Under the pieces are notes generated by a model. It had not been told where the DNA came from, did no database searches, and saw nothing but the letters and a program-made list of their open reading frames with translations. This document shows, piece by piece, positions 1-64,000 of a DNA stretch of 64,000 nt. The translations under genes and the position numbers were made by a program. The stretch comes from an uncultured Gammaproteobacteria bacterium (GTDB taxonomy: Bacteria > Patescibacteriota > Patescibacteriia > S139-126). Every line of letters starts with the position of its first letter. Within the stretch, counting starts at the first letter, position 1. The stretch spans positions 384,037-448,036 of the forward strand of contig CAZBLW010000001.1 in the NCBI GenBank assembly GCA_964493305.1, read 5' to 3'.

Positions 1-119
1 AACAGCAGTAGTATAGTATTTTTTTGCCATTTTTTGTATAGATAAATCATGTTCTAAATTATACCATATTTGTTAATAAACTATTTAAAAATATTAGTTT
101 TTTTGCTAAAATTAAGCTG

Positions 120-1166
120 ATGGCTAGGACTAATAAAAATAATGCTAGTAATATTATGGAGATAAATCCCTGGGATATTAAATTGTCCGAGTTTCCAAAA
201 TCAGGTAGTTTGACTGAAAAAATCCAATTTATTTTGTCATTGGCAATTTTAGCACCATCAACTCACAATAGTCAGCCCTGGTTATTTCGTCTGCAAGGCG
301 ATATTTGTCAGGTTGAGGTCGATACGAGTATTAAGTTGCCCAACTCAGACCCAACGGGAAGGGATTTGTATATCAGCCATGGCTGTTTAGCTGAGGCTAT
401 CGAGCAGGTGGCAAATTATTTTGGCTTTAGCTGTGTTTTTCAGTTTATTGATAATAATAATCTTATTTTTCAAGTCCAGTTTATCCCTAGTGAAGCTGAG
501 GTTAGTAAAAAAAGTATGATTGAAGCTTTGCTTAGCAGGGTAAATGTAAGAGGTATGTTTGACAAAAAAGAAATACCGGCTCAACTTAATGAACAACTAA
601 CAATTTATTCAGATGAACAAGTCAAATTTGTTTTATTGTCAGGTAAAGACAAAACAAAATATTTAGCCCAACTGACTGCTCAAGCAATTGCTGAAGCTCA
701 CAATAATAAAAATTTTCGTTACGAGCTATCTCAGTGGATGCGACCTAGTCTAACTAAAAAATTAGATGGCCTAGTTGGCTACAATTTACGTATTCCGTTT
801 TTACTGTCGTTTATCTTTCCACCTTTAATCAAATTATTAAACCTGGGTAAATTATTTGCTCAACTTAACCGTCAAGCCATAGCCAGTGCTCCAGCGGCTG
901 GGATTATGTTATCACCAGAGGATACACCTATTAGTTGGTGGCAAGTTGGTCGACGTTTTTTTAGACTAAATTTATATCTTAATTCAATCGGATTAAGAAC
1001 CTCAATTTATGTCGGAGCGATTGAAATAGGTAATCATCGTGCAGAGTTAAAAAAATTTATCAACACTGATTGGCTGCCGCAATTTTCTTTTGTAGTTGGT
1101 TATATGTCAGGCAATTTCCGTCATAGCCCCCGCTATAATTTAAAGTCAAGATTAATCCATGACTAA
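120..1166 (+). CDS. nitroreductase-family oxidoreductase (SagB-type dehydrogenase-like), 348 aa
   Basis: N-terminal motif APSTHNSQPW is typical of the nitroreductase/SagB family. No SD is visible. The stop overlaps the next gene start by 8 nt. Confidence 0.55.
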   Translation: MARTNKNNASNIMEINPWDIKLSEFPKSGSLTEKIQFILSLAILAPSTHNSQPWLFRLQGDICQVEVDTSIKLPNSDPTGRDLYISHGCLAEAIEQVANYFGFSCVFQFIDNNNLIFQVQFIPSEAEVSKKSMIEALLSRVNVRGMFDKKEIPAQLNEQLTIYSDEQVKFVLLSGKDKTKYLAQLTAQAIAEAHNNKNFRYELSQWMRPSLTKKLDGLVGYNLRIPFLLSFIFPPLIKLLNLGKLFAQLNRQAIASAPAAGIMLSPEDTPISWWQVGRRFFRLNLYLNSIGLRTSIYVGAIEIGNHRAELKKFINTDWLPQFSFVVGYMSGNFRHSPRYNLKSRLIHD

Positions 1167-2223
1167 ACTTAAGTTCACCAACCAAACAAAACCTTACCTA
1201 TTTAATTTGTCTAACCAAAAACAGACCGGTTTGTTTGCTAAACTCTGGCGAGATAGATCGATTAAAAAAGTTGATGAATATTCCAACCAAACGGAAGAAT
1301 ATCAAATCGTATTAGACCCAGCGGGTAGAAAAAATATAAAATCATTACCGCAGGCAATATGGGTGTATTACCCTTGGTTGAAAACTATGGTTAAAATTTT
1401 AGCTAAGCCGGCTTTTAGAAGTTTACGCTTGTCCAGAAATAATGGTTTTTTAAATACTAACCAACAGCAAAAATTTTTAAATATGAAGGTAGGGATTGCG
1501 GGTATGAATGTTGGTTATCATGCTGCTCTTTGTTTGGCTTTAGCCGGGGGTGCAGAAACCATGAAATTTGCCGATCCTGATATTTTGACCGTTTCCAGTT
1601 TAAATAGATTCCGTGCAAGTTTAAAGGATTTGGGTGGCAATAAAACAAATTTAACAGCTGAACAAGTGTATGAAATTGATCCATTTTATAAAATTGATTT
1701 ATATTCTGAAGGTATTACCACCAAAAATATTGATAAATTTTTATTAAAACCAAAAATTGATGTTTTAATTGAAGAGATGGATAATTTACCCTTAAAAGTT
1801 ATGATAAGAAAAAAAGCACGTCAACATGGTATACCAGTCATTATGGTTACTGGCAATGGAGTAAATTTGGTTTTAGATATTGAAAGATATGATATAAATA
1901 AGAGACAGAAGATACTAAATGGTTTTTTACCTGAAAAATTTTTGACAGATAATATTGTTTTATCCCAGCTAACCAAAACAGAAAAAATTAATCTGGCGAG
2001 GGATTTTATAGGTAAAAAATTTTTAGCGCCAGAACTAGTTTCGGCTTTTGCTAAGGTTGGTAAAACTTTAGCAGCTATTCCGCAGTTAGCAGAAACATCT
2101 TATTTAAGAGGGTTGGTTTTAGGGCAAGTTGTGAAAAAATTGGCCCTGGGTCAATCAGTACCAGCTGGTCGTTATCAAATAAAAATGGATAATATATTTT
2201 CCAATGAAATTAGAAAAAATTGA
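1159..2223 (+). CDS. ThiF/MoeB/HesA-family E1-like adenylyltransferase with ~110 aa N-terminal extension
   Basis: GIAGMNVGYHAALCLALAGG is a Rossmann nucleotide-binding loop. ADPDILTVSSLNRF matches the E1 motif (VDxDxVexSNLnRQ). Confidence 0.6.
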   Translation: MTKLKFTNQTKPYLFNLSNQKQTGLFAKLWRDRSIKKVDEYSNQTEEYQIVLDPAGRKNIKSLPQAIWVYYPWLKTMVKILAKPAFRSLRLSRNNGFLNTNQQQKFLNMKVGIAGMNVGYHAALCLALAGGAETMKFADPDILTVSSLNRFRASLKDLGGNKTNLTAEQVYEIDPFYKIDLYSEGITTKNIDKFLLKPKIDVLIEEMDNLPLKVMIRKKARQHGIPVIMVTGNGVNLVLDIERYDINKRQKILNGFLPEKFLTDNIVLSQLTKTEKINLARDFIGKKFLAPELVSAFAKVGKTLAAIPQLAETSYLRGLVLGQVVKKLALGQSVPAGRYQIKMDNIFSNEIRKN

Positions 2224-3271
2224 CGTAAAAAATTTTGCCGAATATAAAAATCACGAAGTGGTTTATCATTTTATTGATCCCACGGTGAAGTTGGAGGGCT
2301 ATATAGGTATTCATAATACCACCAGGGGACCAGCTACTGGTGGCACGAGGTGGTGGTATTATCAAGATAAAAACGATGCAATTAGAGATGTTTTGGATTT
2401 ATCTCAAGCCATGACTAACAAGTGCTTAATGGCTGATTTAAATTTTGGCGGTGGTAAGGCAGTTATCTTAAAACAAGGAGAAAAAACACCAGCCTTACTT
2501 ACTGCTTATGCGCAGGTAATTGATAGTTTAGCTGGTATTTTTACTACTGGTCCTGATGTAGGTATTGATGAAGAAGATACTTTGTTTATGTCAAAATTTA
2601 GTAAATATATTTTAGGTCATAAGCCAGTTCAGGGAGAACGTTATAGTACATCTGATATGGCTGCTAGAGGTGTGTATGTCGCAATTAAGTCAACTATAAA
2701 AAAAGTTACTGGTCAGACAAATTTAAATAATATATCCGTAGCCATAAAAGGTTTAGGTAAAGTAGGAGGTGAGTTGGCTAGATTGTTATTGGCTGATGGT
2801 AGTGAAGTTTATGGTTCCGAAATTGATCAACCGCGACTCGATTATATTGTGGCCAATTTACCAGGAATAAAGATCGTAGCTCCAGATAAAATTTCTACTC
2901 TACCCGTAACTATTTATTCACCTTGTGCAGTAGGTCATGAGTTCAATGAAGAAAATATAAAAAATATCACCGCTCAATATATTATTGGTGGTGCCAATAA
3001 TCAGTTGACTTCGGACAAAGTGGGTGATTATTTTCATAATCAGGGTATTTTATACGCACCAGATTATGTTGTTAACGCCGGTGGCCTCATCAATATAACC
3101 GATGAATTAGCTGAAGATGGTTATTCGGCTGATCGAGTGTTGACCAGAGTCAATAATATTGGACAAACCTTAGTAGCTATTATTGATAGATCAAAACGCG
3201 ACAATTTACCCACTTACAAAGTAGCTGATCTTTTAGCAACTGATAAATTAAATTTTTCTTATGCCCAATAA
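2204..3271 (+). CDS. Glu/Leu/Phe/Val-family amino acid dehydrogenase
   Basis: GGGK catalytic lysine motif (LNFGGGKAV). NAD-binding GLGKVGGELARLL. Confidence 0.7.
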   Translation: MKLEKIDVKNFAEYKNHEVVYHFIDPTVKLEGYIGIHNTTRGPATGGTRWWYYQDKNDAIRDVLDLSQAMTNKCLMADLNFGGGKAVILKQGEKTPALLTAYAQVIDSLAGIFTTGPDVGIDEEDTLFMSKFSKYILGHKPVQGERYSTSDMAARGVYVAIKSTIKKVTGQTNLNNISVAIKGLGKVGGELARLLLADGSEVYGSEIDQPRLDYIVANLPGIKIVAPDKISTLPVTIYSPCAVGHEFNEENIKNITAQYIIGGANNQLTSDKVGDYFHNQGILYAPDYVVNAGGLINITDELAEDGYSADRVLTRVNNIGQTLVAIIDRSKRDNLPTYKVADLLATDKLNFSYAQ

Positions 3272-4787
3272 GTTACTTAATTATTTTAAAGAAGTCCATC
3301 AAGATTTTTCTCACAACTATTTAATTGATTATCTTAATTTGGATTTTCCCACTGAGAGCAAAGATTTTTTAGCCATTTCTTTTGATCAGCTCCTGAAAGC
3401 AAGTCAGGAAAAACAGCTGAATTTATTTCAACAGATGGCAGCTAAAGTTCCAGCGTATAAAGATTTTTTACAAAAAAATAGTATTAAACCAGAAAAAATA
3501 GTAACTCACCAAGATTTATCAGCCGTTCCTTTTATTGATAAGAATAATTATCTCCGGCAGTACTCTATACCTGAGCTTTGTTGGCCAGGCAGTTTTCATC
3601 AACAAAATATGGTCAGTGTTAGTTCCGGATCATCCGGTGATCCTTTTTTTTGGTTTCGTTCTAGTTGGCAAGAGTTTGAAGCCACTTTGAATCATGAAAT
3701 GCTATTGCGAGATTTTTTTGCTTGTGATAATCAGCGTACGTTATTGATTGTTAGTTTTGCCATGGGCATGTATGTAGCTGGAGTTTTAACACAAAATTGT
3801 GGTCAACACATATCACAAAAAGGCTTACCTCTGACAGTAATTAGTCCCGGCATCAGTATCACCGAAAACGTAAGAATTATTAAAGAATTAGCTAAGTATT
3901 ATGATCAAATAATTATTGCTGGTTATCCGCCTCTGGTTAAGGATGTAATTGATTTTGGTCAGCAGCAAGGAATTGATTGGTCCAGTTTTAAAATTAAATT
4001 TATTTTTGCCGGCGAGGGTTTTAGTGAGAAATGGCGCCAAACTTTACTGCACAAAGCGGGAGTAACTGATTTAGTCAAAGATAGTTTTAGTATTTATGGC
4101 TCGGCTGATGCAAATATGTTGGCCTTTGAAACAATTTTGTCAATCAAAATTAGACAGTTAGTTGATGCTGATAGTAAGAAATATTCTGACTTTTACGATC
4201 AACAAAATAGATTACCTGGTATATTCCAATTCAATCCATTGAGTCGTTACTTTGAACAGTTGGCGGATGAACTGATTTTTTCCGCTGATAGTGGTATACC
4301 GTTGTTGAGATACAACATTCATGATGTGGGCAAGGTTATTGGTTTTACTGATATGCAAGCTAAAATAGGTAATGAACATTTTGCGGGCAATAATTATTCT
4401 TGGCCATTTGTATTGCTGTACGGCAAAGATAAAACCATAAGTTTTTACGGTTTATTAATTTACCCTGATAATATTAGAATTGCTTTAGAAAACGATGTTC
4501 TAAAAGAAAAAGTTTCGGGGCGGGTTTTATTTGCTAGAAAAGAGGATGTTGAGGGCAATCATTATCTGCAAGCAGAGATAGAATTGGCACCAAAAGTTGA
4601 ACCAAATAATGATTTAGCTAGTTTAATCCAACAAGAAATTACCAAGTCTTTAAGTCAAGCCAATATGGAATATAACAAATTAAGATCTTATTTGGGTGAG
4701 CGAGCTTTGCCAAAAATTAATTTATATCCTTATGGTTCTTCAGAAATATTTTCTCGTACTAATAAACAAAATTGGTTAACCAGCTAA
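3261..4787 (+). CDS. adenylate-forming enzyme, phenylacetate-CoA ligase (PaaK) / coenzyme F390 synthetase family
   Basis: P-loop-like SSGSSGDPFFW resembles PaaK SSGTTGKP. Overlaps the previous gene by 11 nt. Confidence 0.55.
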   Translation: MPNKLLNYFKEVHQDFSHNYLIDYLNLDFPTESKDFLAISFDQLLKASQEKQLNLFQQMAAKVPAYKDFLQKNSIKPEKIVTHQDLSAVPFIDKNNYLRQYSIPELCWPGSFHQQNMVSVSSGSSGDPFFWFRSSWQEFEATLNHEMLLRDFFACDNQRTLLIVSFAMGMYVAGVLTQNCGQHISQKGLPLTVISPGISITENVRIIKELAKYYDQIIIAGYPPLVKDVIDFGQQQGIDWSSFKIKFIFAGEGFSEKWRQTLLHKAGVTDLVKDSFSIYGSADANMLAFETILSIKIRQLVDADSKKYSDFYDQQNRLPGIFQFNPLSRYFEQLADELIFSADSGIPLLRYNIHDVGKVIGFTDMQAKIGNEHFAGNNYSWPFVLLYGKDKTISFYGLLIYPDNIRIALENDVLKEKVSGRVLFARKEDVEGNHYLQAEIELAPKVEPNNDLASLIQQEITKSLSQANMEYNKLRSYLGERALPKINLYPYGSSEIFSRTNKQNWLTS

Positions 4788-4790
4788 TGT

Positions 4791-6389
4791 ATGTCTGACT
4801 TAGTTTTTCTTAGTTTAATTTTTACCGTACTAGCCAATTTAACTTTGATTATTGTTGTATATTTCTACGGTAAAAAAAATATCAATCAAATTTTCTTTGT
4901 CCTACTGGTTTTGTCACTTACTTTTTGGGGAGTAAATAATTTTTTTTCAGTAACCGCTAAACCCGAGCAGTCATTGTTTTGGATTCGGTCGGTAATGTTT
5001 TTTGCTGCTCCTCAGACTTTTTTGTTGTATTTATTTATATCCACTTTTGCTTATAAAGCCTGGGATTTTTCGAAATGGGGCAAATATTTTCTAGTTAGTT
5101 TGTGTTTTTTGATGATGTTGTTGACGCACACTCCTTTTATTTTTTCTTCCATCGTAATTGCAGGCAATGGACAAGTTTCGCCACAGCCGGGTTTACTCAT
5201 GCCCCTGCTCGGTGGTTATATATTTATTTTTGCTTTGTTATCAGTTTATAAATTGGTTAAAAGATACAGAAAGTCTTCAGGACAAGAAAGGAAACAGTGG
5301 CAGTATTTATCTTTTGGTTTGTTTTGGACTTTTTTATTGATGCTCAGTTTAAATTATTTGGCGGTTATAGTTTTCAATAACACCAATTTTGTTCGTTATG
5401 GTCACTTATATCATCTACCGTTGATTGTTTTGTTTTCTTATAGTTTGGTAAAGCATAAATTGATGGATGTAAAATTAATAGCTTCGCAATCTTTAACCAT
5501 TTTACTTTCTTTGTTTTTATTATTTAAAGTACTGACTTCGGAAGATACGGTGAATTTAGTGATTAATATGGTGATTTTTACAGTAGTGGTGATAATTAGT
5601 ATTTGGTTGGTGCGCAATATTAATAAAGAAATAAAACAAAGAGAAAAACTTGAAATATTAACAAAAGATTTGCAAGTTGCTAATGAACGACTAAAAAAAT
5701 TAGACGAAGCCAAAACAGAATTTTTATCAATAACCTCGCACCAATTACGCACTCCTTTATCGGCTATTAAGGGTTATTTATCTATGTTGCAAGAGGGTGA
5801 TTTTGGTAAGATGTCCAAAAAACAAGCGGATATCGTGGGTATTTTACTGAGGAATTCAGAGCGTTTAATTCGATTAATCAATATCTTTTTAAATATTTCC
5901 CGTATAGAATCTGGAAGATTGAAAATAAATAAAAGTTTAAATGATATCAGTCGTTTACTTGATGATATTATCAAGTCATTGGCTATTGAGGCCGGTACTA
6001 AGCATATTAAGATTGAGTTTGAAGAAAACGACGTTCCCTTGTTTCAGTTTGATATGGACAAAATGGCTGACGTACTTATCAATTTGATTGACAATGCTAT
6101 TAAATATACTCCTATCGGTGGTTGGGTTAGGGTGTCTGTAAAAAATATGGAAAAATATGTATTAGTCAAAGTCCAGGACAACGGCAAAGGTATTTCTTAT
6201 GAAGAATTGGATCAATTGTTCCAAAAATTTAAACGAGGTAAGGATATTAATCGAGTTGACACAACTGGAGTGGGATTGGGTTTATATATTGCTAAAAAAA
6301 TTATTGAAGGACACGGGGGAAATATTTGGGCAGAAAGCGAAGGCGAAAATAAAGGCACTACTTTTAAATTTACCTTGCCTCTAGAATGA
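4791..6389 (+). CDS. membrane sensor histidine kinase (about 7 TM helices N-terminal, HisKA + HATPase_c)
   Basis: H-box ITSHQLRTPLSAIKGY, N-box LIDNAIKYT, G-boxes VQDNGKGIS and GTGLGLYIAKKI. No response regulator is adjacent. Confidence 0.85.
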   Translation: MSDLVFLSLIFTVLANLTLIIVVYFYGKKNINQIFFVLLVLSLTFWGVNNFFSVTAKPEQSLFWIRSVMFFAAPQTFLLYLFISTFAYKAWDFSKWGKYFLVSLCFLMMLLTHTPFIFSSIVIAGNGQVSPQPGLLMPLLGGYIFIFALLSVYKLVKRYRKSSGQERKQWQYLSFGLFWTFLLMLSLNYLAVIVFNNTNFVRYGHLYHLPLIVLFSYSLVKHKLMDVKLIASQSLTILLSLFLLFKVLTSEDTVNLVINMVIFTVVVIISIWLVRNINKEIKQREKLEILTKDLQVANERLKKLDEAKTEFLSITSHQLRTPLSAIKGYLSMLQEGDFGKMSKKQADIVGILLRNSERLIRLINIFLNISRIESGRLKINKSLNDISRLLDDIIKSLAIEAGTKHIKIEFEENDVPLFQFDMDKMADVLINLIDNAIKYTPIGGWVRVSVKNMEKYVLVKVQDNGKGISYEELDQLFQKFKRGKDINRVDTTGVGLGLYIAKKIIEGHGGNIWAESEGENKGTTFKFTLPLE

Positions 6390-6433
6390 CCACGACTTGT
6401 GGATATCTTTGCAGTAGGCAATTTTTTAACTTT

Positions 6434-6442
6434 TGCTATAAT
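6434..6442 (+). promoter_or_regulatory. extended -10 promoter element TGcTATAAT
   Basis: TGn plus TATAAT sits about 45 nt upstream of the acidic micro-ORF. No good -35 is present, which is acceptable for extended -10 promoters. Confidence 0.4.
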
Positions 6443-6487
6443 TTTGTTAAGTAGTAAATTAGTTAATTTAATTATTAATATTTAAAT

Positions 6488-6613
6488 ATGTCCAATGACG
6501 ACTTTATGAAGGAAGATGACAATGAAGAAGAGGGTTATGAAGATGATTTCGAAGATGAAGACGAAGATGATATGTCGGATGATATGAACGAAGATGAAGA
6601 CGAAGATATGTAG
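6488..6613 (+). CDS. 41-aa highly acidic micropeptide (MSNDDFMKEDDNEEEGYEDDFEDEDEDDMSDDMNEDEDEDM)
   Basis: Intact ATG..TAG ORF below the ORF-track cutoff. It lies between its own promoter-like element and a strong intrinsic terminator. Its 41 residues are overwhelmingly Asp/Glu. Confidence 0.4.
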   Translation: MSNDDFMKEDDNEEEGYEDDFEDEDEDDMSDDMNEDEDEDM

Positions 6614-6624
6614 ATCTAATATTG

Positions 6625-6652
6625 CCCCGGCTTAGGCCGGGGTTTATTTTTT
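6625..6652 (+). terminator. rho-independent terminator (CCCCGGC-TTAG-GCCGGGG + T-run)
   Basis: Perfect 7-bp GC stem followed by TTTATTTTTT. Confidence 0.75.
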
Positions 6653-6714
6653 GACCAATGCTGGTTTATTTGTTATATTGTCGGAAAATACTTTAACATA
6701 ATAAGGAGAGATAA

Positions 6715-7032
6715 ATGAATAATCTGTATGATGTTACTACTTTACCACAAGATTTTGTGGAAATAATCACTAATTTTTTAACCAAATTAAACCAAACCGG
6801 GGCAGTATTTTTTTATCCTGATGAACAAAAATTGATGTTAGGCGAAGCTTACGGTGATAAGCACATGTATAATTTGGCTGATTTTTTTAGCGAGCTGCTC
6901 GATCTCAATGATTTAGTATATTTAATCAGAGTGGCTATATGTCAGCAACATTTTACAGTTTATACCGTAGCTGCCGAAGCAAATATTGAGCGGCACGAAA
7001 ATTACCGCACCATTTTTATTAGGGCATATTAA
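6715..7032 (+). CDS. hypothetical protein, 105 aa
   Basis: Good SD (AAGGAG, 6 nt spacing). The stop is embedded in a terminator hairpin. Confidence 0.5.
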   Translation: MNNLYDVTTLPQDFVEIITNFLTKLNQTGAVFFYPDEQKLMLGEAYGDKHMYNLADFFSELLDLNDLVYLIRVAICQQHFTVYTVAAEANIERHENYRTIFIRAY

Positions 7033-7046
7033 TGCCCTTTTTTTAT
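7022..7046 (+). terminator. rho-independent terminator (GGGCAT-ATTA-ATGCCC + T8)
   Basis: Hairpin followed by TTTTTTTT. Confidence 0.65.
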
Positions 7047-7060
7047 TTTATAAAAACGAT

Positions 7061-7594
7061 ATGATTATAGATATGCTACCCACAATTTTTTTAATTTTAA
7101 TTATTTTGGTAACATTCGGTTTTGTTAGAGGCAGTACCTCTTTGGCCCCCTGGGTGCCAACTAAAACCAAAGATTATCAGCGTATAAATAACCTAATCAG
7201 ACAGCAACAAACGAAAAAATTTGTTGATTTAGGTTGTGGTAGTGCAGGTTTGATTGTGTATTTAGCTAAACAAAATCCTGCAATCCAATTTGTCGGTGTA
7301 GAGATTGCCTGGCCATTATTTTTGTTTGCTTGGTGTCGAGTTAAGTTATTGGGTCTAAAAAATATAAAAATTTATTATCAAGATTTATTTAGTTTAAATT
7401 TATCTGAATACGATACAATATTTGTTTATGGTTATCCGCGCAGTATTAAAAAAAGATTATCAGACAAGATTAAACTGGAGTTGAAGTCAGATGCAATTTT
7501 ACTGTCTTATGTTTTTAAGTTTCATGAACTAAATTTATTTAGGCTTGATAAACCCGGACAGGAATTTTTGCCAATTTATATTTATAAAAACTAG
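7061..7594 (+). CDS. class I SAM-dependent methyltransferase with N-terminal TM anchor
   Basis: Motif I VDLGCGSAGL. The start was refined to the ATG at 7061, downstream of the 7022-7046 terminator. The ORF track begins at 6986, overlapping the previous gene. Confidence 0.55.
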   Translation: MIIDMLPTIFLILIILVTFGFVRGSTSLAPWVPTKTKDYQRINNLIRQQQTKKFVDLGCGSAGLIVYLAKQNPAIQFVGVEIAWPLFLFAWCRVKLLGLKNIKIYYQDLFSLNLSEYDTIFVYGYPRSIKKRLSDKIKLELKSDAILLSYVFKFHELNLFRLDKPGQEFLPIYIYKN

Positions 7595-7630
7595 TGAAAA
7601 TATCAAATTTGTGTTAATATTCATAATATT

Positions 7631-8824
7631 ATGAAACTAAAAACTTTAAATAAGACGACAAAGTTATGCGGGAAAAAAGTTTTACTCAGGGTAGATTTGA
7701 ACGTCAAGTTAGGATCAGACAAAAAGGTTGATCAAAAGGAAGATTTTAAATTGCAAAGAATATTACCGACTATAAAATATTTACAAACCCAAGGGGCTAA
7801 AATAATTTTACTGTCCCATTTAGGTCGTCCCAATGGTCGGGTGGTGCCAACTTTGTCATTACAACCGGTAGTTGATAGGTTAATTACTTTATTGGCGCAA
7901 AATATCAAGTTAATAAAAAAACAGCCTTGGTTAGATATAAAAAAGCAAATCGACCAGTTAGTAAATGGTCAGATTGTTGTTTTAGAAAACTTACGCTTTT
8001 TTAAAGGAGAAGATACCAACGATAATATTTTGGCAAAACAGTTAGCGAGTTTGGGTGATATTTATGTCAATGATGCTTTTGCTGCTTGTCATCGTGAGGC
8101 AGCTTCAATGGTAGCAATTACCAAATTTTTACCGACCTATGCCGGTTGGTTAATGGCCAGCGAAGTTCAACAGTTGAGTAGCTTAATAAATAAGAAAACT
8201 AAACCCTATCTGACAATTTTGGGTGGAGCCAAAATTAGTACCAAAATTGATTTGGTGGCCAAATTTGTCAAAATATCTGACTATGTTTTAGTAGGTGGGG
8301 GATTGGCCAATAATTTTTTATTAGCTGATGGTAAATCAATAGGCAAATCAATTGTAGAAAAAAAATATTTAAGTAAACTAAAAAAAGTTTTACGGCAAAA
8401 TCGTAAAAAAATCTTATTACCAATTGACGTGACGGTTGATAAGACAACTACCAAGTTGGTGGAAGCAACACAAAAACTAGTTGGTGATATAAAAAAAGAC
8501 GAAAAAATCATTGATATTGGAACAAACACAGTTAGATCCTGGTCACAAATAATCAAGCGAGCAAAATTGATAGTTTGGAATGGTCCTTTAGGAATCGTCG
8601 AAGATAGGAAAGCTAGTCATGCTTCACGAGCCTTAGCTGAGTTGATTGCTGCTAGGTCAAAGCGAGCGTGTTTCAGTGTCGTTGGTGGGGGAGAAACTGT
8701 TTGGTTAATTCAGGACATGAATATTTTTGATAGTTTTGATTACGTATCAACTGGCGGGGGAGCAATGATAGAATTTTTAGAAGGCAAAACTTTGCCAGGG
8801 ATTAAACCTTTATTAAAAAAATGA
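7631..8824 (+). CDS. pgk: phosphoglycerate kinase
   Basis: KVLLRVDLNV and ILLSHLGRP signatures. Confidence 0.9.
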   Translation: MKLKTLNKTTKLCGKKVLLRVDLNVKLGSDKKVDQKEDFKLQRILPTIKYLQTQGAKIILLSHLGRPNGRVVPTLSLQPVVDRLITLLAQNIKLIKKQPWLDIKKQIDQLVNGQIVVLENLRFFKGEDTNDNILAKQLASLGDIYVNDAFAACHREAASMVAITKFLPTYAGWLMASEVQQLSSLINKKTKPYLTILGGAKISTKIDLVAKFVKISDYVLVGGGLANNFLLADGKSIGKSIVEKKYLSKLKKVLRQNRKKILLPIDVTVDKTTTKLVEATQKLVGDIKKDEKIIDIGTNTVRSWSQIIKRAKLIVWNGPLGIVEDRKASHASRALAELIAARSKRACFSVVGGGETVWLIQDMNIFDSFDYVSTGGGAMIEFLEGKTLPGIKPLLKK

Positions 8825-9321
8825 TCAAAAAAGGTTTTACTTTGATTGAAGTTTTAGTAGTCATAGCTATTATCGGAGTTTTGAGTACTCTGACAGTAGT
8901 GGCTGTAAGATCTGCTAGAGAAAAAGCAAAAATTGCTAAAGCCCAACACGATATTGATACTATTTATACCGCTATGTCACAGTTGATGATTGATACTGGT
9001 GAATGGCCCAACCACCAAACTCCTGAAGAAATAAATACCGGTGGTAATAACGAAATTTGGGATTTAACAGCAGCCGTAGCTGGTATTGTAGTCACTGATG
9101 GCGGTTATTTAAAATGGGCCGGACCTTATATGGGCAGTATACCGCTTGATCCTTGGGGTAATAATTATTTTTTTGACACTGACTATTCTTTAAATTCCGA
9201 TGAAAAACCTTGTGCTGGCGGAAGCGGTTGTCACAACGGGGCGGTAGTTGGTTCTTTTGGGCCTGATGGTGTTGGGCAAAATGTCTATAATCAAGATGAT
9301 ATAATTAAAATTCTAAAATAA
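8821..9321 (+). CDS. type IV pilin / pseudopilin-like protein (prepilin N-terminal methylation motif)
   Basis: KKGFTLIEVLVVIAIIGVL is a class III signal peptide. A C-terminal Cys pair lies in CAGGSGCHNG. ATGA overlap with pgk. Confidence 0.8.
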   Translation: MIKKGFTLIEVLVVIAIIGVLSTLTVVAVRSAREKAKIAKAQHDIDTIYTAMSQLMIDTGEWPNHQTPEEINTGGNNEIWDLTAAVAGIVVTDGGYLKWAGPYMGSIPLDPWGNNYFFDTDYSLNSDEKPCAGGSGCHNGAVVGSFGPDGVGQNVYNQDDIIKILK

Positions 9322-9323
9322 AT

Positions 9324-10556
9324 ATGGTTAAAATTAAAAAGATCAAAGCTTTGGAAATTCTTGACTCTAGAGGCAACCCGACGATTGCCACTTTTTTAGA
9401 ATTGAGTTCAGGGGTGAAAGCATCGGCTTTGGTGCCTTCTGGGGCATCAACCGGCCGCCACGAAGCTTATGAATTACGCGATGGTGGTAAGCGTTATCAC
9501 GGTTTAGGTGTAACTAAAGCCATAAAAAATATTACCAAGGAAATTGTTCCGGCTGTTGTTAATAAAAATATTACTGATCCCATTGATCTTGATTATACTT
9601 TATGCTCTTTGGATGGAACTATCAATAAACATCGTTTAGGTGCCAATGCTATTTTGGGAGTATCTTTGGCTTATGCTCGAGCCTGTGCTTACCATTATCG
9701 TTTACCGTTATTTGCCTATTTAAGAAAAATTTATGGTTATAAGTATCACTGGCAAATACCTTATCCGATGATGAATGTATTGAATGGCGGTCGACATGCT
9801 GATAATGGTCTATCAATTCAGGAATTTATGATTGTACCAAAACAGAAGAAATTTGCCGATCGGTTGAGAGCCGGTTCGGAAATTTATCACAGTTTGAAAA
9901 AAATTTTACAAACAAAAAAATTATCTACAGGACTTGGTGATGAAGGAGGATTTGCTCCCAGATTAGCGAGTAATGAACAAGCCTTACAGTTATTGATTCA
10001 AGCAATTAAAAAAGCCAACTATAAGCCTGGTCAGGATGTTTGGTTGGCATTGGATGTTGCCGCTTCTGAATTTTTTAACGGACAGACTTATCAATTTGAA
10101 GATAAATCAATCGTTGCGGATAAATTAATATCAATTTATAAAAAATGGATTGCCAAATATAATTTACTTGGTATTGAAGATGGCTTAGCAGAAGATGATT
10201 GGGGAGGTTGGCAAACACTCACCAAAGCTTTGGGACAAAAAACTTTGTTAGTCGGCGATGATTTATTTGTTACCAATCAATCCAGATTGAAACAAGGAAT
10301 TGAAAAATCAGTGGCCAATGCTATTTTGATTAAATTGAATCAAATTGGTACTTTGACTGAAACCATGCAAACGATTATAGCGGCCCAGAAAAACAATTAT
10401 AAAGTAATTATTTCTCACCGTAGTGGAGAAACACCTGATGACTTTATTGCTGATTTAGCCGTGGCGGTAAGCGCAGATTATATAAAAAGTGGTGCGCCAG
10501 CGAGATCAGAAAGACTGGCAAAATACAATCGTTTATTGAAGATAGAACAACACTAA
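9324..10556 (+). CDS. eno: enolase
   Basis: N-terminus IKALEILDSRGNPT. Signature SHRSGETPD. Confidence 0.95.
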   Translation: MVKIKKIKALEILDSRGNPTIATFLELSSGVKASALVPSGASTGRHEAYELRDGGKRYHGLGVTKAIKNITKEIVPAVVNKNITDPIDLDYTLCSLDGTINKHRLGANAILGVSLAYARACAYHYRLPLFAYLRKIYGYKYHWQIPYPMMNVLNGGRHADNGLSIQEFMIVPKQKKFADRLRAGSEIYHSLKKILQTKKLSTGLGDEGGFAPRLASNEQALQLLIQAIKKANYKPGQDVWLALDVAASEFFNGQTYQFEDKSIVADKLISIYKKWIAKYNLLGIEDGLAEDDWGGWQTLTKALGQKTLLVGDDLFVTNQSRLKQGIEKSVANAILIKLNQIGTLTETMQTIIAAQKNNYKVIISHRSGETPDDFIADLAVAVSADYIKSGAPARSERLAKYNRLLKIEQH

Positions 10557-10589
10557 TGATTTTTGGCAAAATATGATAAGATAAAAACG

Positions 10590-10610
10590 AGGTTTTAAAA
10601 CCTTATTTTT
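10590..10610 (+). terminator. putative terminator (AGGTT-TTAA-AACCT + TATTTTT)
   Basis: A 14-nt perfect palindrome followed by a U-run after eno. Confidence 0.45.
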
Positions 10611-10617
10611 ACTATTT

Positions 10618-12198
10618 ATGAACAACACTACTACCAACCGAAAACCTAATGTTTTAATTGTGATTGATGGTTTAGGTATAGCCAATGATCAACCTGACAA
10701 CCCTGTGGAAATGGCCAATACCCCCACCTTTAAATTGTTGTGGGAAAAATATTACCACACCTCATTAGCTGCTGCCGGTGAAGACGTTGGCCTAATGCCC
10801 AATCAAGATGGTAACAGCGAAGCTGGTCATATGAATATTGGTGCTGGTAGAGTTGTTGGTCAAGATGTTTCCCTTATTAATCACAGCATAGCTGACGGTA
10901 CTTTTTTTAAAAATTCTGCATTTATCGCAGCTATTTCTCATGTCCAAAAAAACAATAGTAATTTACATCTCATGGGTTTATTGTCAGATCGACACTCGGG
11001 CCATGTTAACCCCAAGCATTTAGAAGCATTACTAACTCTGATACGCCAGCACAATTTAAAAAACAATGTGTATTTACATTTATTTACCGACGGTAGAGAT
11101 ACGCCCAAACACGCCGGACTTGGTTTTTTACGAACTTTGGAAGAACAACTTCAGCCCCATGAACGGATCGCCACTATTATGGGTCGGGTTTTATTGGATC
11201 GCAAAAAAAACTGGCTCAAGACCAAGGTAGCCTATGAAGCTCTGACCATGGGAATCGGTAAAATTGTTTCTAAACCAGAAAAAGCCATTCGCGAAGCTTA
11301 TGCCTGCGGTGAAACTGATGAATTTATCAGTCCGACCATTATCAGTTTGGATAACGATCCCAGTTATGGTCGAATTAATGATAATGATGCGATAATTTTT
11401 TATAATTTACGTTCTGATCGTGCTAGACAATTGACTAAACCTTTTGTTCAAGTAGAATTTGAAACCAAAAATAAAGATTCTTTTACGCGAAAAAAACTCT
11501 TGAAAAATTTGGTTTTTGTGGCCATGACTGATTTTGGACCTGATCTTGATCATGTTTTAACTGCCTATCCGTCAGCTGATATTTCTGGTACCCTGCCTAA
11601 CGCTTTGCGCAATCTAAAACAACTTTATATTGCTGAGGGTGAAAAGTATGCTCATATTACTTATTTTTTCAATGGTGGACACGATCGACCGGTTGCAGGA
11701 GAAGACAGGATTTTTGTACCTTCTCCAAATGTAGATTCCTATGATCAAACCCCGGAAATGTCGGCCAATAAAATTACCGAAATTGTAATTGATAATATTA
11801 AACAAAATCAATATGACTTTTATGCCATCAATTTTGCCAATCCAGATATGATTGGTCATACCGGTAATTTAGGAGCAGCTATCAAAGCTATTGAGTGTGT
11901 TGATAAAAATATTGGTCTTATTTTACAAGAGGTAATAGCGCGTGATGGTCTTTTATTTATTACAGCTGATCACGGCAACGTTGAGGAGATAATAAATGTT
12001 CAAACTGGCGAAATTGATACCGAGCACTCTAGTAACCCCGTACCTTTTTTTATTGCCACCAATCATCAGATTTATCCGACACACAAGTTACCGAACGGGC
12101 GCTTGGCTGATGTAGCACCGACAATTTTGTCAGCTATGAATATACCTAAAACCAGAGAAATGACAGGTAAAAATTTATTAGCACCGTCGAGTATATGA
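10618..12198 (+). CDS. gpmI: 2,3-bisphosphoglycerate-independent phosphoglycerate mutase (iPGM), copy 1
   Basis: NSEAGHMNIGAGR catalytic Ser motif. DGRD and TADHGN metal-site motifs. Confidence 0.85.
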   Translation: MNNTTTNRKPNVLIVIDGLGIANDQPDNPVEMANTPTFKLLWEKYYHTSLAAAGEDVGLMPNQDGNSEAGHMNIGAGRVVGQDVSLINHSIADGTFFKNSAFIAAISHVQKNNSNLHLMGLLSDRHSGHVNPKHLEALLTLIRQHNLKNNVYLHLFTDGRDTPKHAGLGFLRTLEEQLQPHERIATIMGRVLLDRKKNWLKTKVAYEALTMGIGKIVSKPEKAIREAYACGETDEFISPTIISLDNDPSYGRINDNDAIIFYNLRSDRARQLTKPFVQVEFETKNKDSFTRKKLLKNLVFVAMTDFGPDLDHVLTAYPSADISGTLPNALRNLKQLYIAEGEKYAHITYFFNGGHDRPVAGEDRIFVPSPNVDSYDQTPEMSANKITEIVIDNIKQNQYDFYAINFANPDMIGHTGNLGAAIKAIECVDKNIGLILQEVIARDGLLFITADHGNVEEIINVQTGEIDTEHSSNPVPFFIATNHQIYPTHKLPNGRLADVAPTILSAMNIPKTREMTGKNLLAPSSI

Positions 12199-13766
12199 AA
12201 GCACACACCCCCGTAGTATTAGTAGTACTTGATGGTTGGGGAATAGCCCCACCTTCCATCGGTAATGCCATCACCTTAGCACAAACCCCGAACTACGACA
12301 GTTTTTTATTGAACTATCCTTCTTTTAATATTCAAGCCTCAGGCGAATCAGTAGGTCTACCTTGGGGAGAAATGGGTAATTCGGAAGTAGGTCATTTATC
12401 CTTAGGGTCAGGTAAAATTTTATATCAAAATTTACCTCGTATTACTAGAGCAATTTCCGATGGTAGTTTTGTAACCAATGCAGCTTTTGAGCAAGCCTTT
12501 GAACACGTTAAACAAAACAATTCCAAATTACACATTATCGGTTTGGTTTCTGATGGTGGTGTGCATAGTTATAATGAACATCTATATGCACTTATTGAAA
12601 CCGCCAAATTAAATAAAGTGAAACAACTTTATATTCATGCTTTTTTGGACGGCAGAGATACAGCTAAAAATAGCGGTTTAGGTTATATTGTTGCTTTACA
12701 AAAAGTTTTACATAATGTTGGTTTGGGTAGAATCGCCACAATTTCTGGTAGGTTTTATGCCATGGATCGAGATAATCGTTGGGATAGAATTGCCGCTACT
12801 TATAATGCCATGGTATTGGGTCAAGCCGCGGCAAGTTATCAAGATCCAATAGAAGCAGTTAATCAATCTTATCAGCAAGGTGTATTTGATGAAGAGTTTG
12901 TGCCCACGATAATTTTAGATACACAGAACCAACCAACAGTAGTTGGTGACAATGATGCCATTATTTACTTTAATTTCCGTAGCGACCGAGCTAGGGAACT
13001 AACTAAAGCGTTGGTATTAAGTGATTTTAATGGATTTGCCAGGGAGAAAGTGTGTCAAAATGTATTTTTTGTAACTATGACCGAATATGAAAAAGATTTG
13101 CCAGTAACCATAGCTTTTCCTCCTGAGGTTGTTTCTATGCCCTTGGCTAAGGTGATAGCTGAAAATGGTGGCAAACAGGTTCATATAGCCGAAACTGAAA
13201 AATATGCTCACGTTACTTTTTTCTTCAACGGAGGTATTGAGAAACCATTTACTGGTGAGGAACATATCATGGTGCCGTCTCCTAAAATTTCTAGTTATGA
13301 TAAAAAACCGGAAATGTCTGCTTATGATGCCACCAAAAAATTATTAGCAGCCATCAATCAAGGTGATTATATGTTTTTATTGATCAATTATGCCGCGCCG
13401 GATATGGTGGCTCATACCGGAAATTTAGCAGCCACAATTAAAGGCATTGAAGCGGTTGATGATTGTTTAGGAAAAATCGCTGAAGCCGTATTGGGGCGAG
13501 ATGGAGTTTTGTTAATTACCGCTGATCACGGCAATGCTGAAGAATTAATCAAACTTCGTAGCGGCGAAATCGACAAAGAGCACTCGTCATCACCCGTACC
13601 ATTTTTGATCATTGGTAATCAATGGTTAGGGCAAGGAAGGTTAGCCAATAAGAACGAACTTTATGCTAGCACTCCGGTGGGAGTTTTAGCTGATGTAGCT
13701 CCCACAATTTTAACACTGTTGAATTTACCCATCCCTCCAGAAATGACTGGTAAATCATTATTATAA
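12195..13766 (+). CDS. gpmI: 2,3-bisphosphoglycerate-independent phosphoglycerate mutase (iPGM), divergent tandem paralog
   Basis: MGNSEVGHLSLGSG, DGRD and TADHGN motifs. ATGA overlap with copy 1. Confidence 0.85.
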   Translation: MKAHTPVVLVVLDGWGIAPPSIGNAITLAQTPNYDSFLLNYPSFNIQASGESVGLPWGEMGNSEVGHLSLGSGKILYQNLPRITRAISDGSFVTNAAFEQAFEHVKQNNSKLHIIGLVSDGGVHSYNEHLYALIETAKLNKVKQLYIHAFLDGRDTAKNSGLGYIVALQKVLHNVGLGRIATISGRFYAMDRDNRWDRIAATYNAMVLGQAAASYQDPIEAVNQSYQQGVFDEEFVPTIILDTQNQPTVVGDNDAIIYFNFRSDRARELTKALVLSDFNGFAREKVCQNVFFVTMTEYEKDLPVTIAFPPEVVSMPLAKVIAENGGKQVHIAETEKYAHVTFFFNGGIEKPFTGEEHIMVPSPKISSYDKKPEMSAYDATKKLLAAINQGDYMFLLINYAAPDMVAHTGNLAATIKGIEAVDDCLGKIAEAVLGRDGVLLITADHGNAEELIKLRSGEIDKEHSSSPVPFLIIGNQWLGQGRLANKNELYASTPVGVLADVAPTILTLLNLPIPPEMTGKSLL

Positions 13767-13767
13767 A

Positions 13768-13796
13768 AAACACCCAAATTTAATGGGTGTTTTTTG
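13768..13796. terminator. bidirectional rho-independent terminator (ACACCCA-AATTTAA-TGGGTGT, A-run/T-run flanks)
   Basis: Lies between convergent gpmI (+) and the DUF212 gene (-). Confidence 0.7.
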
Positions 13797-13808
13797 GTGA
13801 GAGTTAAT

Positions 13809-14261
13809 TTATAAAAAATAGTAGAGAAGATAGGTTAGTACTATACCCAGTATTGCTCCTACTAAAACTTGGGCATAAGTATGACCCAGTCTTTCCGGAG
13901 AGTAAGGATAAGAAAATTCTTTTTCATCAGGTAATTCTTTGATTAATCGGTTTAAGATTTTTGCGTGAGCAGATAATTGCATCCTAAATCCTAAAGCATC
14001 TCTGACTACTAAGATAGCCAATATTAGACTGATTAAAAATACCGGTGAAGTAAAACCAGAGTATAATCCTACGGTGGTAGCGGCTGAAGTTACTAAAGCC
14101 GTATGGCCAGAAGGCATCCCGCCATAACTAATAAATACATTCCAATTGAAGTGCCCCTTTTTTAAGTCATAGATTGATTTAAAGATTTGAACTATAACTA
14201 CAACTGCCAAAGGAATAAATAAGATTTTATAAGTCATAGATTTATTTAGTTGGTTGTCCAA
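13809..14261 (-). CDS. divergent PAP2-family membrane protein (DUF212/YuiD-like)
   Basis: GGMPSGHTALVTS motif. Multi-TM. Confidence 0.6.
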   Translation of the reverse strand: MDNQLNKSMTYKILFIPLAVVVIVQIFKSIYDLKKGHFNWNVFISYGGMPSGHTALVTSAATTVGLYSGFTSPVFLISLILAILVVRDALGFRMQLSAHAKILNRLIKELPDEKEFSYPYSPERLGHTYAQVLVGAILGIVLTYLLYYFL

Positions 14262-14838
14262 AAATTTGTACTACCAGGTAGGTTGATTTTCCTTGATAGT
14301 AACCTTGTTTAACAGCTAAACCTGTTTCCGTATAATAAGGATTTAAGATATTTTTGCGGTGAGCCTCGGATGCTAACCAAGCATTGACAATTGCTTGGTT
14401 GTCGGTAAAAAAGATTGCTAAATTTTCTCCGACACGTAGATAGTTATAGTCATATTGTTTTATCCAAGTGGAGAAAGGTTCACCATTTTTTCCGCTGTGA
14501 GAAAATAATTGTTCAGTCAACAAATAATCTGCTTTAGCTTGAGCTGCCATTTGCAATTTTTCATTTTCTACCAGTCTGTCTAAATTATATTGTACTCTTG
14601 TCTGATTGACAATATTTAATATTTCCGTAGTCTGCAAGGTTGGGGTAGGGGCAACCAAATTGTTTTGATTAAATATTTGAGCGTTAGCAGGCGCAAAAAA
14701 AAGCACTCCCATCAAGAATGCTTGCAAAATAAATACCAAAGCTACATTGACCGCAAGGTATATTAATAAATATTTTTTTGATGATAAAGAAATCTTATTG
14801 TTCCAGTCAATGGCTGGATTAGCAAAAATTTCCGACAT
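14242..14838 (-). CDS. CAP/SCP-domain (YkwD-like) secreted protein with N-terminal anchor
   Basis: CAP-domain residues (HSGKNGE...GENLA...WLASEAHRKNIL). TM at N-terminus. Confidence 0.6.
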   Translation of the reverse strand: MSEIFANPAIDWNNKISLSSKKYLLIYLAVNVALVFILQAFLMGVLFFAPANAQIFNQNNLVAPTPTLQTTEILNIVNQTRVQYNLDRLVENEKLQMAAQAKADYLLTEQLFSHSGKNGEPFSTWIKQYDYNYLRVGENLAIFFTDNQAIVNAWLASEAHRKNILNPYYTETGLAVKQGYYQGKSTYLVVQIFGQPTK

Positions 14839-14955
14839 ATTTTTATTTTTATTTTTGGCGGGAATTTACCCCACTATCTATAGTATAGCATATTTTTATA
14901 GAAAAATCAAGAGGTTTTATTTTTATTTATAAATAAAATTTGGTAAAATAAATCC

Positions 14956-15591
14956 ATGTCATATCAATACCAGAATCTAATTGATCAGTTAGAAAAAGAA
15001 CAATATTTACAAACCCCAGAAATTATTGCCGCTTTCAGACAGATTAGGCGTGGTGATTTTGTTATGCGGGGATTAGAAAACGAATCACATTATAATTACC
15101 CATTAATCATCGGTTACGGACAAACTATTTCTCAGCCCGCTACCGTAGCTTTTATGTTGGAATTATTACAACCTAAAGTAGGGGAGAAGATTTTAGATAT
15201 CGGCGCTGGATCTGGTTGGCAGACTGGTTTATTAGCACAGTTGGTGGGGAGAAACGGTCAAGTTATTGGCGTAGAAAGAATTCCTGAATTGGTTGAATTT
15301 GCCAAAAAGAATTTAGCTAAATATGATTTTGCAAATATTGAATTGGTGAGTGTTAATGGTTATGAAGGTTATGTCAATTACGAACCCTATGATGCTATAA
15401 TTGCCGGGGCGGCTGCGCCAAAATTACCCAAAGCGATTTTGAGTCAACTAAAAATTGGCGGGCGGTTGGTTATACCGATTGGTGAGGATAAACAAAGTAT
15501 CTATTACATAAAACGAGAATCAGAAAAAAATTTTAAATATAAAGAGTACCCAGGATTTATTTTTGTCCCCTTGGTACCAGAAATTAAATAA
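14956..15591 (+). CDS. pcm: protein-L-isoaspartate O-methyltransferase
   Basis: GYGQTISQPATVAFMLELL and LDIGAGSGWQT. Confidence 0.85.
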   Translation: MSYQYQNLIDQLEKEQYLQTPEIIAAFRQIRRGDFVMRGLENESHYNYPLIIGYGQTISQPATVAFMLELLQPKVGEKILDIGAGSGWQTGLLAQLVGRNGQVIGVERIPELVEFAKKNLAKYDFANIELVSVNGYEGYVNYEPYDAIIAGAAAPKLPKAILSQLKIGGRLVIPIGEDKQSIYYIKRESEKNFKYKEYPGFIFVPLVPEIK

Positions 15592-15593
15592 CC

Positions 15594-16655
15594 ATGAAGG
15601 CGTTAATTTTAGCCGGTGGTAGTGGCACAAGATTGTGGCCGCTTTCGCGTAATAATAACCCCAAGCAGTTTTTAAAACTCTATCAAGACAAAACTTTATT
15701 GCAGCACACTTATGATAGATTGCGGGGTGTTTTTGCCAATCAGGATATTTGGTTAGCAACTGCAGCTGATCATAAATTACGTTGTCAAAAAGAAGTACCG
15801 GCTATTAAAAATTATTCTTTAGAACCATTTAGTGCCAATACCGCTCCGGCTATTGGTTTAGCTTTATTACATATTTTAAAATCCCAACCAACTAGTATAG
15901 TGGTGACAGTTAATTCTGATCATTATATTGCTAATCGTCAGGAATATTTACGCATTATTAACCAAGCTAAAAAAATAGTTGCTAAACAACCGGATAAAAT
16001 AGTTTTAGTGGGTGTTAAAACACAATATCCAGAAACTGGTTATGGTTATATAAAGTTGGGTAAATTGGCTAGCAAACTAAATGCTGATAAGATTTATCAA
16101 GTAGATAGTTTTGTTGAAAAACCAAATTTGCTGAAGGCTAAGAAATATCACCGGAGTAATAAATACTTATGGAATCCAGCCATCTTTGTTTTTTCCGCCC
16201 AGTTTATGTGGCAGTTATACAGTCAGTATTTACCTGAACATTTTCAAGTTTTACAAAAGATGGCTAAAGTTTACCCTCACCAGCAAAAAATTTTTAAACT
16301 CTATCAACAATTCACTAAAGAATCCATTGACTATGGTATTTTAGAAAAAGCTACTAAACAGCTATTGGTTATTCCCGCGTCTTTTGGTTGGAGTGATATT
16401 GGTAGTTGGCAATCAATTAGTGATTTATTTTCTCAGCAAAACAAAAATCGAGTTAGAGGAAATTTTTTAAGTATTGACAGTCAGAACAACATTGTTTATG
16501 GACCTCCAGATAAATTGGTAACTACTATTGGTATAAAAAACAGTTTGATTATTTATACTACTGATGCCATATTGGTTGCAGACAAATTTCGTTCTCAAGA
16601 CGTAAAAAAAATAGTATCGTTACTAGCAGCCAAAGGTTTAACTAAATTTTTATGA
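15594..16655 (+). CDS. manC: mannose-1-phosphate guanylyltransferase (nucleotidyltransferase domain only)
   Basis: ILAGGSGTRLWPLSR...PKQF at the N-terminus. Confidence 0.8.
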   Translation: MKALILAGGSGTRLWPLSRNNNPKQFLKLYQDKTLLQHTYDRLRGVFANQDIWLATAADHKLRCQKEVPAIKNYSLEPFSANTAPAIGLALLHILKSQPTSIVVTVNSDHYIANRQEYLRIINQAKKIVAKQPDKIVLVGVKTQYPETGYGYIKLGKLASKLNADKIYQVDSFVEKPNLLKAKKYHRSNKYLWNPAIFVFSAQFMWQLYSQYLPEHFQVLQKMAKVYPHQQKIFKLYQQFTKESIDYGILEKATKQLLVIPASFGWSDIGSWQSISDLFSQQNKNRVRGNFLSIDSQNNIVYGPPDKLVTTIGIKNSLIIYTTDAILVADKFRSQDVKKIVSLLAAKGLTKFL

Positions 16656-17659
16656 AATTTAAATATTTTATAATTAGTTTTGTCTTCGTTTTGGTTATTG
16701 GTTTATTAGCACTGGGCTTATTTGGTTTTTATTTATTGACTTCTGCTGAAAAAAATAACCAACAAGAATTTGTAATCAATACTGGTGATGGCGTCCATCA
16801 AATAAGTCAAAATTTATACCAGCAAGGTTTAATTAAGAACCAATTTGTATTTGAAACTTATGTTTGGTATAAAAATTTAGAAAAAAAATTTATTGCCGGT
16901 AGTTTTTCTCTTCCCCCTAACACCAATAATATTGATTTAGTAAAAATATTAACTTCACCACAAGCAGTCAATCAGCTAACCTTACGTTTTATTGAAGGTT
17001 GGAACAACGATGATATAGCTGATTATTTATTGAGTAAAGGGATCATCCAATCATCGGCTGAATTTAATGATCTTACCAAAGTTAATTTGTGGCAAAAAAA
17101 TTATGACTTTTTATCAGATTTAGATGCGCAGACAAGTTTGGAGGGTTATTTATTTCCTGATACTTATAATTTTTTTGTAAATGTATCACCCCCAGAAGTT
17201 ATTGAGAAAATGTTAGATAATTTTGCTACCAAGTTTTCTCTAGAGATGAGACAAGCAGCTCAACAACAGGGGAGATCTATTCATGATGTGGTGAAATTGG
17301 CATCACTTTTGGAAAAAGAAGTGAAAACTGAAGCCGATATGAAATTGGTAGCAGATATTTTTTTACGACGTTTAGCTCTAGGTATGTTATTGCAAGCCGA
17401 TAGTACTTTGAATTATGCTACTGGTGGCAAAAATCCAAGTTTAAGCACTAGTGAATTATCTATTGATAGTCCTTATAATTCCTATAAATATTCCGGTTTG
17501 CCACCCACGCCAATTTCTAATCCAGGCCTCAAAGCTTTACAAGCGGCATTGTATCCCACCCCCAATGATTATTTATTTTTTTTAACTTCCCCTGATGGCA
17601 CCGTTTATTATGCTAAAACTTTTGAAGAACATATAAATAATAGGCAGTTTTTGAAGTAA
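16652..17659 (+). CDS. mltG: endolytic murein transglycosylase MltG (YceG-like)
   Basis: N-terminal TM. LEGYLFPDTYNF signature. Confidence 0.8.
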   Translation: MKFKYFIISFVFVLVIGLLALGLFGFYLLTSAEKNNQQEFVINTGDGVHQISQNLYQQGLIKNQFVFETYVWYKNLEKKFIAGSFSLPPNTNNIDLVKILTSPQAVNQLTLRFIEGWNNDDIADYLLSKGIIQSSAEFNDLTKVNLWQKNYDFLSDLDAQTSLEGYLFPDTYNFFVNVSPPEVIEKMLDNFATKFSLEMRQAAQQQGRSIHDVVKLASLLEKEVKTEADMKLVADIFLRRLALGMLLQADSTLNYATGGKNPSLSTSELSIDSPYNSYKYSGLPPTPISNPGLKALQAALYPTPNDYLFFLTSPDGTVYYAKTFEEHINNRQFLK

Positions 17660-17686
17660 TTTAGTTATATTCTCCTAATTAATCAT

Positions 17687-17712
17687 CCCTTAGTAAAATC
17701 TAGGGGTTTTTT
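17687..17712 (+). terminator. putative rho-independent terminator
   Basis: CCCTTAG-TAAAAT-CTAGGGG hairpin followed by TTTTTT. Confidence 0.5.
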
Positions 17713-17787
17713 GTCTTGACAAATTAGATTTAATTATGTTAAGGTAAGCGGAATTGTTTTTTTAAAAATCAAATAAAGAGGTAAAAA

Positions 17788-18936
17788 ATGAAAGTAATTC
17801 AATTTTGTTGGTTGCTCCTTTTTTTGTTGTTTTTGGCTCAGCCAATAATGGCACAACAGGAGATAGAGATTGTAGATAATATTACTTTTAAAAAAGGTAA
17901 AATTGAAAAAGTAGATATTATCTATCGTGATAACAGTTGTATTGATATCTGGTTAAAATATAGTGGTGATTGTGCTGACCAGCTTGATATTTATATTGAT
18001 TCAACTTTTTATGAATCAAAATATATACCCAATGGTTCACACATTGATGAACCCTATATTTTTTCTATAACCGGACTTAAAGGTGATGAATTGATTGATG
18101 TTTTGGTACATTTTATCGATTGTACCGAACCAGCACCAGTTTTACCACCACCAGTGGTACTACAGTCACGCGATCCTTGTGAACCTTGTTTAGTAAATTG
18201 TGATACTAGTGGTATTTATGCTTTTTACGATCAGTTTCATCATGGTTGGTTTAAGGCAACAACTTTACCACTTAATGAAGTTAGGTCAGGTTTTGGTTGG
18301 CGGAATAATTGGTATAAATCCTTATTTATACTAGATACAGATTTAAGAATAGGTATCTTAGATTTTAAATGGATTGAAGATTTTGATGTCAATCAATATT
18401 ATTATGGTGCTTTTTATTCTGGTTTATTTATTAATAGCGGGTTTGATTTAGGTTTTGTAAAAGTTCTGGGTGGAGTCAATTTAGGATTTTCTTACGATTA
18501 TGAAAATTCAGAAGTTGATTATATTTACTACCAATATAAAGCATCAATATTTTTTTGGCGATTGTTTTTATCGGGTGAGCAGGAAAAATACAATTTAATA
18601 GAATTGTACCGTGTTAGACCATCAAATGGTTATTATAATAGAGCTAAATTTCGAGCCGGTTACTTAGATAAAATATCAAATCAATTTACGTTTTCCCTTG
18701 GTTATCAATCCAGTATAAGTAAATATGATGATGAATATTATACCCGTAAACATAATCCCCAGTGGGTTGGTGGATTTATAAATCTAAATTTTTGTCAATT
18801 TCCTTTTGACTTATCTTTAGATGTTTCCTATGAAGCAGGTGATGAAATTGAGTTTTATAAAATAGATCAAATTTTAGTTGATCCACCGATTGATATTTTC
18901 GATGTCAGTATCTCAGTTAAATACTTTTTGTTCTAA
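17788..18936 (+). CDS. secreted hypothetical protein (signal peptide, Cys-rich N-domain, aromatic-rich C-domain ending in Phe)
   Basis: MKVIQFCWLLLFLLFLAQPIMAQQ signal peptide. No recognisable family. Confidence 0.5.
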   Translation: MKVIQFCWLLLFLLFLAQPIMAQQEIEIVDNITFKKGKIEKVDIIYRDNSCIDIWLKYSGDCADQLDIYIDSTFYESKYIPNGSHIDEPYIFSITGLKGDELIDVLVHFIDCTEPAPVLPPPVVLQSRDPCEPCLVNCDTSGIYAFYDQFHHGWFKATTLPLNEVRSGFGWRNNWYKSLFILDTDLRIGILDFKWIEDFDVNQYYYGAFYSGLFINSGFDLGFVKVLGGVNLGFSYDYENSEVDYIYYQYKASIFFWRLFLSGEQEKYNLIELYRVRPSNGYYNRAKFRAGYLDKISNQFTFSLGYQSSISKYDDEYYTRKHNPQWVGGFINLNFCQFPFDLSLDVSYEAGDEIEFYKIDQILVDPPIDIFDVSISVKYFLF

Positions 18937-18973
18937 ATAAATCACATGTTCAACAAAATAAAGGAGTTCAGTA

Positions 18974-20104
18974 ATGAACAGATTCAAAATCTTTTTCGTT
19001 CACGCAGTAATATTTATTTTTACTGTTATTTTATTCAATTTTCCATTTCAAGGTTGTAATGACAACTATTCGGATCCGATTTCACCACTTGGTGGTGGTC
19101 AAGATATAACCTTCGATGGTAAGGATATAACCATAACTGGTGTCGGCTTAGGTTACGCTCCTGATTACAATGGTCAAAATAAATTAATGAAAGGTTCTAG
19201 TGAGGACGATATACCATTGTATAAAGATGGTGATAAAGTATATATTGTTTTAACTAATCAGCAAGGGGCTGCAATATATGTTCAAGAGGTAGGTACTTGG
19301 CCAGGAAATAATGGCTTTTATACTTGCCCACCATTTAAAGTAACTTGGGGTGATTATCGAGCCTTTATGGTTATAGGTGGTGAAACCCAAGCATATCCCA
19401 TGTATATTGAAGTAAATTCTTCTGGTTATGTACAACTGACGCAAGTTGTTCACGGTACTACACCTAAGGGTAATGAATATGATTATTTTGTTTTTAGTTT
19501 AGTATCAAAATGTAGTGGTTCTTGTACCAGTATTAAACAAACATATGATAATTTAAATACCCTAATGCCAATTGCACCTTTTGTATCAAATCAAGATGAA
19601 TTAACTAAAAATTTACACAATACTTGGAGTACTGATTTTCCCAATGTAAATCCCCCTTATCCCGAAATGGATTTTTATTGGCAGGGCGCTAATTGTTGTG
19701 ACGAAGATGTAAGATATGTATCTAATTTAAGTGAAGCTGGTGAAGAGTATGTAGGTGGGGAAGGTACGAGATATGTAAACATGACCGAATCTATTTGGAA
19801 CGGATTATGTTTTCACTATCGAGGTATAATGGTTAAAAAAACTGACAAAAATAACAGTTATACCTTAACTGCTTTTAGAACCAGAGAACCACAAAATCCA
19901 CCATTAGGTGTAAGGTTATTAGTTAATAAATTTTTACCCGGTTTACCGCAAAATAATAAATCATTGATTCATCTTTATGATCAAGCCTGGGGTGTAAATG
20001 GCACCTTTTACTATGTTTTTCAGTTTGGCTTGAATCAAACAGGTGGTTTGTTACAAGGTGATGACAATCGTGTTGAAACAATCACATTACATGGTGGCAT
20101 GTAA
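18974..20104 (+). CDS. secreted hypothetical protein, Cys-rich
   Basis: Good SD AAGGAG. Hydrophobic N-terminus. Multiple Cys pairs. Confidence 0.5.
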   Translation: MNRFKIFFVHAVIFIFTVILFNFPFQGCNDNYSDPISPLGGGQDITFDGKDITITGVGLGYAPDYNGQNKLMKGSSEDDIPLYKDGDKVYIVLTNQQGAAIYVQEVGTWPGNNGFYTCPPFKVTWGDYRAFMVIGGETQAYPMYIEVNSSGYVQLTQVVHGTTPKGNEYDYFVFSLVSKCSGSCTSIKQTYDNLNTLMPIAPFVSNQDELTKNLHNTWSTDFPNVNPPYPEMDFYWQGANCCDEDVRYVSNLSEAGEEYVGGEGTRYVNMTESIWNGLCFHYRGIMVKKTDKNNSYTLTAFRTREPQNPPLGVRLLVNKFLPGLPQNNKSLIHLYDQAWGVNGTFYYVFQFGLNQTGGLLQGDDNRVETITLHGGM

Positions 20105-20114
20105 TTTGATCTTA

Positions 20115-20141
20115 ACCAGCCTCAACGTAGGCTGGTTTTTT
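20115..20141 (+). terminator. rho-independent terminator (CCAGCCT-CAACGT-AGGCTGG + T6)
   Basis: Perfect 7-bp stem with T-run. Confidence 0.75.
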
Positions 20142-20313
20142 ATTTATCCACAATTCAAATATTGAATTTTTGAATAAGTTTGTTATTATTTTGCTATGAC
20201 TACAGTAAAGAGTAAATTGTATAGCTTAGTAAATAGCGGACAAATTGCTTTATTTGTCATTATTATTATTATTCTGGCGCGGTAGTCAGCATTTTTTTGA
20301 TAATTTATAATAG

Positions 20314-20340
20314 CTGGCTACAACTTAGCCAGATTTTTTG
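20314..20340 (+). terminator. terminator-like hairpin (CTGGCTA-CAACT-TAGCCAG + ATTTTTTG)
   Basis: Second hairpin plus U-run about 175 nt after the first, bracketing a non-coding segment. Confidence 0.5.
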
Positions 20341-20394
20341 TTTTTGTCCCTTAACAAACAATCATTTACCAATCAATCATTTAAGGAGGTTCTT

Positions 20395-20589
20395 ATGAAT
20401 AACCCAACCACTAACCAATTGTCTAAGCATGTTTTTTTAGAAACAAAACCCAAGGAGGAAGTAACAAAAGAAAAGGAAGAATACCGACAGTATTTAGAAA
20501 AGCACAATTTTACGGAAATGAATTTTCCTTTCACATCTTTTTTAAGAAAAAATGAACCAAATGTTGGTTTTGAAGGAGGAGCGATATGA
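20395..20589 (+). CDS. small charged hypothetical protein, 64 aa
   Basis: Strong SD AGGAGG 5 nt before the ATG. The ORF-track start at 20338 is likely too far upstream. Confidence 0.4.
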   Translation: MNNPTTNQLSKHVFLETKPKEEVTKEKEEYRQYLEKHNFTEMNFPFTSFLRKNEPNVGFEGGAI

Positions 20590-20762
20590 GTAAAGATAAA
20601 TTGAATGCTGATGAATCAGCGGAAACCAAAGAGAGTGACTTTATTGCTCATTATATTGAAAAACAATTTATTTTTACCCCCCAAAAACCCCTTGATAAAA
20701 AAGAAGAACATTTACAGATGTTACTCAATAAAGAACCTGAAAAAAAGCAGTATTTTGCTTAA
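20586..20762 (+). CDS. small hypothetical protein, 58 aa (MSKDKLNADESAETKESDF...)
   Basis: ATGA overlap with the upstream small ORF. SD GAAGGAGGAG. Terminator immediately after. Not in the ORF track. Confidence 0.4.
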   Translation: MSKDKLNADESAETKESDFIAHYIEKQFIFTPQKPLDKKEEHLQMLLNKEPEKKQYFA

Positions 20763-20769
20763 ACACCAA

Positions 20770-20796
20770 CCCCGTTTAAATAAACGGGGTTTTTCT
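20770..20796 (+). terminator. rho-independent terminator (CCCCGTTT-AAAT-AAACGGGG + T-run)
   Basis: 8-bp stem followed by TTTTTCTTTT. Confidence 0.75.
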
Positions 20797-20801
20797 TTTG
20801 C

Positions 20802-20829
20802 TTGACATCGTATTTTAATGTGTTACAAT
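20802..20829 (+). promoter_or_regulatory. sigma70-type promoter TTGACA-N16-TGtTACAAT (extended -10) for rplJ-rplL
   Basis: Near-consensus -35 and extended -10, about 140 nt upstream of rplJ. Confidence 0.6.
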
Positions 20830-20835
20830 ATTTTT

Positions 20836-20967
20836 ACACCGCAGACAATAGGTTCTATATTGATTAATGCAAGTTTTTGCGCCTATCGAGGTCACAATCC
20901 TTTTTTTGGATCTAGGTCGAGTACCAAGTAAAAGTCTGCGTTTTAACGCAGTTTTTTGTTTATATTT
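20836..20967 (+). promoter_or_regulatory. rplJ (L10) leader with terminator-like attenuator hairpin at 20936-20957
   Basis: About 130-nt 5-prime UTR. CTGCGTT-TTAA-AACGCAG plus TTTTTTG sits just upstream of the rplJ start. This is consistent with L10(L12)4 autoregulatory leaders. Confidence 0.4.
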
Positions 20968-21492
20968 ATGGCTAAAACTAAACAACAAAAAGAACAAGAA
21001 GTAAAAGATTTAACTGATAAATTAGCTCAGGCTAAAGCAGTTGTTTTTGCTTCTTACAATAGTTTAACAGTAAGTCAAACTGAAGATTTACGTAAAAGTC
21101 TACGCCAGACCGGATCAGAGTTGAAAATGGCCAAGAAAAACCTGTTAAAGTTGGCATTACAAAACAATAAATTTACCGACGATATAGTTGATAATTTTAC
21201 TGGTTCAGTTACTGTGGCCTTTGGTTTTGATGATGAAATTGCTCCGGCTAAAATTTTGGCTAAATTTTCTAAAACCAATGAAGCCATGCAGATATTTGGT
21301 GGTATTTTAGAAAATAAATTTATTGAGTCAAACCGGGTTCAAGCCTTAGCTACTTTGCCAAGTAAAGAAGAATTACTGGCCAAATTAGTAGGTAGTATTA
21401 ATGCGCCGGTTTCCGGAGTAGTTAATGTTTTGGCAGGTAATTTACGTAATTTAGTTTTTGTACTAAACGCAATTAAAACAACTAAAAATTAA
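20968..21492 (+). CDS. rplJ: 50S ribosomal protein L10
   Basis: L10 N-terminal conservation. Start refined to the ATG at 20968 (ORF track uses TTG at 20956). Confidence 0.9.
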
Positions 21493-21502
21493 TATTAATA
21501 AT

Positions 21503-21904
21503 ATGAGTGAAGAAAAAAAAGTAGAAGTACCAGAAAAATTTAAAAAACTGGTAGAGGAAATAGAAAAAATGTCAGTTCTTGACCTATCAGAATTGGTCAA
21601 AGTATTGGAAGATAAATTTGGCGTTTCTGCTGCTGCCCCTATAGCTGTTGCTGCTGCTGGAGCAGCCGGAGCTGGTGAAGCAGCTGAAGAAAAAACTGAT
21701 TTTACAGTTGAGTTGACTGCAGCGGGTGAAAATAAAATTGGTGTAATCAAGGTTGTTAGAGAAGTTACTCAGTTAGGTTTGAAAGAAGCCAAAGATTTAG
21801 TAGATGGCGCACCTAAAGTTTTGAAAGAAGGTGTTAAAAAAGAAGAGGCAGAAGAAATGAAAAAGAAATTAGAGGAAGCTGGTGCCAGTGTCAATTTAAA
21901 ATAA
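21503..21904 (+). CDS. rplL: 50S ribosomal protein L7/L12
   Basis: Ala-rich hinge. C-terminal domain [23 protein letters not shown]. Confidence 0.9.
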
Positions 21905-21918
21905 GTCTAAAAAAAAAT

Positions 21919-21946
21919 TACCCTGCTTGTGCAGGGTAATTTTTTA
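21919..21946. terminator. bidirectional terminator (CCCTGC-TTGT-GCAGGG, A-run/T-run)
   Basis: Between convergent rplL and the 711-aa minus-strand gene. Confidence 0.7.
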
Positions 21947-24079
21947 TTCTTCAACTAATAGTTCATAAATATTATTTTGATCTATCAGATATATCAAGCG
22001 TTTATTATTTTCTTTGGTTTGGCTAACTGCTAGACCAGTTATTTGTTTTAATTGATCAGCTTGGTACTGTTTTACCAATTTACCATCTTTATTTAGGATT
22101 ACAATTCTTTTATTATCATTATCTAATAAATATAAAGCCGGTAAATCATTTTTTGTTAATAATTGGTTAACAGTTCTAATCATTGGGTCAATTGTTTCAA
22201 CTGAAAATTCCTGTTTTTGTCCGCGGATAAATTTATTTAATTGACCCTGATCGTGCCAGGTGTAAATGGCACCATCAATTGCTAATTTAGTAATCCTACC
22301 AAAATCATTGTCACCTAACCAGACTTGTCCAGATAAATAATTGTTGTTACTGCGATTATAGCGGACAATATGATTGTTTTCTCCTGATACTAAATAAAGA
22401 TTATTATTATAACTGGCAGCAGTAACCGGGGGGTTGGTGGCGTTCCAATTAAAATTTATTTGTTCCCACTGGTTATCAGTTACGGTGTACTGATAAATAG
22501 TATTGTTGTTAAAATATACCAGTAAATTATTCTGCTCAGGAATCAAATATAAAGGGGATGATTCGGGTAGGTTGGTGGCAGCAATATCGCGATTAGTTAG
22601 ATTGAGTCGAAATAAAGATTTGTTAGTTAAAATAAATAAATTATTTTCAATAATATCTAAGCCACCGTTTACTAAGTTTTCGCTAGTAATATTGGCTACA
22701 TTGATAAGTGTGGTTAGGTTGTTTAGGTTGACCAATTTATTTGCCTCTGACATTAATTCATTATTTTTATCCAACAATTGTTGGTTTATTGTTTCTCGAT
22801 CAGTATTATTTTTAGGCAGACTATAAATTGTATTTAGTGCTTCGCCCAGTAATTTTCTAGCTTTTTGATTGTCGCCATATATTATGGAAGCTTGTGCCTC
22901 ACTGTGTAGGTTGTTGATTTTCACCACCGTTTCGTCATAATATTCTGTGCTAATTTGGGTATTCTTACTAAAGCCCATAATAGAAAGATTAACCAGTAAT
23001 GCGAGAATAAGAACCAATGCTATGGCTAACAAAAATTTACTCAAACCAGACAGCAATTTAATTTTTGTTTGAAACTGTTTCAATGAAAATATAAAATTGT
23101 TGGGGAGATTTTTTAAAATAGAGAATACGTTTTCTTTTTTGTGTTTAATTTTACGGTTAATATTTACAATATCAGAAGGTAAATCCTTAAATTTTTTCAC
23201 ATAGTTATTGAAATAACTAACCTTTTGGTTGTCATTATTGTAGACCAGCTTTTTTTTGTTGGGAGAGTAGATGTTTTTAATTTTGTTGGTCCAACCAGAA
23301 AAATCAGGTAAATATTTGGGATGAAGATATTTTTGAGTTTCTGCAGATTTAACTTCTAAACTTTTAATAGTGTCATTGGCTGAAAGATTTATTTTTTTGT
23401 TATCAATATCATTTTTAATCGTATCAATTACCGGATTGGTGAGTACCAGACCAGACAAATTTTGATTGATTAGTTGATTATTAATTAGTTGTTCAATCTG
23501 ACTAGCAATATTTTGTATAGGCAATAAATTAAATATATTTTTTATATTGTCTGTACTTAAATAATCAAAAACAGCCTGGTTGACCAGGGCAATACGACTA
23601 AATTTATCAATCGGGCCAGAGTAGATTTGATCAAAAAATTTTTTGCCAGGAATATATAAATTTGCAGAGACTTGTTTAACAACATCAACGTAATTTTTTT
23701 GTCTCAATAAAAGTAGATGATTGCTACCGTAGTTGGCAAAATGCAATTGCTGATCAAAAATTAAGCCGACGGTAAGATTTATTTTTTTTGACCAAATATT
23801 TTGTTCTTTAAAAATAACCGTAAATTCTAAATTGAATTCATTTAATACCTTTTCAAAACAACCTAAAGGATCAGCAATATCTTGTCTTAAAAAATAGTTA
23901 TCACTTAAGTTGTTGAATAATTGTTGAATTTTTTGTTGCCAATGAGCGGGTAGGGTACTATCAATACCAAATATTAAATAACCTAACTCTGTCAGTTCTG
24001 GCTGGTTTTTATAAAAAAAGCTACAGGTATTATTTGCCTTTGCAGTGGTAATTTGTATAGTATCGCTTTGAAAAATCAT
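21944..24079 (-). CDS. large hypothetical membrane protein (N-terminal cytoplasmic domain, central TM, C-terminal repeat / beta-propeller-like ectodomain)
   Basis: TM segment LLSGLSKFLLAIALVLILALLVNLSIMGF near aa 345. C-terminal Asn/Tyr-rich repeats. No family recognised. Confidence 0.5.
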   Translation of the reverse strand: MIFQSDTIQITTAKANNTCSFFYKNQPELTELGYLIFGIDSTLPAHWQQKIQQLFNNLSDNYFLRQDIADPLGCFEKVLNEFNLEFTVIFKEQNIWSKKINLTVGLIFDQQLHFANYGSNHLLLLRQKNYVDVVKQVSANLYIPGKKFFDQIYSGPIDKFSRIALVNQAVFDYLSTDNIKNIFNLLPIQNIASQIEQLINNQLINQNLSGLVLTNPVIDTIKNDIDNKKINLSANDTIKSLEVKSAETQKYLHPKYLPDFSGWTNKIKNIYSPNKKKLVYNNDNQKVSYFNNYVKKFKDLPSDIVNINRKIKHKKENVFSILKNLPNNFIFSLKQFQTKIKLLSGLSKFLLAIALVLILALLVNLSIMGFSKNTQISTEYYDETVVKINNLHSEAQASIIYGDNQKARKLLGEALNTIYSLPKNNTDRETINQQLLDKNNELMSEANKLVNLNNLTTLINVANITSENLVNGGLDIIENNLFILTNKSLFRLNLTNRDIAATNLPESSPLYLIPEQNNLLVYFNNNTIYQYTVTDNQWEQINFNWNATNPPVTAASYNNNLYLVSGENNHIVRYNRSNNNYLSGQVWLGDNDFGRITKLAIDGAIYTWHDQGQLNKFIRGQKQEFSVETIDPMIRTVNQLLTKNDLPALYLLDNDNKRIVILNKDGKLVKQYQADQLKQITGLAVSQTKENNKRLIYLIDQNNIYELLVEE

Positions 24080-24159
24080 AAAATTAAAGTCGTTTTATAT
24101 TTTAGCTAATATTGACAGTTGTGGCAATGTAAGTTAGGATAAAAATATCTAAAATTATA

Positions 24160-24756
24160 TTGATTATCTTTATACTATTCAATATGCTTGAACAACTATT
24201 TAGTTCAAGAACTAGAGTTAAACTTCTAAAAAAATTCTTATTAAACCCCGAGAGTAAATTTTTTGTTCGCGAATTAACTAGAGAAATAGACGAAAGAATC
24301 AATTCAGTCAGGCGAGAATTAGAAAATCTGGTTAGTATTGGTTTTTTAATTACCTTTAATCAGGAACAAAAAAAGTATTATCAGGTAAATAAAGATTTTT
24401 TATTGTACTCTGAAATTGAAGCATTGATTTTAAAATCCCAAGGTTTAATTGAAGATAAAATTATTGATAAAATCAAAAATTTAAAACCAGTCAAATACTG
24501 TGTTCTAACGGGAAAATTTGTCAATCGTATTGATACCTTAACTGATATTTTGGTAGTCGGGGAAAGAGTGCCATTGGAAAAGTTAAAAAATATTATCAAA
24601 ATTTTAGAAAAAAACTTTGATCAAGAAATAAATTATACTATCCTTTCGCCACTTGAATTTCAAGCTCGCAGTCAGATGACTGATAGATTTATCTACAATA
24701 TTTTAAATGGACCAAAGATTATAGTAGTTGATAAAATATTTCGGGTAAAAAAATGA
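24160..24756 (+). CDS. hypothetical protein with N-terminal winged-helix-like motif
   Basis: LFSSRTRVKLLKKFL resembles the ArsR-type wHTH recognition region. Divergent from the 711-aa gene. Confidence 0.35.
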   Translation: MIIFILFNMLEQLFSSRTRVKLLKKFLLNPESKFFVRELTREIDERINSVRRELENLVSIGFLITFNQEQKKYYQVNKDFLLYSEIEALILKSQGLIEDKIIDKIKNLKPVKYCVLTGKFVNRIDTLTDILVVGERVPLEKLKNIIKILEKNFDQEINYTILSPLEFQARSQMTDRFIYNILNGPKIIVVDKIFRVKK

Positions 24757-25445
24757 TTAGATTGAATCGTTTTATCGCCTCAGCCACCGCCTTATCGCGT
24801 CGTCAGGCTGATAGTTTTATTAAACGAGGTGATATCAGCGTCAATGGTCAAATAATTAAAGATTTAGGTACTCGGATTGGTCCCACTGACCAGGTAAGGT
24901 TGAATGGTGAATTATTAAATCCGTTGAAGAAAGTTTACTATGTTTTAAATAAACCGGTTGGGACAGTGTGTAGTAATCTCAGGCAGTCAAAGCAGAAAAT
25001 TGTTACTGATTTAGTTCCACCGTTTCCGCCCGTTTTTACGGTAGGCAGACTTGATAAAGATACTAGTGGTTTATTGATACTTACCAACGATGGTAATTTA
25101 GCTCAACAACTTACCCATCCTAGTTACCAACAAGAGAAAGAATATCAAGTTACCATCGATAAAAAACTAAAAACCAAAGACAGTGTCAGACTTTTACAAG
25201 GTGTAAAAATCGCCGAACACATAATGAAGTTTGACTCTCTGAGTAATTTCAATTTAACTACTTATCAAGTTATTTTGCACCAAGGTTATAATCGTCAAAT
25301 CCGTAAAATGTTCAATTATCTTGGTTATCAGGTTTTGGCACTTAATCGTATTAGGATAGGTAAATTTATTCTCAAGGATTTACCCGTTGGTCATTACCTT
25401 AATCTTAGTACCAAAGATGTTAATAAGTATTTTTCTAAAGTATGA
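24753..25445 (+). CDS. rRNA pseudouridine synthase, RsuA/RluB family
   Basis: N-terminal S4 domain. Catalytic GRLDKDTSGLLILTNDG. Confidence 0.8.
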   Translation: MIRLNRFIASATALSRRQADSFIKRGDISVNGQIIKDLGTRIGPTDQVRLNGELLNPLKKVYYVLNKPVGTVCSNLRQSKQKIVTDLVPPFPPVFTVGRLDKDTSGLLILTNDGNLAQQLTHPSYQQEKEYQVTIDKKLKTKDSVRLLQGVKIAEHIMKFDSLSNFNLTTYQVILHQGYNRQIRKMFNYLGYQVLALNRIRIGKFILKDLPVGHYLNLSTKDVNKYFSKV

Positions 25446-25849
25446 TCCTACTAATCAATACCAGTAAATTTGACCAAATAGAGTTAGCTTTAGTACAAGC
25501 TGATCAGGTTATAAATGAGTTAACCGTTGAGGCTAGATTTGCTCATCAAGAAAAACTTATTAAATCAATAGCGGAATTATTTAAACAAAGTAAAGTACAA
25601 CCCACCAAGCTAATAGGGATAATTGTGGTTAGGGGAGAGGGTAGTTTTTCCGCCTTGCGTATTGGCCTAGCTGTAGCTAATACCATGGCTTGGCAGTTAG
25701 CCATTCCAATTGTTGGGGTAACCAATGACAAATTTAAAAATTGTTCAGAGTTATATCAACTAGGCAAAAAGTTATTAGCAAAACAAACCAGTTTTAATTT
25801 GGTTTTACCAGTTTACGGTCAGGCGCCCAATATTAATATAAAGAAATGA
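25442..25849 (+). CDS. tsaB: tRNA t6A biosynthesis protein TsaB-like (short, N-terminal domain only)
   Basis: GEGSFSALRIGLAVANTMAW motif. At 135 aa it is shorter than canonical TsaB. Confidence 0.55.
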   Translation: MILLINTSKFDQIELALVQADQVINELTVEARFAHQEKLIKSIAELFKQSKVQPTKLIGIIVVRGEGSFSALRIGLAVANTMAWQLAIPIVGVTNDKFKNCSELYQLGKKLLAKQTSFNLVLPVYGQAPNINIKK

Positions 25850-26346
25850 AATTTAAAAATAGTTTAACCGGTCAAAAAATTAAATTACAATTTCCCAAAC
25901 CCGGAGATGCAAAATTAGTAGTTAAAAAAATTAATTTTAAAACCATTGCCCGTTGGACAAGTAATATTCCATATCCCTATAAATTGGCTGATGCTAAAAA
26001 GTTTATTATTAAACAAAAGATAAATCGAAAAAAAGGCAGTGATCTGGTGTATTTTATTTTTGATAAAAACAATTCTGATTTAATTGGTGGTATTGGCTTG
26101 CATCATTTGGACAAAAAAAATCATAAAGCTGAACTTGGTTATTGGTTAACGCCACAGCGCTGGGGCGAGGGACTAACCAGTGAGGCGGTTAGTTTGTTGG
26201 TAGATTATGGTTTTAAAAGTCTGGCTTTAGTTCGTATTTATGCTGTTTGTTTTTCAGTCAATTTAGCCTCCAAGAAAGTACTGGAGAAAAATGGTTTTAT
26301 ATTTGAAGGTGTTGAACTAAAATCTTTATATAAAGATGGTAAATGA
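25846..26346 (+). CDS. GNAT-family N-acetyltransferase (RimI/RimJ-like)
   Basis: GNAT acetyl-CoA motif RWGEGLTSEAV. The position after tsaB matches the conserved tsaB-rimI arrangement. Confidence 0.6.
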   Translation: MKFKNSLTGQKIKLQFPKPGDAKLVVKKINFKTIARWTSNIPYPYKLADAKKFIIKQKINRKKGSDLVYFIFDKNNSDLIGGIGLHHLDKKNHKAELGYWLTPQRWGEGLTSEAVSLLVDYGFKSLALVRIYAVCFSVNLASKKVLEKNGFIFEGVELKSLYKDGK

Positions 26347-26415
26347 CATGATTTGTTACGCTTTGCTATTATAAAAAATAAACAAAGATAATTAGGATTG
26401 CTAAGTTGATTGATA

Positions 26416-26443
26416 AAAAGAAATGTTTTGACATTTCTTTTTT
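26416..26443 (+). terminator. rho-independent terminator (AAAAGAAATG-TTTTGA-CATTTCTTTT)
   Basis: Hairpin plus T-run. Confidence 0.6.
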
Positions 26444-26496
26444 GTTGTGATTAAGTGAGTAAATTCGAAATTTTACAAATTAATACGGAGGAAATA

Positions 26497-27243
26497 ATGG
26501 AAAAATTAGTATTGCCTAAAATTGATCTGTTGGCAGATTTTTTTGCTGACATAGAAGTTGGTATGAAAAGATCAATTAGGTGGAAAAAATTTTATCAACA
26601 AGGTTTGTTTCGTAAACAAACTTCATGGGATCACGCTGGTTGTGATATAAATTTATTGACCCTAATAGTTGGTCAGCATCTGCAACAATATTATCCAGGT
26701 TTAAATCTGTTTGCTTTACTGGCTTGCGCTACTTTGCACGATTTGGGTGAAGCAATGTTACAGCCTGGAGATATTGGCGATATTGCTTGGCCGGAAAAAC
26801 AAAAAAATAATGGCCATCAAAAAAAAGAATGGCAAATATTCAAAAGACATTTTAATCATTTTTCTGATTATCAGGATATATTATTGGCTTTTTTAGCACC
26901 CTATTATTTATTGCAATACAGTAATAAAGAATTAGTAGATTTATTAACTACTGATCAAAAAATTAGCGGTTTAGTTTTCAGAGGTGATGAAATGTATTTA
27001 GAAAAGAAAATTTTTGTGGCGATTGAAAGGTTGCTTTATATAATTGATGCTGCCAGGGAATATCATCAACATCCGATTAAATCTTTACCTGTTTATTTAA
27101 CTATCTTAAAACAACAGGATCAATATTTATTGAATTTTGCCAAAGAAATTAAGGGATTTGATTTTTTTTATTCAAAATCTGACCATGATAAATTCCAAAA
27201 TTTTTTAACAAAATATCATAAGACCAGAAAAATAAAAGTCTAA
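26497..27243 (+). CDS. HD-domain phosphohydrolase-like protein
   Basis: H...HD motif (ATLHDLGE). Start refined to the ATG at 26497, preceded by GGAGG. The ORF track starts at 26455. Confidence 0.45.
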   Translation: MEKLVLPKIDLLADFFADIEVGMKRSIRWKKFYQQGLFRKQTSWDHAGCDINLLTLIVGQHLQQYYPGLNLFALLACATLHDLGEAMLQPGDIGDIAWPEKQKNNGHQKKEWQIFKRHFNHFSDYQDILLAFLAPYYLLQYSNKELVDLLTTDQKISGLVFRGDEMYLEKKIFVAIERLLYIIDAAREYHQHPIKSLPVYLTILKQQDQYLLNFAKEIKGFDFFYSKSDHDKFQNFLTKYHKTRKIKV

Positions 27244-27269
27244 ATTACAATTTATTTTTTCCACATATT

Positions 27270-27295
27270 ATGCACCGTAAAACGGTGCATTTTTA
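27270..27295 (+). terminator. rho-independent terminator (ATGCACCG-TAAAA-CGGTGCAT + T-run)
   Basis: 8-bp stem followed by TTTTATTTTT. Confidence 0.7.
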
Positions 27296-27348
27296 TTTTT
27301 CTTAATATTTATTTATTTTTTTTGCTTAATATTAGGGTAGAGCAGTGG

Positions 27349-27377
27349 TTGATTTTTTCGTCTAGGTGGGGTATAAT
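27349..27377 (+). promoter_or_regulatory. putative mraZ promoter TTGATT-N17-TATAAT
   Basis: -35-like TTGATT at 27349 and a perfect TATAAT at 27372. Confidence 0.45.
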
Positions 27378-27435
27378 GTTTATAGAGGGTGAAAAGTGGA
27401 TAAAAGTGGGGATAAGTCACCAGAATAGTGGATAA
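27366..27435 (+). promoter_or_regulatory. MraZ-box-like direct repeats (GTGGGG / AGTGGATAA / AGTGGGGATAA / AGTGGATAA)
   Basis: Four GTGG(G/A) repeats at 27366, 27396, 27406 and 27428, with 10- and 22-bp phasing. They overlap or lie downstream of the putative mraZ promoter. Confidence 0.5.
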
Positions 27436-27471
27436 CCCACCTTTAAATTTTATATATTATTATATTTTTTA

Positions 27472-27903
27472 ATGTTTATCGGCGAATTTCATCATAGTAT
27501 CGATGATAAAGGCAGGTTAGCAATACCGGTTAAATTTCGCAGTGCTTTTAAAAGCGGAGCAGTTGTTACTCGAGGATTAGATAAGTCTTTGTTTTTATAC
27601 ACCAATCAAGAATGGAAAAAGTATGCAGTAAAATTAGCTAATTTACCGATTTCACAAAGCAAATCCAGAGCCTTTGCTAGATTGATGTTAGCTGGAGCTA
27701 TGGATGTTGCTTTAGATAAGCAGGGTAGAATCGTTTTACCTGACTATTTACGAGCTTACAGTACTTTAAATAAAAAAGCAGTGGTGGCTGGTTTGGGTGA
27801 TCGAGTAGAAATTTGGTCTGAGGAAGAATGGGAAAGGTATAAATTGCAAACCGAGAGTTCAAGTAATGATATTGCTGAAGCCTTGGGTGAACTTGGGGTT
27901 TGA
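27472..27903 (+). CDS. mraZ: transcriptional regulator MraZ
   Basis: MFIGEFHHSIDDKGRLAIP and a second DxxGR repeat. Confidence 0.9.
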   Translation: MFIGEFHHSIDDKGRLAIPVKFRSAFKSGAVVTRGLDKSLFLYTNQEWKKYAVKLANLPISQSKSRAFARLMLAGAMDVALDKQGRIVLPDYLRAYSTLNKKAVVAGLGDRVEIWSEEEWERYKLQTESSSNDIAEALGELGV

Positions 27904-28853
27904 GTTTTATGACACCAGGTAAACATATACCCGTTCTTTTAGAGGAAGTAATTAATTTTATTCAACCGCAGTCCAATGCCAATTATATTGATGCTACTTT
28001 AGGTGGCGGGGGATATACCGAGCGATTATTGCAAGAAAATAAACCCCAAGGACAAGTAATGTGTTTTGATCTGGATCAGTCTGCCATTTTGTTAGGCCAA
28101 AAAAAGTTTATAAAAGATCAAAACAGAATAATATTTATCAATGATAATTTTTCCAAAATTAAAACAAAAATAAATGAATATAAATTTTTTAAAATTGGCG
28201 GTATTGTATGTGACCTGGGCTATTCCACTTTACAGATCGAAGATGATCGAAGGGGGTTTAGCTTTAAAAGCGAAGGAGAACTTGATCTTAGGTTTAGTAC
28301 ACAAACAGCACTAACTGCTACAGAAATTTTGCAGGAGTGGTCAGGAGAAAAGATTGCCGATATTTTAAAAAGATATGGCGAAGAACCTCTAGCTAAGAAA
28401 ATTGCTCAATTAATTGTTACTACTAGACAAAAAACAAAAATTACCGGGCGAGTGCTAAGAGAGATAGTTGAGAGGGTGTATGTCAAAAAATGGTCTACAC
28501 CCTCAAGAATCCATCCGGCTACTCGAACTTGGCAAGCATTACGTATAGAAGTTAATCAAGAATTAATACATCTGCAGAATTTCTTAGTAGACGCAGTTGC
28601 GGTTATGCCTCCAGGTAGTAGGTTAGCAATAGTCAGTTTCCATTCTTTAGAGGATAAAATTGTTAAGCATTATTTTCAGCAAGAAGCCAAAGATTGTATC
28701 TGTCCAAAAGAATTGGCTAAATGTATTTGTCAGCACCGAGCTCAGTTGAAAATATTGACTAAAAAGCCAGTAGTCGCTAGTGAGCAAGAAGTGAGTAACA
28801 ATCCCAGATCGCGCTCAGCTAAATTGAGAGTTATAGAAAAATTAAATAATTAA
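27900..28853 (+). CDS. rsmH: 16S rRNA (cytosine1402-N4)-methyltransferase RsmH
   Basis: HIPVLLEEV...DATLGGGGY. Confidence 0.9.
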   Translation: MSFMTPGKHIPVLLEEVINFIQPQSNANYIDATLGGGGYTERLLQENKPQGQVMCFDLDQSAILLGQKKFIKDQNRIIFINDNFSKIKTKINEYKFFKIGGIVCDLGYSTLQIEDDRRGFSFKSEGELDLRFSTQTALTATEILQEWSGEKIADILKRYGEEPLAKKIAQLIVTTRQKTKITGRVLREIVERVYVKKWSTPSRIHPATRTWQALRIEVNQELIHLQNFLVDAVAVMPPGSRLAIVSFHSLEDKIVKHYFQQEAKDCICPKELAKCICQHRAQLKILTKKPVVASEQEVSNNPRSRSAKLRVIEKLNN

Positions 28854-28875
28854 TAAATTTTTAAACTAAAAACCC

Positions 28876-29199
28876 ATGCTTTGTCGCCCCCATAACAAAA
28901 ATAAAAACAATAAGATTAATTTAATTTCTTTCCGTTTAGGATTATTTGTTTTGTTGATAATAATTGGTTTAGCTTACGTTTGGCAAATTAGCCAAGTATC
29001 TACCCAGGGTTATTATCTTAAAGATTTGGAAAGAACCATAAGTATCTTAGAACAACAAAACGAAAGATTTAATTTAGAGGCGTCACAGTTGAGTGCTTTA
29101 TCTAGAATCGATAGTGAAATAAGTAGGTTAGGATTGGTAAAAAATGACGCAGTGGTTTATTTGACAGAAACTACTGAAGTAGTAGCGCGTAATAAATAA
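28876..29199 (+). CDS. ftsL: cell division protein FtsL-like (single TM + coiled coil)
   Basis: Position between rsmH and ftsI. TM followed by a heptad-rich region. Confidence 0.5.
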   Translation: MLCRPHNKNKNNKINLISFRLGLFVLLIIIGLAYVWQISQVSTQGYYLKDLERTISILEQQNERFNLEASQLSALSRIDSEISRLGLVKNDAVVYLTETTEVVARNK

Positions 29200-29210
29200 T
29201 TTTTTCGCCT

Positions 29211-30965
29211 ATGATGGTCAAGGCGAACAGAAGAAAAGTAAAAAAGTTTGCTGATTTAAGGCTAACTTTTTTTATTGTATTTATATCCTTAGTGATTTTA
29301 TTTATTTTTAGTCGTTTATTTTGGTTGCAAGTAAAAGAAAGAGATTTTTATAAAAAATTAGCTTCTGGTCAACATCAGATATTAAGCGAACTCATCCCCG
29401 AAAGAGGTGAAATATACATGCAAGATAAAGATGGTAATTTACAGCCATTAGCACAAAATCGGGTTTTATATATGTTATATGCGGTACCAAAAGATTTTGA
29501 CAAAAATGTTTTGGATATTATCAACCCTTTAAAAGATTTTTTTCAATGGGATGATGAAACAACACAATTTTTTTTAAATCGTTTGTCGGTCCAGGATGAT
29601 CCTTTCGAACAAATTAAAAAGGGATTAGATGAAGGTCAAAAAAAACAAATAGAAAGTTGGCAAATAAAAGGTTTAAATTTTATCGAGGAAAAATCAAGAT
29701 ATTATCCCAATCAAGCAATTGGTGCCAATCTGTCGGGTTTTTATAGTTTCAAATCCGATCAACCCACCGGTCAGTATGGGTTAGAAGGTTATTTTGAAAA
29801 GGAATTAGCTGGAAGGGGTGGAATTATTGATTCAGAAAGAGATGCTGCCGGTCGTTTAATTACAGTCGGAGCTAGAAACTTTACTTCAGCAGTCAATGGC
29901 TCAGATTTGGTCTTAACTATTGATCCCAGCATCGAATACATCGCCTGCCAAAAATTAGATGAATATGTTTCCCAGCTAGGAGCTAAGGGGGGAGAAGTAA
30001 TTATTTTAGATCCCAAGACCGGTGGATTATTGGCAATGTGTTCGTATCCTAGTTTTGATCCTAACAATTATTTTAATACAACTAATATCGAAGATTTTAA
30101 AAATCCAGCCGTTAGTGACCAATACGAACCCGGGTCAATTTTTAAACCGATTACTATGGCGGCTGCATTGGATTTAAAAAAAGTAACGCCGAATTTTACT
30201 TATCGTGATGAAGGTTGCCGCTTAATTTCCGGTTGGCCTAAACCAATTTGTAATTCCGATGTCAGTATTTTACCCCAAGGACACGGGATAGTTTCAATGA
30301 CCGATGTCTTAATCAATTCTTTGAATACGGGAGCGATGTATTTGATTGATCAAATCGGTGAACAGACTTTTAAAAAATATCTCCAAGCATTTGGTTTTGG
30401 TGATCTTACCAATATTACCTTACCCGGTGAGGCCAGCGGTAATATTGCCAACATTGGTGATCGTCCTATTTATGCTTATACGGCATCATTTGGACAAGGA
30501 ATTACTGTAACTCCATTGCAAATGGTCGCTGCCTATGCGGCTATTGCCAATGGTGGCGAATTATTAAAACCATATGTTGTGGCAGAAATTAGAAAATCAG
30601 ACGGAACAATTGAAAAAAATGAAAAAAAAGTGATAAGGCAAGTCGTGTCTCCAGAAGTATCGGTTTTACTTTCCGGAATGTTAGTTTCAGTGATTGAAGA
30701 TGGTCATGGTTGGCGGGCTGGCGTGCCTGGTTATTATTTAGCTGGAAAAACAGGAACCGCCCAAGTGCCCTCACCACAAGGAGGTTACTCTGACGAAACA
30801 ATCCATTCCTTTATTGGCTTTGGTCCCATAGACGATCCTCAATTTGTTATGATAACTAAACTAGATAATCCGGGAACTCGTTTTGCCGAATCATCAGCCG
30901 CACCTCTGTTTGGTGATATCGCAAAATTTATTTTGCAGTATTATCAAATACCGCCCAGTCGCTAA
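29211..30965 (+). CDS. ftsI: penicillin-binding protein 2 / FtsI transpeptidase
   Basis: SxxK (GSIFKP), SxN (SLNTG) and KTG (KTGTAQ) motifs. Confidence 0.85.
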   Translation: MMVKANRRKVKKFADLRLTFFIVFISLVILFIFSRLFWLQVKERDFYKKLASGQHQILSELIPERGEIYMQDKDGNLQPLAQNRVLYMLYAVPKDFDKNVLDIINPLKDFFQWDDETTQFFLNRLSVQDDPFEQIKKGLDEGQKKQIESWQIKGLNFIEEKSRYYPNQAIGANLSGFYSFKSDQPTGQYGLEGYFEKELAGRGGIIDSERDAAGRLITVGARNFTSAVNGSDLVLTIDPSIEYIACQKLDEYVSQLGAKGGEVIILDPKTGGLLAMCSYPSFDPNNYFNTTNIEDFKNPAVSDQYEPGSIFKPITMAAALDLKKVTPNFTYRDEGCRLISGWPKPICNSDVSILPQGHGIVSMTDVLINSLNTGAMYLIDQIGEQTFKKYLQAFGFGDLTNITLPGEASGNIANIGDRPIYAYTASFGQGITVTPLQMVAAYAAIANGGELLKPYVVAEIRKSDGTIEKNEKKVIRQVVSPEVSVLLSGMLVSVIEDGHGWRAGVPGYYLAGKTGTAQVPSPQGGYSDETIHSFIGFGPIDDPQFVMITKLDNPGTRFAESSAAPLFGDIAKFILQYYQIPPSR

Positions 30966-31003
30966 TTGTATTTATTTTTATTAGGTTTAAAATTAAGATA
31001 GCT

Positions 31004-32293
31004 ATGAAAAAAACAATAATTTGGTTATTGAAAGTAATTGCTAAGTTGATATTAAAAAAATATCAACCCTTGGTAGTGGGGATTACTGGTTCGGTTGGTA
31101 AAACTTCAACTAAAGAAGCAATTTATTCCGTTTTACAAAAAAAGTATACTGTCCGCAGAAGTCAAGGAAATTTCAATAATGAAATTGGTGTTCCTTTGAC
31201 TATTATCGGTTTTACCAGTCCAGGCAAAAACATTATTGCCTGGTTAAAAGTGTTTTGGAAATCATTTAGTTTGTTGTTATTTAAACACAGTTATCCAGAA
31301 GTTTTAGTTTTGGAAATGGGAGCTGATCATCCGGGAGATATTTATTATTTAACTTCATTTGTACCAATTGATGTAGGTGTTTTGACGGCTATTGCCCCTG
31401 TTCATTTAGAATTTTTTAAAAAAATTGAAAATATTTTAAAAGAGAAACAAATTCTTATTGAACGCGTGAAGAAAAATGGTGCGGCTATTTTAAATGGAGA
31501 TGATTGGCTGGTAAAACAAGTTAGTCAAAAAACCAAAGCCAAAGTTTTTACTTTTGGATTACAGACTGACAACTCAGTGCAAGCAGTGGAAATAAAATTA
31601 TCTACTGGTACAGAAAATTCTGAACAAGAAATGAAAGGCTTATCATTTAAATTGGTCTATGGTGGCAATAGTATCCCGATTTTTTTACCTGGTGTATTAG
31701 GAAGACACCAAGTTTATGCTGCTCTGTCAGCTGCTGCTGTTGGACTTGCTTTAGATTGTAACTTAGTTGATATTGCCGATGCTTTGCAACGCTTTCAATC
31801 ACCAAAGGGTAGGATGAATCTAATTATTGGAGTAAAAAATTCAATAATTATTGACGATACTTACAATTCATCACCAGCGGCAGCCAAAGCAGCTTTGGCG
31901 GTGCTTGATGAGATTCCCACTAAACCAACTAGCAGAAAACTGGCAGTTTTTGGTGACATGTTAGAATTGGGAAATTACACCGAACAAGGTCACCGCGAAG
32001 TTGGTCATAAAGCTGCAGAAATAAATATTGATTTTTTATTGTGCGTCGGTGAAAGATCAAGAGATATTGGTTATGGAGCAAAAGAAGCTGGTATGGGAGA
32101 AGAAAGGATATATTATTTTTCTGATAACGCCAAGGCGATTGACTTTTTACAAAGATTGATGAAAACCGATGATTTAATATTGGTTAAAGGATCGCAAGGC
32201 GCTAGAATGGAGCAAGTGGTAAAGGCGGTAATGGCCTATCCAGAAAATGCTAAACAATTGTTGGTCAGACAAGATAAACCCTGGGTAAATTAA
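31004..32293 (+). CDS. murF: UDP-N-acetylmuramoyl-tripeptide--D-alanyl-D-alanine ligase
   Basis: GITGSVGKTSTKE P-loop. IIIDDTYNSSP matches the MurF DDSYNANP. Confidence 0.75.
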   Translation: MKKTIIWLLKVIAKLILKKYQPLVVGITGSVGKTSTKEAIYSVLQKKYTVRRSQGNFNNEIGVPLTIIGFTSPGKNIIAWLKVFWKSFSLLLFKHSYPEVLVLEMGADHPGDIYYLTSFVPIDVGVLTAIAPVHLEFFKKIENILKEKQILIERVKKNGAAILNGDDWLVKQVSQKTKAKVFTFGLQTDNSVQAVEIKLSTGTENSEQEMKGLSFKLVYGGNSIPIFLPGVLGRHQVYAALSAAAVGLALDCNLVDIADALQRFQSPKGRMNLIIGVKNSIIIDDTYNSSPAAAKAALAVLDEIPTKPTSRKLAVFGDMLELGNYTEQGHREVGHKAAEINIDFLLCVGERSRDIGYGAKEAGMGEERIYYFSDNAKAIDFLQRLMKTDDLILVKGSQGARMEQVVKAVMAYPENAKQLLVRQDKPWVN

Positions 32294-32323
32294 AAAAACG
32301 TTCGCACTAGACCAACGTTTAAA

Positions 32324-32398
32324 TGGTACCGGTACGGGGAATCGAACCCCGATTACCAGGATGAGAACCTGGCGTCCTAACCGTTAGACGATACCGGC
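32324..32398 (-). tRNA. tRNA-Glu (anticodon CTC) with encoded CCA
   Basis: Minus-strand cloverleaf: GCCGGTA acceptor, D-loop AACGGTTA, anticodon stem CCAGG/CCTGG with loop TTCTCAT, T-arm CGGGG-TTCGATT-CCCCG, then ACCA. Confidence 0.8.
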
Positions 32399-32441
32399 AA
32401 AATCTATTATATTAATAATATAAAAAAGTAGATAAAAATCA

Positions 32442-32984
32442 ATGTCGCAGCGAGAAAATATCGATAAATTTTTAAAACCTAAACCCGTTGGCCTGGGTTC
32501 TTATGAAGTAAATAAACAGGGTAAAATAAATAAGCGTAAAATCAGTGTCGATGAAGAGATAAAAAATGAGTTGTCATATTTTAAAAGTTCTAGTCGCGAA
32601 AAGTCACTCAATGATTTGGATAAAAAAATTTATGAAGATTCTGGTATTGCCGATTTGTTAACAGATGAGTTGGTCAATTCGGTATTGACTTCTTCTGGTT
32701 ACGCACAAAGATATGTCGAATATTTAGAAAATTCTTTATCAACTGAAGAATTAATAGTTTATTTAGATGATTTAGATTTAAAATTGATTACTATTTTATC
32801 TGGGTTAGAGAACTTAAAAAGTCAGGCAATAGAAAAACGTTTAGATTACCAAAATTTTGGTGATTATGCTGTTGATAAAGATATTAAATCCGAATATGAA
32901 AAATTAATTGATTATTTTGAGGTAATTATTGAACAAGGAAAGTCAGTCAGAGATTATCTGCAAACTAAAAAAATTAATCTATAA
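32442..32984 (+). CDS. hypothetical protein, 180 aa, charged, no TM
   Basis: Intact ORF followed by a strong terminator. Confidence 0.45.
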   Translation: MSQRENIDKFLKPKPVGLGSYEVNKQGKINKRKISVDEEIKNELSYFKSSSREKSLNDLDKKIYEDSGIADLLTDELVNSVLTSSGYAQRYVEYLENSLSTEELIVYLDDLDLKLITILSGLENLKSQAIEKRLDYQNFGDYAVDKDIKSEYEKLIDYFEVIIEQGKSVRDYLQTKKINL

Positions 32985-32986
32985 AA

Positions 32987-33015
32987 AAGCGACTCATAAT
33001 GAGTCGCTGTTTGTT
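32987..33015 (+). terminator. rho-independent terminator (AGCGACTCAT-A-ATGAGTCGCT + TGTTTGTTT)
   Basis: Long near-perfect palindrome with U-rich tail. Confidence 0.65.
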
Positions 33016-33051
33016 TGGTACAATTTCAATTCGTTAAATCATTAGCTTTTG

Positions 33052-33207
33052 CTAGCCAGGTTCTATGGTAAGGTCATAGCGATTAAGGGATTCAACGCAT
33101 TGCTTAGTTTGTGTACAAATTTTTGTACACTCATTGGTTGTACCAAAACAGAAGGGGATTAAAAAAGAACAAATACGGTTAAATATAACTTTTAGTTGAT
33201 CTATCAT
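33052..33207 (-). CDS. candidate 51-aa Cys-rich small protein (MIDQLKVIFNRICSFLIPFCFGTTNECTKICTQTKQCVESLNRYDLTIEPG)
   Basis: Minus-strand ORF with strong SD (CAGGAGGG, 4-nt spacer). Below the ORF-track cutoff. Contains a 20-nt palindrome. Confidence 0.3.
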   Translation of the reverse strand: MIDQLKVIFNRICSFLIPFCFGTTNECTKICTQTKQCVESLNRYDLTIEPG

Positions 33208-33255
33208 CAGACCCTCCTGTTTGATAGGATTTAACTATATTATCAGAAATTTGTT

Positions 33256-34347
33256 TTGTCAATTTGTCCTTGGGGAAAAAATGTGTATAATAATGACATG
33301 CCGTTACCAAAATTTATTAGTGAATTAATTTCTTGGTCAGCATTTAGAATCCCAGCTGATAGACAAACTAAAGTCTATGAACAAATTAAGGAAAACGCCA
33401 AAGGTGATTTTGATTTTTATACTTTAAGTTTTTTTTCGGCAGTTATTATAACCCTGGGATTAATTATTGATTCAGCCGCCGTAGTTATTGGCGGCATGTT
33501 GATCGCGCCATTAGTTTGGCCGATTTTTTTAATGTCTTTGTCCATATTAATGGGAAGAGGTAAAATTTTTGAAAACTCTCTTTTTACTTTTATAAAAGCC
33601 GTATTGATAATATTTTTAGTGGCTTTAGCAATTGGTTTTTTCTTACCACATATCAATAATGGAAAGGAAATTATTTCTCGAACACACCCCACTTTATACG
33701 AATTATTTATTGCCCTAGCTTCAGGTTTTGTGGGGGCTTTTGTTATTTCTTATCCCAAATTAGGCAACGCTATGGCTGGGGTTGTAGTAGCTGCGGCATT
33801 AGTTCCGCCCCTTGCTGTTACTGGTTTAGCGGTTTCACAAAATAATGTCGCTGCTGCTGGCGGCAGTTTATTGTTGTTTTTATCCAACTTGGTGGCGATT
33901 ATTTTTGCAGCTGGAGTATTATTTTTATTGGCTAAATTTAGGGGTCCGTCAACAAGTGAAGGTAAAGAGGTAAGACGTTCTAATATTCGTTGGTTTGCTT
34001 TACTTTTTTTAGTTGTATTGATTCCGTTGTATTTTATTACTACGCGGACAATTGTGCAGGAAAAAAGGTTAAAAATTGTGAGACAAGTTTTAGAAACTGA
34101 ATTGCCAGCCAGCAAAATTTCTGAACTGGACATTAAAGAAATTGATAAAATATTACAGGTAACAGTTACAGTACGCAGTGAACAAACCATCAATAAATTA
34201 CAAGTTACCGAACTTACCAATTTCTTGTCCGATAATTTCAATCGTTCTGTGATTTTGAAAATAGTAATAGTGCCTGTGGTGGAAGCGGGTAAACTGATAC
34301 CATCAACACTTATTGCTACTTCGACATCTACAGTTGTGCCGGAGTAA
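33256..34347 (+). CDS. DUF389-family integral membrane protein
   Basis: GVVVAAALVPPLAVTGLAVSQNNVAAAGGSLLLFLSNLVAII is characteristic of DUF389. Confidence 0.6.
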   Translation: MSICPWGKNVYNNDMPLPKFISELISWSAFRIPADRQTKVYEQIKENAKGDFDFYTLSFFSAVIITLGLIIDSAAVVIGGMLIAPLVWPIFLMSLSILMGRGKIFENSLFTFIKAVLIIFLVALAIGFFLPHINNGKEIISRTHPTLYELFIALASGFVGAFVISYPKLGNAMAGVVVAAALVPPLAVTGLAVSQNNVAAAGGSLLLFLSNLVAIIFAAGVLFLLAKFRGPSTSEGKEVRRSNIRWFALLFLVVLIPLYFITTRTIVQEKRLKIVRQVLETELPASKISELDIKEIDKILQVTVTVRSEQTINKLQVTELTNFLSDNFNRSVILKIVIVPVVEAGKLIPSTLIATSTSTVVPE

Positions 34348-34398
34348 ATTTTTTGCTATTCTTATTTTAGTTTTTATAATTAATAAAATAAAAAATAT

Positions 34399-35160
34399 AT
34401 GGATAAAAAACCGGGTTTGTTTGAGTATTTGGGTCCAGGAAAGTCTTTTGTTTTTGGTATTATTGCTACCTTACTAATAATTTTTAGTATTGGTTTTTGG
34501 TGGTTGTTATTAACTGGTGGAACTACGGAAACCGCCAAGAGTAATGATAAAGCTTTAGCTGATTTTAATCAGCCCAGCAACAATGCTCCCAGCGCTGCTG
34601 ATGCTACCGGCACGGTAGGACAAATAAATATGGCTCCAGTGACCAGTGATGATCATATTAGAGGGGATATTGAAACAGCCAAAGTGGTGATAGTAGAATT
34701 TTCTGATATTGATTGTCCGTTCTGTCAAAGATTTCATCCGACTATGCAACAAGTTCTGGCAGATTATCAAGGACAAGTGGCTTGGGTATACCGACACTTT
34801 CCGCTGGATTCTTTACATCCTGATGCCAGAAAAAAAGCTGAGGCTTCTGAATGCGTAGCAGCTTTGGGTGGCGAAGACGCCTTTTGGACATTCTTAGATA
34901 GATTATATGAAGAGAGTGTTGATGATTTACCTGGTTTTGCTAAAGCCGTGGGAGTAAATGAAGCTAATTTCAATGATTGTTTAACTAAAGGAACATATAA
35001 AGATAAAGTACAAAGTCAGTATCAGGATGCAATTAGTAGTGGAGGACAGGGGACGCCATATTCAGTAGCTTTAACTCGTGATGGACAAAAGGTACCAATT
35101 AGCGGAGCTCTGCCGATAGCCAACATAAAGTCTGTTATTGATCCCTTATTGCAAAATTAA
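34399..35160 (+). CDS. DsbA-like thiol:disulfide oxidoreductase, membrane-anchored
   Basis: CPFC active site in EFSDIDCPFCQRFH. N-terminal TM. Confidence 0.65.
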   Translation: MDKKPGLFEYLGPGKSFVFGIIATLLIIFSIGFWWLLLTGGTTETAKSNDKALADFNQPSNNAPSAADATGTVGQINMAPVTSDDHIRGDIETAKVVIVEFSDIDCPFCQRFHPTMQQVLADYQGQVAWVYRHFPLDSLHPDARKKAEASECVAALGGEDAFWTFLDRLYEESVDDLPGFAKAVGVNEANFNDCLTKGTYKDKVQSQYQDAISSGGQGTPYSVALTRDGQKVPISGALPIANIKSVIDPLLQN

Positions 35161-35171
35161 ATTTACTAAAA

Positions 35172-35196
35172 CCCCAGACTTGAGCTGGGGTTTTTT
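35172..35196 (+). terminator. rho-independent terminator (CCCCAG-ACTTGAG-CTGGGG + T6)
   Basis: GC stem with T-run. Confidence 0.7.
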
Positions 35197-35246
35197 GTTG
35201 TAACATATTTTTAGTAATATTTAGAGTTTTTTGCTATAATAGCACT

Positions 35247-35972
35247 ATGGTAAGTGACAATCAGATTGATAAAAATAATTTAACACCTGTTAAACCAAAC
35301 AGTAAAAGAAAGTTTTATCAGTATTGGCGGTTTTGGATTACTTTGTTTGTGGTAATAGTAGTTTTGATTTGGGTGGCAGTGTCAATTTTATTGGCTTATT
35401 TAAATTCTCGTAGTGATAATTCTGCAAATGATACTACTATTTCAATGTATAGCACAAAAATTTATAGTACCACTGATCCCAGTTTAGGTAATAAATCAGC
35501 TGCTTTACAAGTGGTAGAATTTTCTGATTTTCAGTGTCCGTATTGTGCCCAAGCACACAGTATCGTGCGTGAGTTAGTAAAAAATTTTCCTGACGATATT
35601 TATTTTATTTATCGTGATTTTCCCATTGATGATATACATCCCCAGGCGAGATTGGCGGCTGAAGCTGCTCAGTGTGCCTATGATCAAGGTAAGTTTTGGG
35701 AATATCATGATTTATTGTTTCAAAATCAAGCTAAACTCGATTTGGGTTACTTATTGGTTTACGGACAAAGGTTAAATCTTGATTTAACCAAATTTACTAC
35801 TTGTTTAGAGGAAAATAAATATAGCAACGAAGTTAGTCAAGATTTAAGTGACGGCTATGATGTTGGCGTTAGAGCTACACCAACCTTTTTTATTAACGGA
35901 GAAAAAATCGAAGGAGTAATTCCTTATGAATCCTGGGTGAATTTAATTAATCTATCAAAAAACAATTTATGA
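35247..35972 (+). CDS. DsbA-like thiol:disulfide oxidoreductase, membrane-anchored (tandem paralog)
   Basis: CPYC active site in EFSDFQCPYCAQAH. Colinear conservation with the upstream paralog. Confidence 0.65.
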   Translation: MVSDNQIDKNNLTPVKPNSKRKFYQYWRFWITLFVVIVVLIWVAVSILLAYLNSRSDNSANDTTISMYSTKIYSTTDPSLGNKSAALQVVEFSDFQCPYCAQAHSIVRELVKNFPDDIYFIYRDFPIDDIHPQARLAAEAAQCAYDQGKFWEYHDLLFQNQAKLDLGYLLVYGQRLNLDLTKFTTCLEENKYSNEVSQDLSDGYDVGVRATPTFFINGEKIEGVIPYESWVNLINLSKNNL

Positions 35973-36946
35973 TGGAAGAAGCAATAAAAAATTTTCCTCA
36001 GCAATTTTCTTTTCAGCCAAAATATTCATCCCCAGCAAACTTTTCAAGTTTAAAAAAATTTATAGTTTGTGGTATGGGTGGTTCACATTTGGCTGCTGAT
36101 TTATTAAAAACTATAGATCCGACCACTGATCTATTGATTCATAGTGATTATGGTTTACCAAATTTATCACCAACCGACATAAAAAGTAGTTTATTTATTT
36201 TTAGCTCTTATAGCGGTAATACCGAAGAAACAATCGATGCTTATCATCAAGCCAAAAAACTTAATTTACCAAGTGTAGTCATAGCAGTTGGTGGAGTATT
36301 ATTGGAATTAGCTAAAAAAGATCAAGTGCCTTATATTCAGTTACCAGCAACCGGTATTCAACCCAGAAGCGCTTTAGGTTATAGTTTTTTAGCTCTTTTA
36401 ACCATCGTGGGTAACCATCATTTAATTGAACAAGCCAAACAGACAGCGCAAATATTGGAGAAAAAAATGACCGATCTAAAAATACAAGGGTTTGATTTAG
36501 CTGATGAAATTGTCGGTTTTGTACCGGTGATAATCAGTAGTCAAACAAATTTTAGTTTGGGTTATAATTGGAAAATTAAATTCAATGAAACCGGTAAAAT
36601 ACCCGCTTTCAACAATGTAGTACCAGAGTTAAATCACAATGAAATGACCGGCTTTGATTTGAATAATCGTAGCATTTATTTGGCCGATCGTTTTTATTTT
36701 TTGTTTTTGGTGGATGACAATGACCATCCCAGAATTCGTCGTCGGATGGAAGTGTTATTTCAAATCTATCATGAAAAAGGCTTGCCGGTTAAAAACATAT
36801 CTATCTCAGGATCAAATATAACTGACAAAGTTTTTTCTTGTTTGTTGTTGGCCGATTGGGCAGCTCTTAAAATTGCTCAACACTTTGATCATGAAGCCGA
36901 ACAGGTACCGATGGTCGAAGATTTTAAAAAAAGAATCAATCATTAA
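35969..36946 (+). CDS. bifunctional phosphoglucose/phosphomannose isomerase (SIS domain)
   Basis: FIVCGMGGSHLAADLL SIS motif. About 325 aa, the archaeal/bacterial PGI/PMI size. Confidence 0.65.
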   Translation: MMEEAIKNFPQQFSFQPKYSSPANFSSLKKFIVCGMGGSHLAADLLKTIDPTTDLLIHSDYGLPNLSPTDIKSSLFIFSSYSGNTEETIDAYHQAKKLNLPSVVIAVGGVLLELAKKDQVPYIQLPATGIQPRSALGYSFLALLTIVGNHHLIEQAKQTAQILEKKMTDLKIQGFDLADEIVGFVPVIISSQTNFSLGYNWKIKFNETGKIPAFNNVVPELNHNEMTGFDLNNRSIYLADRFYFLFLVDDNDHPRIRRRMEVLFQIYHEKGLPVKNISISGSNITDKVFSCLLLADWAALKIAQHFDHEAEQVPMVEDFKKRINH

Positions 36947-36948
36947 AT

Positions 36949-37371
36949 ATGTGGATACTATTTGCCTTACTGGCAGCAATAAGCGCTGCTCTAGTAGCTA
37001 TCTTTGGTAAAATCGGTTTAAAAAATATTGACTCAACTTTAGCTACAACTATCCGTTCATTTGTTATGGCAACATTTTTATTGGTGGTCAGTTGGTTATT
37101 GGGTAAATGGCGTAATTTCGATTGGCAGAATATACAAAACCGAGATTGGTGGTTAATTGTGTTAGCTGGTATTGCCGGTGCTTTATCTTGGTTGTTTTAT
37201 TTTTATGCTCTTAAAACTGGGGCTGCCACTAAAGTGGCTGCTATTGATCGACTAAGTATAGTATTTGTTGTTTTATTGGCCGGGATTTTTCTAAGCGAAG
37301 GTTTTAGTTGGAAAAGTATTTTTGGCAGTCTGTTGATGGCTGTGGGGGCAATTTTAATAAGTTGGAAATAA
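36949..37371 (+). CDS. small DMT-superfamily (EamA/SMR-like) 4-TM transporter
   Basis: Four predicted TM helices in 140 aa. Confidence 0.45.
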   Translation: MWILFALLAAISAALVAIFGKIGLKNIDSTLATTIRSFVMATFLLVVSWLLGKWRNFDWQNIQNRDWWLIVLAGIAGALSWLFYFYALKTGAATKVAAIDRLSIVFVVLLAGIFLSEGFSWKSIFGSLLMAVGAILISWK

Positions 37372-37839
37372 ATGAATTTAACAATCGGAAAATTAGCACC
37401 AAATTTTACTTTAACTGACTATCAAGGCAGAAAATATTTACTAAGTGACTACCATGGTCAGTGGGTGGTATTGTATTTTTATCCCAAAGACAATACACCT
37501 GGCTGTACTATTGAAGCTTGTGCATTTCGAGACAACTTTTCTTTATATAAAAAAAATAAAATAAATTTATTTGGAATTAGCGCTGATAATAGTAATTCCC
37601 ATGAAAAGTTTATCAATAAATTTTCCTTACCTTTTATTTTATTGTCAGATGTCAGTAGGGAAGTAATAAAAAAATATCAGGTTCATAAAGTTAAAAATTT
37701 ATTTGGTAAAAAAGTACCATCTATTGTTAGGCGAACCTACGTGATTGACCCCCAAGGTAAAATTTTTAAAATTTATGAAAATTTTGATTTAACTAAACAC
37801 CCCTTAGCTATTATTTCGGATATTAAGTCTAATCAGTAA
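37372..37839 (+). CDS. bcp: thiol peroxidase Bcp (peroxiredoxin)
   Basis: YPKDNTPGCTIEACAFRD peroxidatic Cys motif. Confidence 0.8.
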   Translation: MNLTIGKLAPNFTLTDYQGRKYLLSDYHGQWVVLYFYPKDNTPGCTIEACAFRDNFSLYKKNKINLFGISADNSNSHEKFINKFSLPFILLSDVSREVIKKYQVHKVKNLFGKKVPSIVRRTYVIDPQGKIFKIYENFDLTKHPLAIISDIKSNQ

Positions 37840-37906
37840 TCAATAAAACTCGTTTTTTGGTCATAATTATAATTAGCTTATAAAAAGTTTATATAGTTAC
37901 ACATAT

Positions 37907-37935
37907 TTGACAGAATAGCAAAAATTTGGTATACT
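37907..37935 (+). promoter_or_regulatory. consensus sigma70 promoter TTGACA-N17-TGgTATACT (extended -10)
   Basis: Perfect -35, 17-nt spacer and TGn extended -10, about 25 nt upstream of the 37963 start. Confidence 0.6.
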
Positions 37936-37962
37936 TATAATAAGTAGATAAAAGTTTAAAGT

Positions 37963-39084
37963 ATGCCAGATAATGAATCAATTTTAGAAAAAGTCATTGC
38001 CACTCAAATTAAGGAGGAAAAAGAGGTGTTTAACCCCAAGTTAATTGTGGAAAAATTAGCTGCTGGTTTACCTGATCGAGAAAAAAATGTTATTTATTTA
38101 CGTCATGGTCTCCAGGAGAATTCTGATAAATATACCTTGGAAGACATAGGTAAAATTTATAATATCACCAGAGAAAGGGTCAGACAGATTGAAGTTTCTA
38201 CAATTAAACTGATGAAAAAAAATTTAAAGGCTAACAATGACCTAAATCAATCTTTGTCAGTAGTAGAACAAATTATTAAAGATAGTGGCGGAGTTATTGA
38301 AAATAGTGAGTTAATTGACTTAGTTAAAGGTTCAATTTTAGAAAAAATCGAAACTAATTTTGTAGTTTTTTTCCTGGAGTTAATAAAAGACCAGTTTTTA
38401 CAAGTTAAAGATACTAAAAATATTAAAGCTGGCTGGCAGTTGCCTGGTTTTAATTTAGAAATATTGGAAAATATAATCAGTCAAACCGAAGAAATTGTCA
38501 AAAAAGCTGATAAATTATTTTCTGCTCACGAACTTTGGTTGGCTTTTAAAAATGGTGTTGATATTAAACAGTGGCCTCTAGATTTAAGTGAAGAAATATT
38601 TTTATCTTTTATCAGATTGTCTAAAAAGTTAAAAGTGAATCCTTTCAATGATTGGGGACTTAAACATTGGAATTTGATCACCCCCCGGAGAATGAATGAT
38701 AAAATATATTTAGTTTTGAAACACAATGAGCATCCTTTACACTTTAGAGAGATTGCCAAAAAAATAAATGAAGCCAACTTTGATGGTAAAAAAGCTCACG
38801 CAGCAACAATTCACAATGAACTAATTTTAGACCATAACCGTTACGTACTAATCGGCAGGGGAATTTATGCTCTTAAGGAATGGGGTTATAAACCTGGTGT
38901 AGTAGCAGATGTGATCGAAGATATAATTAAACAATCTGACCAACCCCTTAATAAAAATGAAATAATTGCAGAAGTTTTAAAGAAAAGATTGGTCAAAGAT
39001 AGTACTATTGTTTTGGCTTTAATGAATAAAAAAAGATTTACCAAAAATCATGATGGCACTTATAAATTAGCACAGGATCAATAA
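37963..39084 (+). CDS. protein with N-terminal sigma-70 region 4 (4.1+4.2) HTH fused to about 280-aa uncharacterised domain
   Basis: REKNVIYLRHGL is region 4.1. TLEDIGKIYNITRERVRQIEVSTIKLMKK is region 4.2. No region 2 is present. Confidence 0.5.
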   Translation: MPDNESILEKVIATQIKEEKEVFNPKLIVEKLAAGLPDREKNVIYLRHGLQENSDKYTLEDIGKIYNITRERVRQIEVSTIKLMKKNLKANNDLNQSLSVVEQIIKDSGGVIENSELIDLVKGSILEKIETNFVVFFLELIKDQFLQVKDTKNIKAGWQLPGFNLEILENIISQTEEIVKKADKLFSAHELWLAFKNGVDIKQWPLDLSEEIFLSFIRLSKKLKVNPFNDWGLKHWNLITPRRMNDKIYLVLKHNEHPLHFREIAKKINEANFDGKKAHAATIHNELILDHNRYVLIGRGIYALKEWGYKPGVVADVIEDIIKQSDQPLNKNEIIAEVLKKRLVKDSTIVLALMNKKRFTKNHDGTYKLAQDQ

Positions 39085-39086
39085 CT

Positions 39087-40607
39087 ATGGTGATTGACCT
39101 ATCATTTTTAAATTTAAATCCCAAAATGATTTACTGGATGGTATTAGTGGTGCTGAGTATCTTGGCTCTATTTTTTTTGTATTTTATTTTTAAATTCTTT
39201 ATTCAATTTTTTTGGTTACCAGCCAGAAAAGCCAAATATTTACAAGCAACTAAGTTTATCTTGTTGGCAATTGACATTCCCAAAAACAACGAACAGTCAC
39301 CCAAGGCGGTTGAGCAAGTTTTTGCCACTCTAGCTGGTACATTAAGCGGACCAAATTTATACGAAAGGTATTGGTTAGGCAATCACCAGTTATCATTTAG
39401 TTTGGAATTGGTCAGTCTGGAAGGCTATATCCAGTATATAATTCATTCTCCGGAAAAATATCGTGATGTAGTGGAAGCAGCTTTTTTTGCACAATATCCT
39501 GATGCAGAGATTATGGAAATTCCTGATTATGTGAAAAATTTTCCAGATGATTTTCCCAACGATACTTATGATTTATGGGGGACAGATCTAAAATTGGGCA
39601 ATAAAAATCCTTATCCGATTAGAACCTATCCCAGATTTGAACATACATTATCACAAGAAATAAAAGATCCTTTAGCTTCGTTGTTGGAAGTAATGTCACA
39701 CTTGAGACGGGGTGAATACGCCTGTTTACAATGGGTTATTACCCCCACTGGAGATAGTTGGAAATTACAATGTGAAAAAGAGGTAAAAAAAATAATCGGC
39801 GAAAAAGCCCCAGAAAAAAAAGATATTGGCTATTATATGACTTATCCGTTTTTATCTTTTATGAAATTTTTAGGTGATACCTTGGTTGTAAATGCTGAAG
39901 GTACCGCTGATAATCAGGCAAAGCGTGAGGATGCACCCAATAAAATGTTGTATTTAACCAGTGGACAAAGAGATGTTCTGCAAGGCATTGAAGAAAAGAT
40001 GTCAAAAATAGGTTTTTTAGCCAAGGGACGGTTTGTTTATTTGTCACGACGTGAATTATTTGATAAAAACCGAGGCGTAGCACCAATTATGGGTGGTTTA
40101 AATCAGTTCAATACTCTAAATATGAATTATTTTACCAAAGTGAAAACTACCACTACTACCGCAGATTATTGGCGTGTTGAAAAAAGAATCGCCAAAAAAC
40201 AAACTAAGATAATCAAAGCTTATAAACAGAGAATTGGTGATAGTAAATTTGGCAACAATCCTTTTGTATTGAATATTGAGGAATTAGCTACGGTTTATCA
40301 TTTTCCCGCTATGACCGTAAAAGCACCCTTAGTGAAAAAGGTAGAAAGTAAACGTTCCGAGCCCCCCGCTGCTTTGCCAGTTGATTTTTCTGCAGTAGAA
40401 GCAGATGAAGTCACAGTAGTTTTACCAGCTGAGAAGACTGAGAAAAAAAATGCAGAACCGATTAAAAATGATTCTGCTATGAATGATATTGTAGAAGTAC
40501 AAGTCGTAACTGGAGCTGATCATAAAATTTCTTCTCAGGAAGAAGTTTCTTTGCCCGTTGATGAGCAAGTCAGCAAAGGTCAACCACCAACTAACTTGCC
40601 ATTTTAA
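39087..40607 (+). CDS. hypothetical single-pass membrane protein with large soluble domain, 506 aa
   Basis: N-terminal TM MIYWMVLVVLSILALFFLYFIFKFF. The C-terminal third is low-complexity and acidic/Lys-rich. Confidence 0.5.
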   Translation: MVIDLSFLNLNPKMIYWMVLVVLSILALFFLYFIFKFFIQFFWLPARKAKYLQATKFILLAIDIPKNNEQSPKAVEQVFATLAGTLSGPNLYERYWLGNHQLSFSLELVSLEGYIQYIIHSPEKYRDVVEAAFFAQYPDAEIMEIPDYVKNFPDDFPNDTYDLWGTDLKLGNKNPYPIRTYPRFEHTLSQEIKDPLASLLEVMSHLRRGEYACLQWVITPTGDSWKLQCEKEVKKIIGEKAPEKKDIGYYMTYPFLSFMKFLGDTLVVNAEGTADNQAKREDAPNKMLYLTSGQRDVLQGIEEKMSKIGFLAKGRFVYLSRRELFDKNRGVAPIMGGLNQFNTLNMNYFTKVKTTTTTADYWRVEKRIAKKQTKIIKAYKQRIGDSKFGNNPFVLNIEELATVYHFPAMTVKAPLVKKVESKRSEPPAALPVDFSAVEADEVTVVLPAEKTEKKNAEPIKNDSAMNDIVEVQVVTGADHKISSQEEVSLPVDEQVSKGQPPTNLPF

Positions 40608-40610
40608 TTT

Positions 40611-42419
40611 ATGAAATTTAATCCCGAAGTAACCTATTTTGGAAAAACAAATTTTCGTAACCAAACACGAGAGTTTGGTATTAAGCGTGACGATCGCAGG
40701 CGTCATATGTATGTGATTGGGAAAACTGGTATGGGCAAATCAGAGATGTTAAAAAACATGGCCATTCAAGACATTAACAACGGTAACGGTCTGGCAGTAG
40801 TTGATCCACATGGAGAATTGGTTGAAGATTTATTAAACGCTATACCAGCCCAGCGGATAAATGATGTAGTTTATTTTAATCCAGCTGATGTTGATTATCC
40901 CTTGGCTTTCAATATTTTAGAATCAATTGATGAGCCACATCAGAAAAATTTAGTGGCCTCAGGTTTGATTGGTATTTTCAAAAAATTATGGGCTGATTCT
41001 TGGGGGCCACGTTTGGAATACCTATTACGCAATGCCATTTTGGCATTACTTGATTATCCGGGAGCTACTTTGTTGGGAGTGACAAGAATTTTGGTAGATA
41101 AAGATTATCGTAAAAAAGTTGTAATGAAAATTAAAGATCCGGTGGTGAAAAGTTTTTGGACTCAAGAGTATCCCAAATACAACCAACAGTTCCAGGTTGA
41201 GGCTATTTCGCCAATCCAAAATAAAGTTGGACAATTTTTATCTCTATCTTTAATAAGAAATATTGTTGGACAAGTAAAATCAACTATTGATTTACGTGAA
41301 ATTATGGATAATAAAAAGATTTTATTGTTAAATTTATCTAAAGGTAGAATTGGTGAAGATGCCTCGGCATTATTGGGCGCGATGATGATAACAAAAATTC
41401 AAATGGCAGCCATGGCCAGAGTTGATATTCCTGAGAATCAACGTAAAGATTTTTATCTTTATGTAGATGAATTTCAAAATTTTGTTACTAATTCATTTGC
41501 TGATATTTTATCAGAAGCGAGAAAATATAGATTAAATTTAATAATCGCCCACCAATATATTGCTCAGCTGGTGACCAGTGATTCAACTCGAGTAAGGGAT
41601 GCTGTATTTGGTAATGTCGGTACTTTAGTGACTTTTCGCGTCGGCGCAGATGATGCTGAATTTTTGGCCAAAGAATTTACTCCTACTTTTGATGAAACTG
41701 ATTTAGTAAATTTAGCTAAATACGATGTTTATTTGAAACTGATGATTGATGGTATTGCTTCCACTCCATTTTCGGCAACTACTTTACCCCCGTTGCCTAA
41801 AGACCAAATGAATGAAGATAAAATTATTAAAGTTACCAGAGAAAGATACGCCACCAAACGAGAAATTATTGAAGATAAAATTGCTCGTTGGGCAGGATTT
41901 GGTGATGAAGAAGAACCTGTTGAAAAAAAAGTACCTATAGAGAAAGAACGTGAACCTAAAAAGAAATTAGTTAAAACTGTGGACACTACATCTATTCAAA
42001 CTTATCCGGCCATTTGTAGTAATTGTCAAAAACCAATTAATCTAAAATTCAAACCAGATGGTATTAGACCGGTTTTTTGTCCTGACTGTTTAAAGTTGTA
42101 TAAACAACAAAAAATTTCCTTACCGAAAAACAATCAACCTTATAAAGAAGGTGATATAAAAAACTCTCAGTTAGTTAAAGCTGCTTTTACGCCAGTAAAA
42201 AATAAACCCAACAAAGAAATAATCATTGAGGAAGTTATTAAAGACACTCCAGCAGAAATTTCCTTGGCTGAAGCATTGGGTAAACTACAAATAAGTGAAA
42301 AAGTAGTAAATCCAAAAAAAACAAAAGATAACTCTACTGATTTTAAAGTAGCAGCTGATAAGATTAAACCCCAAACTAATAAACAGACTTTACAACCAGG
42401 TCAAAAAATAAAATTTTAA
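40611..42419 (+). CDS. soluble VirD4/TraD/TraG-like (HerA-FtsK superfamily) P-loop ATPase with C-terminal C4 zinc ribbon and Lys-rich tail
   Basis: Walker A VIGKTGMGKSE. Walker B LYVDEFQNF. ARKYRLNLIIAHQ and GTLVTFRVGADD resemble the TraG-D_C/DUF87 core. CSNCQ...CPDC ribbon. Confidence 0.65.
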   Translation: MKFNPEVTYFGKTNFRNQTREFGIKRDDRRRHMYVIGKTGMGKSEMLKNMAIQDINNGNGLAVVDPHGELVEDLLNAIPAQRINDVVYFNPADVDYPLAFNILESIDEPHQKNLVASGLIGIFKKLWADSWGPRLEYLLRNAILALLDYPGATLLGVTRILVDKDYRKKVVMKIKDPVVKSFWTQEYPKYNQQFQVEAISPIQNKVGQFLSLSLIRNIVGQVKSTIDLREIMDNKKILLLNLSKGRIGEDASALLGAMMITKIQMAAMARVDIPENQRKDFYLYVDEFQNFVTNSFADILSEARKYRLNLIIAHQYIAQLVTSDSTRVRDAVFGNVGTLVTFRVGADDAEFLAKEFTPTFDETDLVNLAKYDVYLKLMIDGIASTPFSATTLPPLPKDQMNEDKIIKVTRERYATKREIIEDKIARWAGFGDEEEPVEKKVPIEKEREPKKKLVKTVDTTSIQTYPAICSNCQKPINLKFKPDGIRPVFCPDCLKLYKQQKISLPKNNQPYKEGDIKNSQLVKAAFTPVKNKPNKEIIIEEVIKDTPAEISLAEALGKLQISEKVVNPKKTKDNSTDFKVAADKIKPQTNKQTLQPGQKIKF

Positions 42420-42422
42420 ATT

Positions 42423-43352
42423 ATGCACCAACTTACTAAACAGACCATAGCCGATATAAAAAATTTAAAAATCCAAGGAGCTACCAATGTAGTCTTAGCT
42501 ATAATCACCACTTTGGATAAATTGATAAAAGAAGTATCTTTTGAAAATTTTTTAGTACTAAAAAAATTTATTTTAGCTGAAACTTGGTTATTGGTTACTG
42601 CTCGACCAACCGAACCGTATGCTCAGAATTTGTACTATTTTTTGAATAAGAATATAAAAAATTTTAATCAACCAAAGGATAATAAAAAATTTAAAAGTAG
42701 TTTAAAAAAGTGGTTACAAGATTACCAAAATTATATTTTAAAAAACGATCTTAAAATTATAAGGTATGGCGTAAAAACATTGCGTCCCTATAAAAATATA
42801 TTAACTCATTGCCATTCTTCTACAGTGGTAAAAATAATCAAGTCGCTCCACCACACCAACAAAAAAATCCATGTGTTTGCAGATGAGACCAGGCCACTTT
42901 TTCAAGGTAGAGTGACTGCGAAAGAGTTACATCAGGCCGGTATCAAGGTAACTCAAATAGCTGATAGTGCAAGTGGTTTTTTGATTTCATCATTCTCAGG
43001 TCGGGATTTAATGATGGAGGCAATAGTGGTCGGAGCTGATGCAATCAAAACTAATGGCAGTATTATCAATAAAATTGGTACTTATGATATTGCTGCCAGT
43101 GCTTTTTTGAATAAAATACCTTTTTACGTAGCGACTAGTCTCTTGAAATTTGATTTTAAAAATCAAGTAAAAATCGAACAAAGATCTGATCGTGAACTAT
43201 GGCCAAATAAACCTGCCAATTTAAATATTCTTAATTTTGCTTTTGATTATGTACCGGCCCAGTTTATTACTGGTTTAATTACTGAGGTAGGTACTGTCAA
43301 ACCTAAGCAAGTCAAATCTTTGGTAAACAAACATTACCCATGGCTAAAATAA
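42423..43352 (+). CDS. ribose-1,5-bisphosphate isomerase (eIF-2B alpha/beta/delta-like family)
   Basis: GADAIKTNGSIINKIGTYDIA family motif. The assignment over MtnA rests on operon context with RuBisCO and AMP phosphorylase. Confidence 0.7.
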   Translation: MHQLTKQTIADIKNLKIQGATNVVLAIITTLDKLIKEVSFENFLVLKKFILAETWLLVTARPTEPYAQNLYYFLNKNIKNFNQPKDNKKFKSSLKKWLQDYQNYILKNDLKIIRYGVKTLRPYKNILTHCHSSTVVKIIKSLHHTNKKIHVFADETRPLFQGRVTAKELHQAGIKVTQIADSASGFLISSFSGRDLMMEAIVVGADAIKTNGSIINKIGTYDIAASAFLNKIPFYVATSLLKFDFKNQVKIEQRSDRELWPNKPANLNILNFAFDYVPAQFITGLITEVGTVKPKQVKSLVNKHYPWLK

Positions 43353-43957
43353 AAGATGATATCCAGTATGTAGTCTTTGATATTTATGGGGTAATCATAA
43401 CTGCTGGCCACAATATTAGGGATATATTATTTCCGATATTTCCTAAACACAAAAGTCATCGTTTTAGTCGTCGTATCTATCACTATTATGCAGAAAATAA
43501 ACTAAAACGAGCCAACTTTTGGTCACTACTGGGAAATTTTGATAGTTCTTTGGAAAATAAATTTTATGAACGACATCGTTTGGATAAAGATTTTTATCAA
43601 GTTATTGAGCAGTTAAAAAAGCAAAGTAAAAAATTGTATATTTTATCCAATATTCCTCAGGAATGGTCAGAATATTTAAATAAAAAGTTTAAGTTTGATA
43701 AGTATTTTTCTGGTACTGTTTTTTCTTGGCAAGTTGGTAAACGTAAGCCCGATCCAAAAATTTTTAACTATTTAGTTAAAAAATATACTTTACCAGTAGG
43801 TAAAACTTTGTTTATTGATGATAATATTGATAATATTAGAATGGCTAAACGTTTGGGTTTTAGGACTTGTTGGTTCAATCGAGATAAGATCGACCTTAAA
43901 CCCACTAGTGCCGATTTTATAATCAATGAATTAAAAAAATTAATAGAAATTATATGA
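43340..43957 (+). CDS. HAD-IA family hydrolase with variant motif I (DIYG)
   Basis: Motif I VVFDIYGVI, motif II YILSN, motif III KRKPDP, motif IV FIDDNIDN. Confidence 0.6.
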   Translation: MAKIKDDIQYVVFDIYGVIITAGHNIRDILFPIFPKHKSHRFSRRIYHYYAENKLKRANFWSLLGNFDSSLENKFYERHRLDKDFYQVIEQLKKQSKKLYILSNIPQEWSEYLNKKFKFDKYFSGTVFSWQVGKRKPDPKIFNYLVKKYTLPVGKTLFIDDNIDNIRMAKRLGFRTCWFNRDKIDLKPTSADFIINELKKLIEII

Positions 43958-45246
43958 AAAAATTTACCACTTCATATCAGGGTTTTATAGATCAAAAATA
44001 CAAACCCAATTTAGACAAAGAATTTTTAGTTACTTATCATGTTAAACCTACTCCGGGGCAAACATTTGAAACGGTTGCCGAGGCCATAGCTGGTGAATCA
44101 TCAATAGGTACTTGGACTCATTTGGAAACTCTCTCGGTTGCTACTAAAACAAAATTAACACCTCATGTCTATGTAGTTGATAAAAATCGTGGTTTTATAA
44201 AAATTGCTTATCCTTTAGCATTGTCTGAAATTGGTAATCTACCCCAGTTATTGTCCTTTTTAGGTGGTAATATATTTAGCATGAAAATAGTCGACCGTTT
44301 ACGTTTGGAAGATATTGAGTTTCCCAAAAAATATATTAATGCTTGCTTAGGTCCTTATCATGGCATAGCCGGTATCAGAAAAATAATGAATGTTAAACAA
44401 AGAGCCTTAGTTGGCAGTATAATCAAGCCCAAAGTTGGTTTGGATGTAACTGAAACCGCTGCGGTTGCTTATGAAACCTGGCGGGGTGGGGTAGATGTAA
44501 TTAAAGATGATGAAAATTTAACTTCACTGGTTTTCAATAATTTTAATGATCGCGTTGATCAATTAATAGCTACTAGAAAAAAGGTTGAAAAAGAAACTGG
44601 CGAAAAAAAAGTTTTTGTTTTCAATATAACCGCTCCTTATGATGTTGCGCTACAAAGAGCTCGTTATGTAAAAAAAAGAGGAGGACGAGTGGTTATGGTT
44701 GATATTGTCGCTATGGGTTGGTCAGCTATTCAAACCATCAGAAAACAAAATTTAGGCCTAATCTTACATGGTCACCGGGCGGGACATAGTATGTTTACCA
44801 AAGATCCTAGTCACGGGATGAGTATGTTGGTGCTGGCAAAGTTATCCAGACTTGCCGGTATTGATCAATTACATACCGGTACAGTGGTTGGTAAAATGGA
44901 AGGCACGGCTCATGAGGTTGATTCTTTGAATGATTTTTTGCGAGAGGATGGCGGAGAAATTGATTATTTAAGAGAGAATTGGTCAAAATTAAAACCAGTA
45001 ATGCCAATTGCCTCAGGCGGGCTACATCCCGGCTTGGCCGCGGAACTGATAAAAATTTTGGGTCGTAATTTAATTATTAATTTCGGTGGTGGTATTCATG
45101 GTCATCCCAACGGTTCTTTTGCTGGTGCTGTTGCTGCTCGTGACGCGGTTGAAGCAGCTTCTCTGGGAGCAAATTTACATACCTATGCCAAAAATAGACC
45201 AGAGTTAAAAACAGCTCTTGAGTATTGGTCTAATGTAAAAAATTAA
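43954..45246 (+). CDS. rbcL: ribulose-1,5-bisphosphate carboxylase large subunit, form II/III type
   Basis: GGVDVIKDDE, IKPKVGLD, ILHGHRAGH and the GG loop. Confidence 0.85.
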   Translation: MKKFTTSYQGFIDQKYKPNLDKEFLVTYHVKPTPGQTFETVAEAIAGESSIGTWTHLETLSVATKTKLTPHVYVVDKNRGFIKIAYPLALSEIGNLPQLLSFLGGNIFSMKIVDRLRLEDIEFPKKYINACLGPYHGIAGIRKIMNVKQRALVGSIIKPKVGLDVTETAAVAYETWRGGVDVIKDDENLTSLVFNNFNDRVDQLIATRKKVEKETGEKKVFVFNITAPYDVALQRARYVKKRGGRVVMVDIVAMGWSAIQTIRKQNLGLILHGHRAGHSMFTKDPSHGMSMLVLAKLSRLAGIDQLHTGTVVGKMEGTAHEVDSLNDFLREDGGEIDYLRENWSKLKPVMPIASGGLHPGLAAELIKILGRNLIINFGGGIHGHPNGSFAGAVAARDAVEAASLGANLHTYAKNRPELKTALEYWSNVKN

Positions 45247-45258
45247 TAATTAATAAAA

Positions 45259-46758
45259 ATGTCCTTTTTCTTAAAATCAAAAAAATTGGATTTTTCCACG
45301 GGAAATGAACCGGTGGTAGTCATAAACGATCAAGAAGCCGAATTTTATGGGGTAATAGCCGGTGATAGAATTCAGTTGACTTGGGATAAGCGTACCAAAA
45401 GAATTGCTGAAGTCAGAACAACTACCAGTAAAGTTAAACCAGGGGAGTTGGGTTTGTTTAAAGAGTTATGGAATAAAAAAGATGTACCAGCCAATGGTGA
45501 TATAGTTGAGGTGGAAATTGTTTCCCGACCACCGTCAATTCAAGCCATTAGAAAAAAGTTATTTGGCAAAAAATTGAACTATGAAGAAATTTACTCAATT
45601 ATCAAGGACATAGTTGATGATCGTTTATCTGAAATCGAGACGACTTACTATGTAGCTTCTAGCTATTTGCGTGATTATACTTTAAACGAACTTTATTACA
45701 CTTCCAAAGCAGTAGCTGAGACTGGCGAAATGCTCAATTTAAATGTACCGGCAGTTGATAAACACTCAGTTGGAGGGTTACCGGGAAATCGAACTACTAT
45801 GGTAGTTGTGCCAATAGTTTCTTCATTGGGATTATATATACCCAAAACATCTAGTCGGGCAATTACTTCACCTTCTGGTACAGCGGATACCATGGAAGTT
45901 TTAGCACCAGTAACCTTTACCATGTCGGAGATTAAGAAAATTGTAAAAAAAGTTAATGCTTGTATGGTATGGGGTGGAGGGGTCAATTTAGCGCCTGCTG
46001 ATGATAAAATTGTCCGTCTTACCAGGCCATTAGGAATCGAACCATATGATAAAATGATTGTTTCTATTATGGCTAAAAAGGTAGCCATGGGTGTTGATTA
46101 TTTGGTACTTGATTTACCGATTGGTCCCACTACAAAAATTCCGCAAAAAAAATTTGCAGATGAGATTGAAAAAAAATTTATGTTTTTAGGAAAAAAATTT
46201 GGTATGAAGGTTAAGGTTATTAGGACGCCATCTTTTGAACCAGTGGGTAGAGGTATAGGTCCAGCTCTTGAGGCTAGGGATGTATTGCGAGTTTTGCAAC
46301 AAAAAGAATTGCGACCGATTGATTTGGAAAAAAAGGCTATTAGATTGTCAGGTTATTTATTGGAATTAGCTGGTTACTGTAAGGTTGGTCAAGGTGCTGC
46401 CATAGCTCAACGTCAATTAATTAGTGGCGAGGCAGATAAACAGATGAAAAAGATAATATCGGCTCAAGGAGGTAAGGCAGATATTGATTCCGATGAGGTA
46501 GCTTTGGGCGCTTTAAATTATGAAATTCATGCTAAGAAGAGCGGTCAGATTAATTTTATAAACAACCGTGCCATCAATGAAATTTGTGTAAATCTAGGAG
46601 CACCAGGTGATAAGATTGCCGGTATTCATATGCATGTTCATTATCTTGACAAAGTAAGAGTGAAAGATAAACTTTTTACTCTTTATGCTCAGAGTCAAGA
46701 TCGTATCAAGCTAGCGCTCAAAGCTTTAGAAAAAAACGTAATTGTTGAAATTAAATAA
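45259..46758 (+). CDS. AMP phosphorylase (thymidine phosphorylase family, DeoA homolog with N-terminal extension)
   Basis: TP-family core DKHSVGGLPGNRTT. At 499 aa it matches the archaeal AMPpase size. Confidence 0.75.
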   Translation: MSFFLKSKKLDFSTGNEPVVVINDQEAEFYGVIAGDRIQLTWDKRTKRIAEVRTTTSKVKPGELGLFKELWNKKDVPANGDIVEVEIVSRPPSIQAIRKKLFGKKLNYEEIYSIIKDIVDDRLSEIETTYYVASSYLRDYTLNELYYTSKAVAETGEMLNLNVPAVDKHSVGGLPGNRTTMVVVPIVSSLGLYIPKTSSRAITSPSGTADTMEVLAPVTFTMSEIKKIVKKVNACMVWGGGVNLAPADDKIVRLTRPLGIEPYDKMIVSIMAKKVAMGVDYLVLDLPIGPTTKIPQKKFADEIEKKFMFLGKKFGMKVKVIRTPSFEPVGRGIGPALEARDVLRVLQQKELRPIDLEKKAIRLSGYLLELAGYCKVGQGAAIAQRQLISGEADKQMKKIISAQGGKADIDSDEVALGALNYEIHAKKSGQINFINNRAINEICVNLGAPGDKIAGIHMHVHYLDKVRVKDKLFTLYAQSQDRIKLALKALEKNVIVEIK

Positions 46759-46844
46759 AATTTGACTATTTAAATTTATCTATCAATCGTATGGTGAGTT
46801 TATTTTTTAAAAATTAAAAATTACAAAATTAAAAATTTTAATAT

Positions 46845-47648
46845 ATGTGGTGGCAAACAGCAATTTTAGGTATTGTTCAGGGTTTAACAGAATTTTTACC
46901 TATCTCTTCATCTGGACATTTATTGTTGTTGGAAAAATTTACTAAACTACCTGATTTCGGTTTGACTTTTGATGCTTTTTTACACCTGGGTACTTTGTTG
47001 GCAGTAATAATTTATTTTCGTCAAGATATTTATTTATTGATAAAAGCTTTATTTGATCGGCAAGATCAGATTAATAAGCGGTTTATTGGCATTATATTAA
47101 TTAGCATAGTTCCGGCTGGTTTGGTTGGTTATTTGTTAAAAGATATAATTAGTGAAGATTTAAGATTACCAGGTTTGGTTTTATTTAATTTAATATTTTG
47201 GGCACTGGTAATGTGGTGGGCAGATAATTATATTGAGAAACAAAAAGTTAGCTTAAATGATTTAAAAAAAATATCTTGGAAACAAGGTTTAATTATTGGC
47301 TTAGCTCAAGTCTTAAGTTTATTACCCGGTACTTCACGTAGCGGTATCACCATAACCGCAGGTTTATTTCAATCTTTATCTCGACAAGTCGCAGCTCGTT
47401 TTAGTTTTATTATGAGTATTCCTTTGATTGCTGCCGCTGGTTTTTTAAATTTAATTACTTTAATTAATCAGCCAGAAGATATAGTAATAACCAATTTAAT
47501 TGTCGGTTTTTTAGCCAGTTTTATCACTGGTTTTTTGGCGATAGCTTGGTTACTAAAAATATTAGCTACTAAAAATTTAAAAATATTTGTCTGGTACAGA
47601 TTGTTTTTAGGATTAGTTTTGTTTATTTTTGTATATTTACTTAAGTAG
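46845..47648 (+). CDS. uppP: undecaprenyl-diphosphate phosphatase
   Basis: GLTEFLPISSSGHLLL signature. Multi-TM. Confidence 0.9.
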   Translation: MWWQTAILGIVQGLTEFLPISSSGHLLLLEKFTKLPDFGLTFDAFLHLGTLLAVIIYFRQDIYLLIKALFDRQDQINKRFIGIILISIVPAGLVGYLLKDIISEDLRLPGLVLFNLIFWALVMWWADNYIEKQKVSLNDLKKISWKQGLIIGLAQVLSLLPGTSRSGITITAGLFQSLSRQVAARFSFIMSIPLIAAAGFLNLITLINQPEDIVITNLIVGFLASFITGFLAIAWLLKILATKNLKIFVWYRLFLGLVLFIFVYLLK

Positions 47649-47656
47649 TTTTAATC

Positions 47657-48766
47657 ATGATAAAAAGGACAGAAAAAGTTGTAGTAGGTATGTCAGGGGG
47701 GGTTGATTCATCGGTAGCTGCGGCACTACTAAAAAAACAGGGTTACCAAGTAATTGGCGTGTTTATGAAAAATTGGTCTGATAATTTTGCAGTTATTGAT
47801 GATTGTCCTTGGCAGCAAGATTTAGCTGATGCCCAAGCGGTAGCAAAAAAATTATCTATACCACTGGAAGTTTTTAATTTTGAACAGCAGTATAAACGCA
47901 GAGTAATTGATTATTTTTTTTCTGAATACCAAGCCGGTCGCACACCCAATCCTGATATTTTGTGCAACTCAGAAATAAAGTTTAAACTTTTTTTTGACCA
48001 AGCACTTGAGTTGGGAGCAGATTATATCGCCACCGGACACTATGCTCGCACACGAGCAATTCCAAATTCAAAAATCCCAGAAACAACAAATACACATTAT
48101 CAACAATTACTAAAAGGTAAAGATCAAAATAAGGATCAATCTTATTTTTTGTATGGCATTAATCCTAAAGTTTTAAAAAAAGTTTTATTTCCCATAGGTG
48201 AATATTTAAAATCAGAAGTTAGAGCCATGGCCAAAAAAATGAAACTGCCCACCAAAGATAAAAAGGATTCCCAAGGAATTTGTTTTATTGGTGAAGTTGA
48301 TTTACGTAAATTTTTATCTCAATATATCAAGCCAACGGCCGGAGATATAATTGATGCTGATAATCAAAAAGTAATTGGTCGTCATGAAGGATTAGCCTGG
48401 TACACTGTTGGCCAACGCCGGGGAATTAAAATTGGTGGTACTGGGCTACCTTTGTATGTGGTAGATAAAGATATGAAAAAAAATATTCTTTATGTGGTTA
48501 AAGGCGCTCATCATCCCAAACTTTATAAACAATCATTAATTGCTGAAAAAATAAATTGGTTAATACCCCAACCAAAATTACCATTAAATATTAAAGCTAA
48601 AATCAGATATCGTCAGGTTGATCAAGAGGCAGAAATTGATCATGCAAATAATAAAAAGGATAAATTGATAGTTGATTTTAAACAACCACAACGTGCTGTA
48701 ACTAGTGGACAAAGCGTAGTATTTTACCAAGGCGAGGTTTGTTTGGGCGGAGGGATTATTCAGTAG
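47657..48766 (+). CDS. mnmA: tRNA-specific 2-thiouridylase MnmA
   Basis: PP-loop VVVGMSGGVDSSVAA. CNSEIKF and GHYAR motifs. Confidence 0.9.
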   Translation: MIKRTEKVVVGMSGGVDSSVAAALLKKQGYQVIGVFMKNWSDNFAVIDDCPWQQDLADAQAVAKKLSIPLEVFNFEQQYKRRVIDYFFSEYQAGRTPNPDILCNSEIKFKLFFDQALELGADYIATGHYARTRAIPNSKIPETTNTHYQQLLKGKDQNKDQSYFLYGINPKVLKKVLFPIGEYLKSEVRAMAKKMKLPTKDKKDSQGICFIGEVDLRKFLSQYIKPTAGDIIDADNQKVIGRHEGLAWYTVGQRRGIKIGGTGLPLYVVDKDMKKNILYVVKGAHHPKLYKQSLIAEKINWLIPQPKLPLNIKAKIRYRQVDQEAEIDHANNKKDKLIVDFKQPQRAVTSGQSVVFYQGEVCLGGGIIQ

Positions 48767-48810
48767 AATTTGCCAAGCAATAAATTTATCTTTATAATCA
48801 CAAGTACTAT

Positions 48811-50571
48811 ATGATAACTACTAAAGAATTAAGGCAAAAATATTTAGATTTTTTTGTGAGTAAAAATCACGCTGTTATTGATGGCGCGTCTTTGTTGCCA
48901 GAAAATGACCCAACTGTGCTTTTTACTACTGCTGGGATGCATCCGTTGGTGCCTTATTTAATGGGTGAAAAACACCCAGCCGGCAATAGGCTGGTAAATT
49001 ACCAAAAATGTATCAGAACTGGTGATATTGATGAAGTCGGTGATAATACTCATCTAACTTTTTTTGAAATGTTAGGTAATTGGTCATTGGGCGGCTATTT
49101 TAAAAAGGAAGCTATTGAATATTCTTGGGAGTTTTTAACTTCTCCTAAGTGGCTAGGTCTGGATAAAGACAAGTTAGCCGTATCAGTTTTTGCAGGTGAT
49201 GAGGATGCCCCACGTGATGATGAATCTGCCGCCATGTGGTTGTCACTGGGTGTTTCAGAACATAAAATTGCTTATCTACCAAAGAAAAATAATTGGTGGG
49301 GGCCAGCTGGTAAAACCGGACCGTGTGGACCTGATACAGAGATGTTTTATTGGGTTGGTGAAGGTTTGCCGCCAGAAGATTCCAATCCCGGTAATGATGA
49401 AGCCAAATGGATAGAAATTTGGAATGACGTTTTTATGCAATATTACAAAGACGAAACAGGAAAATATATACCCGCTAAGCAGAAAAATGTTGATACTGGT
49501 ATGGGATTAGAACGGACGGTAGCTATACTAAATGGATATAAAAGTGTTTATGAGGTTGATACTTTAAAACCGATTTATGATTACATTTTAAAATTAGCTG
49601 TTGATAAAAGTAATAACAAGGCTGTCAGAATTATTTCTGATCACGTGAGAGCTGCAGTAATGATAATGGGTGATGACCAAGGCGTAGTGCCAGCAAATGT
49701 TGATCAGGGTTATGTAGTAAGAAGATTGTTACGAACCTCGATTCGTCAGGGTAGGGAATTGGGAATTGAAAATAATTTTTTACAAGATATTGCCCTTGTG
49801 GTTATTGCAACCCTAAGTGGTATTTATCAAGAACTTTCAAGAAATCAACAAAAGATTATTTCGGAAATTTCTATTGAAGAAGAAAAATTTAATAAAGTAT
49901 TAAATGAAGGTGAAAAAAAGGTCCAGCAATTTATTAGTGACGGAAAAATAACAGGTGAAGAGGCTTTTCAACTTTTTACAACCTATGGTTATCCGATTGA
50001 TGAAATAAAACGTTTGGGAGTTGAGGTTGATATGGAGTCATTCTCAGAAAAATTAAAAGCTCACCAAGAACTTTCCCGAGCTGGAGGGGAACAAAAATTT
50101 GCTGGAGGACTGGCTGATCATAGTGAAGAAGTAAAAAGATTACATACGGCTACCCATTTATTACACGCAGCTCTAAGGAAAGTATTAGGCGAGCACGTTG
50201 CCCAAAAAGGTTCAAATATAACTAAAGATCGGCTACGGTTTGATTTTTCCCATCCTGAAAAAATGACAACAGAACAAATTAAACAAGTGGAAGATATTGT
50301 TAATGAACAAATCAATAAAAAATTAAAAGTTTGGTGGATGGAAATGACCGTTGCCGAAGCCAAACAAAAAGGTGCGTTGGGACTTTTTACTCAAAAGTAC
50401 GGTGATAAAGTAAAAGTTTATACAGTTGGTGAAGATGACAGTTGGTTTAGTCGTGAACTTTGTGGCGGTCCCCATGTGGAAAATACGTCCGAGCTTGGAC
50501 ATTTTAAAATTATCAAAGAAGAAGCTTCATCGTCCGGAGTAAGACGGATTAAAGCAGTAATAGGTAGTTAA
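48811..50571 (+). CDS. alaS: alanine--tRNA ligase, compact form lacking C-terminal C-Ala domain
   Basis: N-terminus FTTAGMHP. Editing-domain HTATHLLHAAL and CGGPHVENTSELG. Only 586 aa. Confidence 0.8.
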   Translation: MITTKELRQKYLDFFVSKNHAVIDGASLLPENDPTVLFTTAGMHPLVPYLMGEKHPAGNRLVNYQKCIRTGDIDEVGDNTHLTFFEMLGNWSLGGYFKKEAIEYSWEFLTSPKWLGLDKDKLAVSVFAGDEDAPRDDESAAMWLSLGVSEHKIAYLPKKNNWWGPAGKTGPCGPDTEMFYWVGEGLPPEDSNPGNDEAKWIEIWNDVFMQYYKDETGKYIPAKQKNVDTGMGLERTVAILNGYKSVYEVDTLKPIYDYILKLAVDKSNNKAVRIISDHVRAAVMIMGDDQGVVPANVDQGYVVRRLLRTSIRQGRELGIENNFLQDIALVVIATLSGIYQELSRNQQKIISEISIEEEKFNKVLNEGEKKVQQFISDGKITGEEAFQLFTTYGYPIDEIKRLGVEVDMESFSEKLKAHQELSRAGGEQKFAGGLADHSEEVKRLHTATHLLHAALRKVLGEHVAQKGSNITKDRLRFDFSHPEKMTTEQIKQVEDIVNEQINKKLKVWWMEMTVAEAKQKGALGLFTQKYGDKVKVYTVGEDDSWFSRELCGGPHVENTSELGHFKIIKEEASSSGVRRIKAVIGS

Positions 50572-51128
50572 ATAAACCCCCAAAGTTTGGGGGTTTTTGT
50601 TAAATATATTTTAAAATTTACTTGATTGTAAAAATCTTTAAGAGCAAGTAGATAGTAAACGTAGGTTGAGAAAGTAAAATATTTATTTTTTTGTAAAGAT
50701 CTTTGTTTATTATTGTAGTGTACACTTATTGTGTCGCCCCGTTCGTCAATATAACGGTAAAGAGAGTTTATATTTTGACTTGAAAAGTCATTATCTAAAA
50801 TAAAAAAGTAAAAATTTTTTCCGTAAACTGTCATTTTAAAATAACCACTGTCTATTTGATTGGTAGGACTACTTTTAATAAAACCACTGAATTCGAAAAA
50901 AATTGTGTCTAAATCTGCTTCGTAGTAAAACAATAAACCTGATTTATCACTGACAAATCCTCCGGAACTTGATTTTCTGTTTTTATCACTCAAAACATCT
51001 ACGATGGTGTGACGTACCAATTTGGCCATTTCGGTATCAGTTAGGGGTGTTTGAAAAGATAGATAACGAACAGTACAACCGTTAGATAGTAAATAAATAA
51101 ACGAAATATAAACAAATAGAGCTTTCAT
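50568..51128 (-). CDS. hypothetical secreted/lipoprotein-like protein
   Basis: Signal-like N-terminus MKALFVYISFIYLLSNGC. The C-terminal 9 codons are encoded by the terminator hairpin. Confidence 0.4.
   Translation of the reverse strand: MKALFVYISFIYLLSNGCTVRYLSFQTPLTDTEMAKLVRHTIVDVLSDKNRKSSSGGFVSDKSGLLFYYEADLDTIFFEFSGFIKSSPTNQIDSGYFKMTVYGKNFYFFILDNDFSSQNINSLYRYIDERGDTISVHYNNKQRSLQKNKYFTFSTYVYYLLALKDFYNQVNFKIYLTKTPKLWGFI
50574..50598. terminator. bidirectional rho-independent terminator (AAACCCCC-AAAG-TTTGGGGGTTTTT)
   Basis: GC5 stem with A/T flanks, between convergent alaS and the minus-strand gene. Confidence 0.75.
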
Positions 51129-51198
51129 CTTCCCTCCTTAAATAAATTGTTAATGTTTGCTATTATTTAAATAGAATAATTATTATTTGTAAAGGTCT

Positions 51199-51417
51199 AT
51201 GGTAAAAAAAACCACCAAAAAGCCAGTTGCCAATAAAGACCAAGATCTAACCAAACAGGTAGATAAGGTTTTAGCTGAAATTAAAGAATTTACGACTACA
51301 GCCAACCGTCGCTATCAATCGTTGGATGATACTACAAAAAAGAAGTTAGCTGTGGGAGTAGGTTTACTTGCAACTATGGCAGCTGGAGCTTTACTGATTA
51401 AAAAAAAGAAAAAGTAA
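51199..51417 (+). CDS. small hypothetical protein with C-terminal TM and poly-Lys tail
   Basis: LAVGVGLLATMAAGALLIKKKKK. Confidence 0.35.
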   Translation: MVKKTTKKPVANKDQDLTKQVDKVLAEIKEFTTTANRRYQSLDDTTKKKLAVGVGLLATMAAGALLIKKKKK

Positions 51418-51429
51418 AATTAATCAGTT

Positions 51430-52221
51430 ATGGGAACAAAAATAAATAAACTGATTTTATTTGTCGGTTTGTTTGCTGTTTTTGGATTTTTGTTTATATT
51501 TAAATTTAATTTAATCAAGATAAACAAAAAAATATATCTACCCCCGCCACTTAATTATCAGGAAATCACATCTGATTCAAATTATGCCACCAGTAGTCAT
51601 CAATTGGTAGATAAAAATATCCCACCAGAAATAACTGACAATCCTGATCCACAAACAGTACTTAAAGATAAAATAAATTTACTTGTTCCTTTTGCTGTGC
51701 AAGCACCTCAAGCAAATTGGGAGATGCCTTATAAAGAAGCTTGCGAAGAGGCATCTATTCTGATGGTGTACGGTTTTTTAAAAAATAAAAATAGTTTTAC
51801 TCCTGATTATATAAAAAATCAAATAGATGAATTGGTTGATTATCAACTGCAAGTATTAGGAGAACATAAAGATTTGAATTTAGCTGAAACCGCTCAATTG
51901 GCTGCTGATTATTATAAGTTAAACTATCGTCTAATAAGTCAACTTGATGCCGATAAAATAAAAATTGAATTATCTAAAGGAAATCCAGTTATAATCCCCA
52001 CTGCTGGCAGGTTATTGGCAAATCCCAATTTTCGTAGTCCTGGACCGCTATACCATATGTTAGTAGTCAAAGGTTATCAAGATGATTATTTTATTACTAA
52101 TGATCCGGGTACAAAAAATGGCGAAAATTATCTTTATAAAACTAACCAACTTATAAACGCTATTGCTGATTGGACTGGCAGTGAGCCGGATGGGGAAAAA
52201 GTAGGTTTGATTTTATTTTAA
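51430..52221 (+). CDS. membrane-anchored C39-like (YvpB-type, Peptidase_C39_2) cysteine peptidase domain protein
   Basis: Putative Cys in EACEEASILM and His in YHMLVVKGYQDDYFITNDP, arranged as in papain-like C39_2. Confidence 0.45.
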   Translation: MGTKINKLILFVGLFAVFGFLFIFKFNLIKINKKIYLPPPLNYQEITSDSNYATSSHQLVDKNIPPEITDNPDPQTVLKDKINLLVPFAVQAPQANWEMPYKEACEEASILMVYGFLKNKNSFTPDYIKNQIDELVDYQLQVLGEHKDLNLAETAQLAADYYKLNYRLISQLDADKIKIELSKGNPVIIPTAGRLLANPNFRSPGPLYHMLVVKGYQDDYFITNDPGTKNGENYLYKTNQLINAIADWTGSEPDGEKVGLILF

Positions 52222-52277
52222 TAATTTTGGCTAATATTAAATAAAATTTTAAAATAATTTAATAATACATAAATTTC

Positions 52278-52305
52278 TTGACACTTTTTTCTTTTCTGTT
52301 ATAAT
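52278..52305 (+). promoter_or_regulatory. sigma70 promoter TTGACA-N16-TGtTATAAT (extended -10) for the infA operon
   Basis: Perfect -35 and extended -10 about 100 nt upstream of infA. Confidence 0.6.
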
Positions 52306-52409
52306 ATTTACTACGGACTAAATAGTGTGTATAAAAGAAAACACCTTAAGTCAATGTAAAAATTCTAGTAAATATTTTTTACTAAGAATTTTATTTTGCT
52401 TAATTTTAA

Positions 52410-52694
52410 ATGGAAGAAAATAACACAGTAGAACAAAATAGCCAGCAATCAAATAAACAAGTAGAAGCAAACGTAAGTCAAAATAGTAAAGGTTTTATTG
52501 AGATTGAGGGCGAAGTAATTGAAATGCTACCCGCAGGTAGTTTTAAAGTTTTATTGGACAACGATCATGAGGTCTTAGCCCATCTTTCTGGAAAAATGAG
52601 AATGTTTAAAATCAGATTGGTTATGGGTGATAGAGTTAAATTGGAAATGAGTCCTTATGATTTGACCAAAGGACGTATTACTAGAAGATTATAA
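52410..52694 (+). CDS. infA: translation initiation factor IF-1 with about 25-aa Asn/Gln-rich N-terminal extension
   Basis: The core aligns to the IF-1 S1 domain ([33 protein letters not shown]). Confidence 0.85.
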
Positions 52695-52697
52695 TTT

Positions 52698-52811
52698 ATG
52701 AAAGTTAGAGCATCAGTAAAAAAAATGTGTAAAGATTGTCGCGTTATTCGTCGGGAAGGACGCGTTTGGGTAATATGTAAAAATCCTCGTCACAAACAAA
52801 GACAAGGTTAA
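52698..52811 (+). CDS. rpmJ: 50S ribosomal protein L36
   Basis: [37 protein letters not shown]. Not in the ORF track (37 aa). Confidence 0.85.
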
Positions 52812-52826
52812 TTAATATATTAATTT

Positions 52827-53216
52827 ATGGCACGTATTGCTGGTATCAATATACCTGATAAAAAAAGAATAGAAATCGCCTTAACTTATATTTATGGAGT
52901 TGGCAAGGCGAGATCAAACCTAATTTTACGAGAATTAGGTATTGATAAAAATATTAAAGTAAAGGACATTACCGAAAAACAATTAAATGATATCAAAATT
53001 TTTTTGGATAAAAATTTTAAAATTGAAGGTGATTTAAAAAGAGAAGTTTTATCCAATATTAAGCGTTTAAAAGAAATAACTAGTTATCGAGGCAGTCGTC
53101 ATAGTCGTAGTTTACCGGCAAGAGGCCAACGTACCAAAACCAATAGTCGCACCGTTAGAGGAAATGTACGTAAAACTATGGGTTCTGGTAGAGCTAAAGC
53201 TGCCCAAAAAACCTAA
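52827..53216 (+). CDS. rpsM: 30S ribosomal protein S13
   Basis: MARIAGINIPDKKRIEIALTYIYGVG. Confidence 0.9.
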   Translation: MARIAGINIPDKKRIEIALTYIYGVGKARSNLILRELGIDKNIKVKDITEKQLNDIKIFLDKNFKIEGDLKREVLSNIKRLKEITSYRGSRHSRSLPARGQRTKTNSRTVRGNVRKTMGSGRAKAAQKT

Positions 53217-53226
53217 TTGAAATAAT

Positions 53227-53661
53227 ATGACTGATCAAGCAAAAACAACCGCACCAACAAATCAAACTGTTGAATCAAGTGAAAAAAAGTTTCAGAAAAG
53301 CCGCAAAAAGAGACAGGTGAGAAGAGGGAATGCTTATATCCAAGCTACTTATAATAACACCATCGTGTCTTTTGCTGATATGAATGGAAATGTTTTGATT
53401 ACCGTAAGTGCTGGGCAATGTGGTTTTAAAGGTCCTAAAAAAGCTACTCCTTATGCTGCTGGTATTATTGTTAGAACTGCTGCTGAAAAAATCAAAGATT
53501 ATGGTTTGAAAGAAGTAAGTGTTATGGTTAAAGGCATTGGTGGAGGACGTGAGGGAGCAATTAGAGCTTTACAAGCCAATAATATTGAAGTGGTGAGTAT
53601 TCGTGACATTACGCCTTTACCCCACAATGGTTGTCGTAAGAAAAAACCAAGACGGGTTTAA
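53227..53661 (+). CDS. rpsK: 30S ribosomal protein S11
   Basis: YIQATYNNTIVSFADMNGNVL. About 15-aa N-terminal extension. Confidence 0.9.
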   Translation: MTDQAKTTAPTNQTVESSEKKFQKSRKKRQVRRGNAYIQATYNNTIVSFADMNGNVLITVSAGQCGFKGPKKATPYAAGIIVRTAAEKIKDYGLKEVSVMVKGIGGGREGAIRALQANNIEVVSIRDITPLPHNGCRKKKPRRV

Positions 53662-53677
53662 TATTAATTAATTTTAC

Positions 53678-54292
53678 ATGGGAAGATATTTAGGACCAAA
53701 AGATAAGTTATCTAGACGAGAAGGTGTTAATCTTTTTGGCAAAGCCAAAAGCCCTTTGCAAAAAAGAAATTATCCACCGGGAGTGCACGGGCCGAGTCAA
53801 CGCGTGAGATTATCTACTTATGGTCAACAATTGAGAGAAAAACAAAAAGCTAAGAGAATTTATGGTTTGCTGGAAAAGCAGTTTGTTAATTATTATGAAA
53901 AAGCTTTAACTAGAAAAGGTGATACTGGTGAAATTTTAGTGCAGTTATTGGAATCAAGATTGGATAATTTGGTTTATCGTTCGGGCTTGGCTGAAACTAG
54001 AGCTCAAGCCAGACAGTTAGTAACCCATGGTTTTTTTGAAGTAAACGGTAAAAAAGTTGACATACCTTCCTTTAATTGTAAAGTAGGCGATGTTATAAAA
54101 GTTAAAGACAATAAAGCCAATAAAAACTTCATTAAAGAGGCAGTCAAGAAATGGCCCAATAAGCAAGAAATTGCCAATTGGTTAGCTGTCGATTTTAAGG
54201 CTTTATCTTTTAAGGTAGTGACCGTTCCGGTAATTGATCAACAGGCTTTGTTGTTTGATACCAGAGCAATAATTGAGTTTTATTCTAAATAA
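53678..54292 (+). CDS. rpsD: 30S ribosomal protein S4
   Basis: MGRYLGPKDKLSRREGVNLF. Confidence 0.9.
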   Translation: MGRYLGPKDKLSRREGVNLFGKAKSPLQKRNYPPGVHGPSQRVRLSTYGQQLREKQKAKRIYGLLEKQFVNYYEKALTRKGDTGEILVQLLESRLDNLVYRSGLAETRAQARQLVTHGFFEVNGKKVDIPSFNCKVGDVIKVKDNKANKNFIKEAVKKWPNKQEIANWLAVDFKALSFKVVTVPVIDQQALLFDTRAIIEFYSK

Positions 54293-54308
54293 TATTGATA
54301 AAATTTTT

Positions 54309-55064
54309 ATGTCTATTATACCATTGCCAAACAAAATAACCTGGGAAGAAACAGGTGCCAATGAAGCTAAACTAATCGTTGAACCATGCAGTGCTGGTTA
54401 TGGTACTACTTTAGGTAATGCTTTACGTCGAGTTTTATTATCGTCATTGCCAGGAGCAGCTGTAACCAAAATGAAGGTAAAAAAAGTGGATCACGAGTTT
54501 TCAACTATTCCTGGGGTTAAGGAAGATTTAGTTGAAATAATGTTGAATTTAAAAAATTTAAGACTAAAAAGTCAATCAGCTGAACCAGTAAAAATTCATT
54601 TAAAAGTCAAAGGTAAGGTAGGAGAAGTAAAGGCAAGTGAAATCGAAAAAAATGCTGATGTTGAAGTGATTGATAAAGATTTCGTGATTGCCACGGTAAC
54701 TGATAAAAAAGCTGAATTGGATATTGAAATGACAGTGGAAAAAGGTTTTGGTTATTTACCAGTAGAAGATAGAAAAAATGAAGAAAAAGAGGTAGGAATT
54801 ATTTATTTAGATGCCTTTTTTTCTCCAGTAAAAACCGTAGGTTTTGAAGTTACCCCGGCTCGTGTTGGTCAAGACATTAATTTTGATCGTTTGACAATGA
54901 ATATCGTAACCGACGGTTCAATTGCTCCAAAAAATGCTGTTGATTTTGCTTTGTCTATTTTATTGGAACATTTTCAATTATTGAAAGAAAATTCAGGTGT
55001 TAATGACACCACTCAAGTTAAAAGCAAAGAAAAGTCTAAAAAGAAATCAGTTGAAAAAGAATAA
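54309..55064 (+). CDS. rpoA: DNA-directed RNA polymerase alpha subunit, N-terminal domain only (no alpha-CTD)
   Basis: The alpha-NTD is conserved to about aa 225. Then a 25-aa Lys/Ser tail follows. Start refined to 54309 (ORF track 54273 overlaps rpsD). Confidence 0.8.
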   Translation: MSIIPLPNKITWEETGANEAKLIVEPCSAGYGTTLGNALRRVLLSSLPGAAVTKMKVKKVDHEFSTIPGVKEDLVEIMLNLKNLRLKSQSAEPVKIHLKVKGKVGEVKASEIEKNADVEVIDKDFVIATVTDKKAELDIEMTVEKGFGYLPVEDRKNEEKEVGIIYLDAFFSPVKTVGFEVTPARVGQDINFDRLTMNIVTDGSIAPKNAVDFALSILLEHFQLLKENSGVNDTTQVKSKEKSKKKSVEKE

Positions 55065-55072
55065 GCGATTTT

Positions 55073-55426
55073 ATGAAACATTTACATAAAGGTAAAATTT
55101 TCAAAAGAAAAGTTGGTCCGCGAAATTTGATGTTACGCAATTTGGCGGAAAGTTTGATATTGTATGAACGTGTCAAAACTACAGCTGTAAAAGCCAAAGC
55201 TATTCGATCTAAAGTTGAGCCAATGATTTCTCGAGCTAAAAAAGACAATTTACATAATCGTCGTTTGATCATGAAGAGCTTATTTACAGACAACGCAGTG
55301 AAAAAAATATTTGAAGTATTGGGACCACGGTATCTTGATAGAAAAGGTGGTTATACGCGTATCTATAAATTAAACCCCCGACGAGGTGATGGTGCTGAAC
55401 AAGTTATTATTGAGTTAGTTAAATAA
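55073..55426 (+). CDS. rplQ: 50S ribosomal protein L17
   Basis: RNLMLRNLAESLILYERVKTT. Confidence 0.9.
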   Translation: MKHLHKGKIFKRKVGPRNLMLRNLAESLILYERVKTTAVKAKAIRSKVEPMISRAKKDNLHNRRLIMKSLFTDNAVKKIFEVLGPRYLDRKGGYTRIYKLNPRRGDGAEQVIIELVK

Positions 55427-55427
55427 T

Positions 55428-55784
55428 ATGAATAAAATAAATAGAACAATTCATGAAATAGACGCCAGTGGTGAGATTTTAGGTAGATTAGCCACCAAGG
55501 TTGCCGTGCTTTTACGAGGCAAACATAAAGTATCTTTTTCGCCACACATTGATGCTGGAGATAAAGTGATTATTGTCAATGCCGATAAAATAAAAGTTAC
55601 CGGAAACAAATTAACCCAAAAAACATATGCTCATTATAGTGGCTATCCCGGCGGTTTAAAACAAAAAGATTTAGCCGAATTGTTAGCAACTGATCCTACT
55701 CGAGTTATCAAACAAGCAGTTTATAATATGTTACCAAAAAATAAATTAAGACAAGATATGATTAAACGTTTAACTTTTAAATAA
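55428..55784 (+). CDS. rplM: 50S ribosomal protein L13
   Basis: L13 N-terminus and core conserved. Confidence 0.9.
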   Translation: MNKINRTIHEIDASGEILGRLATKVAVLLRGKHKVSFSPHIDAGDKVIIVNADKIKVTGNKLTQKTYAHYSGYPGGLKQKDLAELLATDPTRVIKQAVYNMLPKNKLRQDMIKRLTFK

Positions 55785-55785
55785 T

Positions 55786-56208
55786 ATGACTGGTAAAGAA
55801 GAAATTTTGGAATTTAAAGGTAAATATTACGCCGCCATTGGCAAGAGAAAAAATGCTGTGGCTAAGGTACGCTTATATCCCAAAGGAAAAGGGAGATTTT
55901 TAGTAAACGATAGAGCTGAGATTAATTATTTCCCCAGACAAGAATTGTTATTAAATATTAAAAAACCTTTAAGTTTAGTAGATAAAAGTGATCAGTTTGA
56001 TATTTCGGTAAAAGTTAGTGGGGGAGGTTTTAAAGGACAAGCTGATGCCATCCGCTTGGGTATTGCTCGAGCATTGGTAGATATGGATAAAGACATTAGA
56101 CCGGTATTAAAAAAATCAAACTTATTAACTAGAGATTCTAGAAAAAAAGAAAGAAAGAAACCAGGTTTGAAAAAAGCCCGTCGTGCACCACAGTGGCAGA
56201 AAAGATAA
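55786..56208 (+). CDS. rpsI: 30S ribosomal protein S9
   Basis: GKRKNAVAKVRL. C-terminus KARRAPQWQKR. Confidence 0.9.
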   Translation: MTGKEEILEFKGKYYAAIGKRKNAVAKVRLYPKGKGRFLVNDRAEINYFPRQELLLNIKKPLSLVDKSDQFDISVKVSGGGFKGQADAIRLGIARALVDMDKDIRPVLKKSNLLTRDSRKKERKKPGLKKARRAPQWQKR

Positions 56209-56225
56209 CTCAATTGATTTCCTAA

Positions 56226-56251
56226 AGCGATGCCTGCTGGCATCGCTTTTT
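56226..56251 (+). terminator. rho-independent terminator (AGCGATGCC-TGCT-GGCATCGCT + T5)
   Basis: 9-bp stem with T-run after rpsI. Confidence 0.75.
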
Positions 56252-56282
56252 AATTATAAAATTTTTAAGGTATAATTATTTT

Positions 56283-57731
56283 ATGCCAGCTGAACAAACA
56301 AAAATTGCCTCCAATACTACCTGGTTTACTTTGGCACTTATTTTGCAAAAAGTTATATCTTTTGTTTATTTTACCTACTTAGCCAGAGTTTTAGGAGCAG
56401 AGAACTTAGGTCAGTATGTCTTTGCTTTATCTTTTATAACTATTTTTTCCATAGTTGTAGATTTTGGCACCAATCATTTTATTACCCGTGAAGTAGCGAA
56501 AGATCTTTCCATCTCCCAAAAAATATTTAGCAATATTTTAGGTTTTAAGCTATTTAGCTCAATATTCTCTTTAACCTTAGTTTTTATTTTTACCAATATA
56601 TTAGGCTACTCTGCATTTACTGCCCAGTTAATTTATTTGGCTGGTATTTTGATGGTTATTGAATCATTTGTTTTATCTGCATATGCAATTATTCGTGGTT
56701 GGCACAACTTGAAATTTGAATCAATAGGTACGATTGGGGTGCAGTTAATTATTGTTATAGCCGGTATCGCGGTTTTACAATTTACAACCAATCTAATAGT
56801 CTTGTTTATTGTACTCATTGGTGCCAATTTTATAAATCTGATTTATGTTTTCTGCTTATTACATTTCAAATTAAAACTTAATTTTGATTTTTATTTTAAT
56901 TTTGATTACTGGCGTAAAATATTTTTAAGTATTTTACCTTTTGCTTTGGCAGCTGGTTTTACCAAGATTTATGCTGCTTTTGACCAGATTTTACTCTCTA
57001 AATTAGCTTCCAATGCTGCTTTAGGTTTTTACGCTGTTGCTTATAAACTAACTTTTGCTTTACAATTTTTTCCTTTGGCATTAGTTGCTTCTCTATATCC
57101 AGCTATGAGTACTTATTATACGCACGATCGAGTTATGCTCAATAAAGCTTTTACCAGAGCAGTTTATTACTTGATTGTCCTGACTATTCCACTTTCTTGT
57201 GGGATTATTTTTATGTCGGAAAAATTTATTTTATCCTTATATACCAGTGCTTATGCTGACTCAGTATGGCCTTTACAAATATTGATAGCTAGTTTGTTAT
57301 TTTTATTTTTAAATTTTCCTTTAGGATCATTATTGAACGCTGCTAATAAGCAAGCCAAGAATACTCTAAACATTGCTTTAGCTATGATTTTAAATATCGT
57401 TTTAAATTTGGCATTAATACCAAATTATCAAGCCGCCGGAGCTGCTTGGGCGTCTTTTATTAGTACTTTATTTTTATTTATTTTAAACAGTTTAGCCGTG
57501 AGAGGTTTGTTGAAAATCGATTTTGTTTATCTTATTAAAACTTTATTAAAAACATTTGTCAGCAGTGTGTTGATGTTGTTATTTATGCAGTTGCTAATTA
57601 CTCGCATTCACTGGTTGCTAGTGGCTCTGCTGGGTAGCTTGTTGTATTTAGTATTTCAAATAATCCTAGGCACAGTAACTAGACGCGATATAAACCAAAT
57701 AATTCAGGCTTTTTATAAGAAAAAGTTATGA
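56283..57731 (+). CDS. polysaccharide biosynthesis flippase (Wzx/MOP family)
   Basis: About 14 TM helices. N-terminal family conservation LALILQKVISFVYFTYLARVLG. Confidence 0.65.
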   Translation: MPAEQTKIASNTTWFTLALILQKVISFVYFTYLARVLGAENLGQYVFALSFITIFSIVVDFGTNHFITREVAKDLSISQKIFSNILGFKLFSSIFSLTLVFIFTNILGYSAFTAQLIYLAGILMVIESFVLSAYAIIRGWHNLKFESIGTIGVQLIIVIAGIAVLQFTTNLIVLFIVLIGANFINLIYVFCLLHFKLKLNFDFYFNFDYWRKIFLSILPFALAAGFTKIYAAFDQILLSKLASNAALGFYAVAYKLTFALQFFPLALVASLYPAMSTYYTHDRVMLNKAFTRAVYYLIVLTIPLSCGIIFMSEKFILSLYTSAYADSVWPLQILIASLLFLFLNFPLGSLLNAANKQAKNTLNIALAMILNIVLNLALIPNYQAAGAAWASFISTLFLFILNSLAVRGLLKIDFVYLIKTLLKTFVSSVLMLLFMQLLITRIHWLLVALLGSLLYLVFQIILGTVTRRDINQIIQAFYKKKL

Positions 57732-58834
57732 GAAAGACATTATTGATAACTCTTGATTATTGGCCCCACACTGGGGGAGTGGCTAATTATTGGTCTAGTC
57801 TAAATAAATATTTACCACCTCAGTTTTTTTCAATTTTAACGATCCCGTTTCCCGACAAAAATTTTGTTAACGAAAAAAATGTGATTAGAAAAAAAATACT
57901 TTTTGATTATTTTTGGCCACGATGGAGTAAATTAATTTTTATAATATTATCTTTAAAAAAAGTTAGTAATTTTTCAATTTTTATTGCCGGACAAATACTG
58001 CCTATTGGAACGGTATTATGGTTTTTGAAAAAAATTGGTTTAATAAAAATTTATTACGTATCGTGTCACGGTTATGATGTCATGCATTTACAGAGGAGGA
58101 AAAAACATTTAGCTAAACTTATTTTAAAATCAGCAGATAAGATAATCGTCAATTCAAATTTTACCCGACAACTTATAAATGACTTTTCGATTAATAATGA
58201 AAAAATTATCCTTATTTATCCTGGTCCCCAAGAGGCACTGATAAATTTAGCGAAACCAATAATCAGAAATAAAAAAACTGATAGTTTTAATATAATTACC
58301 GTAGCCCGGCTTGTAGCCAGGAAAGGAATTGATAAAGTAATTAGGTCTTTACCCCAAGTCGATAAAAAGTTGTCAGTTCAATACAATATAGTGGGAACGG
58401 GACCTGAAGAAAATAATTTAAAAAAACTGTCCCAACAAGTAACTCGACAGCTAAAGCAATCATCAATCAATTTTATCGGTAAAGTTGATAATGAAAAATT
58501 AGCTGATTTGTACAGACAACAAGACTTATTTATTATGCTCCCACAAAATTTAAATGGTGATATTGAAGGTTTTGGTATGGTTTATCTGGAGGCAGGTTTA
58601 TTTTGTTTACCAGTTATAGCTACAGCCAGTGGTGGCGTAAGTGAGGCCGTTAAAGATAAAATTACCGGCGTATTATTGTCGGAGTATGCTAAGATAGATG
58701 AAGTAGCTGAACAAATAATCACCTTACTTAGTAATCAGCAATTATTAGATTTATACGGTAAAAATAATTATCAATGGGCTAAAACTTTTAATTGGTCAGG
58801 GCAAGCTCAATTATTAATTAATTTAATGGTATAG
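57728..58834 (+). CDS. glycosyltransferase family 4
   Basis: EGFGMVYLEAGLFCLPVIATASGGVSEAV is the E-x7-E GT4 signature. Confidence 0.75.
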   Translation: MRKTLLITLDYWPHTGGVANYWSSLNKYLPPQFFSILTIPFPDKNFVNEKNVIRKKILFDYFWPRWSKLIFIILSLKKVSNFSIFIAGQILPIGTVLWFLKKIGLIKIYYVSCHGYDVMHLQRRKKHLAKLILKSADKIIVNSNFTRQLINDFSINNEKIILIYPGPQEALINLAKPIIRNKKTDSFNIITVARLVARKGIDKVIRSLPQVDKKLSVQYNIVGTGPEENNLKKLSQQVTRQLKQSSINFIGKVDNEKLADLYRQQDLFIMLPQNLNGDIEGFGMVYLEAGLFCLPVIATASGGVSEAVKDKITGVLLSEYAKIDEVAEQIITLLSNQQLLDLYGKNNYQWAKTFNWSGQAQLLINLMV

Positions 58835-58835
58835 C

Positions 58836-59537
58836 ATGATCTCCATAATTATTCCAACCTATAATCATCCTAAATTGTTATCTCGTTGCTTATTAGCAAT
58901 TAGGAGGCAGGTTTACAAAGATTATGAAATAATCGTGGTTAATGATGGTTCTGATGTAGATCTAAATAAAGTAATAAAAAAATTTCCGGAAGTAAAATAT
59001 TTTTCACAAGATCATCTGGGGGCACCGATTGCTAGAAATAAAGGTTTTGCTATGTCACAAGGTGAGTATGTTATTTTTTTGGATGATGATGTGATCATGT
59101 TTTCGGAAATGTTGTTGAAAATGAAAGAGGTATTAGATACACATTTAAATATTAGTTATGTATATTGCAGTTACCGTTTGGGATGGAAAAAAATAACTAG
59201 CCAAAATTTTTCTGAAAAAAAATTGCAGCAAATAAATTATATACATACTTCTTCACTAATACGACGTGATGATTTTTTTGGATTTGATGAAACTCTAAAA
59301 AAATTTCAAGATTGGGATTTATGGTTAAGCATGTTAAAACAAGGCAAAAAGGGTTATGCATTGAAAAATGAATATTACAAAATTATTAAACCTCGGCAAG
59401 GTCATATATCAACTTGGTTGCCAAGTTTTATGTATAAGCTACCTTGGCCAATTTTAGGTTGGACACCAAAGGTAATTGTTGATTACAATAAAAATCTAAA
59501 AATAATAAAAAATAAACATCAGTTATTTAATGATTAG
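58836..59537 (+). CDS. glycosyltransferase family 2
   Basis: SIIIPTYNHPKLL, VVNDGSD, FLDDD. Confidence 0.75.
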   Translation: MISIIIPTYNHPKLLSRCLLAIRRQVYKDYEIIVVNDGSDVDLNKVIKKFPEVKYFSQDHLGAPIARNKGFAMSQGEYVIFLDDDVIMFSEMLLKMKEVLDTHLNISYVYCSYRLGWKKITSQNFSEKKLQQINYIHTSSLIRRDDFFGFDETLKKFQDWDLWLSMLKQGKKGYALKNEYYKIIKPRQGHISTWLPSFMYKLPWPILGWTPKVIVDYNKNLKIIKNKHQLFND

Positions 59538-59652
59538 TCGATTAAAAACCAATTTAAACCTATATTTAGTGCGACTAAGTAAATAAAACTCCAATTTGGA
59601 GATTTTTTTAATAATTCTTTTTTTATTTAATAAAAAAGTGTAAAATTAGTAT

Positions 59653-60519
59653 ATGTCAAATATAGATTTATCAGTCATTATAGTCTCGTGGCGAGTAAAG
59701 GAATTGTTATTGATTACACTGAAATCATTATTTAAATCTGAAACAAATATTAATTTTGAGGTAATTGTTATTGACAACGCTTCCAATGATGGTAGCGTCG
59801 AAGCAGTCCGACTCAATTTCCCGAATGTTAAACTCTTAGCCAATGAAAAAAATTTAGGTTTTGCCGCTGCTTGTTGTCAAGGTGTGGATATATCTCAAGG
59901 TAAATATTTTTTGTTTTTGAATGATGACACCGAAGTTTTTCCAGATACTTTAGAAAAAATTTATAATTTTTTAACTAGCAAACCAAACCTAGGGGTTGTT
60001 GGGGGAAAGATATTAAATCCCGACTTAAGCACCCAGTCTTCAGTGCGCCGTTTTCCCCAAACAAAAGATTTGTTATTTATTCTTTTAAAACTACCACATA
60101 TTTTTCCTGCCTTGACTAACAATTATTTATACATCAATTTTAACTATGATGTACCAGCCAAAGTTGATCAGGTGATGGGAGCTTTTTTTGCTACCACTCG
60201 TGAGGTTTGGAACAAGTTAAATGGCTTTGATAAAAAATATTTTATTTGGTTTGAAGAAGTAGATTTTTGTTGGCGAGCAAAACAAAGCGGTTATGTAATT
60301 TATTATGAACCTTCAGCTCGAATTATTCATCACCGTGGCGCCAGTTTTAAGCAGTTACTCGCTTTACCCGAACAACGCTTATTTAATCGAAGTTTATTTT
60401 ATTATGTAAAAAAGAATATCAGCAAGTTTGATTATTATATATTAAAAATTTTTGAACCAGTTAGTATCTTGTTGGCCCTGATAGTACAATTACTGGAAAA
60501 AAATAAAAAAAATGTTTAA
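59653..60519 (+). CDS. glycosyltransferase family 2, WbbL/rhamnosyltransferase-like
   Basis: LSVIIVSWRV, VIDNASNDGS, FLNDDTE. Confidence 0.7.
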   Translation: MSNIDLSVIIVSWRVKELLLITLKSLFKSETNINFEVIVIDNASNDGSVEAVRLNFPNVKLLANEKNLGFAAACCQGVDISQGKYFLFLNDDTEVFPDTLEKIYNFLTSKPNLGVVGGKILNPDLSTQSSVRRFPQTKDLLFILLKLPHIFPALTNNYLYINFNYDVPAKVDQVMGAFFATTREVWNKLNGFDKKYFIWFEEVDFCWRAKQSGYVIYYEPSARIIHHRGASFKQLLALPEQRLFNRSLFYYVKKNISKFDYYILKIFEPVSILLALIVQLLEKNKKNV

Positions 60520-61996
60520 TCTATTTTTTGATAAAGATAAAATTTTATTTTATTTTGCTCTTATACTATTACTAGAAGTATTGTCTTTTTTTAGTTGGCA
60601 ATTTACAATTCTTCGGACAATTTTTTTTATTGTTATTGTTAGCTTAACAATTTATTTAACTTGGAAAAATTTAAACTACGGTTTACTTTTATCCGCCGGA
60701 GAATTGATTATTGGATCATTTGGTTATTTATTTAATATTGACTTATTTGGTTTAACAATTTCTTGGCGAATGTTAATATGGTTGATAATTATGTTTTTTT
60801 GGACTGGTAGGAAGATTTTGCAACCTCAGCTTTTTATAATTTTTTATAAAAACAATAAACCTATTATTTTGGCTTTTTTTGTTTTTTTCTTTTTTCTGTT
60901 TTTGAGCATTGTCCAAGGTTTATGGTCCAATATTAAACCGGATGTTTTATGGGATGCCAATGCTTGGTTTTATCTTGCTTTGTTACTCCCGTGGTTAGAT
61001 TTCAATAAAAAATATTTTAATGAATTATGGCAAATACTGATCGCAGCGGTGATTTGGCTTTTTATAAAAACCGCTGGTTTACTGTATTTATTTTCCCACA
61101 ATTTTTCCAATTTAAATGTCAATTTATACGATTGGATGAGAGACTATAGAATAGGTGAAATTACCTTTGCTGGAGGAAATTTTTGGCGCGTCTTTATCCA
61201 AAGTCAAAGCTTTGCACTATTTTTATCCCTGACAATTATTTATCTATTATGGCTTTTTTATAAGAAAAATTATTTTAAACAACATATTTATTCTTATGTA
61301 GTTTTAAGTTTAGCTTTGTCCGTAGTTTTAATGAGTTACTCTCGTTCTTTTTGGTTGGGTTTGGCCGGTGCTGGTTTTATTTTTATAGTTTATACTATAG
61401 TAAATAAACCAATGCTCAAGTTGTGGGTTAAATTTAGTTCAAAGCTATTTATATCTTTTATTATTTCGGTAGTGACAATTATATTAATAGTAAAATTTCC
61501 TTGGCCTCCTATTGAAGCCAACCAACAAATTTTATTTATCAATCGTTTAAAGAATCCTACTCAAGAGGCAGCGGGTAGTGCTAGAATCAATCAATTAAAA
61601 CCTTTATTTACTTCAATATTGTCTTCACCATTGGTTGGTCATGGTTTCGGCACCAAACTGACTTATCAAAGTACTGATCCTAGGATAGTGGCTAAGGGTG
61701 AAGATTTTGCAGCCAATTATAGTACTTATTCTTTTGAATGGGGTTATTTAGATATGCTGGTTAAGTTTGGCGTATTTGGTTTATTTGCCTATTTCTATTT
61801 ATTGTGGCTTATTTATCGACGAGCCTGGTTAAATGATAAAGAGCTGGCAGTTGCGTTTTTATTCGGTTTTATGGCAATATTAATTACTAATATTACTACG
61901 CCTTATTTAAATCATCCCTTAGGTATGGGTCTGATTTTTTGGCTAGTAGCTACGGGGAATAAATTATCTACAAACAATAATCATGTTACAACCTAA
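60512..61996 (+). CDS. O-antigen ligase/polymerase-like (Wzy_C domain) multi-TM protein
   Basis: About 12 TM helices. YSRSFWLGLAGAG and GHGFG loop region. Confidence 0.55.
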   Translation: MFNLFFDKDKILFYFALILLLEVLSFFSWQFTILRTIFFIVIVSLTIYLTWKNLNYGLLLSAGELIIGSFGYLFNIDLFGLTISWRMLIWLIIMFFWTGRKILQPQLFIIFYKNNKPIILAFFVFFFFLFLSIVQGLWSNIKPDVLWDANAWFYLALLLPWLDFNKKYFNELWQILIAAVIWLFIKTAGLLYLFSHNFSNLNVNLYDWMRDYRIGEITFAGGNFWRVFIQSQSFALFLSLTIIYLLWLFYKKNYFKQHIYSYVVLSLALSVVLMSYSRSFWLGLAGAGFIFIVYTIVNKPMLKLWVKFSSKLFISFIISVVTIILIVKFPWPPIEANQQILFINRLKNPTQEAAGSARINQLKPLFTSILSSPLVGHGFGTKLTYQSTDPRIVAKGEDFAANYSTYSFEWGYLDMLVKFGVFGLFAYFYLLWLIYRRAWLNDKELAVAFLFGFMAILITNITTPYLNHPLGMGLIFWLVATGNKLSTNNNHVTT

Positions 61997-63011
61997 AATT
62001 TCTATTATTATTACTACCTGGAATGGGGAAGCTTATATCGAAAGATGTTTGCAATCTATTTATCAACAAGATTTAGCTAAAACCACCAATCTTAAGCCCG
62101 AAGATTTCTTTGATTTGTTAATTATAGATAATAATTCCGGTGATCGTACTCTCAATATTATTGCCGATAAAATAACCCCGAATTTAAAAGTAGTTAAAAA
62201 TAAACAAAATATCGGTTTTGCCAAAGCCTATAATCAGGGCATTCACTGGACAAGTGGACGTTATGTTTTTGTTTTAAATCAAGATGTTTATTTAGATAAA
62301 AAATTCATAGCTGAAACAGTAAATTTTTTAGATTCATATCCAAAAGTTGCAGCTATCAATCCAGTTATCTTGCGTTGGCAAGATAGAAATAATGAAAATA
62401 CTGTTGATAGTTTAGGTATAAATTTTGATAAGAGTTTTAGATTTTTTAATCTTAGTGAAGGTAAAAATTATGAAAATCAGTCAGATATCAAACCAGTGTT
62501 TGGATTTACCGGCACGGCAGTAGTATTTCGCCGTAGCGCTTTATATGACGTTGCTTGGCAAAAACAATTTTTTGATGAATCATTTTTTTCTTATAAAGAG
62601 GATATTGATTTATCGTGGCGTTTGCGCTGGCGCAATTGGGATATTGTAAATCTACCTACCGCCGTAGCTTATCACAAAAGAACTGCCAAACAAACTCATG
62701 ATCATAAAAATTATTCTGGTTTAATCAAAAATTACAATAAGAAACCAAAATTTATAAATTTTTTATCTTATCGTAATCATTTGTACTGTTTAATTAAAAA
62801 TCTGAGTGGTATTATTTTTTTACACAATTTTTTTTATATTTTTTGGTATGAGTTTAAAAAAATATTTTTTTTGCTGTTTACGCATCCATCAATCTTATAT
62901 CGTTCCTGGTTTGATATTTTAAGAAATTATTCTGAATTAAGACAGAAAAGACATTTTATTTTTCAAAACAAAAAAATAAAGTCTAATGCACTACTTATAT
63001 GGCAAAAATAG
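61983..63011 (+). CDS. glycosyltransferase family 2, WbbL-like paralog
   Basis: ISIIITTWNGEAYIERCL, IIDNNSGDRT, DxD in LNQDVYLD. Confidence 0.7.
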   Translation: MLQPKISIIITTWNGEAYIERCLQSIYQQDLAKTTNLKPEDFFDLLIIDNNSGDRTLNIIADKITPNLKVVKNKQNIGFAKAYNQGIHWTSGRYVFVLNQDVYLDKKFIAETVNFLDSYPKVAAINPVILRWQDRNNENTVDSLGINFDKSFRFFNLSEGKNYENQSDIKPVFGFTGTAVVFRRSALYDVAWQKQFFDESFFSYKEDIDLSWRLRWRNWDIVNLPTAVAYHKRTAKQTHDHKNYSGLIKNYNKKPKFINFLSYRNHLYCLIKNLSGIIFLHNFFYIFWYEFKKIFFLLFTHPSILYRSWFDILRNYSELRQKRHFIFQNKKIKSNALLIWQK

Positions 63012-63781
63012 ATCTATCTATAATAATACTCAATTTTCGTTCGGCAGGTTTAGTTAAACAGTGTTTAAAAGGTTTAACCAATCATATAACGAACCTAAAT
63101 TATGAAGTAATCGTAGTTGATAATAATTCTGGTGATAATTTAAAAAATTTAGTGAATTTATACCCCGCAGTTAAATTTATTTTTTTACCGCACAATAAAG
63201 GTTTCGCTGCGGGTAACAACGTTGGTATCAAGAATTCTCAGGGTGATTTAATTTTAATTTTAAATCCCGACATCGCCGTGTTAACTGGTTCTATTGAAAA
63301 AATGGTCGACTATCTATCGACTCATAATAGTGTCGGGATGGTAGTGCCTCAATTGTTAAATCCAGATAAAACAATCCAATCTTCTGTTATGCGTTTTCCT
63401 AAATGGTGGTTACCAATTTTAAGAAGAACTTTTTTTGGTAAATTAAATTGGTCACAAAAATGGTTAGATTGGTATTTGTACAAAGATTGGAATCATCTGA
63501 ATCAACAAACAATCGATTGGGCCTTGGGTGCTTGTTTGTTGGTCAAACGTACAGCCGTTGATCAAGTCGGTTTATTTGATGAACGGTATTTTTTATATGT
63601 TGAAGACACCGATTGGTGTCGTCGTTTTTGGGAACACAATTGGGAAATTGTTTATTTGCCAGAAGCAAAAATGGTACACTATCATATGCGTGAGTCTGCT
63701 GAGAATTTTTTTGCTAAACTCAATTTTATCCACTTTGCATCTTGGCTTAAATATTTTTGGAAGTTTAGAAATAACAATTAA
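62999..63781 (+). CDS. glycosyltransferase family 2, WbbL-like paralog
   Basis: LSIIILNFRSAGLVKQCL, VVDNNSGDN, YVEDTDWC. Confidence 0.7.
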   Translation: MAKIDLSIIILNFRSAGLVKQCLKGLTNHITNLNYEVIVVDNNSGDNLKNLVNLYPAVKFIFLPHNKGFAAGNNVGIKNSQGDLILILNPDIAVLTGSIEKMVDYLSTHNSVGMVVPQLLNPDKTIQSSVMRFPKWWLPILRRTFFGKLNWSQKWLDWYLYKDWNHLNQQTIDWALGACLLVKRTAVDQVGLFDERYFLYVEDTDWCRRFWEHNWEIVYLPEAKMVHYHMRESAENFFAKLNFIHFASWLKYFWKFRNNN

Positions 63782-63805
63782 AAATATGGCTAATTTTAGC
63801 GTAAA

Positions 63806-63834
63806 ATTGACAATTTAGTCATATCAGAGTAAAA
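63806..63834 (+). promoter_or_regulatory. sigma70-type promoter TTGACA-N17-TAAAAT upstream of mreB
   Basis: Perfect -35, 17-nt spacer, 5/6 -10. Confidence 0.5.
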
Positions 63835-63886
63835 TAGTTATGTTTATATTTAGATTGATAATTATTGCAAAATTGTATTAAATATT

Positions 63887-64000
63887 ATGTTTGTAAAAAA
63901 AATAGGTATTGATTTAGGCACCACTTATTCGTTGGTTCATTTACCTAAAAGAGGGATTGTTATAAATGAACCTTCCGTAGTAGCCGTCTCTAAAATTGAT
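63887..64000 (+). CDS. mreB: rod shape-determining protein MreB (actin homolog), 5-prime partial at window end
   Basis: [31 protein letters not shown]. Confidence 0.8.

Follow-up and report, generated by a model that had tools for sequence, protein, structure and literature searches.

Oxazolone synthetases form a family characterised between 2021 and 2025, with OxzB, TyzB plus TyzC, and TrzS as its members. TrzS, the product of Rv1355c, was shown experimentally to cyclise N-acyl-Trp with the help of ATP and to desaturate it with O2 (PMC12856293), and the same two reactions are carried out on N-acyl-Tyr/Phe by TyzB/TyzC (PMC10404671) and by OxzB (bioRxiv 10.1101/2020.06.11.147165). Because the product of OxzAB is labile, a signalling role has been proposed for it (bioRxiv 10.1101/2020.06.11.147165). 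Here, we describe a five-gene cassette in a 64-kb stretch of DNA (referred to as the window), in which relatives of these cyclases and oxidases are encoded together with a PaaK-like ligase, an amino-acid dehydrogenase and a membrane sensor kinase. We suggest, with a probability of roughly 55%, that the cassette represents the N-acyl-oxazolone pathway in a CPR/Patescibacteria version, tied to a dedicated membrane sensor kinase.

The cassette and its recurrence at CPR-type loci

In the ORF list of the window, the five ORFs of the cassette share one orientation on the plus strand (positions 120–6389). ORF1 (120–1166; 348 aa) encodes an Acg/FDO-type flavin oxidoreductase, ORF2 (1159–2223; 354 aa) a ThiF-like protein of the Rv1355c/TrzS clade, ORF3 (2204–3271; 355 aa) an NAD(P)-dependent ELFV-type amino-acid dehydrogenase of the short type, ORF4 (3261–4787; 508 aa) an adenylate-forming PaaK-like enzyme whose subfamily is uncharacterised and ORF5 (4791–6389; 532 aa), the last gene of the operon, a multi-TM sensor histidine kinase. 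ORF1 and ORF2 overlap by 8 nt, ORF2 and ORF3 by 20 nt and ORF3 and ORF4 by 11 nt, and a 3-nt spacer separates the ORF4 stop codon (ending at 4787) from the ORF5 ATG (starting at 4791). A coupled four-enzyme cassette followed by a kinase had been reported in a preliminary description of this DNA, the coordinates and overlaps of which were confirmed exactly.

The gene 5' of the cassette, which encodes VKOR, points the other way, its ATG lying on the minus strand near position 30, placing the 5' end of the cassette within the window. The divergent intergenic region upstream of ORF1 spans 89 nt, with a promoter-like TTTAAA-17-TAAAAT site bearing a TG at 84–112 on the plus strand (9/12 matches), which, coming from a consensus scan alone, is weak evidence. 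Directly 3' of the kinase stop codon, there is only a weak 5-bp hairpin (6390–6402), and the first strong intrinsic-terminator-like hairpin 3' of the operon, with an 8-bp stem containing 7 GC pairs and followed by a T-run, lies at 6624–6643 (plus strand). An extremely acidic 41-aa ORF at 6488–6613 (plus strand), which is among the gene calls of the Logan contig, is preceded by a promoter-like site at 6415–6442 (consensus scan); it has no Pfam match, is not conserved beside other cassettes and is an uncertain member of the cassette.

The cassette is conserved among CPR/Patescibacteria, bacteria with tiny genomes. The same gene set recurs at more than 100 independent loci in at least 13 gene orders, an arrangement far beyond chance, which bears out the earlier proposal of a genuine co-transcribed small-molecule biosynthetic unit. 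We quantified gene content in a well-flanked set of CPR-type loci (16 genome loci and 24 metagenome loci), in which the anchor gene has 5 kb or more of sequence on either side. PaaK-anchored genome loci contained a ThiF gene (16/16), a kinase gene (16/16) and an FDO gene (13/16; none found at the other three), and ThiF-anchored metagenome loci contained FDO (24/24), PaaK-like (23/24) and kinase genes (23/24). Beyond these genes and the optional ones discussed below, no further conserved gene was seen at the CPR cassettes.

ORF1 and ORF2 as a probable split oxazolone synthetase

ORF2 contains a ThiF domain according to Pfam and matches the NF005901 model of the Rv1355c family over profile positions 8–340 of 722 (E-value 1.6e-77), with a score of 261 bits that lies below the NCBI curated equivalog cut-off of 476 bits; other ThiF families gave at most 65 bits. 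Its full length can be aligned with the ThiF half of a protein from the Rv1355c family (32% identity across 338 aa, E-value 1e-53), an N-terminal W[VI]YYPW extension included, and its best tblastn matches in plasmids were all Rv1355c-family or actinomycete ThiF proteins. Invariant residues comprise G115/G119, D139, S146/N149/R150, K162 and E206/D208, among them those for ATP and Mg. From the EExD motif, we take D208 to be the equivalent of D217, which was mutated in TrzS. The adenylation residues of ORF2 are thus present, and the protein belongs with the oxazolone synthetases OxzB, TyzB/TyzC and TrzS rather than with SagC or E1-like C-terminal activation systems, to which it had initially been compared.

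ORF1 gave weak nitroreductase matches in Pfam and matched the NF047509 Acg family (169 bits, 1.8e-49) as well as two fusion models, PRK14851 and PRK07877, in their FDO halves. An AF2 model of ORF1 (pLDDT 91.3) yielded MsAcg as the best Foldseek match (2YMV; E-value 1.5e-16, TM-scores 0.73/0.78), which is also the closest structure reported for the oxidase domain of TrzS (PMC12856293). BLASTP revealed hardly any similarity of ORF1 to the oxidase half of the fusion; by hhalign, ORF1 matched the FDO half of an Rv1355c-family protein from Rhodococcus with 97% probability (E-value 5.6e-11). A PSTHNxQPW motif (residues 46–54), R81, R140/R144, R200 and R338 are invariant. As the N-termini of homologues lack about 12 of these residues, translation of ORF1 may truly start at the second in-frame ATG (position 156).

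A SagB-type FMN dehydrogenase, as which ORF1 had first been described, was also considered; the SagB model TIGR03605 did not appear among its NCBIfam matches at E ≤ 0.01, nor did any SagB/McbC-type structure among the top 50 Foldseek matches, so that the NCBIfam profiles and Foldseek instead assign ORF1 to the Acg/FDO type.

Two otherwise typical cassettes (L121 and L132) contain ThiF-FDO fusions, of which the L132 protein matches the Rv1355c model in a single stretch (24–713 of 722) with 452.8 bits, compared to the cut-off of 476. Taken together, these observations argue that ORF1 and ORF2 probably constitute an oxazolone-synthetase-type ThiF/FDO pair in split form. The earlier idea of a ThiF-like adenylating enzyme and an FMN enzyme building a heterocycle is therefore upheld by homology to the oxazolone synthetases. 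As far as the searchable literature goes, the view that the genes match no described pathway appears to hold for the full combination, but not for the ThiF/FDO pair.

A proposed pathway ending in a membrane sensor kinase

In the pathway we propose, ORF4 would use ATP to activate a carboxylic acid and join it to the amino nitrogen of a probably aromatic amino acid, yielding an N-acyl amino acid without recourse to acyl-CoA. ORF2 is predicted to adenylate the carboxylate of this intermediate, upon which the amide oxygen would close a 5(4H)-oxazolone ring, a chemistry extrapolated by homology from TrzS, TyzB and OxzB. ORF1, which corresponds to TyzC and to the C-terminal half of TrzS/OxzB, is predicted from its homology to TyzC and TrzS to desaturate the C-alpha/C-beta bond, which would give a conjugated oxazolone. 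ORF3, or an aminotransferase in some lineages, could tune the supply of amino acid and 2-oxo acid. In the most speculative step, the kinase might detect the lipophilic product, its precursor or its hydrolysis product and signal to a response regulator encoded elsewhere.

The known oxidases of the family require O2, and many CPR bacteria live anaerobically, which counts against this reading.

ORF5 comprises HisKA_7TM, HisKA and HATPase_c domains (Pfam), with a coiled coil between the TM part and HisKA. Its nine hydrophobic segments (HisKA_7TM plus two additional TM segments) are connected by loops of at most 31 aa, leaving no extracytoplasmic domain. As had been noted before, the kinase lacks a partner: no response regulator was found by HMM search in the 64-kb window, nor does one lie in the 6.7 kb upstream, and the absence from the window counts against the proposed reading. 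The earlier inclusion of the kinase in the system is strengthened by its placement 3' of every core gene at each of the 88 loci that contain both a core gene and the kinase (in 74 of them no more than 150 nt from the preceding gene) and by a TM domain that is homologous in all cassette kinases (E-values 1e-18 to 1e-89). A terminal membrane kinase in every such locus suggests a signal-and-receptor pair, and we tentatively propose, at odds below even, that the kinase senses the product of the pathway, a precursor of it or what its hydrolysis yields.

A kinase that responds to a different cue and only controls the operon would account for the co-transcription just as well.

Alternatively, the same chemistry could furnish an effector (antimicrobial, host-directed or a membrane-active lipid) or a stress metabolite, with the kinase sensing a host or environmental cue in place of the product and controlling the operon or accompanying it. 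Links of oxazolones to stress and antimicrobial relatives of the N-acyl-tyrosine type have been discussed in the literature, and receiver-only regulators and receiver-PilB-type ATPase fusions near some cassettes point to outputs beyond autoregulation. However, an effector would leave unexplained why one TM sensor domain is encoded last at all 88 loci across at least 13 gene orders, and a sensor that is entirely membrane-embedded suits a lipophilic ligand. We therefore consider this alternative rather unlikely.

The PaaK-like ligase and the optional dehydrogenase

ORF4 has no Pfam match and weak sequence similarity to PaaK/F390 proteins (E-value 2e-10), with a TIGR02155 score of 39.6 bits compared to a cut-off of 646. 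Its AF2 model (pLDDT 86.7) has a clear PaaK fold, for which Foldseek returned PaaK1/2, BT_0428, AjiA1, ClxA, HCL and McbA. All adenylation motifs are present (SSGSSG at 121, YGSAD at 279, RYNIHD at 350 and an invariant K502), and cassette-linked relatives stand apart from a stand-alone clade. AjiA1, ClxA and McbA are enzymes that ligate without CoA. The odds seem to us about even that ORF4 is the N-acylating enzyme, a predicted ATP-dependent N-acyl-amino-acid synthetase replacing the OxzA/TyzA/TrzA acyltransferase.

ORF4 might instead be a conventional aryl- or acyl-CoA ligase that feeds an unlinked acyltransferase, and the pathway would then follow the standard OxzA-type route. Consistent with this possibility, its closest folds are CoA ligases (PaaK1/2, BT_0428 and 2-hydroxyisobutyryl-CoA ligase), and the family is annotated as phenylacetate-CoA ligase in sources. 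Yet no conserved acyltransferase, and specifically no TrzA-like gene, was found near the more than 100 cassettes, although it is adjacent in the known systems, the PaaK model score falls far short of its cut-off, and the CoA-independent AjiA1 and ClxA are also among the fold matches. Moreover, CPR genomes usually lack fatty-acid biosynthesis and often lack CoA biosynthesis. A CoA ligase thus appears distinctly unlikely.

ORF3 matches ELFV_dehydrog_N and ELFV_dehydrog in Pfam, both above cut-off, and in the PDB leucine (LeuDH; 7e-67), tryptophan (TrpDH; 5e-61) and phenylalanine dehydrogenases (PheDH; 4e-44). It carries GGGK, MTNK and PDVG motifs. The positions of LeuDH A113/V291 are occupied by G/L in all five cassette dehydrogenases, the PheDH-like pair, which hints at an aromatic substrate. 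The dehydrogenase is encoded in 12 of the 40 well-flanked cassettes, with a class I/II aminotransferase in its place in four others, and its absence from most cassettes renders its role peripheral. Judging from these sequence features, ORF3 would be an optional accessory that interconverts an amino acid, probably aromatic, and the corresponding 2-oxo acid, and a product derived from an aromatic acid or an amino acid, as first envisaged, is plausible.

Diketopiperazine desaturation is listed among the activities of the nitroreductase family, and a dehydrogenase or aminotransferase points to 2-oxo-acid/amino-acid chemistry. ORF4 could accordingly join two amino-acid-derived units, with the ThiF protein closing a six-membered ring (diketopiperazine or pyrazinone) and the oxidase desaturating it, in an albonoursin-like manner. 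Such a heterocycle is highly improbable, as the ThiF protein and the oxidase are specifically of oxazolone-synthetase families, the dehydrogenase is optional and PaaK-like enzymes are not known to activate alpha-amino acids. Finally, the adjacency of a ThiF-fold and an FMN nitroreductase-fold protein had suggested azoline-type RiPP machinery (SagB/SagC-like) with a peptide as substrate, or else an E1-like system for C-terminal activation or with a sulfur carrier. This idea is largely refuted by the absence of YcaO and ThiS/MoaD genes near the cassette (as stated previously), by the lack of any conserved short ORF near 32 cassettes, by the Acg-like nature of ORF1, and by an adenylation-competent ORF2 of the TrzS clade that has a single Cys and neither CxxC nor rhodanese.

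Comparison with known systems

The searchable literature yielded no account of a PaaK-like ligase in place of an acyltransferase, combined with an optional dehydrogenase and an obligatory 7TM kinase; the undescribed part thus appears to be the gene context, not the ThiF/oxidase chemistry. The closest solved structure to ORF2 by sequence is TcdA, the tRNA ct6A dehydratase (E-value 6e-6), a ThiF-fold enzyme that likewise uses ATP-dependent dehydration to form an oxazolone ring but has tRNA as its substrate and lacks an oxidase partner; on the TcdA model, ORF2 scores 34.8 bits versus a cut-off of 304. For ORF4, the CoA-independent PaaK-like/ANL ligases AjiA1, NatL2 and ClxA, involved in benzoxazole assembly, and the amide-bond synthetase McbA share the adenylate-forming fold (Foldseek E-values 8e-17 to 5e-11) and set a precedent for making esters or amides directly from an acyl-adenylate, although identity is only 12–17% and their substrates are aryl acids.

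TrzAS (Rv1356c/Rv1355c), of the N-acyl-tryptazolone pathway in M. tuberculosis, M. smegmatis and R. jostii (PMC12856293), has cyclase and oxidase families in common with the cassette, and ORF2 retains the adenylation Asp along with other ATP residues. TrzS is fused, whereas the window encodes the two domains in separate genes, with the oxidase gene preceding the cyclase gene, the reverse of the TrzS order, and fused versions within CPR cassettes nearly reach the model cut-off. TrzAS employs the acyltransferase TrzA, as opposed to a PaaK-like ligase and an obligatorily linked 7TM kinase, and its hosts are mycolic-acid actinomycetes instead of CPR bacteria. TyzACB (Rv2336, Rv2337c, Rv2338c), of the N-acyl-tyrazolone pathway (PMC10404671), is split like the window, with TyzB beside TyzC, a stand-alone monomeric FDO of about 340–370 aa; by NCBIfam profile scores, as distinct from an alignment to TyzB, ORF2 is nearer to the Rv1355c model. 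TyzA is an AHL-synthase-like acyl-CoA transferase and no kinase is linked to TyzACB. OxzAB of Pseudoalteromonas rubra (bioRxiv 10.1101/2020.06.11.147165) follows the same logic, leading from an N-acyl aromatic amino acid via ATP-dependent cyclisation and flavin-dependent oxidation to an oxazolone. This proteobacterial system differs in having a fused OxzB and an acyl-CoA-using OxzA, and in that no receptor is known.

In LuxM/LuxN and CqsA/CqsS, a signal synthase is encoded beside a histidine kinase whose sensor, built of TM helices only, binds a lipophilic autoinducer. The chemistry of these systems differs from that of the cassette and their sensor domains showed no homology in sequence to that of the kinase, so that the resemblance would be a functional likeness, not membership.

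Operon organization and genomic surroundings

Five co-oriented ORFs on the plus strand make up the cassette, encoding a flavin oxidase (FDO; ORF1, 120-1166), a ThiF protein (ORF2, 1159-2223), an ELFV dehydrogenase (ORF3, 2204-3271), a PaaK-like protein (ORF4, 3261-4787) and a sensor kinase (ORF5, 4791-6389). Successive enzyme ORFs overlap by 8, 20 and 11 nt, and a 3-nt spacer separates ORF4 from ORF5, confirming the four overlapping enzyme genes and adjoining 7TM kinase noted in the preliminary description. The gene upstream of ORF1 is divergent, and the GC content of the cassette (0.33-0.35) is the same as in the remainder of the window. ORF1 has in-frame ATG codons at 120 and 156; as the N-termini of its homologues lack about 12 residues and the model is of low confidence for residues 1-10, the true start may be ATG 156. 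Directly 3' of the kinase gene lies an ORF for an extremely acidic 41-residue peptide (MSNDDFMKEDDNEEEGYEDDFEDEDEDDMSDDMNEDEDEDM; 6488-6613) with a promoter-like site of its own (6415-6442); beyond it comes the first strong hairpin past the operon that resembles a terminator (6624-6643). This ORF showed no Pfam match and has no conserved counterpart beside other cassettes.

An HMM built from cassette-linked receivers gave no response-regulator match anywhere in the 64 kb of the window, and a Pfam-annotated copy of the locus contained no regulator, YcaO or ThiS/MoaD gene in the roughly 7 kb flanking it on each side. The initial observations that the kinase lacks an accompanying regulator, and that neither YcaO nor a GG-ending carrier is found, therefore hold. 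Elsewhere in the window, two paralogous, overlapping genes for cofactor-independent phosphoglycerate mutase (Metalloenzyme/iPGM_N; 10618-12198 and 12195-13766) lie in tandem after enolase, and a type IV pilin-like gene (N_methyl, weak T2SSG; 8821-9321) lies between the genes for phosphoglycerate kinase and enolase, overlapping the stop codon of the former. An L10 leader (20821-20967, plus strand) and a tRNA (32327-32398, minus strand) were the sole Rfam families above gathering score.

The gene combination recurs across Patescibacteria

An alignment of ORF4 homologues was searched against one genome per GTDB species, the best 80 of 485 loci being kept, and an independent search of metagenome contigs with a ThiF alignment gave 80 further loci. 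The cassette was present in 30 of the best 80 genome loci (31 with one additional locus), with hosts among Saccharibacteria, Nealson-, Yanofsky-, Lloyd-, Terry-, Andersen-, Berkel-, Doudna- and Wirthbacteria, other Patescibacteria (CPR), unnamed bins and two bins labeled Gammaproteobacteria. The contigs with the latter label (loci L013 and L085) could reflect either CPR mis-binning or genuine transfer.

Context was counted at loci where the anchor gene had flanks of 5 kb or more on both sides. Around 16 such PaaK-like anchors in genomes, ThiF and the 7TM kinase were each present 16 times, FDO 13 times, the ELFV dehydrogenase and a response regulator four times each and an aminotransferase three times; around 24 ThiF anchors in metagenomes, FDO was found 24 times, the PaaK-like gene and the kinase 23 times each, the dehydrogenase eight times, a response regulator seven times and an aminotransferase once. 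The gene set first noticed in the window thus recurs in CPR genome and metagenome loci, in at least 13 gene orders, with the kinase downstream of all core genes in 88 of 88 loci and no more than 150 nt from the preceding gene in 74 of them. Some cassettes without the dehydrogenase have a class I/II aminotransferase, its functional equivalent for interconversion of an amino acid and its 2-oxo acid. Related loci shared no further conserved neighbor family.

No acyltransferase resembling OxzA, TyzA or TrzA, the partner N-acyltransferases of characterized oxazolone synthetases, was found by phmmer at E ≤ 10 in any locus or in the window; the query, of limited sensitivity, was a single unannotated 260-residue gene product encoded beside a Rhodococcus Rv1355c-family gene, a putative TrzA by its position. 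Conserved in the place of the acyltransferase is the PaaK-like ligase. Homologues of ThiF, FDO and the PaaK-like protein recovered by protein search were, with few exceptions, CPR proteins bearing no name or a generic one, and literature searches on CPR and oxazolones, on ThiF with nitroreductase and phenylacetate-CoA ligase, and on CPR quorum sensing returned nothing relevant. The gene combination is conserved and appears to be undescribed in the literature searched. The initial view that it matches no described pathway stands for the full set of genes and falls for the ThiF/FDO pair, which is of the oxazolone-synthetase type.

ORF2 and ORF1 resemble the two halves of an oxazolone synthetase

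ORF2 matched the N-terminal half (profile positions 8-340 of 722) of the NCBIfam Rv1355c family, NF005901, with 261 bits (E = 1.6e-77), four times its score on any other ThiF, MoeB or TcdA model (at most 65 bits). Its best annotated plasmid matches in tblastn were Rv1355c-family proteins of Rhodococcus and Mycolicibacterium, and BLASTP gave a 338-residue alignment with the ThiF half of one of them (32% identity, E = 1e-53), spanning an N-terminal extension (W[VI]YYPW) and the C-terminal region past the Pfam domain. Judged by the NF005901 score and this BLASTP alignment, ORF2 falls in the Rv1355c/TrzS-TyzB-OxzB cluster. TrzS (Rv1355c) converts N-acyl-tryptophan to N-acyl tryptazolone by ATP-dependent cyclization followed by O2-dependent desaturation (PMC12856293); the same conversion is carried out on N-acyl-Tyr/Phe by the separate proteins TyzB and TyzC (PMC10404671) and by the fusion protein OxzB (bioRxiv 10.1101/2020.06.11.147165).

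In a 21-sequence alignment that included the Rhodococcus fusion, invariant ORF2 residues were G115/G119 in the glycine-rich loop, D139, S146/N149/R150, K162 and E206/D208, so that the glycine-rich loop, arginine finger, lysine and Mg-binding aspartate of the adenylation site are all kept. By motif, rather than by alignment to Mycobacterium smegmatis TrzS, D208 matches the aspartate replaced in TrzS D217A, a substitution that abolished cyclization (PMC12856293). A single cysteine, C125, leaves ORF2 without a CxxC zinc site or catalytic cysteine pair. A TcdA function and a role in ThiF/MoeB cofactor biosynthesis were rejected on scores and context. The earlier proposal of an E1-like C-terminal activation system likewise fails, as there is no ThiS/MoaD gene for a beta-grasp carrier ending in GG among the Pfam-annotated neighbors of the window cassette, and ORF2, with its one cysteine, has no CxxC site or rhodanese.

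ORF1 is a nitroreductase-fold protein whose top NCBIfam model is the Acg-family FMN oxidoreductase (1.8e-49) and which aligns in addition with two ThiF-oxidase fusion models, in each case with the C-terminal half; besides weak nitroreductase-type Pfam calls, these were its only matches at E ≤ 0.01 within NCBIfam. A genuine Rv1355c-family protein scores 117 bits on the same Acg model, so an Acg-type score is what would be expected of an oxazolone-synthetase oxidase. Because phmmer against PDB sequences gave no match and BLASTP against the oxidase half of the fusion was insignificant, profile and fold comparisons were needed. The AlphaFold model of ORF1 (pLDDT 91.3) was closest in Foldseek to M. 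smegmatis Acg (2YMV; E = 1.5e-16, TM 0.73/0.78), ahead of dimeric nitroreductases (about 4e-6). 2YMV was also the nearest structure reported for the TrzS oxidase domain (PMC12856293). A profile of 30 CPR ORF1 homologues aligned with the Rhodococcus fusion oxidase half in hhalign with 97% probability.

The Acg-like FDO adjoins ThiF in 24 of 24 well-flanked metagenome loci and 13 of 16 well-flanked genome loci. In two metagenomic, otherwise typical cassettes (L121:440-2683 and L132:8767-10998), both proteins are encoded by one ORF of about 745 codons, and the L132 fusion matched the Rv1355c model in one stretch (24-713 of 722). The curated equivalog cut-off of 476 bits is missed by half-length ORF2 (261 bits) and, narrowly, by this fused homologue (452.8 bits). 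Taken together, the comparisons of ORF2 and ORF1 and the fusions argue, at the level of sequence and fold, that the pair is a split member of the oxazolone synthetases, near the TrzS equivalog yet in a distinct subfamily.

The SagB/SagC relationship suggested in the preliminary description was not borne out. ORF1 did not match the SagB-type dehydrogenase model TIGR03605 at E ≤ 0.01 and has Acg as its top fold. TOMM/azoline RiPP machinery (SagBCD) is rejected because YcaO is absent from the Pfam-annotated neighbors and a search for a precursor peptide around 32 cassettes revealed no short ORF that is conserved, the shared items being antisense shadows of housekeeping genes in at most four loci. 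Overall, the earlier interpretation is partly supported.

Related genes were encountered on actinobacterial plasmids. A Kitasatospora plasmid (NZ_CP108248.1; L087:4224-6074) encodes a 616-residue "ThiF family" protein whose C-terminal half matches ORF2, followed by ketoacyl-ACP synthase III and with a LuxR-type regulator nearby; it may represent a further architecture of the oxazolone type in which the acyl group is supplied differently. On Rhodococcus qingshengii pLP1, a GGDEF-domain gene (L086:1815-2966) adjoins the plasmid-borne Rv1355c-family gene, echoing the reported proximity of trzAS to cyclic-di-GMP genes (PMC12856293).

ORF4 belongs to a distinct branch of the PaaK superfamily

ORF4 had no Pfam match and only weak PaaK/F390 similarity. 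Its model (pLDDT 86.7) has the PaaK fold, with PaaK1/2 and BT_0428 as best matches, followed by AjiA1, ClxA, 2-hydroxyisobutyryl-CoA ligase and the amide-bond synthetase McbA. The adenylation motifs are invariant (SSGSSGxP at 121, YGSAD at 279, RYNIHD at 350 and the C-terminal K502). While fold and motifs are thus common to the superfamily, ORF4 reached just 39.6 bits on the PaaK equivalog (cut-off 646.3) and no paa genes lie near the cassette; we therefore assign it to the PaaK superfamily only, and PaaK-type catabolism was rejected on score and context.

About 50 of the best 80 of the 485 genome loci carry stand-alone ORF4 homologues, lacking conserved neighbors, in methanotrophs, Xenococcaceae, Chloroflexia, Chthonomonadales and actinomycetes. 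In a neighbor-joining tree, 49 of 50 (L017, L019, L025-L027, L029, L031-L035, L037, L039, L041-L043, L045-L050, L053-L056, L058, L060, L061, L063-L077, L080-L084) formed one pure sister clade, 36-40% identical to ORF4, apart from the cassette-linked proteins. The exception, L016, clusters with the cassette-linked proteins, and its contig stops just past the gene. As these non-CPR homologues stand alone, form a separate clade and, like ORF4 and its other relatives, have no dedicated NCBIfam model, they yielded no functional clue.

ORF3 and ORF5

ORF3 is a short ELFV amino-acid dehydrogenase with both ELFV domains and the catalytic Lys/Lys/Asp (motifs GGGK, MTNK and PDVG), nearest to leucine (7e-67), tryptophan (5e-61) and phenylalanine (4e-44) dehydrogenases. 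It falls below the ScyB tryptophan dehydrogenase equivalog (263.9 versus 600) and is therefore assigned to the Leu/Phe/Trp family rather than to one specificity. Its residues at the positions of leucine dehydrogenase L40/A113/V291/V294 are T/G/L/I. Of these, the G and L at the A113 and V291 positions are kept in all five cassette dehydrogenases examined, and we take them to be the pair of phenylalanine dehydrogenases (G124/L307) that widens the pocket for aromatic side chains.

ORF5 matched Pfam HisKA_7TM (PF16927; 35.4 bits, gathering score 28.6), HisKA (62.9) and HATPase_c (99.3). Nine hydrophobic segments with loops of at most 31 residues lead into a coiled coil and the H-box, and the protein has no extracytoplasmic sensor domain. 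Cassette kinases share this transmembrane sensor domain in addition to the catalytic core (E = 1e-18 to 1e-89 over about 280 residues).

Two genes past the kinase, after a receiver-only regulator, three to four related loci of a Yanofskybacteria-like lineage only encode a receiver fused to a T2SSE (PilB/GspE-type) ATPase (L011:10941-12701, L093:10201-11934, L101:13963-15747 and probably L009:9813-10349, the last cut by the contig end). These fusions hint at a pilus or secretion output of the kinase.

Discussion

From the homology, the intact motifs, the rearrangement-resistant linkage of four genes and the absence of an acyltransferase, YcaO, carrier and precursor, we infer a variant of the oxazolone pathway. 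ORF4 would drive formation of an N-acyl amino acid with ATP, giving the product that known pathways make from acyl-CoA; ORF2 would cyclize that intermediate and ORF1 would then desaturate it. CoA-independent ligation has precedent among the fold neighbors of ORF4. ORF3, or the aminotransferase, may tune how much of an aromatic amino acid or 2-oxo acid is supplied, in either direction. If an ATP-dependent ligase has taken the place of an acyl-CoA transferase, this would be a case of non-orthologous displacement, and it fits with CPR bacteria usually being without fatty-acid metabolism. Caveats to this pathway are the O2 requirement of the known oxidases, the scores under the curated cut-off and the missing FDO beside 3 of 16 well-flanked genome loci.

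The transmembrane-only kinase would sense the product, which would be lipophilic and prone to hydrolysis, or a related compound, much as in the LuxM/LuxN and CqsA/CqsS pairs. This is the weakest step of the mechanism; the kinase may instead respond to another cue, which co-transcription fits equally well, and a further caveat is that the window's own response regulator was not found within its 64 kb. We put at roughly one in five the chance that the cassette as a whole is a self-contained autoinducer synthase and receptor, in which a labile N-acyl oxazolone, built independently of acyl-CoA out of acids and aromatic amino acids that the cell scavenges, is sensed by the co-transcribed transmembrane-only kinase, which acts through receiver-only regulators and, in some lineages, receiver-PilB-type ATPase fusions to control type IV pili and host attachment.

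To our knowledge, CPR bacteria have minimal genomes with very few recognized biosynthetic or signaling systems. Retention of the cassette across Saccharibacteria, many Parcubacteria lineages, Berkelbacteria, Doudnabacteria and Wirthbacteria thus suggests that it matters for the episymbiotic lifestyle. If the autoinducer reading is true, it would be the first cell-cell signaling system described in CPR/Patescibacteria and would supply bacterial oxazolones with their first receptor and their first physiological role; the proposed role of ORF4, if true, would give a function to a large uncharacterized PaaK-like subfamily. Oxazolone biosynthesis came to light only in 2021-2025, and its physiological role is regarded by the authors as a major open question (PMC12856293). 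A synthetase invariably co-transcribed with one specific membrane sensor offers a concrete candidate receptor, and this deeply conserved small-molecule and sensor module of CPR may lead to an answer on the purpose of these compounds.

The cassette kinase is like the membrane-receptor quorum-sensing kinases of the LuxN/CqsS type in its transmembrane-only architecture and synteny, and as a candidate receptor it would bind the product of the adjacent synthase. With TrzAS, TyzACB and OxzAB the cassette shares its predicted mode of action, its ThiF and FDO proteins coming from the same superfamily clusters. It differs from them in lacking an adjacent acyltransferase and in scoring below the equivalog cut-off, and it adds a ligase and an obligatory sensor kinase.

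Follow-up and report, generated by a model that had tools for sequence, protein, structure and literature searches.

A putative polyacidic micro-protein gene next to a histidine kinase gene in a lineage of Patescibacteria

Organisation of the locus

The window in this study, which is the whole 64-kb stretch of DNA that was analysed, comes from a genome of the Patescibacteria (CPR) and carries a short ORF (micro-ORF) between the gene of a HisKA_7TM histidine kinase and that of an orphan 105-aa protein (Table 1). The kinase gene is the last of five in an operon, which also encodes an Rv1355c-like ThiF/E1 adenylyltransferase, an Acg-like FMN oxidoreductase (nitroreductase-like), and a PaaK-like adenylate-forming ligase. 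Syntenic polyacidic ORFs of 38-43 aa are present in four other species (loci L012, L096, L099, and L101) and, together with that of the window, they make up the set of five orthologues from related Patescibacteria (CPR) genomes on which the comparisons below are based. All five lie directly downstream of an orthologous HisKA_7TM kinase (kinase identity 49-68%). The kinase is therefore the constant neighbour in 5/5 carriers, whereas the gene on the other side varies.

Table 1. Coordinates of the features at the micro-ORF locus, numbered from the first nucleotide of the window
Feature	Position	Strand	Description
HisKA_7TM histidine kinase gene	4791-6389	+	Last of five-gene operon; Pfam HisKA_7TM, HisKA, HATPase_c
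Conserved upstream motif	6398-6410	+	TGTGGATATCTTT; directly after histidine-kinase stop codon
Sigma-70-type promoter	6415-6442	+	-35-like TAGGCA (6415-6420), 16-nt spacer, extended -10 TGCTATAAT (6434-6442)
Palindrome in 5' UTR	6468-6478	+	TTAATTATTAA; exactly 9 nt before micro-ORF ATG
Micro-protein ORF	6488-6613	+	41 codons, ATG start, TAG stop
Imperfect 12-nt (4-codon) tandem repeat in ORF	6539-6607	+	TRF period 12, 5.5 copies
Intrinsic terminator	6624-6653	+	Hairpin GCCCCGGC-TTAG-GCCGGGGT (6624-6643), then TTATTTTTT; 8-bp GC-rich stem, 4-nt loop, U-run
Promoter of next gene	6651-6679	+	TTGACC-17-TATATT with TG (scan)
Orphan 105-aa protein gene	6715-7032	+	Strong SD

The peptide encoded by the micro-ORF is MSNDDFMKEDDNEEEGYEDDFEDEDEDDMSDDMNEDEDEDM. 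It contains 15 D, 11 E, 5 M, and 1 K among its 41 residues (D+E 26/41, 63%), as befits the intact, overwhelmingly Asp/Glu reading frame described in the earlier note, and its net charge is approximately -25. The sequence is acidic from residue 4 onward, has no His, Cys, or Arg, begins with the motif MSN[DE]DF, and ends with ...EDEDM. An in-frame TAA, read from the sequence, is located four codons upstream of the ATG and, therefore, this ATG is the earliest possible start. Other 41-aa stretches in the ORFs of the window never exceed 29% D/E, and the peak in shuffled windows (n = 20) is 23% per 41-aa stretch. Unrelated genomic loci, 835 kb in total, contain no small ORF whose D/E content reaches 45%.

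The 12-nt tandem repeat sets a Met or another bulky residue every four to five residues or so among the acidic runs. Period-12 arrays are also present in L012 and L101, the latter with a 39-nt duplication that is 95% identical, and GAC codons are mildly enriched. No hydrophobic segment is present in the micro-protein, and its AF2 model has no secondary structure (pTM 0.12, pLDDT 61), although this is a single-sequence prediction and hence a weak one. We infer that the micro-protein is an intrinsically disordered polyanion.

The extended -10 element of the sigma-70-type promoter sits 45 nt 5' of the ATG, at the distance given in the earlier note. The promoter scan gave 10/12 matches with the TG present and, while promoter-like matches by themselves are not enriched in the region (14 found vs. 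13.4 expected), TATAAT is invariant in 5/5 orthologous loci. Further upstream, the motif that follows the kinase stop codon occurs as TGTGGATA(TCTTT) at the equivalent place in the window, L012, L099, and L101, and in a shortened form in L096; it is possibly an activator or UP-like site. From the position of the promoter and the terminator, transcription is predicted to start near 6449 and to give an mRNA of approximately 200 nt.

At the other end of the unit, the terminator hairpin begins 10 nt past the stop codon and has a folding energy of -17.6 kcal/mol (z = -3.2), in agreement with the GC-rich terminator that had been noticed there. All five loci possess a hairpin followed by a U-run, with energies of -11.3 to -22.7 kcal/mol and with stems that differ in sequence, and the distance from the stop codon to the stem is 6-13 nt in the five species (hand counts).

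In the 5' UTR, TTAATWATTAA-N9-ATG is found in 5/5 orthologues, while the spacing of the palindrome from the -10 box varies by hand count between approximately 22 and 27 nt. Palindromes of this type are rare, with three occurrences in the window. The looser form, TTAAT and ATTAA separated by zero to three nucleotides, is also located 5' of the uS4, bL12, uS13, and AMP-phosphorylase genes, and this motif class is found upstream of 27-33% of genes vs. 5-7% of internal ATGs. On these sequence comparisons, TTAATWATTAA is probably an element that directs initiation of translation independently of a Shine-Dalgarno (SD) sequence. Of the 63 genes in the window, only 9.5% have an SD motif upstream, which is no enrichment over controls. 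Since SD motifs are this infrequent, and since the TTAAT...ATTAA motif precedes uS4, bL12, and uS13, the lack of an SD motif before the micro-ORF is no objection to its translation. The earlier note was thus correct that no SD is visible; its doubt as to translation, with a small RNA as the alternative, is resolved against by these figures and by the absence of any Rfam match or conserved structure (see below).

The next gene has a promoter of its own and, therefore, the micro-ORF is not a leader of that gene. By eye, an equivalent site with a TTGAC -35-like hexamer and a -10-like box is present in 3/4 of the orthologous loci, and L101 has only an extended -10-like box, TGCTATACT. The orphan gene co-occurs with the micro-ORF in 4/5 species, homologues following it in L012, L096, and L099, and a DUF2207 gene takes its place in L101. 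Orphan homologues are absent from the loci that lack the micro-ORF. The orphan protein may be a functional partner of the micro-protein. It has no match in Pfam, NCBIfam, PDB, or PADLOC (a PDB profile search gave chance-level matches only), and its AF2 model is poor (pLDDT 51).

Conservation and coding status

The whole unit of promoter, ORF, and terminator is kept in the four other species, and the five peptides contain 56-63% D/E with at most one K, R, or H each. Their C-terminus is identical (...EDEDM) in four of the five, L101 ending in ...MGDE. Met accounts for 4-8 of approximately 41 residues per peptide, and the C-terminal half of L096 has just two.

In a MAFFT nucleotide alignment of the five ORFs, which was not protein-guided, the invariant columns are distributed over the three codon positions as 21/20/4 (chi-square p = 0.002), and the mean pairwise identity is 0.77/0.74/0.46; this periodicity is absent from the flanks. 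The earlier note had named the conservation of the reading frame in related genomes and the Ka/Ks ratio across homologues as checks, and both turned out in favour of a coding sequence. The frame is kept in all five orthologues, with alignment gaps that are all 3 or 6 nt, and dN/dS is 0.10-0.38 for the pairs with estimable dS, synonymous sites being at or near saturation. The start codon, the stop codon, and the initiation element are conserved in register, and the flanking intergenic DNA is much more diverged at equal evolutionary distance. These figures are to be read with the nature of the material in mind: the comparison consists of five phylogenetically non-independent sequences, the low-complexity alignment is uncertain, dS is saturated, and a repeat unit of 12 nt keeps the frame by itself during expansion. 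Across ten near-identical contigs, the 325-nt intergenic unit is free of SNPs, but their overall divergence is at most 0.7% and the comparison hence has no power.

Overall, the comparative evidence makes it very probable that the micro-ORF is a real protein-coding gene, and the substitution pattern shows purifying selection to stay polyacidic. The monocistronic, stand-alone unit that was originally proposed is backed by the five orthologues, their codon-periodic conservation, and their frame-preserving indels.

The micro-ORF is absent after the kinase orthologues of L097/L098, L103, and L104, and L102 carries a different 73-aa ORF at that place. A further locus, L108 (kinase P0013), ends at the kinase gene and is uninformative on the presence of the micro-ORF. 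Because the micro-ORF is absent from four other lineages with a kinase orthologue, it is, as far as gene content indicates, dispensable and lost in some lineages.

Searches of public collections gave no relative of the micro-protein. There was no match to it in Pfam, NCBIfam, or PADLOC. A phmmer search against 1.84 billion representatives also gave no match, the query being short and of low complexity and small proteins probably missing from that collection. A word-indexed protein search found nothing and was uninformative, since the collection holds none of the five peptides. Two viral sequence scans gave no match. Therefore, with no phage-encoded relative and no defence-system match, there is no support for the anti-restriction role that had been listed among the options. 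As proposals, the functions named in the earlier note (DNA mimic, cation buffer, chaperone of basic proteins, anti-sigma or anti-restriction decoy) are plausible. A metagenome scan with the pattern M-x-N-[DE]-[DE]-F-x-...-[DE]3 returned three matches, none of them related (one in a 160-aa repeat protein, the other two in loci with a GC content of 58-59%); this is a weak null, as the contig of L096 was not returned either. A PGK scan of genome contigs found no related genome, the best among the matches listed being 44% identical. Rfam gave no match at the gathering score (best E = 0.15, at a fraction of the threshold score); beyond the terminator, no RNA structure is conserved, the body of the mRNA having z = -0.84. 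Literature searches gave no description of such a polyacidic peptide. The earlier note had stated that the ORF track missed the micro-ORF. Public gene callers do call it, with the exact peptide as a gene on 14 Logan contigs, and it is from the protein databases that it is missing. If real, the micro-protein would represent a previously undescribed family.

Possible functions of the micro-protein

The best explanation overall, to which we assign a probability of roughly 0.45, is that the micro-ORF is a true gene of a CPR lineage, translated and monocistronic, and that the micro-protein is a polyanionic decoy or chaperone. A proposed scheme can be described as follows. The promoter and terminator would bracket a short mRNA of the 41-codon ORF, and initiation would take place through the AU-rich TTAAT-W-ATTAA element at a fixed distance of 9 nt, which is shared with ribosomal-protein genes in this SD-poor genome. 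The product would be a disordered polyanion that opens with a short recognition motif, MSN[DE]DF[ML], and carries a [DE]3-M repeat toward its C-terminus. It would act in trans, as an electrostatic decoy or chaperone, and would cover a basic, nucleic-acid- or phosphate-binding surface of its partner. Candidate partners include HU-like proteins, ribosomal proteins, and RNA polymerase, with the kinase and the orphan protein encoded alongside as further possibilities. The bulky residues scattered in between (Met, Phe, and Tyr) may provide binding specificity, may prevent abortive translation of the acidic runs, or may do both. The decoy or chaperone mechanism, taken specifically, is put forward by analogy and with more reserve, as a tentative proposal that we hold to be rather less than even.

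The analogy comes from two groups of acidic proteins. Ocr and DMP12 bind DNA-binding proteins in place of DNA, DMP12 having HU as its partner, and DNA mimics of this kind (T7 Ocr, ArdA, Neisseria DMP12) resemble the micro-protein in their very high negative charge; their partners are restriction enzymes, RNA polymerase, and HU, of which the mimic occupies the basic DNA-binding surface (PMC3439906, PMC7064336, PMC3643605). They differ in being folded, with approximately 116 aa per monomer in Ocr and with carboxylates that copy the phosphate pattern of B-DNA, while the micro-protein has 41 aa and is predicted to be unstructured. There is also no family similarity, and the micro-protein is encoded in the chromosome and conserved in a bacterial lineage, not in phage. 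Two observations stand against a decoy: the known DNA mimics are folded proteins of approximately 80-120 aa or more, in comparison with a disordered peptide of 41 aa, and no basic protein is encoded next to the micro-ORF, the orphan protein itself being acidic.

The second group consists of disordered D/E-rich sequences, such as the C-terminal domain of the B. subtilis RNA polymerase delta subunit, sigma-70 region 1.1, and the eukaryotic prothymosin-alpha, which are nucleic-acid competitors or partners of basic proteins. These are domains of larger proteins or proteins of approximately 110 aa, whereas the micro-protein is a free-standing product of 38-43 aa that contains a Met-periodic repeat and whose gene has a promoter and a terminator to itself. 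The delta subunit of B. subtilis is the subject of PMC7749165. CrsL of actinobacteria (5.7 kDa) is reported to be an intrinsically disordered transcription regulator, which was found as a partner of the essential transcription factor CarD (PMC12709188). It resembles the predicted micro-protein as a very small, disordered, and lineage-restricted bacterial protein, and it comes from a different phylum.

A polyacidic peptide poses a problem for its own synthesis. In E. coli, consecutive acidic residues at the N-terminus abort translation. This effect, known as intrinsic ribosome destabilisation (IRD), is stronger at low Mg2+ and is offset by bulky residues (10.1101/2021.02.02.429294). In addition, ribosomes that pause at acidic residues among the first 30 of a protein are rescued by EttA (PMC11282234). 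Since N-terminal D/E-rich sequences abort translation in E. coli (10.1101/2021.02.02.429294), efficient synthesis of the micro-protein cannot be assumed. One alternative, which we consider improbable, suggests that translation of the ORF is itself the function, with abortion by the D/E-rich nascent chain depending on Mg2+ or on the state of the ribosome. The share of ribosomes arriving at the stop codon would then tune the efficiency of the terminator, read-through, or the stability of the mRNA; in a variant, the yield or dose of the peptide would report free Mg2+ or ribosome integrity. It is consistent with this view that the micro-ORF, at 63% D/E, resembles the most IRD-prone class of sequences and yet is conserved and shares its initiation signal with ribosomal-protein genes, that bulky residues (Met, Phe, and Tyr) punctuate the acidic stretches, and that the stop codon is close enough to the terminator stem that a terminating ribosome might disturb the hairpin. 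The likeness to E. coli MgtL and to N-terminal D/E/P-rich IRD sequences lies in the short ORF and in an acidic nascent chain that destabilises the ribosome (10.1101/2021.02.02.429294; PMC11282234). MgtL, however, is a 17-aa leader in the mgtA 5' UTR with alternative RNA structures, whereas the micro-ORF ends at a strong terminator; the ORF is GA-rich and without a complementary segment, and the centroid structure contains the terminator hairpin only. Classical attenuation is ruled out by this lack of an antiterminator. The gene downstream also has its own promoter-like site, with similar sites by eye in the orthologues, and it varies between an orphan in four species and DUF2207 in L101. Moreover, conservation of the N-terminal motif and of the terminal EDEDM hints that selection acts on the finished peptide, and IRD is known from the ribosomes of E. 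coli. Reduced CPR ribosomes together with spaced Met, Phe, and Tyr could be a natural solution for the translation of polyacidic sequence.

The constant position after the kinase suggests a further alternative, in which the micro-protein would bind the HisKA_7TM kinase or its unlinked response regulator and modulate signalling. It is about as improbable as the preceding one. The other neighbour of the micro-ORF varies while the kinase does not, no response regulator was found in the 64-kb window by tblastn, and L103, a more distant relative, has a stand-alone receiver-domain gene in the slot after the kinase. Small-protein regulators of kinases are well documented, and MgrB, SafA, and Sda, which have fewer than 70 aa and are encoded by separate small genes, bind directly to a sensor kinase (PMC8404706, PMC10576120); the micro-ORF is in synteny with a kinase gene. 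Against such a role, four other kinase orthologues occur without the micro-ORF, the micro-ORF, with a promoter to itself, is not part of the kinase transcript, and synteny in one narrow clade may be an inherited position only. Among the kinase orthologues checked, none has a polyacidic C-terminal tail, which might have hinted at the origin of the peptide or at a docking site. MgrB and SafA, which act on PhoQ, are located in the membrane, and Sda, which acts on KinA, folds into a helical hairpin, whereas the micro-protein has neither a membrane segment nor, in its AF2 model, a helix. To our knowledge, none of the three is polyacidic.

The composition would also fit a binder of cations or metals, of which the carboxylates would buffer or chaperone Mg2+/Ca2+, or in which Met thioethers would join the carboxylates in coordinating soft metals such as Cu(I) and Cu(II). 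In CusF, PcoC, and Ctr1, Cu(I) is coordinated by MxxM and MxxxM motifs, and the Met residues of the acidic and nearly base-free peptides recur every 4-5 residues through the 12-nt repeat. However, the micro-protein has no His or Cys, the Met positions are not strictly conserved (as seen in the C-terminal half of L096), Mg2+/Ca2+ would be held only weakly by unstructured carboxylates, and no metal transporter or metal-responsive regulator is encoded near the micro-ORF. This function, too, is judged to be unlikely, to a similar degree.

It is less likely still that the peptide is a substrate of the enzymes encoded upstream, whether as the precursor of a RiPP-type product or as a tag comparable to Pup, with activation at the C-terminus or at carboxylates of the side chains. 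Small peptides are the substrates of ThiF-like enzymes in the synthesis of microcin C7 (MccB) and of pantocin A (PaaA), the ThiF/E1-like, nitroreductase-like, and PaaK-like genes belong to the operon ending immediately upstream, and the terminal EDEDM is shared by four peptides. However, that operon is conserved without the micro-ORF in L097/L098, L103, and L104, the C-terminal residue differs in L101 (...GDE), the micro-ORF has a separate promoter, and there is no leader/core organisation, exporter, protease, or immunity gene. A RiPP precursor is largely rejected, as the enzymes occur without the peptide gene.

Equally remote is the view that the unit encodes no protein but is either a small RNA rich in purines or a neutral microsatellite of GAW units caught between a promoter and a terminator: its layout is that of a classic sRNA gene (promoter, approximately 200 nt, terminator), GAW repeats with a 12-nt unit are stop-free in frame by construction, and the coding case rests on sequence comparison, but the codon periodicity that is absent from the flanks, a dN/dS well below 1 at saturated synonymous sites, the conservation in register of start, stop, and initiation element, the much further divergence of the flanking intergenic DNA, and the lack of an Rfam match and of conserved or significant structure all argue against it.

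Relevance to Patescibacteria

If real, the micro-protein would be among the most extreme compositions for a free-standing gene product, with its net charge of about -25 in 41 residues, and it would be a candidate for a minimal polyanionic decoy or chaperone. The immediate impact is limited by a narrow distribution (five species, and lost in some). The locus also shows how genes of this kind escape notice: large protein collections lack products of such small size, the low complexity of such peptides defeats sequence search, and a peptide with one Lys and no Arg would, judging from its sequence, yield almost no useful tryptic fragments. For the biology of the lineage, the micro-ORF would be a natural test case of how the ribosomes of reduced-genome CPR bacteria cope with acidic nascent chains, and the TTAAT-W-ATTAA element, with its constant spacing from the start codon, may provide a handle on Shine-Dalgarno-independent initiation in Patescibacteria.

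The micro-ORF unit and its neighbourhood

The 325-nt intergenic gap between the HisKA_7TM histidine kinase and a gene for a 105-aa orphan protein holds a micro-ORF whose product has 15 Asp, 11 Glu, 5 Met, and one Lys. With 26 acidic residues out of 41, it is indeed mostly Asp/Glu, as the earlier note had described it. Since an in-frame TAA lies four codons 5' of the ATG, this ATG is the first possible start. The composition is far beyond chance expectation: any other 41-residue stretch in all ORFs of the window has at most 29% D/E, the maximum across twenty window shuffles is at most 23%, and 835 kb of unrelated genomic loci yielded no small ORF reaching 45% D/E.

The -10 region and the hairpin terminator (-17.6 kcal/mol) were both found at about the distances from the ORF that the earlier note had given (45 nt upstream and 10 nt downstream, respectively). 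In the consensus scan, the -10 region is partnered with TAGGCA at 16-nt spacing, in a window where promoter-like matches are not commoner than in shuffled sequence (14 versus 13.4). Upstream of the orphan gene lie a promoter-like site of its own, TTGACC-17-TATATT, and a strong Shine-Dalgarno (SD) sequence. The reading of the micro-ORF as a separate monocistronic unit is structurally right. A motif straight after the kinase stop, about 30 nt 5' of the -10 box, is retained at four of the five orthologous loci; a regulator of the micro-protein promoter might bind there.

Positions of the micro-ORF unit and of other features in the window and in related loci
Locus	Feature	Position	Strand	Details
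Window	Five-gene operon	120-6389		Upstream of micro-ORF; genes overlapping or abutting
Window	Motif TGTGGATATCTTT	6398-6410		
Window	-10 region TGCTATAAT	6434-6442	+	45 nt 5' of ATG
Window	Micro-ORF	6488-6613	+	ATG to TAG; product MSNDDFMKEDDNEEEGYEDDFEDEDEDDMSDDMNEDEDEDM
Window	Terminator hairpin GCCCCGGC-TTAG-GCCGGGGT, then TTATTTTTT	6624-6643	+	Begins 10 nt past micro-ORF stop
Window	Orphan family member	6715-7032		
Window	Type IV pilin/T2SS-G-like gene	8821-9321		Between PGK and enolase
Window	Two iPGM genes	10618-13766		526 and 523 aa
Window	Ribosomal protein L10 leader	20821-20967	+	Rfam, 49.7 bits
Window	tRNA gene	32327-32398	-	
Window	RuBisCO and phosphorylase-like genes	43954-46758		
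L096	Polyacidic peptide			Kinase identity 68%; MSNDDFMDEDNIEDDTEEGTEEEDSEDDSDEDMDEDSDEDM
L096	Orphan family member	4225-4617		
L012	Polyacidic peptide			Kinase identity 58%; MPNEDFMMEDDNEEEDNIEEGLEDEMDDDMDDDMDEMDEDEDM
L012	Orphan family member	8001-8324		
L099	Polyacidic peptide			Kinase identity 55%; MSNEDFLTGDDMEEEGTDEEDMDEEDMDEDIDDEDEDM
L099	Orphan family member	5944-6291		
L101	Polyacidic peptide			Kinase identity 49%; MDEDMTQDTQEEEINDDMGDDDMSDDMDDDMGDDDMSDDMGDE
L097	Post-kinase slot	5594-5819		Kinase identity 63%; promoter-like CGTATAAT
L098	Post-kinase slot	5399-5624		Kinase identity 63%; promoter-like CGTATAAT
L102	73-aa ORF	5688-5909		Kinase identity 64%
L103	Receiver-domain gene region	6615-7212		Kinase identity 42%
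L104	No gap after kinase			Kinase identity 43%

The window has a GC content of 33%. Its genes and their nearest homologues indicate Patescibacteria (CPR), close to Parcubacteria: homologues of the kinase bear the labels Nealsonbacteria, Wildermuthbacteria or Parcubacteria, and RuBisCO is encoded beside AMP phosphorylase. TGA is a stop codon here, because the kinase terminates at TGA where an orthologue has TAG. The operon encodes an Acg/Rv3131-like FMN oxidoreductase, an Rv1355c-like ThiF/E1 adenylyltransferase, a ScyB-like amino-acid dehydrogenase, a PaaK-like adenylate-forming enzyme, and the kinase. Every related locus down to a kinase identity of 42% retains it, with the gene order somewhat altered in places. 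A response regulator was looked for in the 64-kb window and none was found. The orphan gene is followed by genes for a TrmB-like methyltransferase, PGK, the pilin-like protein, enolase, and tandem paralogues of cofactor-independent phosphoglycerate mutase (iPGM); the arrangement from PGK to the two iPGM genes is also kept in L012. Elsewhere in the window, a RuBisCO large-subunit homologue is directly followed by an AMP/pyrimidine-nucleoside phosphorylase-like gene, a pair that represents the RuBisCO route of nucleotide salvage, which is typical of CPR bacteria. The L10 leader and the tRNA are the only Rfam matches above gathering score in the window.

Relatives and coding potential

Gene calls on 14 contigs, drawn from several sequencing runs, include the identical peptide; these contigs represent the same or nearly the same strain, with zero variation in the unit. 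Direct protein searches with the peptide returned no relatives, which says little since none of the peptides is in the protein collection; relatives were therefore sought by synteny. A search with the downstream orphan detected one relative, and the kinase orthologues form a graded series, from whose contigs nine informative lineages were obtained. A small polyacidic ORF is located at the exact same spot, directly 3' of the kinase, in four of them. L097/L098 retain a TATAAT promoter-like site without the acidic ORF, and pieces such as CAAGATGATAAA could be what is left of it, which would point to loss or decay of the gene. In L102 the slot holds a different ORF, only moderately acidic and without the TTAATWATTAA element found before the micro-ORF, whose product is probably disordered; it may be either a diverged homologue or a replacement. 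In L103 it holds a stand-alone receiver-domain gene, and upstream of this a duplicated piece of its N-terminus (…KTKILIIEDD…) looks like a partial tandem duplication. No further members were found by a degenerate-pattern scan of the metagenome collection or by two scans of viral contigs. Present in five kinase lineages and absent from the others, the peptide family is thus young, narrow in distribution, and dispensable.

The five peptides contain 56-63% D/E and at most one basic residue each. Four of them begin with M-[SP]-N-[DE]-D-F-[ML] and four end in ...EDEDM; an EEE block around residue 13 is conserved, and the C-terminal half consists of four-residue units of the type [DE]3-M. The sequence has neither a hydrophobic segment nor a signal peptide. 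AlphaFold2 predicted no secondary structure (pTM 0.12), which, from a single sequence, supports disorder only weakly.

When the five intergenic regions were aligned with MAFFT on nucleotides only, TATAAT and the TTAATWATTAA palindrome were invariant, as were bases 1 and 2 of the GAN codons. The invariant columns of the micro-ORF fall at codon positions 1/2/3 as 21/20/4 (chi-square p = 0.002; five sequences), mean pairwise identity at these positions is 0.77/0.74/0.46, and no codon-like periodicity occurs in the 5' or 3' flanks of the same alignment. All gaps within the micro-ORF are 3 or 6 nt, so that the frame, whose conservation the earlier note had proposed to check, is kept in the five orthologues. 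The Ka/Ks comparison proposed with it gave, on a codon alignment, dN/dS of 0.10-0.38 where dS could be estimated, with synonymous sites at or past saturation. Compared with neighbouring genes, the use of GAC is mildly raised (window p = 0.057, L101 p = 0.006). The coding test draws on five related sequences of low complexity, and the C-terminal half is a 12-nt tandem repeat whose expansion keeps the frame; a neutral repeat is not expected, however, to fix positions 1 and 2 while position 3 is randomised. The suggestion that the unit could be a small RNA is unlikely, and a small RNA or neutral repeat taken together is highly improbable, being contradicted by the periodicity, the dN/dS, a predicted transcript without significant structure apart from the terminator (z = -0.84), and the lack of any Rfam match near threshold. 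Among structural elements only the terminator is conserved: each of the five loci has one, with stems that differ in sequence (-11.3 to -22.7 kcal/mol). The unit is conserved, predicted to be independently transcribed, and kept polyacidic by selection, and on this comparative evidence the micro-ORF appears to be a real protein-coding gene, with a probability of about 0.85.

Translation initiation context

SD-like motifs lie 5' of 9.5% of 63 gene starts in the window, compared with 13% of internal ATGs and 14.5% of random intergenic windows, and gene starts are thus not enriched. The earlier note correctly found no strong SD before the micro-ORF, but the doubt about translation that it drew from this does not apply, since that is typical of the genome. 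TTAAT or ATTAA is present at 27-33% of gene starts versus 5-7% of internal ATGs and 9-12% of intergenic windows. This 3-5 fold enrichment before start codons (e.g. 21503, 45259, 52827, 53678), frequently as palindromic pairs, may represent a lineage-specific translation-initiation signal. Pairs separated by 0-3 nt precede the uS4, bL12, uS13, and AMP phosphorylase genes, where the motifs stand out most. The perfect palindrome TTAATWATTAA 5' of the micro-ORF occurs just three times in 64 kb; the other two copies (45070 and 45243) are in the RuBisCO/phosphorylase region. By manual count, its distance to the ATG is exactly 9 nt in all five species, and that to the -10 box varies from about 22 to 27 nt. 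Since the palindrome is fixed relative to the ATG and not to the promoter, a role in translation is more likely than one in transcription. The shared motif suggests that the micro-ORF has the initiation context of highly expressed genes.

Possible functions of the micro-protein

The micro-ORF finding is real; its function we infer. Given its 41 residues and a net charge of about -25, the peptide would, most economically, bind electrostatically to a basic surface. It may act as a decoy or chaperone towards a protein that binds nucleic acids or is otherwise basic, with specificity supplied by the N-terminal DF[ML] motif and bulky residues. This mechanism, proposed by analogy, is tentative. In the delta subunit of RNA polymerase, a disordered acidic tail works comparably to acidic mimics. 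Among folded acidic mimics, Ocr acts on restriction enzymes and RNA polymerase (PMC3439906, PMC7064336) and DMP12 acts on HU (PMC3643605). Such polyanionic decoys appear nearest to the micro-protein in mode of action, but it lacks the folded DNA-like scaffold that defines them; MgtL has a similar composition, but its attenuator architecture is not found here. We therefore place the micro-protein among small disordered polyanionic proteins, outside described families. No family in Pfam, NCBIfam, PADLOC or Rfam matched it, and searches of the literature turned up no account of a peptide of this kind.

Linkage points to two candidate partners, the kinase and the orphan protein, neither of which appears compelling. 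The kinase adjoins the peptide gene in all five carriers, and four other kinase orthologues occur without it. The orphan is found in four of five carriers and in no non-carrier within the flanks examined; it is acidic or neutral, and so it is no obvious electrostatic partner. Its family (105-130 aa), seen in these flanks solely beside the peptide gene, has conserved YPDEQ, YLIR, and HENY motifs but matched nothing in Pfam, NCBIfam, PDB or PADLOC; the AlphaFold2 model is poor.

The micro-ORF could, though this is unlikely, instead sense ribosome destabilisation. Translation in E. coli is aborted by acidic runs in the N-terminal region, more so at low Mg2+, whereas bulky residues or lengthening of the nascent chain oppose this (10.1101/2021.02.02.429294); ribosomes stalled at acidic positions among the first 30 of a protein are rescued by EttA (PMC11282234). 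The micro-ORF is a near-extreme case of such a sequence, and in each of the five species 6-13 nt separate its stop codon from the terminator; however, an antiterminator is absent, the next gene differs among species and has its own promoter-like site, and both ends of the peptide are conserved. The periodic Met, Phe, and Tyr may, whatever the peptide does, render the polyacidic sequence translatable. There is similarly little likelihood that it is an accessory protein of the kinase, to which synteny is the one pointer, or a metal or cation binder, for which only composition and Met periodicity speak. That the upstream ThiF-like and PaaK-like enzymes use it as a substrate is very improbable, since the operon is found without the peptide gene.

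The micro-protein is confined to a small clade, and its gene is dispensable. It is a clean, conserved, and unannotated micro-protein of extreme sequence, intriguing for its ties to ribosome destabilisation and to SD-independent initiation.

Follow-up and report, generated by a model that had tools for sequence, protein, structure and literature searches.

Bacterial promoter recognition is taught as the task of the sigma factor alone, whose region 4 sits on the β flap of RNA polymerase (RNAP). In the complex of sigma region 4 with a -35 element (1ku7), the contact residues equivalent to R584, E585, R586, R588 and Q589 of Escherichia coli sigma70 are those which read TTGACA. Aravind and Iyer (2012, Cell Cycle 11:119) are said to have described bacterial proteins with the winged-helix domain HARE-HTH that combine sigma-factor and alpha-subunit features. 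The N-domain of the RNAP delta subunit docks on RNAP between the β′ shelf and jaw (PMC7749165), the HARE-HTH of ASXL1 binds duplex 6mA DNA in vitro (PMC6591016), and the domain is a predicted reader of modified bases (PMC10853773).

A gene carrying both sigma region 4 and HARE-HTH, SEML1_0294 of Ca. Southlakia epibionticum ML1, is listed by Wang et al. (2023, Cell; PMC10633639) in their supplementary material, where its 349-aa product is annotated 'RpoS'. The tables place PF04545 at residues 27-72 and PF05066 at 225-283, give a DPAM parse into sigma-4 plus three 'winged' domains, and set both the 'core family' and the 'Patescibacteria enriched' flags to 1. In Tn-seq the gene was scored ES/ES/ES over three passages, the 24 insertions in the input DNA falling to 1, 1 and 2 recovered, whereas SEML1_0293, the next gene downstream in the same orientation, whose 921-aa product has a TrwB domain at 402-719, was non-essential (82 input insertions; 87, 120 and 110 recovered). 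A separate complete RpoD, SEML1_0063, is also essential in this organism (PMC10633639). Neither locus tag is named in the main text of Wang et al., where the word 'sigma' turns up just as the name of a reagent supplier.

The DNA analyzed here, called the window, is a 64-kb stretch that contains an AMP-salvage RuBisCO cluster, in keeping with a genome of the candidate phyla radiation (CPR), a group of ultra-small bacteria. One of its genes (Table 1) encodes a 373-aa protein in which Pfam detected Sigma70_r4 (PF04545) at residues 34-85 (50.9 bits, E 1.1e-13) and HARE-HTH (PF05066) at residues 247-307 (37.1 bits against a gathering score of 25.9, E 4e-9); by these profile matches the protein is a member of both domain families. 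Residues 31-85 were about 40% identical to domain 4 of SigA/sigma70 in a search of PDB sequences, and the sigma-70 region 4 that an earlier note had recognized in this DNA was confirmed as a genuine, group-1-type one. The note had also found regions 2 and 3 to be missing and had named LuxR/GerE as an alternative identity of the HTH. No match to sigma region 2 (PF04542), region 3, Sigma70_r4_2 or GerE (PF00196) was obtained with Pfam at E≤1, and the HTH is not of the LuxR/GerE type; the NCBIfam models of RpoD, RpoS and RpoH aligned to the protein solely via their last 60-75 positions. The NCBIfam model of the low-GC RNAP delta subunit (TIGR04567) covered residues 244-307 at 31.8 bits, below its cutoff of 42. 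The rest of the chain, previously described as an uncharacterized domain of about 280 aa, turned out to be four tandem winged helices including the HARE-HTH.

Table 1. Coordinates in the window of the promoter, the sigma4-winged-helix gene and its encoded domains, and the two genes downstream.
Feature	Coordinates	Strand	Remarks
Sigma-70-type promoter	37907..37935	+	-35 TTGACA (37907-37912), 17-nt spacer, TG (37927-37928), TATACT (37930-37935)
CDS, sigma4 plus four winged-helix protein	37963..39084	+	373 aa plus stop
N-terminal helix (residues 6-24)	37978..38034	+	Family-specific S-I-L-[DE]-x-V motif; conservation, AlphaFold2
Sigma region 4 (4.1-4.2; residues 25-91)	38035..38235	+	Recognition helix TRERVRQIE, residues 69-77
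Winged helix 1 (residues 92-162)	38236..38448	+	Acidic, variable; AlphaFold2, order H-E-H-H-E-E
Winged helix 2 (residues 163-240)	38449..38682	+	Acidic, variable; AlphaFold2, DPAM parse of the SEML1_0294 equivalent
Winged helix 3, HARE-HTH (residues 241-310)	38683..38892	+	Basic; Pfam PF05066, conservation
Winged helix 4 (residues 311-373)	38893..39081	+	Basic
DUF8128 membrane protein	39138..40607	+	Downstream gene 1; 489 aa as called, ORF open from 39087
TrwB/VirD4-type P-loop ATPase with C-terminal treble-clef zinc finger	40611..42419	+	Downstream gene 2; Pfam TrwB_AAD_bind, TraG-D_C, zf_Tbcl_2

The AlphaFold2 model, for which 58 homologues were used as input (pLDDT 91.7, pTM 0.81), consists from N to C terminus of a helix at residues 7-22, modeled at a lower pLDDT of 54-71, the sigma-4 helices at 25-90, and four winged-helix units of order H-E-H-H-E-E at 92-160, 165-233, 244-304 and 314-369, the third being the HARE-HTH (pLDDT >90). 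The top whole-chain Foldseek match was 1lva, the four-winged-helix fragment of SelB (E 2e-4), and further matches were to winged-helix modules of UFL1/DDRGK1, Dcc1 and TFIIIC; the matches to winged-helix arrays had TM-scores of 0.2-0.27 and identities of 8-12%. The SelB C-terminus shares with the protein its four consecutive winged helices, and TFIIE/Rpc34-type initiation factors, from archaea and eukaryotes, share a tandem arrangement of such units. This SelB/TFIIE-type resemblance is one of architecture and not homology with a shared function.

Compared with a group-1 sigma factor (RpoD/SigA), the protein lacks regions 1.2, 2 and 3, and therefore cannot bind the clamp helices or melt the -10 element. 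It also differs from sigma70 in having an additional conserved N-terminal helix, and the opening helix of the winged-helix array takes the place of the C-terminal helix that follows region 4.2 in sigma70. With the delta subunit (RpoE) of Bacillota it has the HARE-HTH winged-helix fold in common (PF05066), but it falls below the TIGR04567 cutoff, is twice as long, comes from a different taxon and carries the domain internally instead of at the N terminus. Moreover, delta has a polyanionic C-terminal tail, the part of that protein which displaces nucleic acids, whereas the window protein ends in a folded basic winged helix. Judged by its domain content, the protein is thus not a sigma factor, as it has no region 2, nor is it delta, given the subthreshold score and the missing acidic tail, and its likeness to delta stays at the level of the domain family. 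ASXL1 and the restriction endonuclease fusions carry the same HARE-HTH domain family, but the window protein has no nuclease, methylase or chromatin module, and the partner domain is sigma-4.

One homologue search returned more than 5,600 matches to the protein. In a second, seeded from a locus of another subfamily (L011), at least 7,998 of the 8,000 candidates scored E≤1e-20, and this search recovered the Nomurabacteria/Paceibacterota subfamily only, without reaching the Southlakia protein. The best 120 homologues of each listing all carried the same Pfam pair and were 340-405 aa long. When the winged-helix part was used as query, 452 clusters (50%-identity representatives) matched at E≤1e-30, nearly all of them 340-410 aa long, with the match starting near residue 80-115 and the same layout. 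Over the searches together, homologues that agree in Pfam pair and length form a series from 100% down to 30% identity. That hundreds of clusters share one length speaks against gene truncation, in line with the earlier note.

Among the matches listed, all named full-length homologues belonged to Patescibacteria/CPR (Parcu-, Komeili-, Nomura-, Doudna-, Falkow-, Kaiser-, Peregrini- and Saccharibacteria), and non-CPR genomes matched only via region 4 of ordinary sigma factors; on these matches, the family is likely restricted to the CPR. A phage or other mobile origin was considered and rejected: just one viral-labeled contig carried a full-length relative, at 29% identity, and the remaining viral matches were to phage sigma region 4. 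The earlier note had not recognized the combination of domains as a named family. The Sigma70_r4 and HARE-HTH pair is in fact already present in Pfam-based annotation, without an assigned function, and the architecture can be read from database entries and from one supplementary table; apart from that table, no paper in the literature searched treated the family, and none assigned it a function or mechanism. The window protein is a member of an unnamed, Patescibacteria-enriched core family.

The conservation of residues placed on E. coli sigma70 by PDB alignment and known numbering was scored over 132 diverse cluster representatives. The equivalents of E585, R586, R588 and Q589 were present in all 132 and that of R584 in 131, a positive outcome of the check on -35 contact residues that the note had proposed. 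L573 was likewise invariant (132/132), and the equivalents of R562 (130/132), T583 (129/132) and R554 (R or K; 127/132) were nearly so. The basic patch that contacts activators (K593, R596, K597, R599) was kept only in part. That the contact residues stay invariant throughout a radiation of phylum rank agrees with a target which, like the -35 element, is not free to drift, and we infer from it that the protein binds -35-like DNA with TTGACA-type specificity. Outside sigma-4, the HARE-HTH was the most constrained domain, with 41 of 70 columns at least 90% conserved and a mean charge of +4.8, and the basic character extended to sigma-4 itself (+3.2) and to winged helix 4 (+3.5). In winged helix 1 only 6 of 71 columns reached that level and the mean charge was -3.4; in the N-terminal helix S6, I7, L8 and F23 did so. 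Strong purifying selection on the family is evident from these alignments.

SEML1_0294 is the probable counterpart of the window protein by architecture, length and synteny, and not by sequence alignment: the same Pfam pair lies at matching positions and a TrwB-domain gene follows on the same strand. The two loci differ in that this neighbor is a single gene in Southlakia, whereas the window has two, DUF8128 and the ATPase; from its length and the position of its domain, SEML1_0293 is apparently DUF8128 fused to the ATPase. Since SEML1_0293 is non-essential, polarity does not explain the essentiality of SEML1_0294; for the family, essentiality is known from this one species. The label 'RpoS' for SEML1_0294 is a misnomer. 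We also considered that the protein might stand in for a missing alpha-CTD, since RpoA of the window organism has no CTD, yet Southlakia has both the alpha-CTD and the protein, and the idea was dropped as a general explanation.

The promoter ends 27 nt before the ATG. It had been called a perfect consensus promoter; the promoter is there, but it agrees with the consensus at 11/12 positions and has an extended -10 in addition. Of 19 orthologs, 17 had a TTGAC(A/T)-N17-TGn-TATAnT promoter with at least 10/12 matches in the roughly 110 nt before the gene, and 18 had an upstream TTGAC -35 element. In the window, the TTGACA-N16/17-TGn-TATAAT type also occurs at 20802, before the L10 leader (Rfam RF00557, 20821-20967) and rplJL, at 52278 before the infA-rpmJ-rpsM cluster (12/12 plus TG), and before alaS and other genes. 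By this comparison the promoter is of the organism's ordinary strong housekeeping type, and its sharing a class with ribosomal-protein operon promoters implies high constitutive expression. When the 19 ortholog promoters were aligned on the -35 element, only the -35, TGn and -10 signals were conserved and no extra operator was found; extra TTGAC/GTCAA sites were not significant, 14 promoters containing 6 of them where the background rate was 0.25 per 120 nt. With so generic a promoter, the note's suggestion that the protein regulates itself through its own -35 element gained no specific support.

Eighteen loci with a full-length ortholog, drawn from across the radiation, were compared. In 17 of the 18 the gene that comes next in the same orientation encoded a DUF8128 membrane protein, and in 11 of the 18 a TrwB/VirD4-type ATPase followed it; two orthologs (L016 and L087) had no ATPase neighbors. 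The gaps to DUF8128 were short and contained weak promoter matches only, suggesting that the sigma4-winged-helix gene is probably the first of a transcription unit. The window ATPase gave weak PDB matches to TrwB and DotL, and DUF8128 has a VirB4 N-domain-like fold; by its domains, the conserved cluster headed by the sigma4-winged-helix gene contains a split VirB4/VirD4-like ATPase.

Among the best 150 representatives, two were long. One (P0478, 659 aa) joins SecF to the sigma4-winged-helix protein and may be a read-through, the SecF gene being the usual upstream neighbor of the family. The other (P0496, 800 aa) contains Sigma70_r2, r3 and r4 and, behind these, another r4 and a HARE-HTH. Its ORF is unbroken in the standard code and was seen on 5 contigs, which come from no fewer than 2 assemblies of groundwater metagenomes. 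The N-terminal part scored best against RpoD/RpoS models, the linker retains the SIL-type N-terminal motif of the family ('DCILKLQD'), and both recognition helices have diverged (TRQRIQQIK and PKSVLNVMIDD). From this layout P0496 is a complete RpoD/RpoS-like sigma factor joined to a complete sigma4-winged-helix protein, not an untruncated ancestor. The earlier note had held that homologs with regions 2 and 3 would indicate truncation; such homologs do exist, in this one lineage, but their two copies of region 4 identify a fusion. P0496 thus shows that truncation of a sigma does not account for the family, and it suggests that the protein is functionally tied to sigma; coming from a single lineage with diverged helices, it is a hint of that link and not proof. 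As the sigma part's own region 4 would hold the β flap and the -35 element in P0496, the second sigma-4 would have to bind elsewhere.

The analysis establishes the domains of the protein and their fold, the conserved residues, the distribution over taxa, the synteny and the essentiality of the Southlakia counterpart, and beyond these we infer a DNA specificity, an association with RNAP and a role in initiation. The protein is probably an uncharacterized core transcription factor rather than a sigma factor. More specifically, we tentatively favor, at a little under an even chance, a transcription factor that is abundant, essential and specific to its lineage, binds DNA of the -35 type and works together with the sigma-A holoenzyme. 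The sigma-4 domain would grip duplex DNA as region 4.2 of a primary sigma does, with TTGACA-type specificity, the acidic winged helices 1 and 2 would serve as a spacer, and the basic, near-invariant HARE-HTH and winged helix 4 would provide another contact, to a partner as strongly conserved. Since the HARE-HTH fold is used by delta for docking on RNAP and by ASXL1 for binding duplex DNA, this partner could be the RNAP core or flanking promoter DNA. RNAP has its flap and its jaw at opposite ends and the protein is compact in the model (pTM 0.81), so at most one canonical RNAP contact would be retained, and it could presumably not reach both the flap and the shelf/jaw sites. Read as a Rosetta-stone fusion, P0496 would place the protein next to sigma at promoters. 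There, at housekeeping promoters and together with the sigma-A holoenzyme, it would be a general initiation co-factor that marks or stabilizes the -35 and upstream DNA without replacing sigma. CPR β and β′ are also flagged as Patescibacteria-enriched families, which makes a lineage-specific RNAP partner plausible. Among the points against this co-factor model, it does not say where the protein's own sigma-4 binds if sigma-A region 4 holds the -35 element, and the near-universal adjacency to DUF8128 and the T4CP-like ATPase is not explained by a general role in transcription.

Two other readings tie the protein to its cluster. It could be a dedicated repressor of its own operon that occludes its own -35 element and is essential because derepression of the membrane ATPase would be toxic. 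The gene heads its cluster in 17 of 18 loci, with the short gaps and weak internal promoters noted above, and the TTGAC -35 element is all but constant upstream. We nevertheless consider this improbable: its own promoter is of the generic housekeeping type, with neither a conserved flanking operator nor a significant second site, so that a reader of TTGACA could not single it out from the rest, surfaces near-invariant across a phylum are rare for local repressors, and neither the sigma fusion nor the orthologs without ATPase neighbors would be explained. Alternatively, the protein could be a DNA-recognition adaptor comparable to TrwA/TraM, steering a VirB4/VirD4-like DNA translocase to specific duplex sites. 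The synteny kept throughout the phylum, the TraG-D_C ('TraM recognition') region and zinc finger of the ATPase and the fold of DUF8128 agree with such a role, and so does the abundance of orphan VirD4-like genes in Patescibacteria, where just 148 of 5,713 such genes in 2,918 genomes lie near virB4 and exaptation to other functions has been suggested (PMC12102498). In Southlakia, on the other hand, the ATPase is non-essential and the sigma4-winged-helix gene essential, so the main role of the protein cannot depend on the ATPase. An adaptor would moreover have no reason to retain an exact -35 specificity, and the sigma fusion points to transcription; the adaptor therefore seems to us very improbable.

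A more general antagonism of sigma has also to be weighed, in which the protein would coat TTGACA sites in the manner of a nucleoid protein or would place its sigma-4 on the β-flap tip and antagonize sigma-A like an anti-sigma factor or appropriator. The intact sigma-4 fold and the strong expression implied by the promoter would suit a competitor. The hydrophobic spacing of the amphipathic N-terminal helix (i, i+1, i+4, i+5) is that of the flap-tip helix, whose motif is LLxxIF, and the flap groove may accordingly be used or self-occupied. A decoy acting on the flap only, one of the roles that the earlier note had envisaged, would need no invariant DNA-contact residues and does not account for them. 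A protein that did nothing but antagonize the housekeeping sigma would not normally be essential, and in P0496 the sigma's own region 4 would take the flap. We regard the competitor or decoy as having a small probability. Lastly, automatic labels such as 'sigma factor RpoS' and 'sigma-70 family sigma factor' invite the view that the gene is a decayed or truncated sigma gene or a mis-called ORF. This we consider hardly credible and reject, given the size of the family, the uniform length and architecture over thousands of sequences, the high-confidence AlphaFold2 model, the strong purifying selection, the essential Southlakia counterpart and the separate RpoD (SEML1_0063) of that organism.

A stronger form of the preferred co-factor reading, which we hold to be possible but rather unlikely, makes the protein an essential lineage-specific general initiation factor, in effect an extra RNAP subunit that would be seated on promoter DNA beside sigma-A, as P0496 would suggest, and be needed for most housekeeping transcription. 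If true, it would be, in its logic, a bacterial counterpart of those archaeal and eukaryotic initiation factors that are built of tandem winged helices, and a new basal transcription component in a radiation that holds a large share of bacterial diversity, and it would help to account for part of the 'essential unknown' gene set of the CPR. The HARE-HTH might in addition make promoter use sensitive to DNA modification. As a genetically tractable Saccharibacterium carries the gene, the question is open to direct test.

Database labels on family members include 'HARE-type protein' and 'sigma factor-like HTH DNA-binding protein', and, for some members, 'sigma factor RpoS', 'sigma-70 family sigma factor' and 'delta subunit' (JGI). 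As the protein belongs neither to the sigma factors nor to delta, such labelling inflates the apparent number of sigma factors in CPR genomes.

The housekeeping promoter of the source organism is TTGACA-N16/17-TGn-TAnAAT, as defined from six promoters of the window, namely the two ribosomal-protein promoters in the table and those at positions 6651, 24112, 48770 and 63807. Among the ortholog promoters of the sigma4-WH gene, an obvious palindrome was found only at the Peregrinibacteria locus L016, where the inverted repeat TTGACAC-N6-GTGTCAA includes the -35 element and extends into the spacer. This locus also lacks the neighbouring DUF8128 and ATPase genes.

Features in the window and at loci carrying sigma4-WH relatives
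Feature	Location	Remarks
Sigma-70 promoter, near-perfect, extended -10	window 20802-20967 region	ahead of L10 leader/rplJL
Sigma-70 promoter, near-perfect, extended -10	window 52278-52305	ahead of infA-rpmJ-rpsM-rpsK-rpsD-rpoA-rplQ cluster
Peregrinibacteria ortholog promoter with inverted repeat	L016:380-453	
Sigma + sigma4-WHx4 fusion ORF, uninterrupted	L087:5001-7403	800 aa; also L088, L089
Full-length sigma4-WH relative	L090:4001-4954	IMG/VR 'viral' contig
AMP-salvage RuBisCO cluster	window 42423-46758	immediately 3' of ATPase gene
rpoA	window 54273-55064	rplQ starts at 55073

A fusion form of the family comes from groundwater metagenomes (L087, L088 and L089); that of L087 joins a complete RpoD/RpoS-like sigma factor (r2, r3 and r4) to a complete sigma4-WHx4 protein, both recognition helices being diverged, with ParB encoded upstream and DUF8128 absent downstream. 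A single ORF of 659 aa (P0478) comprises SecF and the sigma4-WH protein. Since SecDF is the usual upstream neighbour of the sigma4-WH gene in many CPR loci (L004-L006), this joining may reflect read-through or an error of assembly, and not a genuine fusion.

The L090 relative (29% identity over residues 15-367) is the only full-length one on an IMG/VR 'viral' contig. This contig may have been misclassified and belong to CPR, or else the copy may be prophage-borne. The L011 ortholog groups with a subfamily of 343-aa proteins, sharing 76-100% identity with them, and the named proteins of this subfamily are from Nomurabacteria/Paceibacterota; the label of the L011 record, 'uncultured Candidatus Saccharibacteria', looks doubtful as a taxonomic assignment.

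The RuBisCO cluster encodes an e2b2/IF-2B-like isomerase, a HAD hydrolase, a form II/III-type RuBisCO and an AMP phosphorylase-like protein, neighbours found again in L004 and L005. The window RpoA consists solely of the N-terminal dimerisation and insert domains followed by a short lysine-rich tail; the alpha-CTD (PF03118) is absent from it, and the space before rplQ is too small for one. The RpoA of the Saccharibacterium Ca. Southlakia epibionticum retains the CTD, indicating that this loss is lineage-specific.
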